DNA from: Paraspadella gotoi | Lineage: Eukaryota; Animalia; Chaetognatha | Direction of reading: 5' to 3' | DNA length: 64,000 bases | Assembly (NCBI GenBank): GCA_051294375.1 | Contig: CM119269.1 | Location: 1,318,537-1,382,536 of the forward strand | In this document: one piece after another, positions 1 to 64,000 of the stretch | Position numbering within the stretch: position 1 is the first letter of the stretch | How the letters are laid out: every line of letters begins with the position of its first letter | Made by a program: the position numbers and the translations under genes | The notes under the pieces: model-generated | What the model was told of the DNA's origin: nothing | What the model saw: only the letters and a program-made list of their open reading frames with translations | Database searches by the model: none

Positions 1-272
1 TGAACGTGAAAAGAGAGACTCACTGTGGAGGCGACACGAATCACGGTCTCGAGTGAAACCGAGGAAAAGTCTGAGAGTGAGGGGGGGAGTGTTGTGAAAC
101 GGGGGGGGAGGGGGGAAGGTAAAAAAGGGAAGTCATTTACTGGTGAGGTAGTGTCGTTGTCACTGGTGCCCACAGCTTCTCTCTCTCTCTTCTCTCTCTC
201 TCTCCTCTCTCTGCTCCGCAGTATTTCAACACTCGTCTTTGGATTTCAATTTTTTTTACGTATGTATCGGTA

Positions 273-364
<92 letters not shown>

Positions 365-419
365 GCGTGATTTCAACAACTCGTCTTTTGGATTTCAATT
401 TTTTTACGTATGTAGGGTA

Positions 420-476
<57 letters not shown>

Positions 477-599
477 CTCTCTTCACTTACACAGACACAC
501 TCACACAGACACACTCACTGGGCACTAAACTCAATTCCAAAAAAATCAACTCTTTCCTCTCGAAATCGGATCAAAGAGCGATCTTGGCTTTAGTCCCGC

Positions 600-670
600 A
601 TTTCAGCCAATGGGAAGCCTTCACTCATCTTGTCGTCCAATCAGAGCGAGGCTAGGGATCCGCCCCTCCA
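600..670 (+). promoter_or_regulatory. Putative SNX3 promoter (two CCAAT boxes and a GC box)
   Basis: gCCAATg at ~607, cCAATc at ~637 and CCGCCC at ~660, about 0.5 kb upstream of the SNX ATG. Motif match only. Confidence 0.35.
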
Positions 671-1186
671 AACACTTCAATTTTCAGATCAAGATCCAAA
701 TAAAGACTCTCAGGTCGAAATCGTTTAAAAAAAGATTGGCGAATTATTTTTTTATAAAATAGTAATATAAATATATTAAAATATATTAAACAAGCCTTTA
801 AACATAAAGAAATTCGAAGTCAGAACGAAGACAAGCGAAAAACAAAATAAAAAGAGGAAAAAGTTCGTTCGCAGCGAAAAGATTTACTACACGTCTTCGT
901 TGACTCGGTAATCTTTTTAAATCTTCTTTCTTTTTAAATCTTCTTTCTTTTTAAATCTTCTTTCTTTTTTAATTCTGGTTTTTTTTCTTAGTTTTTTCAA
1001 TTTCTAGTCGTTCGTATTTTCGTCTCAAACTATTTATTTTAAGAATAGGGATTAATTGACATATGCGTATATATATAATATTATATAATATATATATATG
1101 TAAATTGTCTAAATCTCTCCCTTTGCAACCTCATCGTCCTTCTATCTTCCAGCCCCTCATCTCCCCCCCCTCTGTCCCACGTTGTC

Positions 1187-2131
1187 ATGGCAACGGCTCG
1201 CATCGCGGCCCCGAAACAGACGCTGGACGACGCCTACGCGCCGCCGGCCAACTTCCTCGAGATCGACATCCGGAGTCCGGAGATTCACGGATTCGGGAAC
1301 AAACGATTCGTCGACTACGAAGTCAAGATGAAAACCAACTTGCCCGTCTTCAAGCTCAAGGAAGCCTCCGTACGGAGAAGGTGCGCCGGGATGCATTTGC
1401 TGAAGTCGTCGCTGTCGTCATTGCTATCGAACTACGTCGTCTTTGATTTGCTGTCATTATGGTAGTCTTTGCTTTCCTTCTGTGTCAGCATTGATTTGCT
1501 GTCTTTATGGTTGTCATTGCTATCCATCTGTGTCGTCTTTGGTTTGCTGTAGTTGTTGTTGTTATTTCTATTGACCTGCGTCGTATTTTGTTTGCTGTCG
1601 TTGCTGTTGTTGCTGCAGTTCCTTTTCCTTCTATATCTCTCGCTTTTGCTTTTAATTTCCATATCCTTTCCCTTCTTTTTTTTGAACTATCTCCTTTCCT
1701 TTCTTCTTCCCTTCCTCGTAGATACAGCGACTTCGAATTTTTGGCGGCCGAGTTGGAGAAAAACTCCAAGATCGTCGTCCCACCGTTGCCGGGGAAATCC
1801 TTCAAGAGACAGTTGCCCTTCAGAAGCGACGAAGGTAGTTCATTTAATGTATTAATTTTATCATTTAATACGATTGAATGATTTGATTAATTACATTGAT
1901 TCGATTAGATGATTGTGATTGGATGTTTGATCGACTCATTGACCAATCCTGATTTGAACGCCAGGTCTTTTCGAAGAGGAATTCATCGAGCGGCGTCGCG
2001 CTGGCCTCGAATCCTTCATCAACAAAGTCGCCGGTCACCCTTTGGCCCAGAACGAGAAATGCCTTCACATGTTCCTCCAGGAACCGGCCGTCGACAAGAA
2101 CTACGTCCCGGGGAAGATGCGCGCCAATTGA
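1187..2131 (+). CDS. SNX3: Sorting nexin 3/12 (PX-domain-only)
   Basis: Exons 1187-1380, 1722-1834 and 1965-2131 with GT-AG introns join in frame: MATARIAAPKQTLDDAYAPPANFLEID...VRRRYSDFEFL...VPPLPGK...RQLPFRSDEGLFEEEFIERRRAGLESFINKVAGHPLAQNEKCLHMFLQE, the characteristic SNX3/SNX12 sequence. Confidence 0.95.
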
Positions 2132-2279
2132 AGGAAAAATAGAGAAGGCGGCGGAATTAGCGCAACGACAAAGGACACTTCATATCAATGTTCATTTGTT
2201 TTTCGATGACGGTTATTTTTAGAAAAAAAAAGTCATTCCCTCGCTGTGATTTATTTTCTAATTGACTGTATTTTTTTGT

Positions 2280-2324
<45 letters not shown>

Positions 2325-2686
2325 GCCTGTGTAAAATGTCGGATTGTCGATCACGTTACAATACAAACACTCAACGTCCGTAAATCAAACCGACATCCAA
2401 CTGATTTTTTTTGAATCCAAGTTTATCCAGATTTTCCGAACCGGCTTTTTTTTCCCACCTAAATTCGAGACTCTTCTTTTGCCCCCATCTCCCTTTATCT
2501 ACTGTGTCACCCCCCCTCTCTCTCTCTATTTTCTGACGGAGAACTTATCCAGGGATTTGCGTAAACTCGACCTCGTGGCAAATAACAACAACAACAACGA
2601 CTAGTCTCATTAATTTTTCCAGATTCCTGGATCGTGTTTTCTCTCTCTCGTCGAAAGATTGACCCTGGACTGTAGAAGGGTTTAAG

Positions 2687-2815
<129 letters not shown>

Positions 2816-3469
2816 TCAGGTTGGGTCATCGCTGAGTTGAAGACTTGAAAGGATTGGTCAGAAATCAACGCCGATTTACGTGGAAAAAGGTTTACGTTTT
2901 GGTCTCTGACAGACTTAGGACAGGAGAACTTTAGAAGTATTGTAGATTTGGTAGAACAGGCTTTTAAACTACTATATCCCGATCAGGGGTAAGATAGCGA
3001 GTCAATTGTACTAATGGATAATTATTATCTTAATTGAATCAATTTGATGAAATTTAAAAGGAAAAAAAGAGCTTAATTTGAAAATGTCAATTTTTTATTG
3101 GCAAAACGATTCGTCCTTTATTAAGCATTTGCTCTTAGTTCCCCGATTTCATTTTCTTTGATAATTGCGCGAGACGTACGGACAGACAGACGGATGAGCG
3201 TCAATTAGCAATGCTCATAATTTATCGCAAACTGTCCATATTTTAGATTTTAACAACATAAAGAGGCTGTACGCGAAAATAAAATAAAGCATTGTGAGAC
3301 TGAGATTCTTGCGTAAAACAAAGCTCATTAATTTAATATCAAAAAAAACAAACAAACAAAAAAGTTTTATTTTTCCTTCTTTTTTTTTTCGTTTCCCGCG
3401 TTTTGAAATCGCGTCTGGATTTCCGTCTCGTCTTTCCAAAGCAGAAACTGGGAAGCGAAAAATCAGAAT

Positions 3470-3735
3470 TCTTCCCCCCTTCGCCACTTCCTACCCTACA
3501 TCCCCCTCGGCCACTTCCCCCTCCCCCCTTCGCCACTTCACCCCTACCTCCCCCTCGGCCACTTCCCCCTTCTCCCCTTCGCCACTTCCCCCTACCTCCC
3601 CTCGGCCACTTCCCCCCTTCCCCCTTCGCCACTTCCCCCTACCTCCCCCTCGCCACTTCCCCCCTTCGCCACTTCACCCCTCTCCAGCCCCCTACATCCC
3701 CCTCGGCCACTTCCCCCCTTCGCCCCTTCTCCCCT
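3470..3735. repeat. C-rich degenerate minisatellite (cccct(t)cg(g)ccactt-like units)
   Basis: Directly visible tandem units; the minus strand carries many G4-G6 runs. Confidence 0.85.
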
Positions 3736-4098
3736 CAAACTCAATTCTTAATAAAAGAAGAAAAGTAAAATGTAAAATGAAATTCATTTATGTTTAACGA
3801 CAAATTTAAAAAAGGACGCGCAAAAAAAATTAAGCGGCTTGAGAAAGACGACGCGAGATGAAACGATTTGAATGGGAACACTATGCCTATGGAAATAAAT
3901 TTATGTAATTTATGTAGTAGGTTTATTCAAATTATTTGTGTGGACAAGAAGATCTTTCTTTGATGACTCCCAGTTTGGGGAAAAAAAACTCGAGTACTAT
4001 CGGAGCGTCTTTGACGAGTGGCCCAAGTTGAGGGTGATGTATCGCAGAAATTGTTTACGTTAACCAGAGAACATGTAGTAAATAAACCTGAGTGAAGA

Positions 4099-4202
<104 letters not shown>

Positions 4203-4402
4203 CCCCAGAACCATGACGATTAGATTTATTGCACTTTTGGAAACAAAAATTTTGACACTGCGTTCGGTATTCCCTTTTTAAATTTATTGTGAAAATACAA
4301 GGATAAAAGGAAGTGAATTAGTCACGCTTGACAAAAGTGGACCGACCGACCGACCGACTCCGCCAATCGGTCCGCTTTGTGTCCTCATCTCTCACGAGTC
4401 TC

Positions 4403-4433
<31 letters not shown>

Positions 4434-4434
4434 T

Positions 4435-4487
<53 letters not shown>

Positions 4488-4650
4488 TCAAACGCGACCG
4501 ACAAAAATCTTTTTTTTTCTCTCTCCGATCAAATCCGGCGTCCGGTCGACTTCCATTTCCGCCGGGACTTTGAATTTGCATTTCCGGCGAAAGATCGACT
4601 TTTGGCCGGAATTGGATTTGCATCTTGGATCTAGTGGATCGATTCGGTGG

Positions 4651-4840
4651 TCAGATGGTCGATCGACGTTGCTACCCGGATGTCAGATGGTCGATCGACG
4701 TTGCTACCCGGATGTCAGATGGTCGATCGACGTTGCTACCCGGATGTCGACGACGATGACGAGATTGGCAACGATGGAAACGACGACGACAATTGCAACG
4801 ATGAAATGCAACGAAGACATTTATTTACTAAATTCAAACA
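4651..4840. repeat. Dispersed repeat containing a 32-bp tandem unit (tcagatggtcgatcgacgttgctacccggatg x3)
   Basis: Three tandem units here. Two related units and the same downstream sequence (aacgatggaaacg...aagacatttattta.taaattcaaa) recur at ~9205-9370. Confidence 0.8.
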
Positions 4841-6240
4841 AGAAAATAAGAGAAAACTGACAAAAGTTCTTAAAAATAACTCTCGACTCATGTTGGAATT
4901 TGTAAATACCAAATACCAAATAAAAATTGAGTATAAAGTTAAAGAGAATGATAGAGACACGCCGCACATTGCCTGATTTTCTAAGACGACCTCCAGGTTA
5001 ACGCCCCCCTATCTCGTGAGCGTGAAAACGAGAGAGAGAGAGAGAGAATATTTCTACGGGTGCGACTTATATGTACAGAAATAACAGGGCTTTCAAATTT
5101 AATAGTTCGACACGCTTTTATGAGGAAGTAACAGTTCCTTATTTATTTATATAAACAAATCCGTTTTAAATATTTTTAAACGGTAAATAACGAAAGTTTA
5201 AAGCAAAATCGGTAAGCACACTTTAAAAAAAAACAATTTTTCGGTCTGGTTGTTATAATAATTCCAGGTAAGAAGTTAAAACACGGTAAAGGGAAATTTA
5301 GAATTGGAGAGTAAAGTAATTACTCTTGTTACTATGTTGGTTGTACAGTTATGAACAAAATCTTTGATTAAAAAGATGGTAAAGATATTTGAACAAAAAG
5401 AGTTGCAGCCTAAACGACTGGACGAATTTCGATTTTAAAACCATTTATGAAAATGTAATAAAGAGACATTTTGATAAATTGTTCCAGTTAAGAGGAATTT
5501 AGCGTTTAAGTTTAAAAAGGTTTCGTTTTTAAGAATACAAGTTGAAATTTAAAAATGTCTCTCTATTACATTTTTCTAAATCACCAATAAAATATTCATA
5601 AAAATATCAGATGGATTTGCTTGTTCGTTTGACCTGCAACTCTTCCGATAGGTTTCTTTTATTTTATATTGTAATTTAAACCAACATAAAATGGCGTAGA
5701 AAGCATCAAATGTTTCTGATTCGGTCAGCTTTTTGAATGGCCTTTGGTCTTAATGATCTTAGAAACGTAACAAAATTCAAAAAAAAGTTTAAAAGAAAGG
5801 TTTTTAAGCAAAAGTATTAAAACCGGAAAGTCAACTAATGTAATTTTAAATGTTATTTTAGGAAATCCCTAATTTTTAGTTTAGTGAAGAAATCAATGAG
5901 AAGACGCGTGACTCGGCATAAACAATTTCTGCTTAACATTTCTAAGACAAATGTAGCATCGCGAGGTAAAAATAGATTTGAATGGGCGAAGCCGCGTGAG
6001 TGTGCATGTGATTTTCGGTTTTGGGTTCTCAAGGAAATGCCGGCTTCACGATTTCGCCATCCCGATAAAATCGTGAAGTAAGCATTGAGCAATCTTTAGG
6101 AAAGGCGCGGGCTTGTCAACCTCCGTTTATTATCTTCTGTTTTCAATCATTTTTCCAGAAAAAAAAAATCAAATAAACATTGAAAACGTTTTATCTTTCA
6201 TTTAAATACACGGAAGACATAGTCAGAAACAGATTGTTTT

Positions 6241-6506
6241 GGCAACAGTCGGGTTGCCTGTGATACCCATTGAGATGGGGATCTCACTGTTGGGGATCTC
6301 ACAGTGTTGGCTTTGGGGGCTTCCGACCCTCAGTGACGCCTCCTGTCACTGGCGCGGTGCCAACGCAGAGCGAGGTCATTAGGACTGTGGAATGGAAGTG
6401 TGGATGGAAGGTAACGCTTATGATGGTGCGTTCTCCCTCTGAAGCAATGGGATTGGCTGAACGATGGCGGATGTGAGGCGGTGTGAATATACCGCCACAT
6501 TGTGGC
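6241..6506 (-). ncRNA. GC-rich structured element with twister-like P3/P4 core (uncertain)
   Basis: Minus strand reads GC-[CAGUGAC aggaggc GUCACUG]-AGGG UCGGAAGC CCCC, enclosed by GUUGGC/GCCAAC. Terminal hairpins at 6241-6258 and 6477-6496. Confidence 0.35.
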
Positions 6507-6838
6507 ATTATGCTATAATAATGATAAATAAATAATATAAGGCAATCGTGTTGAAAAAGAAGGGAAATTTTTATACTTTTTTAAGTTTTCTCCGCGATAA
6601 GAGGTCCAATTAAAACGATACTTAGGATTTACAATATTGACGTCATTCCACAATCCACAATGCACATCTTCCGATATGAGAATATAAGAAAACTACCATT
6701 GGCTTCTTCTTTTATAGTCATCTTCTAGACTTTAATTTTTTTTTTTTTTACAGGATCAAGAATATGAGTTCAAAATATTCTTAATGCTGTAATCTGCTTT
6801 TAGTTTTACCGTGAATAAAACTCTACAAGAGCGATAAA

Positions 6839-8415
6839 ATGAGTTTATCAGGTGATATATTTGGATCTGATTGGAAAGAGTCCTTTAAGATTTGCACCTA
6901 CTCAAAAAAAGGACAACCAACCACAACCACTGATGTTAAAGACAAGGAAGACGTTGAGGAATATCTTGAGAAATACCTTGATATGGAAATTTTAAGCGTC
7001 ACCATTTATGCGTCTGAAGTGCCTTACGACTTGGATCAGCTGGACAAAATAGAAGGACCTGTGGGAACTATTGGCAAATCAATGGCCTTTTCATATACCG
7101 GACAGACAAAAATCGGAGATGCATTCAAATGCGGATCAAAGTTCAAGTCGTAAATATTAGAATTACTTTCGCGGATGTACCTTGTACCATACATCATACA
7201 ATTTTTTAAAATCTTATTTAGCTCTCAACGCAAAAGTGAACCTGACAAAGCTCACGTGAGGCCAACGTATGCTTATGATTTTCGAGAATATTACAAACTA
7301 CAGGAAGAGGCTAATATCGCGTCTATTATACATCATGATTTCGTCCTAATGGAAGTGAAAGGAGAAAAACGCTACTTTCTCACTATAGAAAAAATGAGCG
7401 ACGCTATAATCATCCAAGCGGCCGAGTCTGAGGACATGGTCCGCCATTGCATCCTCAGTTCGACTCCGAATCGAAACCTTTTTCAGAACCCTTTGGAGAG
7501 TGACGTCTGCAAGAACGGCATCAAGTAAGTTTTAAACAATGAGGAATTCTATCATTTTTTATATCAGTCCCGTTGTTCCATCATTCTTTCCTTTTTTTTT
7601 TCCTTCTCACAGAGTTCAAGATGTAGTCAACAGGATGTACCTCCAAAACGAACTTAAGAAGGGTTACTCCGTTATTCCTGGAGGCGATCATTGTCAGCAT
7701 TTTTGCCAGCGTATGCATTGGGCGGGAGAGATGAAAATATTTTTTGATCCAACAATATTTTTAAGCTCTTCGATGTGTAAATAATAATATTAAATCCTTT
7801 AAAATATCTTAAGCATCACTGATACTGAGTATACTCAGTATCAGTGATTCTTTTGCTTAAAGGAATATCCCAATATGTTTCAATTTTAAAGAAAAACTTT
7901 AAAAAAATTATTTTTATACGAAAGGAATATGAATCTTTAAATTTTGTTTTAAATACACTAATTTTAAAATTATTTATTGAGTAATTTTTTAAAATTATGG
8001 AAATAACATTTTTTGTAATTAACAATTAAACTATCATACATACTTGTTACGGGTCTTTTCATTTTTTCTGTTTTGACGATGAATTTTAAATAACTTTAAA
8101 AAATGGAAAAAAGAAAATGTAATTTTTTATTTAAACTTATTATTGTACGTACAAACCACAACATTTAAAAAAAAATCATTAGTAATCATGATTGACTTTA
8201 ATATGCAGCTTTAACTACTTTCTACTATTCACATAGGGTATTATTTTTTTAAAGGTGTCTTTGAGTTCTTGGCAAAAGAGAAGAAATATCCATCAATACA
8301 TAAGACCAAAGAACAGATTTTTTTAAGTCTGAAAGAAGAAGCGGATCGAAAGCACGCCGAAGAACAAGCTATGAGCGAAAAGGAAAGCGGCCAAGCGAAA
8401 GCTCAGCCTCAATAG
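6839..8415 (+). CDS. Uncharacterised putative permuted papain-like (PPPDE/LRAT-type His...Cys) protein, paralog 1
   Basis: Exons 6839-7149, 7222-7524, 7613-7710 and 8255-8415 join in frame with GT-AG introns. Motifs IHHDFVLME..YFLTIEK....IIIQ and GYSVIPGGDHCQHFCQRVFEFL. Close paralogs at 30056 and 32006 support the gene model. The fold is inferred from motif order. Confidence 0.75.
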
Positions 8416-9399
8416 AATCATTATTCATCCAATCTTATATTTTTCAAAAATAAGAAAAAAACAAATTGATGAGTTATTTTTTTTTAAAAAAGCGCCACTT
8501 TTTTATTACTGACTTATTTAACATAATTCTTATCCCCAATGTAAAGCTTAACCCTCAATTATGGGCAAAATTGATTTAGGAATATTGATTATAATTTCCT
8601 AAGGTAGTAATAATTTTATACCTTTACCTTTGACTTGGCCTCAAAAAGCAATTTTTTTATGCTTCCGAATCTTTTTTTATAAATTGTCAAGAAAGTAAGA
8701 CAAAATCTTTTTATTCAAAAACATTAGGCAATTGTGCAGGGATTTCATTTTCTAAGCTATCTTTTATCTCTCTCTGTTAAAGTAGAAGTAAATCAAAAGA
8801 AATGATAACTATACAAAAAAAATGTATATATATGTCTTTTCAAAATATCAAAATATCTTCACGTTTTCGTTTGGTGAATTTTTTTCTAGCGGCAGGTCTA
8901 AAATGTTGACCATGTACGTACATATAAATAAAGAAACATAATTATTAGAACATAAAGTTTCCTCATTTGTTATTGATGTTGTTTTACAGGAAATGATTGT
9001 TTAGAGACTAATACACAAGCTAGTAGTATTTGTAGACTTCTCTGCTGGCCGCGGATGATTCTTTTTTAAGACGAACTACCAAAATACTATGATAGATTCT
9101 AAGTTGGTCTCAAAAAGTTTGTAAATCTTGACGGATGTGAAACTGATGGTCCTAGTACTAGATAGGAAGGGTAAGGGAGGTGGTCGGATATAAAACTGAT
9201 GGTCTGTGAGATGGTCGATCGCTTTTGCTACCCGGATGTCAGATGGTCGATCGACGTTACTACCCGGATGTCAACGATTGCGAATGCGACGATGATGGGG
9301 TTGACAACGATGGAAACGTTGACTACAGATGAACTGGAACGAAATTAAAGACATTTATTTATTAAATTCAAAAAGAGTTGTTTTAGTGAAAACAAAGTT

Positions 9400-9513
9400 T
9401 AGAGTTTGTATTACAACGATTTTTTTATTTAATTTAATCAGACATGTTTCAACTCTTGTTCGAGCCTTCATCAGTGTTTGACAGACTATCAAAAACTTTT
9501 GCAAAAGTAAATG

Positions 9514-9557
<44 letters not shown>

Positions 9558-9890
9558 TTAAAGTTTCCAACAAAGTGGTGAGACAGAATAGTGGTCAGAG
9601 GTGAGGACAGGTGAAGGCAAGAACAGATTGAGTGAGTTTTGAAAAAGAAAATGAAATGGTCAAACAGAGAGAGAGAGAGAGAGAGAGAGAAAGATAATAT
9701 GATACATTTGTGCAATGTACAACAAAGATATAAGTTTCTTAAAGTGGAAATAACAATTAGCTAAATAATAAATTAAATTAAATATAGAATTTGAAATGTG
9801 AAATAAGAAAAATTACATTTGTTAGGGATAGTTAAGTTAAAGAGAAGAAAAGATGAAATATAAGAGATAAGATAGAGCTCAAAATAATTT
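9400..9890 (-). mobile_element. Penelope-like element pLTR/3' fragment
   Basis: Reverse-complement similarity to ~36810-37300 (ttttgagctctatctt..., ggaaactt, (TC)n, hammerhead, aataaaaaaatcgttg tail). Confidence 0.7.
9436..9480 (-). ncRNA. Minimal type I hammerhead ribozyme (Penelope-associated)
   Basis: Minus strand ca-CUGAUGA-a-GGCUC gaacaa GAGUU-GAAAC-AU-GUC-ug: conserved core, stem II and palindromic ACAUGU stem III. Confidence 0.75.
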
Positions 9891-10401
9891 TTTCGCGACA
9901 CATCCTGGTGGACGACAACAACAACAACAAAAACTACAACGCCAACAACAGCGCATGGAACCCACGAAGGATCAAAGATTTAGACTTCCCTTTTCCGATT
10001 CGTAGGGTAACGGATCCGTTGGTTTTTTGGAGCCAAGGGTGGGTTAGGGTTGAATTGGTGTCATGACGAAGTCATGGTTCGGCGCCGAATCCAATTCCCT
10101 CCCTCTCTCTCTCTCTCGAAGCGAACGGACGTATGTTCCGAATTTTTTGGAAAATTTTACAAAATCTTTTCGCCTAAAACCTATGTTGATACACATTCAA
10201 GTCCTAAACATATACTGATTTAAAAATACATGGGGGCTGATGCCCATCTGAACTGCCTTTAGACGGTTTCCATACAAGTCATTTAATTACACAAAATTAA
10301 ACATTTATTTCAAATTTAATCTCAGTCTTGAATTAGTGGTCAGTCTCAGCTGACCGAGCGATTTCCAACCTTAACTGGCCAAGATTTTCGACAATATTGA
10401 A

Positions 10402-11931
10402 ATGGCCGCTAAAGGTAAAGAAACAAGTCAGTCTTCTCGTCGAAAAAATGGGAAAACTACAAACGAAGAAACTCAAGAATCTGAAATTTCAGAAATCTCA
10501 GCTCCAGAAGAAAAACTAATTAACGAATTTAAGAACTTGCGTGGCAATCGAAAAGAAACCTTTGTAAAGATGCTGCTCAATTCTAACTATGACATGGTCG
10601 TTGGACAGATTGGCGCCAGACCCAAACAACTGCCAAATTCAGAAGAGCCAAATCCATCACAGGCCACACCATTAAGAATGCCCAAGAACAGCTCCAATCT
10701 GAGAAGGACTGTCGCCATTTCCACTGATCTTCCACCGGAAATAAAAATGTCTCGACCCAAATTGCTTTCTGCAATCGATGAAGCCTTTAAAGAACCTGAT
10801 TGTATAGAGGAGGTAAAAACAACAAAAACCGGTGATATTATCATCATAGCAGCAAATGACAGAAGCTATAACAGTTTACTAAAACCTGAGAACTGGATTC
10901 ATGATTCGTTTACTTTCACACCAAGAATAAACACGCCTAATACAGTTTCTCATTTTGTTTTGATCAAGGGTATTGACCCTGAGTACAGTGAAGAGGACAT
11001 AAAGTCTGCCATTGCGAGTAAGGGCTTTACGCCAAGCGTGATCAAGCGTCTCTTAACTGGACGAACAGGAGAACCTTCGTGGAACGTAAAAGTCACACTT
11101 CACTCACTTCAAGAAAAAGAAAAACTTTTGGAAAAGGGCATCAACATTTTTAAAAAGGTCCATCCTGTGTGTGACTACATCACGGATCGTGTTCTTCAGT
11201 GCTTCCAGTGTCAGTCATTTGGCCATGGCTCTCGCTCATGTACTGCTAAAAACCCTGTTTGCCTTCGTTGCGCTGGTAATCATTCTCATAAAAACTGTGA
11301 TAAACCTTTTGAGGATGCAAAATGTGCTAACTGTGGTGGAAAACACCCTGCTAAACTCGAAGGCCGCCTACTTATCAACAGGCTTACCATATGGAAAAAT
11401 ACATCAGAAAACCGAATCCAAGAAGGAGTCACCTACTCAAGTGTTGCTAGAAATTCTTTGCAGTTTTCTATACAACCCTACGATAAGGGTGCTCTTACTC
11501 ACATAATTTATGGCATCTCCCNNNNNNNNNNTGATCTTGGAATAATAAGCGTCAGTAACTCTGACTTGGTTTCTGCCGTGTCAAAATCAGTTGACACAGT
11601 GGTCAAAGGGCTACCTAACAGAAACACAACAGCCTCTGCCAACTCGTCTGTGCCACAAAGAGATCGGGAACATATCCAAATAGGGAGTTCTTCTTCACAA
11701 ACAAATGCAAAAGGCTCTTCAGAATCCCAAAGTCAGCAAATCGAATCTCAAACAAATGTCCCTCTCTCTACTCAGGAAATTGTCAGTAATTGGGAAGATG
11801 ATTGGAATGCATCCGAATCTCAAAGTCAAGATCAAGAACAAACCAATGAACGAAGAGGCATGTTAGAATCAAACGGTCAGCCACGTCTCAATCTTATGCC
11901 TAAGAAAAAACAAGGAAAAAATACAAAATAA
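10402..11931 (+). CDS. LINE ORF1 gag-like nucleic-acid-binding protein
   Basis: 509-aa ORF (contains an N gap) with CFQCQSFGHGSRSC, CLRCAGNHSHKNC and CANCGGKH zinc knuckles, preceded by a pre-C2HC-like IKGID segment. Confidence 0.85.
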   Translation: MAAKGKETSQSSRRKNGKTTNEETQESEISEISAPEEKLINEFKNLRGNRKETFVKMLLNSNYDMVVGQIGARPKQLPNSEEPNPSQATPLRMPKNSSNLRRTVAISTDLPPEIKMSRPKLLSAIDEAFKEPDCIEEVKTTKTGDIIIIAANDRSYNSLLKPENWIHDSFTFTPRINTPNTVSHFVLIKGIDPEYSEEDIKSAIASKGFTPSVIKRLLTGRTGEPSWNVKVTLHSLQEKEKLLEKGINIFKKVHPVCDYITDRVLQCFQCQSFGHGSRSCTAKNPVCLRCAGNHSHKNCDKPFEDAKCANCGGKHPAKLEGRLLINRLTIWKNTSENRIQEGVTYSSVARNSLQFSIQPYDKGALTHIIYGISXXXXDLGIISVSNSDLVSAVSKSVDTVVKGLPNRNTTASANSSVPQRDREHIQIGSSSSQTNAKGSSESQSQQIESQTNVPLSTQEIVSNWEDDWNASESQSQDQEQTNERRGMLESNGQPRLNLMPKKKQGKNTK

Positions 11932-11938
11932 TTCCAAA

Positions 11939-14900
11939 TGGAGCCTGAGAAACTGCCCGTCGCAATCCTAGATATAATACAAATGGTCACCCTAAACGAT
12001 TGGTTGAACTCTTAAACATTATAAGTTTCTTTAAGAATCATTATAACCTTTTCCTAATTTGTAATGATGTAAGATGTAAGCAAGAAGATATGTTTTGCTT
12101 CAAAGGCTATAAAGTATTTTTAAAAGAATCTAATTCCTTAGCAGGAGGAGTAATGATAGGTGTTCCTAATAATCTACCTGCAAGTATTTTAAGCCCTGAC
12201 ACAGACCTTAAAGAATGTTTATTTGTTGAAGTTCTTTTAAAGGAAACAAAAAGATTAATAATTGGCACTGCATATAATCATCCTTCTTGTAATCTAAATG
12301 AAGACATATTTAAATTCTATTCAAATATATCAAACAGATCTAATGTTATTCTCAGTCTATTTGCAGGCGACTTAAACTCTTCTCACGGTCTACTCGGCGG
12401 GAAGATTTGATACACCACAGGGTGAAGACTTACTCTCCTTCATTTCTAAATACCAACTCTTTCGGGTACATGGTGACTCACCAACCTTCATCAGCAAATC
12501 TAACGGCGAAGCAAATGTTCTAGACGTTGTCTTAACAGTAGGTCACCTGTCGCCAAAATAGACTCATGTAGTGTACAGTCTTGGATGATGTCGGTTCAGA
12601 CCATTTGCCAGTTCTGACAACATTCTCCTTTAAATATGAAAAAACGGTGATCCACTTAAAGAAAACTCATTGGCAAAAATTTCGAGAATCTATTAAGAAT
12701 GGAGTTGTCAATTTAAAACCAGAAATCTTCACACTTTCAGAACTTGATACAAAAATAAAACACTTTTCTAATTTGATAATAACCTCTTACAATGAAAACA
12801 CCGAGCTTAAAGAAATGATCATAAAAGACGGAATTCAAATAGATAAATTTACACAAAGCCTCGTAAAAAAGAAACGACGATTATCAAGACAAATATGTAA
12901 CTATAGAAAAAGTGGGTTTTCGGCTCCACCTGAGATAAAGAAAGAATACAATTACGTTTGTAGAAGACTAAGATCTGCTAACAAAACATGTTTGTCAAAT
13001 TATTACAAGTCAAAAGTAAAACAAATTTATGAAGAAAAAGACGCAGCCAAAAAATGGAAATTAATAAACAATATCACGAATTATTCTCCAAATTCCCCTC
13101 CAGATGCAATGCTTCGTAGAGGTGATGGTTCTGTAGCAGAAAACAACTCGGCAAACCTTGCTATTTTTGCTGATAAACTCGAAAATATGTTAGGTGCATC
13201 ACCTGTGCTTCCTGAAAGACAAGAATGGGCAAATAAAATAACTAACAACGTTTCACAATACCAATCTTATCTTTTCCCTGATACAAACAACAGAAGATAT
13301 GATCCTGATTATGAAACATTTGTAAATGAGAGTTTAGAAATGGAAAATATAGTTGAACTAATCAAAACGTTAAAAATCCACTCAGCAGCGGGATCAGATA
13401 ACATAAACCATAAAATGCTCCGAAATTTACCTCTAGAGGGTCTGACAGCTCTACAACACATATATTCTTGCTGTCTTCGATTTGGATACTTCCCAAAAGC
13501 ATGGAAATTGGCTCTAATCCGAATGATCCCAAAAACAGGAAAAGATGCAACCAATTCGAGAAATTATCGATAAGTCTTCTATCTTCACTGGCTGCAGGAA
13601 TATGTTGAGAGATTGATCCTTCCTGGTCTCATAAGCATGCCTAAAATCTCCAGGAGCAAGAACCCCTCTTCAATCAGGTTATCGGAAAGGTCGTTCTGCT
13701 CCAAAAATATTTTCCAGTTGGTTGAAGATGCTCACCGATGCTTCAAAACAAAGGTGCAACTATCCTAGTCACTGCTTGATTACAGTAAAGCTTTCTGACA
13801 ACATATGGCATGACGGTCTCCGTTACAAATTAATTAAAGTGGCATTTCCAAAGACATGATCCGTTTTGATAAATTCATTCTGACCAACACGAATCTTCAC
13901 AAGTCATCAGCAGCAGGTGAACAATCACGTGAAAGTCCTGATTCTCGAGGCTCACCCCAAGGAGCAGTTTTTAAGCCCCGAATTGTTTTGCCCCTTCTAT
14001 GTTGGTTGACCTTACCAATCTCATGTCCAATACTCTAAAACCAACAGAGTCTTCAAGCCTCCATTGAAGGTTGTATGATCAAGATGAAGAACCTGACCCA
14101 AATATCCCACTGAATCAACCCGCTTTTGAGGGCGGCCCTCTTGACGTCTTGAGAGTGCTGCCAAATACGCCAGACGCAGTTCAAGCATCTGGGCCTTCGT
14201 CAAAAAGATCCTCACCTTGCTGTAAAAGCTTCTTCAACGAAATCTTCATAAACTTGAAAGATGGTGTTTTAATGTGGTCTTGGATCTGTGGCCGAAAAAT
14301 CAAAATTGTATCCTATAACTCGTTCTATTTAATCTTTTTTAATTTTGAAATTAATTTGTTCTTTTTTGGTAGTAGAATTCTTATGTGTAATAGCATTAAA
14401 TTTTAGGAATGTATTATAGACAAAACGCCTCACATGGGACTAACCATGTTAATGAGTTATTTAAAAAATCAAAAATGTAAATTACTTAGCCATTAACAGA
14501 ATATCACGTTTGTATCAGCTATTTCAAAGCCATTATTGTTTCTCTTTTTTTATATTCATCATCCTTGCTTAATTTCGGCTGGAGCTTATCATGGCTTAAG
14601 TTTGACTGTTTACAGCTGAGAGCTATTACGAATCTTTACAAAACCTCCCAATTCATATCCCTAACGATGCAAACCTTAGAATAGTGCAGGCCAAATACCA
14701 CTTTCCAGATCTAATCTATCAAAAAATTTTGCTGTACATAGATTAAAACGATTGTTCAGAAAATCATTTGTTTGACCACACTGTAAATTGTATTACCATT
14801 AATACTATTCGTACAAATATGCATCACCAATAGAAAAAACTACTGTGGCCGATCTCTTGGAAAGAAAAAAGACCGTCTGCATAAATTGCAAAATGGAAAG

Positions 14901-14950
14901 ATTTCATAAATATTTGTCCTTTACCTATAAATATCCAAATGAGATAGCAA
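11939..14950 (+). pseudogene. LINE ORF2 (APE endonuclease plus reverse transcriptase), frameshifted
   Basis: ORF pieces 12000-12410 and 12581-13573 plus broken RT motifs downstream. Confidence 0.8.
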
Positions 14951-15182
14951 GTCATGTTTCATAAGATGTCCAAATGTAAAAGCCATTACATACTTTATTA
15001 ACCAGTTCACACTATCTACATAAGATTTTAGTCATTTAAAACACATTTGATTTTTTATTAATATCTTAATAAAAACGTCGCCATCAGAGTTATCTAACGT
15101 CGGCTTTTAAGGGCCTAACTCAGTGCCTAAAGCTCCACTCAGATCAATGTTCAAATGTTCTCTCTCTCTCTCTCGCTATCGC

Positions 15183-15223
15183 GAAAGAGAGAGAAAGAAA
15201 GAGAGAAATAAAGAAAGAAAGAG

Positions 15224-15302
<79 letters not shown>

Positions 15303-15609
15303 AATAAAGAAAGAAATAAAGAAAGAAATAAAGAAAGAAAGAAAGAAAGAAAGAAATAAAGAAATAAAGAAAGAAATAAAGAAATAAAGAAAGAAATAAA
15401 GAAAGAAATAAATAAAGAAAGAAATAAATAAAGAAATAAAGAAATAAAGAAAGAAATAAAGAAATAAAGAAAGAAATAAAGAAATAAAAAAAGAAATAAA
15501 GAAATAAAGAGAGAAATAAAGAAATAAAGAAAGAAATAAAGAAAGAAATAAATAAAGAAAGAAATAAATAAAGAAATAAAGAAAGAAAGAAAGAAAGAAA
15601 GAAAGAAAT
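15183..15609. repeat. (GAAA)n/(GAAATAAA)n microsatellite
   Basis: Directly visible; explains the spurious F/L/S- and K/E/R-rich ORFs. Confidence 0.95.
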
Positions 15610-16202
15610 ATATATACACTTATGTACAAAAAAACAACGAGGAAAGCTTTTTAATTTAGTTGTCTTTAGCAAAAGCATTTTATTAATCAAAACTGACGCT
15701 GAAACAAAGTCCAAGGTTCAAGATAAAAAAAATTTAAACTTGATTTTAAAGATAACACTAATTAAGGGACTAAATTATCAAATAAAATTTAAAATTTAGA
15801 AACATATAAGACAAACTATTACTCATTAATTAATTTGACTTCATCAGTACAGTTAAGTTGAACAAAAAAATTTTTTTTCATTCTTACTAGCCTTGTTTCA
15901 CTTATCAGATTTTTCTAAAATATCAGGAAATATTTAAAGAACAAAAATAATTATCAAAAATGGCCTATCCTAATAAAGAAAAATATTTTATAAATAATTT
16001 AAGCAAACATTTAACCTAGTCATTAGCCTAGTGAAGAGATAGTAATAATTGTTATTAGTGAGAGAAGTATTTCATCCATTTCTTATCATTCAATGATGCG
16101 ATGATAGTCATTCATTGACGCGATGAGTCATTCATCAAAAATAAAACAAAAAACAAAAATAAACAAACGTGTGTATTAAGGCGTAGTGAAAGTTACATAC
16201 GA

Positions 16203-16768
16203 AAATTCTAAAAGTCAATTATGAACAACATACCATCAGTGAACATTAATTTGTAAAAAAAAGTAATTTTATGTTTTTTAATTTTCGCAGTAGGCTATAT
16301 TTATATATAGTACTATCGTTATAAAATCGAAAAATTTCAAAATAGGCTTTTCTTAATTTTGATTGCAGATTTGAATTCCTCGTCAAAAGTTGATAAAAGA
16401 AAATATAAATCATTTTTAAAAATTCTGTCATTAAGTGGGTTAAAAATTTAAAAAACTCTATTTAATATATAAAAAGTTAATTTTCAGCTTAAAATATAGC
16501 TTTTTTTAATTTTTGACCCACTTAATGAAAAGATTTTTTAAAAAGAGTTATATTTCTTTTTATCAGCTTTTTATGACAAATCCAAATCTGCAAAAATATC
16601 TTAGAAGAAAACGTGTTTTGAGAAATCTTATAACATTTATTGGTTTTTAGTACTAGCACTAACTAGTATAAATATGGCCTACTGCGTAAATTGAAAAATT
16701 TATTATAAATTTTTCATTTAAAAAGTGTTCATTAGTATAATGTTGTTTATTCCTCACTTTTAGAATTT
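16203..16768. mobile_element. Foldback/MITE-like long imperfect palindrome
   Basis: The left arm (aaattctaaaagt...cgcagtaggctatat...gcagatttg...tcattaagtgggttaaaaatt) is the reverse complement of the right arm (aatttttgacccacttaatga...caaatctgc...atatggcctactgcg...acttttagaattt). Confidence 0.75.
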
Positions 16769-16789
16769 TAATTAGAACAAAGTTTGAAG

Positions 16790-17697
16790 AGAGATTTAAC
16801 AACGATTTTTATTTCATTGTGAAACGGACATGTTTCGACTCACATACGAGTCTTTCTTCAGCGCCAATTCAATTTGTGAATTTGAGAGAATTTGTGCATA
16901 AAGAAAGAGAGAGAGAGAGAGACAGAGCAAAGTTTCCACACACAGAGTTTGAGAGAAGGATAGTGTTCAGTTTTCTATTAGGGACAGGTGAAGGTGAGGA
17001 CAGAGATAGTTGTGAAAAGGAAATTGAAATGGAGAGAGAGAGAGAGAGAGGAGAAGAGGAGGAGGGAGAAAAGAGACAGTGCTTGAAAATTAATTATATT
17101 TATGAAAATGTACAACAATGGTTAAAATTTGGTAAATTTGAACTAATGAAATAATGCTAGTCAAACAATTACGCTACAGTAATAAATTCAGTAAAATGAA
17201 TATAGAAGTGTCAGAAATGGAACAGTATTTATTGGGTTAGTGAGGGATAGTTAACGTAATTAGCGAAAGGGAGAATTTCAAGTAATAACGAAAGAGCTCA
17301 AAATGAGCTGGCCCCCCTTGGGTTATGAACAACATGTGAAAGGCTAGCTGATAAGCGGTTCGGGTCATTGGTGTGTCATTGGCTGATCGAGGGACAGGCT
17401 GGTCAGAGCGCTGAGCTTGTCAGAGTTGCTGGAAAGACTTCCTAGCGGGAAAGATAAACAAAGAGCTACTCGATGTCTCTTGGCTGGTTACGCTTTGCCG
17501 AATGCCCTGCTTCTTGCCTGCTGGGAGGTGGGCGCTGTCCATTCTTGCCACTTTTCGCGACAGGAGTGGTGGGCCTCCCCTCCTTCCTCCTGCAGCCGTC
17601 GTGTTGGGTCGGCGCTCAGTCCACAGAGGAAGGGAATGAGTTGCTGTAGTTGAAGGACAGGTATCGTCTGCCCATTGCCTGCGCAAGGGTCTCCGCA
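16790..17697 (-). mobile_element. Penelope-like element 3' region/pLTR copy
   Basis: Reverse complement aligns by eye with 36444-37320 (gcggagacccttgcgcaggcaatgggca...caagggggg..agctcattttgagctc...hammerhead...aaaatcgttg). Confidence 0.8.
16823..16865 (-). ncRNA. Minimal type I hammerhead ribozyme (Penelope-associated)
   Basis: Minus strand ggcg-CUGAAGA-aa-GACUC guaugu GAGUC-GAAAC-AU-GUC-cguu. Confidence 0.75.
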
Positions 17698-20600
17698 AAA
17701 TAAAAACGGTAAAACAAGATCGTGAATCAGATCTACAGAACCGGTCTTGGGTTTCTTTCGTAAGTCCAGGGATGGTATATCTTCTATAATAATGAATGGA
17801 ATGACTTGATATGCATGTGTGGGATGGAACTCGGTATGGTCTATTCCCCATTCTATATTTAAAAAAAAAATTGGAAGTTTTGTTTTGTGCATCAGTTTTC
17901 AACAAAAATTTTATTTGCATACTGTGACCAAAATACTTGAATGTTATAATTTATTTTCTCAGTAAAAATTAATATAAGATTACTGGGTCTAATGGTAAAG
18001 TGTTAAGCTGAAAAAAATAGTATTTATCAAAAAATCACATTTTGTAGTAATATATAAAAAATAATTATATAGCTAATGATAAAAAAATTGTAATTTGATT
18101 ACATGATTAAAGTTGCCTATCAATCAACTATTAATTCCTATAACAAAAAGTAGAACTAGTAAATAAAAATAACTAATAAGCTAATTATTATAACTATTAT
18201 TACATAAATTAATAAAAACTATTTTTTTAGCTTAAGGGGACCAAGTGAACAGGGGGGGTAATAAGCTGAAAACATAATGTTTGGCCCTTTAACTTAAGCT
18301 GGGTCTGACCATATAATTTTTTTTTATAATCATTTGGGAAAGTAGTTAAAAAATTCGATAAAATCAGCGAGCTTAATTTTCTTTAAAAAATCGGTAAGAA
18401 GAAAATCTTTTTCAAGTTTAAAATTTTTTTTTCCAAAAAAGGGTAAGATCTAATTTTAAAAAGATTTTCAGCTTTTATCACAAAAATTTCTAAAAAAAAA
18501 ACTAGGAATGAATCAAAATTTAAGGTATCGACTGATTTTATTTAAACTTTCTTTTCAATTCAAATGATTCTGTTAAGTCGCGGTGCACAGTCTCGTGGAA
18601 AATTTTATTNNNNNNNNNNNNNNNNNNNNNNNNNCACGCTCTTCTCATGCAAAATTCTTTATCTTGTGACCAAAATTTTTCTCATGTCTGATGACTAACG
18701 ATATGCTCTATATTCGGAACAGAACATAGGCTGTTTTCGTACGCATACTGTTTTTAAATCAGTAAGATCGCAAGCATAATTCAAAAATAAAAAAATTCAG
18801 GCTAAAAGCTAGCGTTAAAACGTGTGACAAAAGATTTCATACCATCGGTCATGTAATTAATGCTGGGTTAAACGGTGTGTTGATTAAAAAAAGATGTTGA
18901 TATTCAGAACGTCAATTTACAACTAGAGATCAGAGCGTATCGTTTTAAACCTCATTATTTTGTTTCATGTTGAGAAAGGATAAAGTTAACGAATAACAAT
19001 AACCAAATATCTCTAAATCAGAACTGACTTAACTATTGCTTTTTCTTATTGTTTTGATATTCGATGTTGTGGACTGGCATAGACTTGCTTGCGTTTTGAA
19101 GAAAGGATTCTAAGAAATATGTTTGGAAAAAGCATCTTCTTAGAACTTTAGGTATCAGAACGTTTTTATAAAATATTCCAATTTAGTTATACTGATGTTT
19201 TTAATTAATTATAAAGTTGTATATATTAATTTTCGAAAAAAAACATGTGTCTCATGGAGAATTATAAATATGAGATTACTTTGAGAAAGTTAATTTTGCA
19301 TTTTATAAAATAATAAATTTTCTTCCAATCGATTTTGCAGCAAGTCTGATGTTTTTATTTTTGATATTTATTTTAAGTGGCAAAATTATATTCTTCTGTG
19401 AGCATTGGGTTCTGAAAAAATTCTCCTCCTTTTTTATTTCTTGGCGGTTTTTCTTCTGAGCCTATAGTATCTAATATATAGCGAATTTATTACTATATAC
19501 CAATAATAGACTAATATTTATGAATCATTGTTTTAATAATAATACTGTAATGTGCTGTAATGTAATGTAAGTGAGCAAAAGTTCTGAAATTGATGCAGAA
19601 ACAAAGAGAGCGACTAGAGAGAGTGAGGCAAAGAGTGAGAGCTAGAGAGCAAAAGCTAAAGTGAGAGATAGAATTCTGTATTTGTTGCATTTTAAAGATG
19701 CGAAGGTTGCGACGTCTCGAGGCTAATCACAAATATTTTTTTTCGTAACCAGGAGACGTCAGATAAGAATTTTTTTTTTTCTGAAATTAAAAGAGACCAA
19801 TTTGAACAATAACGACAAATAGAGAGGTTAAACGATTAAACGTATGAGTATTTGAGCAAGAAAAAAATTTTGCACTAATGCGCACTAAAATTCAAAATTC
19901 AAAACAATTAAGGATCATTGCGGAACATCAAATTGAAAAGTATTAAAATATATCAATGAAAATCATAAGGAATATTAGCATTACACTAGGCCATTTGCCA
20001 TTTTTTTTTTTTAGTCATAGACCAGAAACTTGGCAAATGAAAAAAAAAAAGTACAATAACTATCATTTAGAGTACTACATTTAACTAGGCTATTGCCTCT
20101 TTTTTTTTTAAGCCTCATCGACAGAAACCTTGTCAATTTGTTTTTAACTGATCATAAAATAGAAAGGATAATTACCAGATTAAAAATTAATTGGAATTAC
20201 CCTTATTTCCTAATTATTATATTCTTAAGTGACCAATCGCGGCACTAAGTAAGGAAGAAGAGAGAGAAAGACAGAAAGAGAGTCAAGCAACTCGTTATGA
20301 AACCAACAAAAGTGCTAGACCAAACAGTAATGAACTCTATTGGTAAAACAACTTATCCACGAGCTCTTAATTTCGATAGTCGATCCAGATTCAGCTAGAC
20401 TTATGGATATTGAATATATTAATAAGTGCAGTTTGATTTATCAAATACAATATTTATGTATTGCAAGGACTACCAGAGGCCCAACCTATTACTAAAAATA
20501 TATAACCATAATATTCAACAAATAAGGAAGTTACTGTATCATTGAAAAAAAATGACCCATCAAAATATTAGCACTGATAAATATGGAAAAAAAAAACTTT

Positions 20601-22527
20601 TGATAGTAACAATTATTCTACAGGAAGGTTTACTAAAACCCTCTTGAGTACAACGTAGCAAAATTTAAAGAAAAAAATTTTAAATATATTAGAGCTAAGC
20701 AAGTTTCCTTAAAAAAAAATTTTTGACCAATTTTTAAGTGGTTTAAGATTATTTTTTGAAAAAAATGCTAAAAATGCGGCCAATAGCCAGACAATCCAGG
20801 CAACGTCCTATTAAAATCCTAAAGCCATTTATCCTATAAATGGAAAAAAGTTATCCATGCTACAGATTTATGACATTTCTAGGTTCCGGTACTGTAGCTA
20901 AATTATAATTGAAGATTAGCTTTAGGTCCAAATGAAAAACTCGACCGATGATACTAACGAAAATAAAAAAAAAGTTTGATAGACTTGCGTGCTCTTAATC
21001 TCGGCGCATCCTAAAAATAATATTTAAAAATACAAATTAAATTAATAAATTAAAAATTGATCCTTACTTTTCTATTTAAAACCTACTTCTAGCTAGCTTG
21101 ATTCCATTGAAACTTGAATTTCCAGCTCAATGAACTAGTTTTTTAATCACAGACAAAAATTTCAACTCAATTGATTCATCCAAACATAAGTCATAAGACT
21201 TTAAAGGTTACTGGAGAAAGGATGGACCAGACAGACATCATGAACAGACCAAAATGTTTTGAAGTTTTTTATATCAAACGACAGTCTTAAACAGAGGAGA
21301 TTTTCCGATTGCATTGTTTAAGAGGATATGTGGTTTCACATGTTAAAGAATAAACCAATCTTCTTTTTAGTTTGAATCTGTCAGCCATTTTATGTATTTA
21401 ACTGTATCTTGAGAGCTTTAAGAGATTTCTGCATTAATTTTTCTACATAAACATTCAGGGGAAATGCCCTCGGATGAGGAACACAATAAAAAATGAAAAA
21501 ATCAATACTTGAAATTTTTTTTAACTGATAGTTTTTTCTACGAGACTGTACATCGCGTCTTAATTGGATTGAAAATAAAACCTTTGAAGTAATATAAATA
21601 TAAAAAGAAGAGAAAAGATTCTGTACTTTTTGCAAATTTTAATTGTTTATAATTAAGGAATCAATATATATTATAATACATTTAAGGCGATGATATGAAT
21701 ATTAATTAATAATTATTACAGTTTGTGTTTTCTGTAAGAATATAATTTAGGTTTGATTTGTCTGCTCTTAAAATAAATATTAAAAATATAAAAAATATTA
21801 GTCTTGTAAATTCCTTTGTTCAATGAGGCTTTAAAAACTAAAATTGTAGGCTTTGTACAATAAAAAATAAAATTTGGAATTTAGTAAAAAAAATACTTTC
21901 TAATGCAAAAATAAAATAATAAGATTATAATAAATATTTAGGTTAGGGTCAAACTAAATGTTTTTTTCATAATTATAAATTGTTTTCCGCTACAAATTAA
22001 GAGATAAAAATTTTTTTGCTACTTTTCCGCGTTGCCCAAAAAAAAATTAATGACTATCACCATTTAAATCTCCTTTGATGGATAGACCCTTAAGCTTAAT
22101 GATATCCTTTTTATCACTGGATCCCCTTAATAGTACCATTATACCCAGTTAATCTTCGATTAATTTTTACTGAAAAAAACCAAATTATATCCTTCTCAAG
22201 AATTGTTTTCACATTTTTGTTGAAAAATTATGCTCAAAACAAAACTTCAATTTTTTTTTTTTTGAAAAAATATAGACTGGTGGAATAGACCATACGAGTT
22301 CCATCCCACACATTGCATATCAAGTCCATTTCCATTCATTATTAACAGAAGAATACCCCATCCCTGGACTTATGAAGGAAAGCCAAGACCGGTTCTGTAT
22401 AAGTGTGGAAAACGTGAATCAAGAAAATAAAACGATTCGTGACGAAGCAAAAAATTTTTAAGACTAAAAATTCCGGCTCAAATTTTTTAAACGAAAGAAA
22501 TTGTCCAAATTTTGTTCCAAAAAAAAC

Positions 22528-24357
22528 ATGTCTGAGGGAATCGTCCTTTTCAAAATATGCCACTTACCACTAGGAAGGCGCTTTTCCGAATTTACCGACG
22601 ACTGCAGACAAAAGAGGTCAGTGGAAGAAGTGCTCGAAAAATATCTGGACATGGATCTCGTTTCGGTGACTCTCTACGCCAGCGAAATGTTATACGACTT
22701 GAGCTCATACAACAAATTAACACCGGGCTGTGAAACTTAGTGCCAAAGCCGCGGCTTTTTTTTACTACTGAGATACTAAAATTAGAGAAGCGGGATCAAA
22801 CGCAGACCAAAGCAGGCCATTTAGCGTAAGTGTCGTCCGAAAATCTATTTCGATGTTTTTTCGTTAAAGCAAATTCATTGATAGGGAACGCCAGGTACAC
22901 TGGTAGTGAATAAACGTAGACTGTGAGAGTCTTGCATTGACATGCTTACAGGGTTCTGCTTATTTTTATTTTCTAGTACAAGGGCATCTCTGCATATGAA
23001 CGTCTTAAACCGAAGTCCAAAAGTCAGTGACCGAATAGCTTATATATTGAATGAATGATTATTTTATACATGGTATTTACTAATTTGATATTTAAAAAAC
23101 AATTGTATTGCTCCCAATTTTTTTACAGCAAATCTGAAAATAAAACTGAAGAAGGAATGGCAAAAAATGAAAGCCTATTTCCGTAATCAGTTTGAGCGAA
23201 CTGTTTTGCGATGCAAGAGGAGCTAATCGAAGTTCCTTGATTCACCATGGACTTCGTTTTAGTCGAAGCAAGGAAGGAAAATCCCTACTTTCTGACCTTT
23301 GAAAAAATGCCGGAATTTCTGGTAATTCAAAGCAACAGCAAAAGGAAGACATAAGCTCGTCACTGCTATTTGAGTAAAGATCCGAACCGGAAACTGTTTA
23401 CAAGCGATGGGCCTGCGAAAACGGATTTTTGTAACCTGGACTGAAGTGAGTTGCATTTACTTAACCTACATTTTGATTATAGAATTGCGTATCTATTAAA
23501 ATCTTTGCAAATTACTTGTTTCACTATTTCCTATTTTAATTTTATGAAGGATTATGCGTGGACTAAAACCCACCAACCGTTCCATCAGTGGCCATTGGTG
23601 CCGGAGCGCAAGTTCATTCGCCTCCCAACCCAAAGGTCCGGGGTTCTTAGCCCGGTGGTCGTCTGACAGTTAAGAGGACGGGACGCTTAACCCGCCTGTA
23701 CATGGTGTTACAGCTCGACCTGATCCCGCACACATCGTCACGGAGCTGCTCATATTGTTGTACTACGTTCTCATCACTAACTCCTAAAAAAATTACCTGT
23801 CCTCTTCAGATCATCAACTATCTCCGTAGGCTGAACAGGAAAGGTTGGGGAAGGACCATTTTTTGCTAGCGATGGGGACACAAAGTTATATTAATCAGCA
23901 TTTTTTTAACAAATAGGGATAAGACTCCGAAGAGTAGAAATGTATGTTCGGATAGGTGATACAATTGGGGAAAAAGGTCTTATAGGCGGCACCTTCATGT
24001 CATGAATATAATTTTAATAATACTTAATTTAAAATATTATTTTTGTTAAAAAACGGGATTGATTTTTCAGGGTTCAATCCGTTATTGATTCGCTCTACTC
24101 TCAAAAAGCGAACTTGAAAAGGTTTACTCCGAGTAGGCCATCCTCGCTGTTTTCGGAGAGCACTGCCAACACTACAGCCAGCGGTGTTCGAGTTTTTGGC
24201 CAAAGAGAAGAAATATCCCGAAAAGAGTCAAAATCATAGACGACATCTTTTTTAGCCTGAAAAAGAGGATTTTTGACGCAGAAGAGGATGGATGAATGAA
24301 CAAGCAGTTACAAGCGCTTATGTTGGCGAGGACGAGGAGGATCAGCGTCTTAAATGA
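22528..24357 (+). pseudogene. Frameshifted copy of paralog 2 (probably artefactual)
   Basis: Colinear with 30056-31786 but with many indels. Confidence 0.7.
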
Positions 24358-24594
24358 ACCTTTTTCTTTTCGTAAATTTAGTAATTTTATTTTTTAAAAC
24401 TTTCCCAGATTCTGTATTCTGTATGATGCGGGTATTTCCACTTTCTTTCTTTCATAATGATACAAATTTTAAAATTATTAAAATTTGTAAAATTGTTTTG
24501 ATAAATTTACCATTCCATGCTTTTTTACATAGCTGCGGTACATTTGCTTTTAGTATTTACCCTCCTAAATTAAACTCCACAAAAATCCGATAAA

Positions 24595-25750
24595 ATGAGT
24601 TTCAAAATTAATGAAGTCCGTCCTACCGGGCGCGATGGTTGATATCTTTGGATCTGGTTGGAAAAGAGTCCTTAGGATTTGCACCTACTCCAAAAAAGGG
24701 CCTCCCATCCACAACCTCCTGATGATTAAAGACAAGGGAAGACGTTGAGGGAATATCTGAAAAATACCTTGATATGGAATTTTTAAGCGTCAGCATCTAT
24801 GCGTCTGAAGCTGCTTACGATTGGAATCTGCTGGACAATATGAAAGAAGCTGTGGGGTTTTGGGAAATCAGCAGGCCTTTATTTAGCAACCGGAAAGACG
24901 AAAAATGAGCGAAGCCATCAGAAGCGCGAACAAAGATCGAGTCTAGGACATTAAATATTTTCTCTTTCATACCCATATATATGGTATACACCATATGATT
25001 AATTTATTTTTTTTTATCTTAAGCATGCTTTCTAAGCGCAATACTTGAATCTGACAAAGCTTTAATGAAGGCTACGTGTCTTTACGAATTCGGAATTGTA
25101 CAAAATTAAAGACAAGAGGCTTCATGCGCGTCTTTTTTCAATTTCATTTGATTTCGTCAAAATGGACGCTAAAAAGAGAAAGAGAAAACCCTTACTTTCT
25201 TACGATAGAGAATGGTACGACTAGTATCATCATCCAAAGCTGCTGAGGACGAGGACACAGTTTCGCCACTGTATTCTAATTCGACTCCGATCGAACCTTA
25301 TTTCAGTTCCCTTTGGAGATTGACGTCTGCAAGGACGATCAAGTAAGTTTTTAGTCGGATTCTTCTTATCAGCAGATTCCGACTCTATAAATTATAATAT
25401 CACTTGTCGTCCATCGCGTAAATCATTTAGATTCATATCAGAAACAGGATTATTGATAAATAAAAAAAGCTAACAGTGAGATGCCCGCGTCCCAATGGGT
25501 CATCACAAAGCACGCGGCTGTTGCCATAAGAGCAATTATTTTTATTATTATTCTAATATTTGGCATATAAGAGATTCTAACCTGTCACTTTATAAATCCC
25601 AACACTGCTATAAACTTACATTTTTTAAATTTTCTGTTCCCAGATTTCAAGATGTTAATAAACCAGCTAGTATTTCGACAAATGAACTTTAAAAGGGTTA
25701 CTCCGTGCTGCCTGGAGGCGATCATTGCCAACGCATTTCAGCAAGCGTAC
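24595..25750 (+). pseudogene. Frameshifted partial copy of paralog 3 (probably artefactual)
   Basis: Colinear with 32006-33118 but with many indels; lacks the last exon. Confidence 0.7.
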
Positions 25751-28700
25751 GTATGCACTGTGCTTTAGTGGAGTCAGGAGATGGTATAAAACAAATTGAG
25801 TGGTAACATTATCAAATACATATTCTCAAACTGATGCATTGGCAAAGCGGTGAACGGAGGTAGGTAAACAGTATGTCCCAATGGGTACTGTCTGTTAAGA
25901 AAACGCTCACTGCTCCTTATTACCGGATCTCAAAAACTTTAATTCATTATTAATGAATATGCGCATAAGTAGGACCATTTATAGGATACCTAAGTTTTAA
26001 AAATTGATTAAATCTTTTAAATCTTTTATTTAGATTGCCAGACAGTAAGAAACTATTATATATTTTAGCTCCTTTATAATGCAGTCATTATTTATTAATA
26101 AATTTTCTACTGTGGAGGACCGTCGACCGAGGACTATGGTCGACGATTCGACCGGCCTTTTTCGCCCCGTTGGGTCAACTGATATGACGACTTTCTCTCT
26201 CTTCTCTCTCTCTCTGGACTTCATTCTTCTCCTCCTTATAAGGTTGACACCCGTTGGACGTATTCTCTCGTCTAATAATGACCTTTCAATTGTATGAACT
26301 ATGGTCGGACGGTTCGACCGGCCTATTTCGTCCCCGTATGCGGTCACTTGATATGGACCTACGTTTCTCTCTCTTTCTCTCTCTTCTGACTCATGCTCTC
26401 CTCCTTATAAGTTGACACCGTTTGGACGATATTCTTCTCTAATAAACCTTCATTTTTATGAACTATTCTCACATTGGTACATCGTAATAAAATGTATATT
26501 ATCATAAAACATCGTCTCCTTTTCCAACGTCGCTTATTACTACTTACCTTATTTCATATACTTTTTTAATTGATTTTAATAATAATTTACTTGAATGCAA
26601 ATAGGTATTGGTGACTAAAAATCCACCAAGTCCGCTTCAACAACTCAGCGGCCATTGGTGGCCGGAACGCAAGTCATTACATACACACACACAATCCGGA
26701 AGTTCCTCAGCCCCGCCTGTGGTCAGTTCTGGCAGTTAACGCAGGAACGGGCGCGCTTTTTAACCCGCCTGTAACCGGTTTACAGCAACCTGATCGCGAA
26801 GCTCAGGGACTCTTTATATATTGAACGGTTCTTGTCTATTAAACACTTTATCAATAATTACTTGCTCTCTTCATGGTGAGCGCCGACTTCCAACATCAAC
26901 AGCCAACGAACAACACTTTCAGTGCAACATGCCTCAACCTAGGCGATGCACTTTCCGCCCCACACACATCAGGCGCATGCCCTCAACTTTGGGTGTACGA
27001 ACTTCCACAACAACCAACAATTCATTGAAGAGACGCAAACGACTTCTCCCTACGGGAGGGGGGATAGTATGGTGGACTAAAATCCACCAACCGTTCATCA
27101 GCGGCCATTGGTGCCCGGAGGCAAGTTCATTCGCCCCCATCCCAACCCAAAGGCTCCGGAGTTCTAGCCGGTGGCGTCTGGGCACGTTATGAGGAGACGG
27201 GGCGCTTAACCCGCCTGTAACTCGGTGTTACAGCCTGATCGAAGCTCAGGGACTGCTTATATTGAACGGTTCTCGTATTACCAGCTTCATTTCAATATAT
27301 TACTGTACTCTTCAATAGCACACACGCCATTTTTGTTCTGCCTTAATGCATCTTCCCAATCCGCTCGCACAAGCTTCACAAATAATAAAATCTATAAATA
27401 TATATATAATCTAAACATTATTTGTTATTCATTATTTATGTACTTTTTTAATATTATTATTTTTTTTATTTATGCACTTTATTTATACAAATTAAAATTT
27501 GAATAATTTATATCTATTTAAATAATTTTTCCACATAATTTTTTAAATATAATTTTATTTTTTAAAATAAAAAATATTCTAAATTTAAAAAAGTTGAGAA
27601 TGAAGGAATTATTTTAAATTAATGTTCTGCAAAGAAAAATGATAAAACATCGAGTGAAGTTCAACATATAGTTTCATAAATGGTTAAGATCCTCTCTACT
27701 TTGTAAATACTATCATTATGGTACCTAACATTTATACTAGGCTATTGCCTCTTTTTTTTTTTAAGTCATCGACAGAAACTTGTCAATTTTTTTTTTTTAA
27801 CTGATCATAAATAGAAAGGCATAAATACCAGATTAAAATTATTGGAATTACCCTTATTCCTAATTATTATTATTCTTAAGTGAAATCGCGGCACTGGTTA
27901 AGGAAGAAAGAGAGAAAGACAGAAAGAGAGTCAGCAACTGTATGGACAACAATAGTGACCAACAGTAATGAACTCTATGGTAAAACTTATCGATCTCTAA
28001 TTTTTCGATCCAGATCATAGACTATGGATATGAATATAATTAATAAGTGGTTGATTTATCAATAAATATATGTATTGCAGGACTACCCAAGCCCACCTAT
28101 TACTAAAATTTAAACCATAATATTCACAAATAAGGAAGTTATGTATCATTGAAAAAATGACCCATCTAAATATTAGCACTGATAAATATGGAAAAAAACT
28201 TTTTGATAGTAACAATATTTTACAGAAGTTTACAAACCCTCTTGAGTACAAGTTAGCAAATTTTAAGAAAAAATTTAAAATATATTAGAGCTAAGCAAGT
28301 TTTTTAAAAATTTTGACCCAATTTTTAAGTGGTTTAAGATTATTTTTTTGAAAAAATTGCTTAATGGGAATAGCCAGACATCCAGGCAACGTCCTATAAA
28401 ATCCTAAAGCATTTATCCTATAAATGGAAAAGTTATCCATGTACAGATTTATGACATTCTAGGTTTCCGGTACTGTAGTAAATATAAATTGAAGATTAGC
28501 TTTAGGTCAAATAAAAATCGACCGTATATAACGAAAATAAAAAAGTTTTTGATAGACTTGCGTGGCTCTTAATCTCGGCGCATCTAAAAATAATATTAAA
28601 AATACAAATTAAATAATTAAATTAAAATTGATCTTTACTTTTTCTATTAAACCTACTTCTACTAGCTTGATTCCATTGAAACTTGAATTCCAGCTCAATG

Positions 28701-30055
28701 AACTAGTTTTTTTAATCACAGACAAAATTTCAACTCAATTGATTCATCCAAACATAAGTAATAAGACTTTAAAGGTACTGGAGAAAGGATGGACAGACAG
28801 ACATATGAACAGACAAATGTTTGAAGTTTTTTATATCAAACGACAGCTTAAACAGAGGAGATTCCGATTGCATTGTTTTTTAAGAGATATGTTGTTCACA
28901 TGTTAAAGAATAAAAACAATTTCTTTTTAGTTTGAATTCTGTCAGCATTTATGTATTTAACTGTATCTTGAGAGCTTTAAGAGATTTTGCATTAATTTTC
29001 TACATAACATTCAGGGAGTAATGCCCTCGGATGAGACACAATAAAAAATGAAAAAATCATACTGAAATTTTTTTTTTAACTGCATAGTTTTTTCTACGAG
29101 ACTGTACATCGCGTCTTAATTGGATGAAAATAAAACTCTTTGAAGTAATATAAATATAAAAGAAGAGAAAGATTCTGTACTTTTGCTAATTTTTAATTGT
29201 TATAATTAAGAATCAATATAGTTATAATATACATTTAAGGGATGTATATGAATATTAATTAATAATTATTACAGTTTTGTTTCTGTAAGAATATAATTTA
29301 GGTTTGATTTGGTCTGCTCTTTAAATATATAAAATATAAAAATATTAGTCTTGTAAAGCCTTTGTTTCAATGAGGCTTTAAACCTAAAATTGTAGCTTTG
29401 TACAATAAAAAATAAAATTTGGAATTTAGTAAAAAATACTTTCTAATGCAAAATAAAATAATAGATTATATAAATATTTAAGGTAGGGTCAACTAAATGT
29501 TTTTTTCATAATTATTTAAATTTTTGTTTCCGCTACAATAAGAGATAAAAATGTTTTTGCTACTTTCCCGTGCCCAAAAAAATTAATGACTATCACCATT
29601 TAAATTCCTTTGATGATAGACCCTTAAGCTTATGATATCATTTTTATCACTGGATCCCCTTAATAGTTTACCATTAGACCCAGTAATCTTCGATTAATTT
29701 TTACTGAAAAAACAAATTATATCCTTCAAGAATTTTGGTCACATTTTTGTTGAAAAATTATGCTCAAAACAAAACTTCAATTTTTTTTTTTTGAAATATA
29801 GACTGGGGAATAGACCATACCGAGTTCCATCCCACACATGCATATCAAGTCATTCCATTCATTATTACAGAAGATATACCCCATCCCTGGACTTATGAAG
29901 GAAAGCCAAGACCGGTTCTGTATAAGTGTGGAAACGTGAATCAGAAAATAAAACGATTCGTGACGAAGCAAAAAAAATTTTTAAGACTAAAAATTCCGGC
30001 TCAAATTTTTAAAACGAAGAAAAATTGTTTTCCAAATTTTTGTTCCGAAAAAAAC

Positions 30056-31786
30056 ATGTCTGAGTGGAAGTCGTCCTTTCAAATATGCACTTACACTAGG
30101 AAGGGCTTTCCGACATTTACCGACGACTTGACAGACAAAGAGTCAGTGGAAGAAGTGCTCGAAAAATATCTGGACATGGATCTCGTTTCGGTGACTCTCT
30201 ACGCCAGCGAAATGTTATACGACTTGAGCTCCATACACAAATTAACACCGGGCGTGAAACTTAGTGCCAAAGCCGCGGCTTTTTTTACTACTGGAGATAC
30301 TAAATTAGAAGAAGCGATCAAACGCAGACCAAAGAGGCCATTTAGGTAAGTGTCGTCCGAAATCTATTCGATGTTTTTCGTTAAAGCAAATTTCATTGAT
30401 AGGGAAGCCAGGTACACTGGTAGTGAATAAACTAGACTGTGAGAGTCTTGATTGAATGCTTACAGGGTTCTGCTATTTTATTTTCTAGTACAAGGGATGA
30501 ACGTCTTAACCGAAGTCCAAAGTCAGTGACCGAATAGCTTATTTATTGAATGAATGGATTATTTTATAATGGTTTTACTAATTTGATATTTAAAAAAACA
30601 ATTGTTTGCCCAATTTTTTTACAGCAAATCTGAAAATAAAACTGAGGAAGAATTGCAAAAAATGAAAGCCTATCCGTATCAGTTTGGCGAACTGTTTGCG
30701 ATGCAAGAGGAAGCTAATCGAAGTTCCTTGATTCACCATGACTTCGTTTTAGTCGAAGCAAGGAAGGAAAAATCCTACTTTCTGACCTTTGAAAAAATGC
30801 CCGAATTTCTGGTAATTCAAGCAACAGAAAAGGAAGACATAGCTCGTCACTGCTATTTGAGTAAAGATCCGAACCGGAAACTGTACAAGCGATGCCTGGA
30901 AACGGATCTTTGTAGACCTGGACTGAAGTGAGTTGATTTAACTTACCTACATTTTGATTATAGAATTGGTATCTATTAAAATTTGCAAATTACTTGTTTC
31001 ACTATTTTCTATTTTTATATTTTATGAAGGATTATGGTGGACTAAAACCCACCAACCGTTCATCAGCGGCCATTGGTGCCGGAGGCAAGTCATTCGCCTC
31101 CCAACCCAAAGGTCCGGGGTTCTAGCCCGGTGGTCGTCTGACAGTTAAGAGGGACGGGGCGCTTAACCCGCCTGTAACATGGTGTTACAGCCTGATCCGA
31201 AGCTCAGGGACTGCTTATTTTGAACGGTTCTATCACTAACTCATAACAATAATTACTGTCTCTTCAGGATCATAATATCTCGTAGGCTGAACAGAAAGGT
31301 GTGGGAATGGACCATTTTTTGAGGAGGGACCAAAGTTATATATGATTTTTTTAACAAATAGGGATAAGACTCCGAAGTAGAATCGTATGTTCTGATAGGG
31401 ATACATATTGGGGAAAGGTCTATAGGGGCACCTTCATGTCATGAATATAATTTTAAAATACTTTAATTAAAATATATTTTTGTTAAAAACGGGATTGATT
31501 TTTCAGGGTTCAATCCGTTATTGATCGGCTCTACTCTCAAAAGGAACTTGAAAAGGTTTACTCCGAGTGGCCATCGCTGTTTTCCGGAGATCACTGCCAA
31601 CACTACAGCCAGCGCGTGTTCGAGTTTTTGGCCAAAGAGAAGAAATATCCCGAAAGAGTCAAAATCATAGACGAAATCTTTTTTAGCCTGAAAGAGGATT
31701 TTGACGAGAAGAGGATGGATGAAATGAACAAGCAGTTACAAGCGGCTTTGTTGTGCGAGGACGAGGAGGATCAGCGTCTTAAATGA
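30056..31786 (+). CDS. Putative permuted papain-like His/Cys protein, paralog 2
   Basis: Exons 30056-30345, 30625-30927 and 31507-31786 join in frame. Motifs LIHHDFVLVE..YFLTFEK and YSEWPSLFSGDHCQHYSQRVFEFL. Confidence 0.75.
31036..31266 (+). mobile_element. tRNA-like plus twister-like composite repeat (copy in intron 2 of paralog 2)
   Basis: Near-identical to 33799-34029, with different flanks. Confidence 0.75.
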
Positions 31787-32005
31787 ACCTTTTTCTTTCG
31801 TAAATTAGTAATTTTATTTTAAAACTTTCCCAGATTCTGTATCTGTATTGATGCGGTATTTCCACTTTCTTTCTTTCATAATGATACAAAATTTTAAAAT
31901 TATTAAAATTTTGTAAAATTGTTTTGATAAATTTAATTTCATGCTTTTTAAAGCTGTAATTTGCTTTTAGTTTTACCTTAAATATAACTCCACAAAATCG
32001 ATAAA

Positions 32006-35000
32006 ATGAGTTCAAAATTAATGAAGTCCGTCCTACCGGATGGTGATATCTTTGGATCTGGTTGGAAAGAGTCCTTTAGGATTTGCACCTACTCCAAAAA
32101 GGGCCTCCCATCCACAACCTCTGATATTAAAGACAAGGAAGACGTTGAGGAATATCTTGAAAAATACCTTGATATGGAAATTTTAAGCGTCAGCATCTAT
32201 GCGTCTGAAGTGCCTTACGACTTGGATCTGCTGGACAATATGAAAGGAGCTGTGGGGGTTTTTGGGAAATCAGCGGCCTTTATTGCAACCGGAAAGACGA
32301 AAATGAGCGAAGCCATCAGAAGCGGAACAAAGATCGAGTAGGACATTAAATATTTTCTTTTTCATACATATATATGGTATACACCATATGATTAATTTAT
32401 TTTTTTTTATCTTAAGCAGCTCTAAGCGCAATACTGAATCTGACAAAGCTTTAATGAAGGCTACGTGTGCTTACGAATTTCGGGAATTGTACAAAATAAA
32501 GAAAGAGGCTCATGCCGCGTCTTTTATTCATCATGATTTCGTCAAAATGGACGCTAAAGGAGAGAAAGGAAAACCCTACTTTCTTACGATAGAGAAAATG
32601 TACGACGATATCATCATCCAAGCTGCTGAGGACGAGGACACAGTTCGCCACTGTATTCTAAGTTCGACTCCGAATCGAAACCTTTTTCAGTTCCCTTTGG
32701 AGATTGACGTCTGCAAGGACGGCATCAAGTAAGTTTTTAGTCGGATCTTCTTATCAGCAGATTCCGACTCTATAAATTATAATACTCCTTGTCGGTCCAT
32801 CGGTAAATCATTTAGATCATATCAGAACATCGGATTATGATAAATTAAAAAGCTAACAGTGAGATGCCCCGTCCCAATGGGCATCACAAGCAACGCGGCT
32901 GTTGCCATAAAGCAATTATTTTTATTATTTTTATTCTAATATTTGGATTAAGAGATTCTAACCTGTCACTTATAAATCCAACACTGCTATAACTTACATT
33001 TTTTAAATTTCTGTTCCCAGATTTCAAGATGTAATAAACCAGCTATATTTCGACAATGAACTTCAAAAGGGTTACTCCGTGCTGCCTGGAGGCGATCATT
33101 GCCAGCATTTCAGCAAGCGTACGTATGCACTGTGCTTTAGTGGAGCTCAGGAGATGGTATAAAACAAATTTTGAGTGGGGAACATTATCATAAAATACAA
33201 TATTCTCAACTGATGCATTGGCAAAGCGGAACGGGGTAGGTACAGTATGTCCCAATGGTACTGTCTGTTAAGAAAAGCTCACTGCTCCTATACCGGATCG
33301 AAAAACTTTAATTCATTATAATGAATATGCGCATAAGTATGGACCATTTTATAGGATACCTAAGTTTTAAAAATTGATTAAATCTTTTAAATCTTTTATT
33401 TAGATGCAGGACAGTAAGAAATATTATATATTTTTAGCTCCTTTATAATGCAGTCATTATTATTTAATAAATTTTCTACTGTGGAGGACGGTCGACGACG
33501 ACTATGGTCGACGGTTCGACCGGCCTTTTCGTCCCCGTTGGGTCACTTGATATGACCGACGTTTCTCTCTCTTTCTCTCTCTCTCTGACTCATGCTCTCC
33601 TCCTTATAAGTTGACACCGTTGGACGATATTCTCTCTCTAATAAACCTTTCATTGTTATGAACTATTCTCACATTGTACATCGTAATAAATGTATATTAT
33701 CATAAACATCGTCTCCTTTTCCAACGTCGCTATACTACTTACCTTATTCATATTACTTTTTTAATTGATTTAATAATAATTTATTGAATAAATAGTATGG
33801 TGGACTAAAATCCACCAACCGTTCATCAGCGGCCATTGGTGCCGGAGGCAAGTCATTCGCCTCCCAACCCAAAGGTCCGGAGTTCTAGCCCGGTGGTCGT
33901 CTGGCAGTTAAGAGGGACGGGGCGCTTAACCCGCCTGTAACTCGGTGTTACAGCCTGATCCGAAGCTCAGGGACTGCTTATATTGAACGGTTCTGTCATT
34001 AACACTTATCAATAATTACTGTCTCTTCAATAGCAACCATTTTGTTCTGGCTTAATGATTCAATCGCTCACAACTTCAAATAATAAAATTTAAATATAAA
34101 ATTAATAAACATATTTTTATTATTTTTTGTATTTTTTTAATATTTATTTATTTATTTTTTATTTATGCACTTATTTTATACAAATTAAAATTTGAATAAT
34201 TTATATCTATTTAAATAATTTTTCACATAATTTTTTAAATATAATTTATTTTAAAATAAAAAAATTATCTAAAAATTAAAAAAGTGAGAAATGAGGAATT
34301 ATTTAAATTGAATGTTCTGCAAAGAAAAATTGATAAAAATATTCAACATATAGTTTCATAAATGGTAAGAACTTATCTTTGACATTGTTATCTAAGAAAT
34401 AGGTTTAATAACACAGTTCCACACAATATGTAAAAGTTAACCGACAGTACCATTGGAACACACTGTACGTACCCCGTGTCCGTTCGCGAGTGACACTAAA
34501 AAATCTTTACTATACTTTAAATATTTAATAAACATAATTCATAAATATATCATTAGTTGGAGAACTACTTGACGTTTTTTATGTATATGTTTCATTTCAT
34601 GTTTAATTCTTTTACTATTCTTTGTTTAATTTTTTATCTAACACAGTAAAATTGGTAAAAAAAAAATTTTAGGCAAGTATAACCTTGCCAGTTACAGACG
34701 ATGCCATAGAGGTTTTCAAGCACATAAACCTAGTAAGAGTAGTTCATCACAGGTAATCCCTACAGTTTACAAAAAATCATAACTCTAGAACTGAAGAACC
34801 GAAAAAATATTTCCGAGTTGTCCACTTTGATCATATGTTAGGAATTCGGTGAAGGACTTGCGTTGGGATTAAAGTTTCGATATGAGTCGCGTTTAAATAA
34901 AATATATAAAAAAATATCAGCAATGCAAAAATTTTCAAATAATATATAATTTATACATAGTATCAATTCGTTAGTGATTAAACGTTTAGTATTTTGACTC

Positions 35001-35216
35001 GCAACATTCACCGCGCTGAAATATTATTTTTTGACAGGTGTTTTCGAGTTCTTGGCGAAAGAGAAGAAGTATCCACCGCACCATAAAACCACTGATCAGA
35101 TTTTCGAAAGTCTCAAAGAAAAGGTAGCGGAAGAAAAGCGGCTGGAGGAAATTCGAGCGTTGGCGTTGAGCCAAGAGGAAAGCGGACCCGCTGAGGCTCA
35201 GCCTCAATGCGAATAA
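32006..35216 (+). CDS. Putative permuted papain-like His/Cys protein, paralog 3
   Basis: Exons 32006-32337, 32417 (or 32420, NAGNAG)-32728, 33021-33118 and 35038-35216 join in frame. Motifs FIHHDFVKMD..YFLTIEK and GYSVLPGGDHCQHFSKRVFEFL. Confidence 0.75.
33799..34029 (+). mobile_element. tRNA-like plus twister-like composite repeat (SINE-like; copy in intron 3 of paralog 3)
   Basis: 5' hairpin GGTGGA/TCCACC; 9-bp inverted repeat AACCGTTCA (33817)/TGAACGGTT (33984); tRNA-Gly-like head 33829-33900; twister-like module 33904-33977. Other copies at ~23556, ~26609, ~27071 and 31036. Confidence 0.75.
33904..33977 (+). ncRNA. Candidate twister ribozyme, type-P5 permutation
   Basis: P5 GCAGUU/GACUGC; GA then CGGG pairing with L4 UCCG (T1); UAA cleavage motif 33927-33929; GC 33933-34 pairing with GC 33965-66 (T2); P3 CUGUAAC/GUUACAG; P4 CCUGA-UCCGAAGC-UCAGG. 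P1 and P2 are short or imperfect. Confidence 0.65.
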
Positions 35217-35952
35217 AAACTTAATTATCATCATTTTACAGGGATTTCAAATGAAAGGATCGAATACTGTGGCTTAAGCATTTGTTATAGCAACTTCAGA
35301 TTTTGCACTCTGGTAGAAAAATCGCTGACGTTTTTTATTTTCCAATCCCCAGTATTCCAGCTTGCTTACTTTCTTAGTTATGTGCTTATGAATGGCATGG
35401 TCGAATTTTAAAAAAGCAAATTTTTTTTCATTTGAATAGGACTTCCTGTTATAAGATATATTTTCACGAACAAAAATGAAATGTATGAAAATTTGGGGTA
35501 ATCTTATACATATAGTCATTTAAGTATTTGTCTGAGCAATCAGAATGTCAAAAACTATTTCACAGCCATAATGACAGCCCTTTCCATTTTATAGTTTTTT
35601 ATAGTTAAAACCTATAGAAAAAAAATTTCAGCTTTGAAAAAAAAATGGAAAAAAACATTGATCTGGCAAGCGCCTGTTACCTTACTAAACCTTGAAATAT
35701 AAATGAGAATTTTTTTTCATACTACCAAGACATTATACTAACTAATGAATATAAAAAAATTATAATATTTGTCACAATTTTTTTCACAACTACTTCAAAA
35801 TTAAATTATTTAACAAAGTTTGGAAGATAAGCAGAAGCGACCTAGGGAATCGTGGTGCAGGCTTACTTGTGTCCCTGGACCCTATCCACCAGAAGATGAC
35901 AGCTAGTCAATATGCTCGCTGGAGGTGAGATTCTATAGAGGTAGCTGAGCAT

Positions 35953-36495
35953 GTGTCTGCACGGCTGCGTAGCCGTGACGCCCGCGGCTCCCTACGTGAG
36001 CAATTGGTGAAACCGAAAGATAAATATTCCAGACCGAAAAATATCAGGAGCGTCTACTGGGCGGCCTGTGCAGGGGCGGGCAACGAACTCTGCACAGCAG
36101 CATACGTGGGCGAGACAGGCAAGTCCCTCACAGACCGTTTCAACAGCAAACGAAACCTTATCGTGATACCCGTGGACACTTCCTGTCGGCAATCGCTGAG
36201 CACAAAGCGAATACTGGCCATGCATTTAGAGAGTAGCTGTCTCGTGCTGTCCCATGACCCAAACTGGTTCACAAGAGGTATTAGAGAGGCTATTTACATC
36301 AAAGCCCTCGAACCTTCTTTGAATCGTGATGGAGGACGATTCGACCTCCCTCCAGGCTATGATTCGCTTATCAAAAGCGTGGTGGAGGCCCCGCCACCAC
36401 CACGACCGCACAATGATTCCCCTGTCTCCACTCAACGAGACAGGCGGAGACCCTTGCGCAGGCAATGGGCAAACGATGCCTCTCCCTTGATTTGA
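35953..36495 (+). pseudogene. GIY-YIG endonuclease fragment of a Penelope-like element
   Basis: Motifs as above; no RT domain recognisable upstream. Confidence 0.85.
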
Positions 36496-37237
36496 AGCAA
36501 CTCATTCCCTCTCTCTGGGGAATGAGCGCCGCCAAACGACGGCTACAGGAGGAGGGAGAGGATCCACCATCCCTGTTGCAAAAGCGGCAAGAACGGACAA
36601 CCGCCCGCCTTGCCAGCAGGCGAGAAGGGGGCAGTCGGCAGGCGTACCAGGCCAGAAGACATTCGAGTTGCACTTGGTCTCTTCCCGCAAGGAAGCCTAC
36701 CTAATGCAACGGCAATGAACTCAACAGATTGTCATCTCAACCAATGACGCGTCAATGACCCGGCTTCATCGTTAAAGCCTTTCATTTGCATAAACCAAGG
36801 GGGGCAGCTCATTTTGAGCTCTATCTTAATTCTTAATTTTTCACTTTAACATTCACTTATCTATCCCCAAAATGTATCATTTCACATTTAAAAACTTTCT
36901 TTCCTTTCATTACTATCTATTTATTACTAGAATAATTGTTAAATTCACCATTAGTTTAAATTTATTCTTTGTTGTACATTACATAATGTATTATTTTGTC
37001 TTCCCTGTTTTTCTCTCTCTCTCCCTCTCTCCTTCTGTCTCTCTCTCTCTCTCTTTCACCAATTGACCATTTCACTTCTTTTCACAACTGATCTGTCCTC
37101 AACTCAAACTGTACTCATTCTTTAACAACTATCTCTGTGTTGGAAACTTTTGGCCCTCTCTCTCTCTCTCTCTCTTTCTCTCACTCTCTCTCTCTCTCTC
37201 TCTCTCTTCTTTTACACAAATTTGTTAATGCATCATT

Positions 37238-37281
37238 ACCGCTGATGAAGACTCGAAATGAAGAGTCGAAACATGTCCGTA
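37238..37281 (+). ncRNA. Minimal type I hammerhead ribozyme (Penelope-associated)
   Basis: cg-CUGAUGA (37242-48)-a-GACUC gaaaugaa GAGUC-GAAAC-AU-GUC (37277)-cg. Confidence 0.78.
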
Positions 37282-37830
37282 TACTAATAAAAAATCGTTG
37301 ACGAACATTTCCAAACTTTGTTAAATCTCTATACTCAACGAAGCCGAAAGGATTAACACAATGGCTAATAATTAAATTATTAAATAAGAGGGGAAAAATT
37401 CTGTAAAAAAAGCTGCTGGAAAGCAAGCGCACCAGTTGTTATGATGTAAAGTATTCTTAATTTGTTATAACATAAACGTCAGGGAATTTTCTAACTAATA
37501 AAATGATAAAATATCAATTATATTTAGTCAGTTAAGAGTAATAACAAATCTTTTCATTTCACTCCGATTTGAAATCCGTGTATTTTAGTTGAAGTAAACT
37601 ATTTTTTTACATTTTTTTTGATGTACGAAATAGTGACAAAAAACTTAGAATATTGTGGCTATCGTGATAATTCAATCAGATTGTTATTGTTATTGTATTG
37701 TACTCGATTGTATTGTATTGACCAAAACTTAGATAAAGATTGTAAAGAATTATCAACTTGAAACAGTCGGTTTCACTGTGTGCATATTTTTTCATTATTC
37801 TTAGAGTTAGACGGTAACGCTCCTTAGTTG

Positions 37831-38095
37831 GAAGAGTCAGTCTTCTGTTCTAATAAGAAACTGGGAGGACCGGGGCAGCACCGAAGAGTCAGTCTTCTGT
37901 TTTAAAAAGAAACTGCGAGGACCGGGGCAGCACCGAAGAGTCAGTCTTCTGTTCTAAAAAGAAACTGCGAGGACCGGGGCAGCACCGAAGAGTCAGTCTT
38001 CTGTTCTAAAAAGAAACTGCGAGGACTGGGGCAACACCGAAGAGTCAGTCTTCTGTTCTAAAAAGAAACTGCGAGGACCGGGGCAGCACCGAAGA
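37831..38095. repeat. 52-bp minisatellite x5
   Basis: Unit gaagagtcagtcttctgttctaaaaagaaactgcgaggaccggggcagcacc starting at 37831, 37883, 37935, 37987 and 38039. Confidence 0.95.
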
Positions 38096-38906
38096 TATCA
38101 TCGCCAGGACGACACGGAAATCCGTTGTCCGATCATTTTTTGAGTCACGCCCTTTTGTTCCGTGACCCGGAATCGTTTTCATTGGCCAGAAGTCAAAAGG
38201 AGATTCCTCTCTTGCTTTCTTCCAACTTCCTTTTTCTCATTCTTTTCCTTCCTCTCGCCATTCTGACTTTCGTACATGGCCCCGAATGAGACTTCCGGTC
38301 ATCCGAGTCCCACCCGCAGCACCCTGACCATACCTCTTCTCCTCGTCTTTCCGGTCAGAGGGCGAGTGTCCCCTTCCTGAAATTTAATCAAACATGACGA
38401 GAAGGCGAATCTCGAGGGTAGGGTCATGCCCGTCGCGGTAGTGGCGGGATGGGCCGGGTGGGACGGACTGGAGCAAGGATGGAGGAGTGGATGGCAATAA
38501 AGGTGGAGCGAAAGCTCCATTCAAAATCCATAATGAAGTTTTAAAAAATCATAAATTTAACTAAAGCAGATTTAGGGTTGTTCGATCTATTTACGCAAAA
38601 GCTCTCACGAAATTAAATCCGACTCTACGTAGACTAGAATGGAGATCAGTCTATGGGCAAAGGTGGAGCAAAGAGACGACGGAATCTCGTCGGAAAATAT
38701 TTGAGTCGGAAACGTTTTCGGTCGGAGTTTAGAAATTAAACGAGATCAGAGCAGCAGAAACGCAAACTCTTTCTCTGTATCTCTCTCTCTCTCTCTCTCT
38801 CTCTTGCTCTTCCTCTCTTGCTCTCTCTCTATCTGTCTCTTTCGCTCTTTTTATTTGGTTTATTACTTTATTTTTACATGAGACGCTAAAAGCAGGGCAA
38901 GAATTG

Positions 38907-38959
<53 letters not shown>

Positions 38960-39601
38960 TCAATAAGGAATCCGAGACGTTTTTATTCGCGGTGCATGCA
39001 TCGGGAGAGAGGGGGTGGAAGAGAAAAGGTAAGGTTAAAGTAGAGTGAAGAAGGTAAGTCAAGAAAGATGAGTCAAACGGTCAAATGTTTGAGAAATAGA
39101 AAAGGAAAAAGAAAGGATTACATCTCGACCGATGACCATCGTCATCATCATCGTCATCCACGAGAAAATGTTATTTTACTTCGTCTGCATTTCGTCAAAA
39201 AGAGGCACCTGCTGAGAGATTCGATCCGCCGACCTTGCGACGCCTGCTCGCGTTTTAATCCGTCTTTGGCTGAAGAAAGTAAAAGTGTGAGAGGATTGGG
39301 GAATAAAAAAAGGAGAGGGGAGGTGGGGTGCGGGGGTGTGGGGTCTGTGTGGGGGAAGCAGTGGTATGTTTAGAAAGATCTTTTTAACAATTAATAAACA
39401 AAATAACTTATATTTGTTAGTTTGAGGAAAGTTAAGTGAACATTGTCTAAATATCGTTTCTACATCGATCTTGAAATTTGGGTCACTTTGGGTCACTCTA
39501 TCATTTTCTCTCTTTCCCTCTCACTTTGGTCTCCGTCCCTCTCGGCGTATTTTTTCGACCATTTGAAAAAAAGAGAAATAAACTATAAAGAGAAAATTAG
39601 G

Positions 39602-39648
<47 letters not shown>

Positions 39649-39889
39649 AAAAATAAAAAAATAAAAAAAGAAAGAAAGAAATCGAAAAATCAAAATATGA
39701 AAATTTTTGGCCTCCTTTAATAAGTGGGAACATTTTTTACTTTTTCTTTCTCCAGATGCGTAGAGAAAAAGGCATTAATATTTTTTTTTTTTAAAGAGGA
39801 AAAAATTAGATTCTTGATAGTCTTGGGCGAAGCTTTATTTTTGTGAGGAAGCGACGATCCTCCTTTGGCTGTCCACAAAACCATCCTAT

Positions 39890-39997
<108 letters not shown>

Positions 39998-41085
39998 AAG
40001 CCAAGGTAAGAGCCAAAAAATTCTACGTCCGAAGAATAGATCTTTAGTTTCTTTCCTTTATGCATCGCTTTATTTGGATTACATATTGTCTAAGTGATTT
40101 GTTTAACGACATATATTTTTTCACATTATGTTTAATTTATAATCACATTCATAGAACGACAGCTTATGTTAACTTAGTGTATTTTATCGACCAAATTTAT
40201 TTCAAAACGCTTTTTGTTTTAACTTAACTTAACTAACTTTAAGGTGGCGTTAGCAATTGGGGAAAAGGAAACAAAAAACATATCATTTTAAAAAATTAAT
40301 AACATTTTTTCTACACCTCGTCAGAAGTCTAATAGTAATTTTCAAATATACCGTTGAACTTAGATATAAATATAAATTAATAAAAAACAGGTTTTTTCTA
40401 ATCTTAAAGGTTTTGAAACTATATTATCAAATATTAAATTAAGTAATAGCGACATAAATTCTTCTTACGATTATAACGATTATAACGAAGCACGGTGACA
40501 TAAGTAATTTACGTACAACATTTGAAAGTCTCACTTCATATTAATATACTGAGCAGTGAGCAGTAAGCACCCTAAAATTAGATAAAACAATTCGAAATTT
40601 ATATGAGACGACAGCTCATATGTTTAAGATAAAAAATTTCGCGCTTTAAATCTTTTTTAAAAATGCTTACCTGTATTTAGTTGTACTAGTCTTTTTAACT
40701 ATGAAACTTTAATTTAAACAAAAATCAATTCATTAACTTGAAAGCATTGTTTGGAAGTAATTTTTTGGCAACATGGAAATTCAGAAGCCTAAATAATGTT
40801 TGACCAGTTGAAATTGGAAACCAAAGCAAACATTTTGTCCGTTTCTATCACAGAATAACATTTGTTTTGATAATTTTTTTAAAGTTTTCAGTCCTTAATA
40901 AATAAATAAAAATACGGGAAAGACAAATGAAAAGAATAAATTAAATTCAATCAAAAAGATTTTAGATTACATCCACAAGCAAATAGCAAAACAGGAACAT
41001 TATTTATCACGAGAAAAAGGGGGAAAAAATATTCATATAAAGTTTTAAAGTGTACTGCAATTTTAAGAAGTAAAGCCTTTTTTAA

Positions 41086-46418
<5,333 letters not shown>

Positions 46419-47610
46419 CTTAAAATTCAATTTAAATATTTCAAATGTTTTAATGTAGCTTTGCGCGTTGCCCGATAAACTTTGTCGTCATTGAGGATCG
46501 GTCGAAAGTTTTTGCTTTTCTCTCCAAATTAATCATGGTTTTTTTTTTTGTGTGTGTGTGTGTGAAGAGCGTGAACAGTATGAGGGAGAGAGAGAGGTAG
46601 TGAGAGGGAAGAAGGAGAGATCGTAGTGAAGACTTGTTTCTGTTTCTGAGGATCCGATTTTTTTCCCTCCAGCTTCTGGCGTGGCCGGGGGGGGGGTCGA
46701 GATTCTGTTATCGCAAATAGAATAAAAAAAAGAACCGATAATTACATCTTGAATGTTTGTTAAGCTTAAGGAATCATTTAAGAATTTAAGTTGCGATTGA
46801 TGAAAGCGATAACTGCGTATTTAAAAATTCTTTCTTTCTTTCTCTGGTGAGATGTATTCACTAGTCAACAACAAAATAGAAAGTAAAATATTTAGTTAAA
46901 TCTGCTGATCATCATTTTTTCAAAATCTCGGTCATATGGTACAGTTGTTTCTATCGGCAATGTTTTGCTCAAGCGGAAAATCTGGGAAGTACGAATAAAA
47001 ATTAAAAAGAGCGTGAATTTAGAACACTTTTTAGGTAGTTGGATAAAAATAAATTATCAAAAATAATAATTCAAAAATACAAATCAAATCTATTCGGAAT
47101 ATATTTTATACCGGGATGAGTGATGACAACCAAAAATAAATACTATTTTTAAATTGGCCAAGTTTCTACGAGAGAAGCATTTCGAACAAAAGGCAAACGC
47201 AGTCACTCTCTTAGATGAGAACCTTCGAGAATTTTCCAGATCTCAAAAAAAAAAGAGAAAACTCGTTTAAAAGCCGACGTCAATGAGTAATGATCATGAT
47301 GAAAATTTGACTCCAACAATCAAACTGACCATGAATCAACGCTGATTATAAACGAAGACTAATTTTTTTCATTATCCCGTGGTCTAATTTAATCTCGTTA
47401 CTCAACAATACCCATTTCTCTTGATTTCAGCGACTCTGTCAAAATTTCGAAATCGTCCGATTCATTTAGTTTTGGTTACGATCGGGCGACGCCGTTGATT
47501 CATCATCGTAAGATTCTGAACCGATTGGATTGACTGAATCAGCGTCATCCAAAGTTGACTCTTCCACGTTTATAACAAACTTACCTCCGCCAGTCAGGAC
47601 CGGTCCGAGC

Positions 47611-49732
47611 ATGTATCCCGAGAACCAACTCGCGAATTGGACTTTGTTTTTGATCTTCATTTTCGCCACCCTCGATTTTGACTCGATCGTGCGCCCAAGT
47701 GTATTTTCTCCTCGCGCTTTCTTTTCCTCCGATCTCATTCGCAAAGACGATTCTTTATTTCAAAATCTCCTCTCGACTTCCCTCTGGACATCCTCCACGC
47801 ATCGGTTTCCCCGAGGGGCGCCTATTTCAACGCCTCCCTACCCGCAATTTTACGCTGCGCGAGAAGATCCATCATCCATCCCGACTCTCCGTCAGTCCCC
47901 GCGCTTCGAGCAAAACAGTTCCCCATCTCCGCAAAAAGAGTCGACTTTTTTCGACGCCGAGAGTTCCACGTCTTTAAAAACCGGCGCGCCCCGTAAAATC
48001 GTCGCCGGCAATGGCGTCGACGCGCACGACGACGAAAAACTGTTGTCGTTCGTTCGAAGCCTCCGTCCGCGGCGTCAGTTCCGGTCGAAAGACGCCGTCG
48101 TCATGTTGTTGCTAGGCGACATCGATCTCAACCATAACAACAACCACAACGCCGGAAACGACGACGGCGCCGAGGCGTTCGACGAGCGGCTCGCCCACGA
48201 TCTCAATCTGGTTCCGTGGAATTCCGTCGGCAAAGAAGGTTCGCTCGCCGACTTTCTTTCTCTCGACGAAAATTTGATTTGGAACGATTTTCCGAGAGAG
48301 AATTGCGACTCGAACGATCGATCGTTCAACGATTTGATCGATTTCTTAGAATCCGACGACGGAACTTTAAAAGATAAGGACCCCTTTCTCTTCGATTTCG
48401 CTCCCGAGTCACTCGATCTCTCATCATCTCTCGACCTTTGTCCGACGGGGAAAAATTGTTCGGAAGTCCCGAGATCGAATCCGGAAGTAGTATTTCCTGA
48501 ATTCTCAGAATTAAACGGAACTCTGGGAATTACACGGACTCCTGAAAATATTCAGATTGCGTCATCTCCTAGCTATTCGAATCAACATGGCGCCTTGCGC
48601 AATATTGGGACAAAAAAATGTGACTCTCTAAATAAACTCGAATCTCCAGAAGACGAAGAAAATGTCGAAGATATGGAAGAATTTTTAAATTATTTGATGT
48701 CAAACCAAAACGATAAAAAACCAGAGAAAATTGTATTTTTTGACGAGAGCAGACTCCCTCTATCTGCTGAGGATGAGTCGACAAATCTGCTCAAAACCGG
48801 GTGGCCGGCCAAAGTGGGAACAAACTCGGGACCCGAAACGGACTTGGGAGCGACCTGGTCGGGAGCGTGCCCGGACCGATCCTCGTCGAGCAAGGATTCG
48901 GGCTTCAACGATTCTCGATCGACGGTGTCTTCTTCGGAGCGAATGAACTACACCTACCCGGACATTCTACTTCCCGAAGAAGCTTTCGAACGATCGTCGG
49001 CAGAAGGATCTCCTTTGGAAAGGCTCGACAGGAGCGTCGAGATGGTGTCGCCGATTGTCGAATGGAGAGGCCTCAACGACATCGCCGAACCAACTTTAAC
49101 GAACCACACTTACGCGAAGCTCAAACGCCCGGAGGAAAGAGACTCGAGCCCTGGAGGCGCCGAGCAAGCCCTGGAAACGGTCCCACCGGAATGCGACGAC
49201 ATGGACGTCGCGATCTCCGTGGAAGTCGAGGACAATCTCCGATCCATGTCACTGAGGGAAGAGTCGCGATTGATATCATGCTCCACCAGGATGTACAACC
49301 AAGATTCGGCGCGGGCCAAAGCACATGGGATCGACATTCCCGTCTACAAGTTGGTCACAATGAGCGTCGAGGACTTCAACGAGGCCTTGACTAGGGTGAC
49401 CATCGAACAGGGCGAGCTCATGAGGGACATTCGGAGAAGGGGAAAGAATAAAGTCGCCGCCATGAATTGCAGAGACAGAAAGATGAAGAGACTCGACACT
49501 ATGGCTGATGTGGTGAAGGAATTGGAACGTGACAACGCGAAACTGAGTGGCGGCGCTGTGGAAATTGAAGAGGAACTTGAGGCGATGAAGAAAAGGTGAA
49601 AGAGAAGGGAATGACGAGGATTCGCTCGGGTTCTTGTTTTTGTTTTTGTCTTGTTTTTTTATGAAGAAAGTATAAAAACATTTTTTTAAGATCAGATTAA
49701 AAATTCAAAATTGAAAAAAAATATCTAATTAA

Positions 49733-49825
<93 letters not shown>

Positions 49826-50247
49826 AAAAAATTAACTGAACAAACAAAAAAATTAATAGAAAAAAGAAAGAATAAAAAAGAAAACTTTTCCTTTTTAAGT
49901 CAAAATTAATTCGTTGTTAATAAAAAAAATTCTGCTATTTTACTCAACCACCGTTTTTAATGTGAAATGTTAAACTTTTTTTTTTCAGATACTACAAGAT
50001 ATACGACGAAGTTTTTTCGATGATGAGAGATGAATATGGTGACCCCCTCAGTCAAGAAGATTTTTTCCTATTTCATGATGAAACTGGAACCGTTTCACTC
50101 ACAGTGAAGTAAGTTCTGAGAATTTCAGATTGAAACTTAACGCAATTTTTTATTATTCTAACAAACTGAATACAATTTGATTTCAGAGACTCCAGCGAAC
50201 TTTTCCTGATGGATGATGGAACAAAACTAGAGAAACCTTTTGTCTAA
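47611..50247 (+). CDS. cnc: Cap'n'collar (Nrf1/NFE2L1/CncC-like) bZIP transcription factor
   Basis: Exons 47611-49595, 49989-50108 and 50187-50247. N-terminal hydrophobic segment WTLFLIFIFATL, DIDL motif, DSG motif, NHTY, CNC domain, basic region RDIRRRGKNKVAAMNCRDRK and C-terminal VFSMMRDEYGDPLS. The start ATG is inferred. Confidence 0.9.
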
Positions 50248-50836
50248 ACATGAACATGTCTAACCATAATACTTCGTTATAGAAGAAAAAATTGTATTGT
50301 TCTATGTCTATGCAGGCGTCTTACCTTTGTGTTGACAATAAACATATTCACTCTGAATAATGATACAACATAAATTTTAGCACAGTTTTGTGCATTTGTG
50401 TATATTTCAGAATATCAGACATGGAATAAGATGCATGCATACAACAGTTAAAACAATTTGTAAAATGTGATAAAAACAAAATACTAAGAACAAAAGCATA
50501 TACCTTCTCATAAAAACACTAGGGAAGAATGTAATGTAACAAAATAATAACAATTTTGACTAGTCGCATATTCTTGATTTGGCAAGAGAGGTTTGGAGCA
50601 ACTTGAAATTTCTCAACAACAATACATATTTTATGTTAAATAATGGCACAACAGTCAAAACTGTCTAATAATATACTATCAGTTGGATTCATTTAAAATA
50701 AATTAAAATTAATACACTGCTAAAATGAAATTTTAATAATTTTAAAGGTAAAACATTTTCTTTTTATTAGGTATAATAATGTTATAAAAATTTTTCAATA
50801 GTTAAAAAAACTTAAATACTATTTTGTTAGATGTCT

Positions 50837-53800
50837 CTAAATGTCCATTGTATAATATATTTCTGGAGCTCCATTATTTGGCAGGGATGATGGTGGAGTA
50901 ACACTACGTGGTGGCGGTTTTGGAGGTGTAGCTGCACGTTTTGGCGATTGTTCTAAATCAACTTTTACTTTTTGGTCGCTCTTGTTTTCATTGACCTGCT
51001 TGGTCTCATTCCTACTGGATTGAAAGGCGCGTTTTTCAAAAGTTTTCGCTGGTGACGCACAATTGGTATTAAGAGCCGCAGAGTTTGTCTGGCTTCTCAT
51101 AGCATTTGTTTTGATGGGTGAGGAAATGGAGGTAGTCATTACTTGGGATTTGGTCGTGGTTAGTGAATCAACGGAATTATTTGTTTGCGGCTTAAATGAC
51201 GCTAAGGATACACTTTCATGGGAAGAAGGCATTGAAAAAAGGCTGAGGTTGTTAGAAGACGCGACTTGAGAGGCGGCGCCACCTGGATAATCGGGTTCAG
51301 GTATTGCTTTTAAAATTGCTGCCGCGCCTTCGTCACTCGTGTTAACAGAGTTAAACGTCGACAATTCCGCGTATACAGGTTGATCTATTTCGGCAAAAAT
51401 GGGAGAGTTGGTTCCGCTCGAGGAGTAGAAAGAATGTGGTCTTTGTTTCAATAACATCTGATACTGAAGCCCGTCTTGTCCATGTTTCCGATAAAGATCA
51501 TTTACCGAGTGTAAAGATGCCCTTTTCATAACTTGCTGTTGGGTAGAAACTGGACCTCTTTGGGTGTTGATAGGATTTTGATAGTAAGAGAGCTGCGGAG
51601 GAGCCGTTTGTCTCATTTGTCCTTGTCGTTGAGGAGATAAAGTCCACCTTGGGCTTTGAGAACGGGGATTTGGAGGTCTCTGTGGAACTAAAATGTAATC
51701 TCCTTGATATTGAGCATTTTGTGTATTTTGACGTTGGTTTTCACTTAAAAACTGTTGTTTTTGCTGAGGAGTTAGACTCAAAAATCTATCGTTTTGCATC
51801 ATCGGTCGTTGAAAATTGAAATTATTTTGCTGTTTGGGCTGCGGTTTTGTCCCTGGATGGGGAAGAGTTTGTGACCTTGATCTTCCTCCCTGCTGAAGCA
51901 ATGCTTGGGCGGGGAGAGGCAAGACCCTTCTCAGCATCTTAGGTCTTGAGGGGCCGGCACTCAAAGACTTGGAATGCTGCTTTCCAGAGGAAGCTGTAAC
52001 AGCAACCACTTGATTATTATGCATTGGTAATGATTGTCTTGGATCAGTCATACGAACATAAGAAGATTGAGAGTTCTGAGGTATTATACTCAAACTATTA
52101 GGCATAAGCTGTAAATGAGTTGGTGAGTTTCCCAAGCTGTGAGGCCGAACTTGCAACCGTTCTTGTGCTGATTGTTTTTGACTGTATATTTGTTGACCGG
52201 GTTTGGATTGAATTTGATTTTTAAAAATTTTTGGTGATATGTTAGACTGTGAAGGTAATTTTAATGTACCATAACTTTGTTTGGACTCAGATAATACCTT
52301 AAGAATTTCAGCTTTTCTCTCTCTTTCAACGAGGGTTGATATATCACTATCAGATGGAATTCTGTTTGCAACTGTTAATTTTTTGGAGGACGTTACAGCG
52401 GGGGAGCCAGTGACAGGGTCTCGAGTTTTCTTTAATCTTTCTAAACGTCGTTGTCCTTCTTGAACAAATGATTCAAGTTCTCCAGCTTGGGAATCTTGGC
52501 CTTCAGGAGATGACTCTGAATCGCTCACTGAGTAGCCAATACTAACATTATCAAGACAAGCCTCAAAAGCTTCACTGTAAATATCTCCTTTTGCCGAAGG
52601 TTCTGTTTCTGTTGTGTTCGAAACCTTGCTGCTTTTGATTCCTGAAGATGCTTGAGAAGAAGCTGTTAATGAACCATCCTCCTCTACTCTAAGTCGTGGT
52701 ATTTGAGGAATCTCACTGTGCAATTTTGAGTTTGCATTTTGGCTGCTCATGTCCTCTTTTGGAACAGATTCATTAATGTTACTTGCTTTTTCCTGCAAAT
52801 TTGTTTTTAAACTTTCGTTTTCAATATTTTCATGATCTTGTACTGGCAAACTTTGAGAGTTTGAGGGCTTTTTCGGCTGTAGATCTAATAAATGGTCTTT
52901 TGTGAAGGCCTTTAGTTTAGCAAGATTTTGTAATGAGGGTTCACAATCAAGATTCAGAAGTTTATGCATCAAATCTATTTCTTCTTTTGAGTAATCTTTT
53001 TCCTTTAATTTTGACCTTGGGTTAGTGTATGCTTCAATACTTAATTTAGTCCTCCCATTTTGTTGGCCAACATTATCTAATACAGATTGGGGAAACAGAG
53101 ATAATTCCTCATTTTCTTTAGGATAACAATGTTGGTGTTCATTGTTTTCCGTGTACTGAAAGTTATTTTTTGTTGAATTATTTTCATAAGAAATTTTATT
53201 ATCGATCATCGCACGCATAGTGCTAGACTGCAATAAAGGTGCGGTAGCTAATGAAGTGATCATGAATTCATCACCAAAATTGTTTGTATCATTAAAATTT
53301 TCTGCTTTAAGGGACTCTATCATTTCCATCTCAGATTTTTGGCGTTGACTGGGAAGCACATGTGAGTTGGAAACCATCACCAAAGGATCCATGTTATCAT
53401 CTGATGAATCATCTGCATAAAACTCTAGAACTTCTGTTGGTTTTCCATAATCAACGGAAAACTTGACAGATTTTTTTGAGGAACTTTTAAAGGCAGATTT
53501 GCAGCAAGATTTTAAAATTTTTTGAGGGTCTGAGGATACTTTGTTTGAACCATTTGAGAGTGTTGGCGCGGCTGAAGCTGGGACTTCTGCATTTAGCCTT
53601 ATGTCGTTTACATTATTTAGGAATGGAGAAGTAATTATAGCTTTTTCATCAATGTACTTCAAGTAAGAAGACCCTTTCAGTTCATTTGACATTTTCACTT
53701 TACTTTGAGTAGCATGCTTAGACCCTGTAATATCTTGTTTCCTATCTTCATTGGATGCCTGCTTGTTTGATACTTGTGAGCTTAGATTTCTATTCCCTTC

Positions 53801-56194
53801 TGTGGCTTTTTTATCAATCAGTCTATCTGACTTGCTTACTGCAGAATATATTGGCGATTCCGTTGCGACTTCCAATGAACTAGTTTTAGAGGAAAGGAAT
53901 TTGGGAGATGTTCTATCTGTCTTTGCAAACGTTTCCTGATCAACAAGAGAAGGGCTTGATTCAGAGTTGCCTGAAGAAGAATTTGATGATGTTTCCATTA
54001 TTCCTGAGTCCGGACTATCCTGATTATATTGAATGGATTCCAGTGAAATTAATTTGGATTTCAGTGTTGGTTGTGTTATTATTCTGTTATCACAGTTTTT
54101 TGAAAGATCATCAGGTAATTCATTCAGGTACAAGCCATCTTGGCCGAAACTTTCACCTATGTGGGAAAAAGTTGTCTCATCCCTGGCGCCGTTGTCATTC
54201 GCCATTTCATTAGATAATAAAAATTGTTCCAGGGTAGAATTACTTTTTAAAGTGACTGGATTTTCCCGCAAGTAGTTTGAATTTGTTAATTCTATGTGAT
54301 TTGCCAAGCTCTGACTGAGAATATTGTTGCTTTGTTCAGTAATATTGTTGTCCAAGTCTTTAATTTCTCCAGGGTCAGATTTTGAGCCATTTTGATCAAG
54401 ATGGAGAAAATTTTGGTCTGATGTATCTTTTGGACTGAAATGCTTAATTTCAGAGTCTTTTGTTCTCTGATCATTGATTACATCATCCTCATCATCCACT
54501 GCTTTGCAAGTGCAACTATTTTCTGCCAGATTGATCAATTCATGACCCGATCCTATTGTCACCTCACTTTTATTTTCATGAATTTTGTTGGTTTCCATGC
54601 CTTCATCTAATACTTGATTACATATTTTCCCATCCTTTTTGCGTACTTTAGATGCTGTAATGTTTTCAACATTGACATTTTCTTCGACAGCAGCTATATG
54701 GACTTCATCTTTCGGAGGTGGATCATATACCAACTCTAGATCTGGCAGAGGAGACGCTTCTTCTCTCCCTTGAGGATCCAAACTTGCCGATTCCAAGCCA
54801 CTCACTAAGCCGACCTTTGATAAGTTGGAGGCCTCCTCCTCAGAAGAATCAGTACTACTCAGACGCGAATGTTCTCCTCTTCGATTATCCAACAATGAAC
54901 CCTCGATCCCCTGAGCCTTGACCTCTTTGATACCATCGAGAGCATTGATAATCTGCAATGGAAGCGCAGGGCGTGGCTCCATAATCACGACTGGGACGGA
55001 TTCCGCCAGTACCAATGGGGAAGGAGCATTTCGCGATGAAGGGGGGAGGGGTTGAGCGTCTTCTTCATCAACGGCAGACGTCCGCGGCGCGATTGGAGTT
55101 ACCCCATGAGAAGGTGGAACTGTTTGATCAATGGAATTTGATGAGTTTGAGCTTTCCGGTTTTTGTTTCTCGCTCAACAAACAAAGCTCTTCGTCTGAGG
55201 ATTCGATGTCCTTGGACGAATGCACTTGGTCCGAAGCGGACGCCAAAGTGGCGAGAGTTTTGATCGGCGCCTCGAGAGTTGCCTCAGTGGTATCCCCATC
55301 TTCTGGCGCCGGTTCATCCACGCCGCTCTCTTCATCCGATTCGACGTCTTCAGCCTCCGCCAAACCGCGACTCTCAATGAGACGAATCATCGCGAGGACG
55401 TTGACTCGCGCGTCGGCGTCGCTTCCGGGCGCGACTCCATCTGCCGGTTCCGGCGGAGTCAGTCTCGGTGGCGAGGACGTTGGGAGAGGTGGAGGAGTCG
55501 ACGGCGGCGAAGTCTCGTCCTCGTTGAGATCGGAGACCAAAGTCTCCGGGAGATCCACCGCTCGAAAGGGGTTGGTCGCATGCGTAGGAAAATTATCTTG
55601 GAAAGTTTCAGCGGTTATTGTATCGGACTTTTCTGTGTCAGTTTTTCTTTCGTCAAGAGTCGTTTCGTTTTTTATCACATCAATTTTTATCATCGAATCG
55701 GATTTTGTCATATCATCATCATTTTCGGGATCAGACGCTTCGGTTGCGTTCACATCAGTTACAATCGCATTGCTCGGATCTGCATCGGTAACGACTGCAT
55801 CGGATACGTTTGCATTAGTTTCGATCGCATCGGACGAAAGTTGAGAATTGGTGGAATCCGTTGACTCCAATCTCTTTCGTTTCTCCGCGTCCGCATCCCA
55901 GCGAATTTCGGGTTCAACTTTGTTCGCATCCCGTTCGTTTTCGTTCGCTTCCTCCAAGTCAACGCGAACGTCGGACGTCGAACGATTGTCGGAGTCCGAG
56001 TCAGAGTCGGAGTCGTCGTCGTCATCATCTTCGTCGTCGAAAAGGAACGTGATTTCCGGCGCATCGCGAAACTTTGGCGTCCGTTTCGTCGACGCGGCGA
56101 CATCTTCGTCGAATGACGCCGTCGTCGACTCGTCGGAGTAAGCTGGCGTCCACGTCATCGGAGCCTCGGCGTTTGACGAATTCTCGGTCGCCAT
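50837..56194 (-). CDS. Large single-exon low-complexity protein of unknown function (1785 aa)
   Basis: Uninterrupted 5.36-kb ORF starting gccATGG; acidic, S/P/Q-rich; KSVKF (RVxF-like) motif. No domain recognised. Confidence 0.8.
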   Translation of the reverse strand: MATENSSNAEAPMTWTPAYSDESTTASFDEDVAASTKRTPKFRDAPEITFLFDDEDDDDDDSDSDSDSDNRSTSDVRVDLEEANENERDANKVEPEIRWDADAEKRKRLESTDSTNSQLSSDAIETNANVSDAVVTDADPSNAIVTDVNATEASDPENDDDMTKSDSMIKIDVIKNETTLDERKTDTEKSDTITAETFQDNFPTHATNPFRAVDLPETLVSDLNEDETSPPSTPPPLPTSSPPRLTPPEPADGVAPGSDADARVNVLAMIRLIESRGLAEAEDVESDEESGVDEPAPEDGDTTEATLEAPIKTLATLASASDQVHSSKDIESSDEELCLLSEKQKPESSNSSNSIDQTVPPSHGVTPIAPRTSAVDEEDAQPLPPSSRNAPSPLVLAESVPVVIMEPRPALPLQIINALDGIKEVKAQGIEGSLLDNRRGEHSRLSSTDSSEEEASNLSKVGLVSGLESASLDPQGREEASPLPDLELVYDPPPKDEVHIAAVEENVNVENITASKVRKKDGKICNQVLDEGMETNKIHENKSEVTIGSGHELINLAENSCTCKAVDDEDDVINDQRTKDSEIKHFSPKDTSDQNFLHLDQNGSKSDPGEIKDLDNNITEQSNNILSQSLANHIELTNSNYLRENPVTLKSNSTLEQFLLSNEMANDNGARDETTFSHIGESFGQDGLYLNELPDDLSKNCDNRIITQPTLKSKLISLESIQYNQDSPDSGIMETSSNSSSGNSESSPSLVDQETFAKTDRTSPKFLSSKTSSLEVATESPIYSAVSKSDRLIDKKATEGNRNLSSQVSNKQASNEDRKQDITGSKHATQSKVKMSNELKGSSYLKYIDEKAIITSPFLNNVNDIRLNAEVPASAAPTLSNGSNKVSSDPQKILKSCCKSAFKSSSKKSVKFSVDYGKPTEVLEFYADDSSDDNMDPLVMVSNSHVLPSQRQKSEMEMIESLKAENFNDTNNFGDEFMITSLATAPLLQSSTMRAMIDNKISYENNSTKNNFQYTENNEHQHCYPKENEELSLFPQSVLDNVGQQNGRTKLSIEAYTNPRSKLKEKDYSKEEIDLMHKLLNLDCEPSLQNLAKLKAFTKDHLLDLQPKKPSNSQSLPVQDHENIENESLKTNLQEKASNINESVPKEDMSSQNANSKLHSEIPQIPRLRVEEDGSLTASSQASSGIKSSKVSNTTETEPSAKGDIYSEAFEACLDNVSIGYSVSDSESSPEGQDSQAGELESFVQEGQRRLERLKKTRDPVTGSPAVTSSKKLTVANRIPSDSDISTLVERERKAEILKVLSESKQSYGTLKLPSQSNISPKIFKNQIQSKPGQQIYSQKQSAQERLQVRPHSLGNSPTHLQLMPNSLSIIPQNSQSSYVRMTDPRQSLPMHNNQVVAVTASSGKQHSKSLSAGPSRPKMLRRVLPLPAQALLQQGGRSRSQTLPHPGTKPQPKQQNNFNFQRPMMQNDRFLSLTPQQKQQFLSENQRQNTQNAQYQGDYILVPQRPPNPRSQSPRWTLSPQRQGQMRQTAPPQLSYYQNPINTQRGPVSTQQQVMKRASLHSVNDLYRKHGQDGLQYQMLLKQRPHSFYSSSGTNSPIFAEIDQPVYAELSTFNSVNTSDEGAAAILKAIPEPDYPGGAASQVASSNNLSLFSMPSSHESVSLASFKPQTNNSVDSLTTTKSQVMTTSISSPIKTNAMRSQTNSAALNTNCASPAKTFEKRAFQSSRNETKQVNENKSDQKVKVDLEQSPKRAATPPKPPPRSVTPPSSLPNNGAPEIYYTMDI

Positions 56195-57862
56195 GGAAAC
56201 CGGGCTGGTCGTCGACGCCGCCGGCGTCGTTGTTGTAGTTTGGGAAGATTAATCGGCGTCAAATTAAATTTCCAATCGTTTTAGTCATTTATTTTTTTTT
56301 CATTCACAGAAGCGAATCGTGGATTTTCATGTGGGATCACGGACGGCGTTAATCGGCGTCTTCGCGGTCGGCGTCGCGGAAAATAAAAGACTTCGACGCC
56401 GCATGTTTCGCTCGGCGACGCCGGCAACGGATTGGTCAAACTGGACGATCAGTTTGAGCGTCGACGCAACTGCGTTGGCTTTCCAGACATTTCTGAAGAA
56501 ACGCGATTTGACTGTTTCGTGCTGGCGGATAAATTAGCATTAATTATTTTTATAATTCTGATAAGTTTTTGTTTGGTATTTTTTTGTTGTTGTTTTTTTT
56601 TTTTTGTTTTGTTTTGTTTTTTTTTTTCGAAAGGGCGCGAATCGGCGGGAAGTTGCGCAGTAGGAATTTTCTTTTCTTTTTTTCTAATCAGAACTTTGGA
56701 TCGAATCCCAATGCGCGGATTTCTGGGCAGTTATATCTGAAAGGAAAATAGAAAAAAGGGGAAAAAATGAATGAGAATAAATCATAAAAGCCTTTTTTTA
56801 TTAGGGTGAAAGAAGAGAGAGAGAGAGAGAGATTTTAAACATCCCGCTCGGATAAAAATATACCATATGTTCGAAGCTCATGATTGAGGCTGAGAAAACA
56901 ATAATTAGATTTTAAGAGTCGAGATCGGTTTTCAGACATTTGGAAAATACATTGACGATCACTCATATAATAATAATGAGGATAAAAAAAAAGTTTTTAA
57001 CTAATGAATTTTAAAGATGTTGGGAGAAAAAAAATCCCGCGCCCATTTTTTTTTTGTTTTTTTTTTTGCGTTTGTTCTGGAAGAGAAAATCACTTTTTGG
57101 TCGACTGGGTGGTAAATGTCTTTGAAGATCGCCATAAATTTAAATCATAGAATTGAAAAAAAACCATCGATAAACTTATAAAATGACAAAAAAAGTAAAT
57201 AAAAAAATAAATAAAAAATAAATAAACATAAAAATCCCCAAAATGAACTGGCCGTGAAAACGAATAAGGGAAAAGTACAATTAAACGTACAATGTAAATA
57301 TATACAACGTATGTACATATTTCTGTACACGAATCGAAATAAAAACTAGCTTTGTAAGCAACCCGCCAGTTTAAAAATCGGAAAAGTGACTTAATAGCTT
57401 ACATTAAATGAGAAATGTAAATAACGGCAACCGACGCTAAGAAGGCGACAGAGTTATAAATTAGTCGAGATTTAGAAGATTAACGAAAGGAACAGGAAGG
57501 AAAAAAAAAAAGCCCACAAAAAAGCTCTTTCTCTTGTGGGTAACTATAAAGAAACGAACTAATGTGGAGGACTTAAAAAGGTCTGGATTATTTAACAGGA
57601 CTCCAACTTAAAAAATAAACGATTGTTATTTCAGTAATTGTCAGGTAATTGTCTTGGATAAATCTTATTTTAAAACAAATGACGAATCAAACCAGTCACG
57701 GTTTGTTTTTAATTTTTTTTCTTTTTTTTTTTNNNNNNNNNNNNNNNNNNNNNNNNNTCATTTGGTGCATCTTTTTGATGGCTTTGGTTTTTTTTTCGGT
57801 AACAATTTCAATTTTCGTTCAATAAGGTCGCGATAATCTCCTCTTTAATTAAGTAGCTCTCT

Positions 57863-57902
<40 letters not shown>

Positions 57903-58366
57903 CTTTCTCTCGCTCTTCTCTCTCTCTCTCTCTCTCTCTCCTCCTCTCTCTCCTCGTCCCTGCTCCGTTTTCAAAGTCCCCCACGAAAAAAAAAAAGACA
58001 ACGTGTCCTTTTTTTCACTTCGGTCCCCGCAAACATTTTGCGACAGAAAAAAACAAAAAAGAAGAAAGGGGGAAAAAAAAGAGATAGCTGAGAAAAAAAG
58101 CTGCGGTTTTTCCACGTCAATTTATGGTCGCTATTTCCCTGACTTTCTCGCTAAGCCTTTCCTTCCTCCCAGTGAAAAAGATAGCTCGATGTCCAGGAAG
58201 AAATTTTTTATTTACTTATTGATTTATTATCGACTCGGAAATTGATAATATCGTCTCTTCTATTAAAAAAAAAATCGATTCGTAGGACGAACAAGTGCGC
58301 GGAAAGAAGTTTGGATTGTCGAGAGGGTTGGGCTGGGGGAGGAAAGATGGAAAAAGCGTAGAATTA

Positions 58367-58424
<58 letters not shown>

Positions 58425-59057
58425 GAGAGAAGAGAGAGAGAAAGAGAGATAAACCGACTCCCGCGGGCTTTTTTAGAGTTTCCGAGAATCTCTGCCTCAC
58501 AAAATAAAAAAAGAAATATCCCCAAATTCAAAGGAAATTCGCTTTTTTCTGTTTATCGGTTTATCTTTTTAGTTGCGTCGCGAGTACTCGCGGATCAACT
58601 CTATAAGTCATTTTCAGTCGGTCTATCAGTATGTCTGTCCATTCGGTCTGTCCTACTTACGTTAAAATGCATATATTTTTTGCCTAATAGTTGATGATTG
58701 CTCATTTGTTAAGACAGAAAAAAAACATCACATCTAAGTGCTGCTAGCGCATTCATTCACGTAGCTCATGTAATATCATGTACGAAATACTCGTGATAAG
58801 GCAGCACTGGGGCGCAACACATTTGTAATTACCCTTCTTTTTTTTCCCTTTATCTCGCTGTTTTTCAACCTCTTCCCAAACCAGCGCAATTTTTCGGCAC
58901 CGCTCCCCCCACTTGGATTCTCCCTTCTCTTCCCTCTCGCCCCCCCCTCCTTCCCCCTCGCTTTTTTTTATTTCCTAACCTAGTCCGCCTTAATTGGCTA
59001 AAAAAAAAAAGGGCTAGAAAAAATCTGCTTTATGTCGAAAGATTTCTGTTCGGAATT

Positions 59058-59780
59058 ACTGATTTGACTGAACTGAGAAGAGGCAATCCCAATGAACTGA
59101 TTTGACTGAACTGATAGAGGTATTCCCAAGTGAACTGAATTGACTGAACTGAGAAGAGGGCAATCCCAATGAACTGATTTGACTGAACTGAGAAAGGCAT
59201 TCCCATGACTGATTTGACTGAATGAGAAGAGGCAATCTCATGAACTGATTTGATTGAACTGAAAGAGCATCTCAATGAACTGATTTTGACTGAACTGAGA
59301 AGAGGCAATCTCAATGTATTGATTTGACTGAACAGAGAAGGTAATCCAATGAATGATTTGACTGAACTGAGACTAGGCAATTTAGTGTACTGATTGCTGA
59401 ACTGAGAAGAGGCATCCAATGAACTGATTTGACTGAACTTAGAAGAGTATCCCATGAACTGAATTGACTGAACTGAGAAAGGCAATCTCAATGAATGATT
59501 TGACTGAACTGAAGATTATTCTGATTTGACTAATGGAGAGCATCTCAATGTACTGATTTGACTGAACTGAGAAGAGGTATCCAATGAACTGATTTGACTG
59601 AACTGAGAAGAGGCAATCCCAATGAACTGATTTGATGAACTGAACTAGGCAATTTCGTGTACTGATTTGTCTGAACTGAGAAGAGGCAATCCAATGTACT
59701 GATAGACTGAACTGAGAAGAGGCATACCAATGTATGATTGACTGAGGATATAGCAATCCCAGTGTACTGATTTGGTATTT
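59058..59780. repeat. 38-bp minisatellite (copy 1)
   Basis: Unit tgatttgactgaactgagaagaggcaatcccaatgaac, about 19-20 degenerate copies. Confidence 0.9.
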
Positions 59781-60868
59781 GTACTGAGTTTCTCCGTGAT
59801 GCGATTTGTTCATGAAGAAAATTATTTAGTGCATCAGAGTTGGCCGAGTTAGATAGTATGTTAAAACTTTTTTAAAAAAAGTTTTAGTTTGATAAAAGAC
59901 GAAAGGAAACAAAAGAGGGCGTGGAATCGATAAAATGAAAAAAATTAAATCTTGAGAGAGATGGGAGGAAGAAAGTTGAAAAGAGAACTTGAGAAATAGT
60001 CAGAAAGAGAGAGGGAAAAAAGAAAAAAAAAAGAAAGAAAGAAAGAAAGAAAGAAAGAAAAAAGAAAGAAAGAAAGAAAGAAAGAAAGAAAAGAAGGAAA
60101 GAAAAGAAAAAAGAAAAAGAAAAAAGAAAAAAAGAAAGAAAGAAAAAAGAAGAAAGAAAAAAAGAAAGAAAGAAAGAAAGAAGAAAGAAAGAAAGAAGAA
60201 AGAAAGAAAGAAGAAAGAAAAGAAGTAAAAACCCCATAAGTTTTACATTAAAAACAATATATCAATCAATCATAAATAATCGCACTGAAAACTTGTCACA
60301 GCAAATCTTTCGGTTATACTACTACATTTTGATGGTGACATCAACGACGAGATTAATTTCAAAAAAATAATGTCAAAAAAAATTTCTAAAGTGGAACCGA
60401 ACGAGGGTCCGCCTTATCGAGACCGCCTCGCCCCTTCTGTCGGAAATCAAATTCTCAATCGACCAATTCCGCGATCTTATCTCAATTCGAGATTTTCACC
60501 GCGCCCCACTTTTTTTTCACTTCGGTCCCCCGCAAACATTTTGCGACAGAAAAACAAAAAAGAAAGAAAGGGGGAAAAAAAAGAGATAGCTGAGAAAAAA
60601 AGCTGCGGTTTTTCCACGTCAATTTATGGTCGCTATTTCCCTGACTTCTCGCTAAGCCTTTCCTTCCCTCCCAGTGAAAAAGATAGCTCGATGTCCAGGA
60701 AGAAATTTTTTATTTACTTATTGATTTATTATTGACTCGGAAATTGATAATATCGTCTCTTCTATTAAAAAAAAAATCGATTCGTAGGACGAACAAGTGC
60801 GCGGAAAGAAGTTTGGATTGTCGAGAGGGTTGGGCTGGGGGGGAGGAAAGATGGAAAAGCGTAGAATT

Positions 60869-61009
<141 letters not shown>

Positions 61010-61124
61010 TAAACCGACTCCCGCGGGCTTTTTTAGAGTTTCCGAGAATCTCTGCCTCACAAAATAAAAAAAGAAATATCCCAAATTCAAAGGAAATTCG
61101 CTTTTTTCTGTTTATCGGTTTTAT

Positions 61125-61390
61125 CTTTTTAGTTGCGTCGCGAGTACTCGCGGATCAACTCTATAAGTCACTTTTCAGTCGGTCTATCAGTATGTCTGTC
61201 CATCGGTCTGTCCTACTTACGTTAAAAATGCATATAATTTGCCTATAGTTGATGATTGCTCATTTGTTAAGACAGAAAAAAACATCAAATCTAAGTGCCT
61301 GCTAGCGCATTTCATTTCACGTAGCGTCATGTAATATCATGTCACGAGAAATACTCGTGATAAGGCAGTCACTGGGGCGCAACACATTTG
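61125..61390 (+). mobile_element. Non-autonomous Helentron/DINE-1-like (HINE) repeat
   Basis: Starts TTTTTAGTTGCGTCGCGAGTACTCGCGGATCAACTCTATA (T-run, subterminal palindrome) followed by a GTCY-like degenerate microsatellite, as in HINE elements. Copies at ~58567 and ~44220 (minus). Confidence 0.55.
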
Positions 61391-61629
61391 TATTACCCTT
61401 CTTTTTTTTCCCTTTATCTCGCTGTTTTTTCAACCCTTTCCCAAACCCGCCAATTTTTCGGCACCAGCCCCCCCCCCCACTCTGGATCTCCCCTTCTCCC
61501 TCACCTCTCGCCTCCCCCCTCCTTCCCCCTCGCTTTTTTTATTTCCTAACCTAGTCCGCCTTAATTGGCTAAAAAAAAAAAGGGCTAGAAAAAATCTGCT
61601 TTATGTCGAAAGATTTCTGTTCGGAATTA

Positions 61630-62400
61630 CTGATTTGACTGAACTGAGAAGAGGCAATCCCAATGAACTGATTTGACTGAACTGAAGAGGTATTCCCAAA
61701 TGAACTGAATTGACTGAACTGAGAAGAGGCAATCCCAATGAACTGATTTGACTGAACTGAGAAGAGGCAATCCCAATGTACTGATTTGACTGAATGAGAA
61801 GAGGCAATCTCATGAACTGATTTGATTGAACTGAGAAGAGGCAATCTCAATGAACTGATTTTGACTGAACTGAGAAGAGGCAATCTCAATGTATCTGATT
61901 TGACTGAACAGAGAAGAGGTAATCCCAATGAACTGATTTGACTGAACTGAAGACTAGGCAATTTCAGTGTACTGATTTGACTGAACTGAGAAGAGGCAAT
62001 CCAATGAACTGATTTGACTGAACTTAGAAGAGGTATTCCCAATGAACTGAATTGACTGAACTGAGAAGAGGCAATCTCAATGAACTGATTTGACTGAACT
62101 GAGAAGAGGCAATCTCAATTAACTGATTTGACTGAACTGAGAAGGAGGCCATCTCAATGTACTGATTTGACTGAAACTGAGAAGAGGTAATCCAATGAAC
62201 TGATTTGACTGAACTGAGAAGAGGCAATCCCAATGAACTGATTTGACTGAACTGAACTAGCAATTTTCAAGTGTACTGATTTGTCTGAACTGAGAAGAGG
62301 CAATCCCAATGTACTGATTAGACTGAACTGAGAAGAGGCAATCCCAATGTACTGATTTGACTGAACTGAGAATAGGCAATCCCAGTGTACTGATTTGTAT
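61630..62400. repeat. 38-bp minisatellite (copy 2)
   Basis: Same unit as 59058-59780, about 20 copies. Confidence 0.9.
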
Positions 62401-62652
62401 TTGTACTGAGTTTCTCCGTGATGCGATTTGTTCATGAAGAAAATTATTTAGTGCATCAGAGTTGGCCGAGTTAGATAGTATGTTTAAAAAAACTTTTTTA
62501 AAAAAAGTTTTAGTTTGATAAAAGGAAGAAAGGAAACAAAAGAGGGCGTGGATCGATAAAATGAAAAAAATTAAATCTTGAGAGAGATGGGAGGAAGAAA
62601 GTTGAAAAGAGAACTTGAGAAATAGTCAGAAAGAGAGAGGGAAAAAGAAAAA

Positions 62653-62700
<48 letters not shown>

Positions 62701-62781
62701 AAAGAAAAGAAGGAAAGAAAGAAAAAAGAAAGAAAGAAAGAAAGAAAAAAAGAAAGAAAGAAAAAAAGAAAGAAAGAAAAA

Positions 62782-62825
<44 letters not shown>

Positions 62826-63541
62826 AAAGAAGTAAAAAACCCCATAAGTTTTTACATTAAAACAATATATCAATCAATCAATAAATCAATCGTCACTGAA
62901 AACTTGTCACAGCAAATTCTTTCGGTTACTACTACATTTTGATGGTGACATCACGACGAGATTAATTTCAAAAAAATAATTGTCAAAAATAAATTTCTAA
63001 GTGGAACCGAACGAGGTCCGCCCTTTCGAGACGCCTCGCCCCCTTCTGTCGGAATCAAAATTCTCCTCGACCAAATTCCGCGATCTTATCTCATTCGAGA
63101 TTTTCACCCGCGCCCCCGGGTCACGTGACAATCGCGTCCTCGTCACATTCGACTTAAGTCGGTCGGTCTCTTCGATCCTGAGTCGTTTTAATTCTTTTCT
63201 TGACGCCGAGGGTCAATCGTCTACCGTCGACACATCCCCCCCCCGTCCCATCCCGAACTCTGTCACGCGTCAGAATGAACCCGAGCTGTCGTATCGGTAT
63301 CACGTGACTGGCTTTCTTCATCACGTGATTTGTCGAATGTCGATAACGAGATTACACGCCCCCCGAATTCTTTTCTCGATTCCTTCTTGCGATTCCTTCC
63401 GCGCTTTTCGTTAGACGCCAGTGCGAGACATTGAGAATTTGAGACGTCCAGTCTCCATTTCGATTTTCAAGTTTGTTTTGTTTTGTTCCTTCGGTTTCGC
63501 AGCTCAAGAGTTTTGTCATTTACGATCCATCGCCACGCAAG

Positions 63542-64000
63542 ATGGCGCCGCGGCGTTTCTTCGTTCCCGCCCTTTGTCTCGTCCTGTTGCTAGTCCATGC
63601 CTCTCGGTCAGCAACGAGCACGCCGAAGCCGAAGAGGATCCCCGTTGTGGCGGACGCCTTCAGCTTCAAGGCGGAGTTGATCCAACCCAGTTCCAAAATG
63701 TATGACAAAAACATCCTGAGGACCCAAGAGCAATGGTACAGCTTCAAGTCCAAACTGACACGAGTAGACATCAAGCCGCTCGGCGAGGGAGTGATCGGTG
63801 ACCTCTGGGACTTTGCCTACGGAACCAACCCGCTGTCCGTCGTTCACGACTTCAACTCGGGCCACTCGTACATCATGGACAAGGTGATTGGCAACTGCAC
63901 CATAGCCAAAATCAAACCGAGCTTGGACGACGTCATGAAGCCCAACCACCTTGTCCAAATGCTCAACGCTTCCGAGTTCTTTAGTCTCTCGGGGGCCGAC
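63542..64000 (+). CDS. 5' part of a secreted/membrane protein with an ependymin/LolA-like domain (runs off the window)
   Basis: Open from ATG 63542 to the window end, so it is absent from the ORF track. Signal peptide MAPRRFFVPALCLVLLLVHA, then ...QWYSFKSKLTRVD...GTNPLSVVHDFNSGHSYIMDKVIGNCTI. The family is assigned from recalled motif resemblance. Confidence 0.7.
   Translation, partial: MAPRRFFVPALCLVLLLVHASRSATSTPKPKRIPVVADAFSFKAELIQPSSKMYDKNILRTQEQWYSFKSKLTRVDIKPLGEGVIGDLWDFAYGTNPLSVVHDFNSGHSYIMDKVIGNCTIAKIKPSLDDVMKPNHLVQMLNASEFFSLSGAD

Follow-up and report, generated by a model that had tools for sequence, protein, structure and literature searches.

A dispersed 234-bp animal element, a putative solo LTR, pairs a tRNA-Gly-like module with a type-P5 twister-like motif

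A 234-bp unit in the window (the whole 64-kb stretch of DNA that was analysed) is a member of a high-copy dispersed family and carries a degenerate tRNA-Gly-like module followed by a twister-like motif. We read it as the solo LTR of a miniature non-autonomous LTR retrotransposon in which a tRNA-like Pol III box and a twister predicted to cut would be present in each LTR, that is, as a Pol III LTR-retrozyme. We give this reading about an even chance of being correct.

Ends, copies and insertion of the 234-bp element

The element, its flanks, its outer stems and its other copies in the window are as follows.

33796..34029, plus strand: 234-bp element, putative solo LTR (loose-end pile-ups in 4 of 4 runs; termini TA...CA; terminal-inverted-repeat check)
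33792..33795, plus strand: left target-site duplication (TSD) ATAG (flank comparison; empty-site joint in 3 of 4 runs)
34030..34033, plus strand: right TSD ATAG (flank comparison; empty-site joint)
33798..33817, plus strand: 5' hairpin of 7 bp, 6 bp in the other copy (motif check, fold)
33817..33825, plus strand: left arm of the 9-bp closing stem (motif check, fold)
33984..33992, plus strand: right arm of the 9-bp closing stem (motif check, fold)
31033..31266, plus strand: second clean copy (TSD GGAT at 31029-32 and 31267-70)
23553..27314, plus strand: three indel-ridden copies (starts 23553, 26609 and 27068), not counted as insertions

Public short-read contigs showed that both ends of the family are fixed, with a start at T33796 and an end at A34029. 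Contigs ending at 33796 numbered 148, 143, 108 and 28 in runs X1, X2, X5 and X9, those ending at 34029 numbered 112, 101, 75 and 22, and beyond these loose ends we found unrelated AT-rich DNA with a flank agreement of about 0.4. The first-pass annotation had placed the unit at 33799..34029; its end stands, but the contig ends and the second copy move its start to 33796. The two clean copies in the window differ by 11 substitutions and 0 gaps, and they have two different 4-bp TSDs, GGAT and ATAG (2 of 2 copies). Furthermore, a joint that skips 238 nt (234 + 4), as expected of an empty target with a single ATAG, was present in 12, 6, 1 and 0 contigs of the four runs. These contigs probably come from other members of the repeat that received copy 33796-34029.

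Comparison of the four public runs with positions 33650-34180 yielded 13,585, 16,928, 3,150 and 1,020 contigs. The summed contig depth climbs sharply at the left edge of the element and drops past 34029, and no 3' bias across the element was seen in the public contigs. In X1 and X2 the summed depth is about 10,000-20,000 times the single-copy depth, which is not itself a copy number; because overlapping unitigs may inflate it up to about 30-fold, we estimate the family at several hundred to about 20,000 copies. The non-autonomous dispersed element that had been proposed from the sequence is thus borne out as a high-copy family by the public contigs. None of the four runs is recorded as RNA. 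Run X9 gave one spliced contig in addition to the 1,020 contigs on the element region, which were not counted as evidence of a transcript of the element's own, since contigs cannot show strand, start, level or cut site.

The three indel-ridden copies sit in 20059-27697, a duplicate of the adjacent stretch. The aligned part of this duplicate has 355 gap openings against 173 mismatches, and its reading frame is broken. Short-read contigs over 31444-32156 match the clean stretch exactly and at flat depth, with no second sequence version at 85% likeness. The duplicate is a probable assembly artefact. The 64-kb window also contains Penelope-like remnants with hammerhead cores and a LINE-like element, and no helper element was found in it. 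The host is an animal distant from its relatives in the databases, its best CNC bZIP matches being at most 48% identical.

An LTR integrase is recognised by fixed ends, CA at the 3' end and a TSD of 4 bp (for the 4-bp case see PMC10886601 and PMC4918200). Since the element has both ends fixed, ends in CA and is flanked by a 4-bp TSD, it is read as an LTR inserted by such an integrase. It begins with TA, where TG is usual, and beside both window copies a PBS, a PPT and a two-LTR arrangement are absent. Among the contig joints listed that lead from the end of one copy to the start of another, each was represented by 1-3 contigs at about single-copy depth. A conserved multi-copy internal region could fragment in such contigs and hence be hidden. 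A DNA transposon was rejected, as the element has no terminal inverted repeats.

The tRNA-like part had been taken for a SINE-like head. A SINE with a tRNA head, which a LINE would mobilise by target-primed reverse transcription and whose transcript the twister would trim, would account for a tRNA-like module followed by a ribozyme, an order comparable to that of the Schistosoma Pol III hammerhead repeats (PMC6765202), and a LINE-like element is at hand in the window. However, 33 nt lie ahead of the tRNA-like start, both ends are fixed, the element carries neither a poly(A) nor a tandem tail, its TSDs are 4 bp long and its depth is without 3' bias. Moreover, a cut 27 nt behind the head would strip the promoter from the copied RNA. 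Hallmarks of tRNA-derived SINEs are longer, variable TSDs and 5' truncation. The SINE explanation is largely refuted by the ends of the element, and we consider it very improbable.

Alternatively, the 234 bp could be the whole element: a monomeric non-LTR retrozyme or another parasite of Penelope-like elements (or of an unknown machinery that makes 4-bp TSDs), derived from tandem arrays that self-cleave to unit circles. This would agree with the observation of solo units only, with the hammerhead cores in the Penelope-like remnants, with the existence of monomer-rich retrozyme families (10.64898/2026.07.22.740005) and with the few end-to-start joints, one of which, among those listed, has a single letter between the copies. 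Animal retrozymes, however, occur in tandem with TSDs of more than 4 bp (PMC7229834), and Penelope-like insertions are 5'-truncated and partly tandem or inverted (PMC8557442), whereas both ends are fixed here. In addition, the predicted cut site coincides with neither fixed end, and the joints listed (15 of 100 and 15 of 51) include no abundant one of the head-to-tail kind. We regard a 234-bp whole element as decidedly unlikely.

The tRNA-like and twister-like modules

The first module comprises the following features, with mismatches counted against general consensus sequences of the A and B boxes.

33829..33901, plus strand: degenerate tRNA-Gly(CCC)-like module, 73 nt (ARAGORN relaxed; descriptor)
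33837..33848, plus strand: A-box-like segment, 2 mismatches to the consensus (box A degenerate)
33881..33890, plus strand: B-box-like segment, 1 mismatch to the consensus (GGTTC in the family)

The acceptor-like stem has 7 bp (33829-33835/33894-33900), and the T-arm-like part spans 33877-33893. Under relaxed settings, ARAGORN scored 84.2 for copy 33796 and 86.8 for copy 31033, against a default threshold of 100 at which it reported no tRNA in the element. At a threshold of 86, 36 of 2000 shuffles received some call, and at 82 the twister-like part was also miscalled, as tRNA-Leu. A descriptor of acceptor plus T arm matched 86 of 100,000 shuffles, and the Rfam tRNA and 5S models gave no match in the element (E<=10; stretches including those of 91-106 nt).

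Family variants were informative for this module. Position 33881 is G in about 99% of the depth, which completes the T stem and GGTTC, and C at 33897 (17% in X1) together with C at 33900 (51% in X1) makes the acceptor stem Watson-Crick throughout. Indeed, each of the common variants in paired regions (33881, 33897, 33900 and 33903) replaces a mismatch or a wobble by Watson-Crick pairing. A at 33843 (11.5% in X1; 4-13% of depth over the runs) removes one of the box A mismatches. A run of four T on the plus strand is absent from copy 33796 and occurs once in copy 31033. Judged by its sequence, the module is likely a candidate for a decayed internal Pol III promoter and not a tRNA. It starts 33 nt inside the element, and these 33 nt, the 5' hairpin included, would be U3-like. 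Because they precede the tRNA-like start, a Pol III transcript of one unit should be unable to regenerate the left end, which a second LTR could do.

The second module is composed of the following parts.

33904..33977, plus strand: type-P5 twister-like motif (descriptor, own covariance model)
33904-08/33973-77, plus strand: P5 (descriptor)
33914-15/33930-31 plus 33912/33932, plus strand: P2, 2 contiguous pairs and one across a bulged A
33916-17, plus strand: GA, the putative general base G33916 and then A33917 (descriptor)
33918-20 with 33960-62, plus strand: T1, 3 Watson-Crick pairs (descriptor)
33921..33926, plus strand: self-complementary 6-nt segment GGCGCU replacing P1, hypothetically shared between copies as a 6-bp P1
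33927-29, plus strand: UAA (L1 strands GA and N/AA, in P5 order)
33927..33928, plus strand: predicted cleavage step U/A (homology to twister L1, PMC8501958)
33933-34 with 33965-66, plus strand: T2, GC/GC (descriptor)
33935..33953, plus strand: P3 hairpin, 7 bp (fold)
33954..33971, plus strand: P4, 5 bp, with L4 TCCGAAGC (descriptor)

The motifs described in the first-pass annotation (hairpin, inverted repeat, acceptor-like and T-arm-like segments, GA, UAA, P3, P4 and P5) are present at the positions it gave. Its order of a tRNA-Gly-like module and then a type-P5 twister-like motif, with a predicted cut at U33927/A33928, agrees with our descriptors and with relaxed ARAGORN. T1 had been counted as 4 bp; the pairing holds, but 3 pairs are the better count, since in the Rfam P5 consensus P2 and P1 are separated by GA and 3 nt. 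L4 UCNNAAGC is closed by P4, and the complementarity for both pseudoknots, T1 and T2, is present. The predicted fold of the whole unit exceeds chance, with z -2.7 in each of the two clean copies.

A descriptor in P5 order (GA, three T1 pairs, N/AA, P2, GC and P4 closing UNNNAAGC) matched only the two clean copies in the 64-kb window and 0 of 200,000 dinucleotide shuffles (both strands), while 31 of 720 loci passed it as a positive control. Thirteen passing phage loci were submitted to Rfam, which reported Twister-P5 above gathering for 11 and twister-P1 below gathering for 2. Of 12 aligned phage twisters, 5 have the combination GA-CGG/UCCGAAGC, partly because it was searched for. The alignment of these 12 has 19 invariant columns, 15 of them imposed by the search patterns, and the element keeps 17. 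The two columns not kept are the P4 closing pair, which is A-U in the element versus G-C in 12 of 12 aligned phage twisters.

A search with the Rfam twister models, which had been suggested as a check, gave no match in the element at E<=10, 5 or 1 in five stretches, including those of 91-106 nt, and did match the phage positive controls. The miss goes along with a P1 reduced to 6 nt, a short P2 and a predicted decoy hairpin. In the phage loci passing the descriptor, many of them near-identical, P1 has 6-8 bp in 28 of 31 and P2 has 4 bp in 29 of 31, versus 0-1 bp and 2-3 bp in the element. A covariance model built from the 12 phage twisters scored 25.9 and 25.6 bits (E about 1e-3) on the two copies and matched nothing but the 234-bp family in 64 kb. 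It aligned the element copies in a shifted register, on the second TAA (33938-40). We rejected this register, in which the GC of T2 is missing, the majority letter at 33942 disrupts P2 and the 7 bp of P3 would have to open.

The core pattern of the element found 120 loci in metagenomes, 0 with a 5-bp P4 and hence no relative; in loose viral scans 0 of 360 loci sharing the linear motif order passed the structural descriptor, and in prokaryote genomes 0 of 120 passed. A phage locus with a 6-nt link (L467), considered as a precedent for a short P1 loop, was rejected as two tandem type-P1 twisters.

That the resemblance is an accident in a GC-rich, hairpin-rich repeat would fit the missing Rfam match and the predicted minimum-energy fold of the unit, which is a plain multi-hairpin junction. 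Yet an accident is scarcely credible given that the descriptor passed neither any of the 200,000 shuffles nor any of the 360 loci with the same linear order, and that the phage-only model matches just this family in 64 kb.

A further explanation keeps the Helenus-type solo LTR but makes the twister a relic, captured for instance from the 5' end of an RTE or the tail of a Penelope-like element, which has stopped cutting or is dispensable; the element would then replicate as an ordinary TRIM with R-region strand transfer. All evidence for LTR identity applies equally to it. The missing P1, the short P2, the predicted decoy hairpin and the lack of an Rfam match would be in line with decay, and capture would fit the start and end of P3, which by eye resemble those of Schistosoma RTE-linked twisters (PMC8501958, Table 1). 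Against a relic, both clean copies retain every position of the catalytic core together with T1 and T2, and the P4 closing pair, although unlike phage on both sides, still pairs. Furthermore, among 40 of the 96 variant rows, no variant above 13% touches the core, T1 or T2. We consider a relic unlikely, if still a contender. The first-pass annotation had also proposed covariation across copies as a check, and among the same 40 of 96 rows no compensatory pair could be phased from contigs. Most of the variation is CpG decay, which includes G33962A in T1, at 12-13% in X1 and X2; the P3 loop ranks with the most variable segments.

Predicted folding and a possible double twister

Within one copy, GGCGCU can form at most one G-U pair. 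The decoy hairpin pairs the T1 strand with the P2/T2 strand, and for one copy the active nested fold comes out about 9.5-10 kcal/mol less stable than the predicted minimum (pseudoknots unscored). The native fold, in contrast, is the predicted minimum in 11 of 11 phage controls, a comparison that slightly favours the controls, which were refolded around the constraint while the window copies were not. P1 is absent and the decoy hairpin is the fold expected to prevail, which makes it uncertain whether one copy would cleave itself. P1 is dispensable in type-P1 twisters (PMC5408937), and in a screen that began with type-P1 twisters, imperfections in P1 and P2 were tolerated on average but pseudoknot defects were not (PMC11662667).

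Self-pairing of GGCGCU over 6 bp was calculated at -8.3 kcal/mol. Full self-pairing is possible for 140 of 4096 hexamers, 47 of them at least as strong, and 19 of 60 permutations of the same letters also self-pair. In the swapped dimer fold, each core gains about 6 kcal/mol. Of 8 pairings modelled, however, just 1 has the shared-P1 dimer as its predicted minimum, and in that one P2 has slipped by one (all dimer energies were computed as minima or for fixed structures). Efficient cutting that depends on dimers is known from amphibian hammerheads that have a single base pair and a palindromic loop (PMC7229834).

These models lend modest support to a double twister, in which two copies would exchange halves and share a palindromic P1, with an active site at each end. 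Extended to the entire element, this would mean that Pol III drives an animal LTR-retrozyme whose gate is a domain-swapped double twister: the LTRs would share P1 and be cut together, and the clamped monomer would become a stable circle. Solo LTRs inside host transcripts would be silent, because one copy would fold into the decoy hairpin. We put this extended proposal forward tentatively, as a possibility that we doubt.

Proposed cycle and comparison with known systems

If the element is a solo LTR of a Pol III LTR-retrozyme, Pol III would start at the tRNA-like module of the 5' LTR and read across the internal part into the 3' LTR. Both LTRs would be cut by the twister at U/A, perhaps on condition that the two copies have the palindromic P1 in common. 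The 9-bp closing stem and P5 could then keep the resulting ends, a 5'-OH and a cyclic phosphate, close enough for an RtcB-type ligase, and ligation would give a circular RNA; RtcB circularises retrozyme monomers in vitro (PMC7229834). A Gypsy-type helper would copy the circle, and integrase would insert full or solo-LTR cDNA with a 4-bp TSD. In the model for plant retrozymes, a circular template gives solo-LTR cDNA directly (PMC4918200), a prediction that would explain the dominance of solo units.

In its available portions, the open-access literature searched describes no twister in an LTR-type element and no animal repeat with a permuted (P5) twister, and among its twisters none is a natural dimer. 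Nor did it pair a decayed tRNA-like promoter with a predicted twister. The earlier view that the architecture lacks animal precedent was too strong, as precedents exist for parts of it (PMC6765202, PMC10886601); the combination is unmatched in the literature searched. Should the motif cut, a twister would be known from an LTR-type element and a P5 twister from an animal repeat, and Pol III TRIMs and LTR retrozymes, which have been described separately, would be joined in one element. A double twister, if true, would be the twister equivalent of the double hammerhead and a natural counterpart of the engineered Pol III tandem-twister cassettes for circular RNA. The element would offer a cheap test of twisters as obligate dimers. 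Because standard Rfam scans miss the motif, twister-like ribozymes in animal repeats may be under-counted.

With the type-P5 twister (Rfam RF02684; phage L374, L402 and L486), the element has in common the strand order, GA, UAA, T1, T2 and L4, and its T1/L4 letters are identical to those of several phage type-P5 twisters. It differs in having a 6-nt palindrome as P1, a short and bulged P2, a P3, an A-U pair closing P4, no Rfam score and a location in an animal repeat. Twisters are already known at RTE 5' ends (PMC8501958): the Twister T-variants of Schistosoma Perere-3 (RTE; Liu et al. 2021) share with the element a weak P1, an animal retroelement as host and similar P3 ends. Unlike the element, they are of type P1, lie at the 5' end of an autonomous non-LTR element and cut beside the TSD.

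The SINE-like hammerhead repeats of Schistosoma and the non-LTR retrozymes of animals (PMC6765202, PMC7229834 and PMC7761336) also combine a short non-coding repeat with a ribozyme, and the Schistosoma repeats have a tRNA-derived Pol III promoter (PMC6765202), for which the element has a candidate. In contrast to the element, they carry hammerheads (type I in the non-LTR retrozymes), form tandem arrays, have TSDs longer than 4 bp and lack LTR features. Plant LTR retrozymes (Cervera et al. 2016, PMC4918200) resemble the element in their self-cleaving motif in an LTR-type unit, their 4-bp TSD and their solo LTRs, and a Gypsy helper and a circular RNA template have been proposed for them. Their ribozymes are type III hammerheads in LTRs of 300-400 bp, with no tRNA-derived promoter described in the available text, whereas the element is twister-like and no hammerhead core was found within the 234-bp unit.

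Helenus (tRNA-bearing TRIMs, TRIMp3; Kojima 2024, PMC10886601) likewise has a tRNA-derived module in a short LTR-sized unit. GGTTC in box B, an animal 4-bp TSD, solo LTRs and the lack of a protein are common to both, and one Helenus LTR listed in the supplement also has TA...CA termini. The available text of that paper describes no ribozyme and has 0 occurrences of "twister". Two gall-wasp Helenus LTRs in its supplement show, by eye, an unremarked hammerhead-like core behind the tRNA part. The element differs from Helenus in its more decayed tRNA part and its TA start, and is known here as solo units only; the Helenus consensus sequences were compared by eye, and the supplement of that paper may hold closer relatives. 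As we judge it from these comparisons, the proposed mode of action of the element is that of an LTR retrozyme and its appearance that of a solo Helenus LTR. It is assigned to neither, because its motif is twister-like and not a hammerhead and its two-LTR form is hypothetical. Its anatomy comes closest to that of the animal Helenus TRIMs.

Apparent duplication of the surrounding stretch

The stretch at 27709-34378 is duplicated, with many indels, at 20059-27697 of the window. Between the two there are 355 gap openings in 6352 aligned columns, reading frames are broken in the duplicate, and it was not seen among the short-read contigs. We conclude that the duplicate is probably an uncorrected long-read artefact; 58009-63116 may be a similar case.

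Genes and repeats in the window

The following features were annotated, the LINE-like element by eye:

6778-7533, 30053-30930 and 32008-32732: local family of paralogous genes, two exons each
31274-31485: multi-copy repeat
33241-33377: multi-copy repeat
33385-33795 plus 34034-34100: multi-copy repeat
35929-36495 and 37242: Penelope-like remnants
16861 (-) and 9474 (-): related Penelope-like sequences
10375-13573: LINE-like element
32734-32909 (minus) and 6240-6520 (plus): second short repeat family, high copy

In the family of paralogous two-exon genes, the intron 32338-32419 is absent by splicing from one contig of sequencing run X9. Pfam searches gave no match either for this gene family or for a GIY-YIG-like ORF recognized by eye in the Penelope-like remnants, the repeated tail of which holds minimal hammerhead-like cores. 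By eye, the LINE-like element has an ORF1 with a zinc-knuckle and broken endonuclease/RT-like frames.

Of the clean copies of the 234-bp element, a putative solo LTR, the one at 33796-34029 (+) is inserted within the split multi-copy repeat, and the one at 31033-31266 (+) adjoins another.

Shared terminus and second box pair

The hairpin-rich second short family, with a summed depth ~4000 times single copy (contigs of run X1), starts like the 234-bp element with TATGG or TGG and a hairpin, and this common terminus may reflect a common helper. In its copy at 32734, the middle part is swapped for other sequence.

Within the 234-bp element, another A-box-like/B-box-like pair (33886-33896 and 33989-33998, ~100 nt between) is probably incidental; its A-box-like stretch overlaps the B box of the tRNA-like module.

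Ribozyme-like motifs elsewhere

In the part of supplement DataS1 of PMC10886601 covered here, a hammerhead-like core was recognized by eye 3' of the tRNA-like part in the LTRs of Helenus-2_SyJa and Helenus-2_SyUm (tRNA-bearing TRIMs); the portion of the article text covered here does not mention it. In the Ajax LTRs of the same part of the supplement, no twister L4 was seen, and a 9-nt stretch is common with the region around the predicted cut site of the 234-bp element. Furthermore, a phage contig (L467:99-198, minus strand) carries a tandem pair of P1-poor twister motifs ~50 nt apart.
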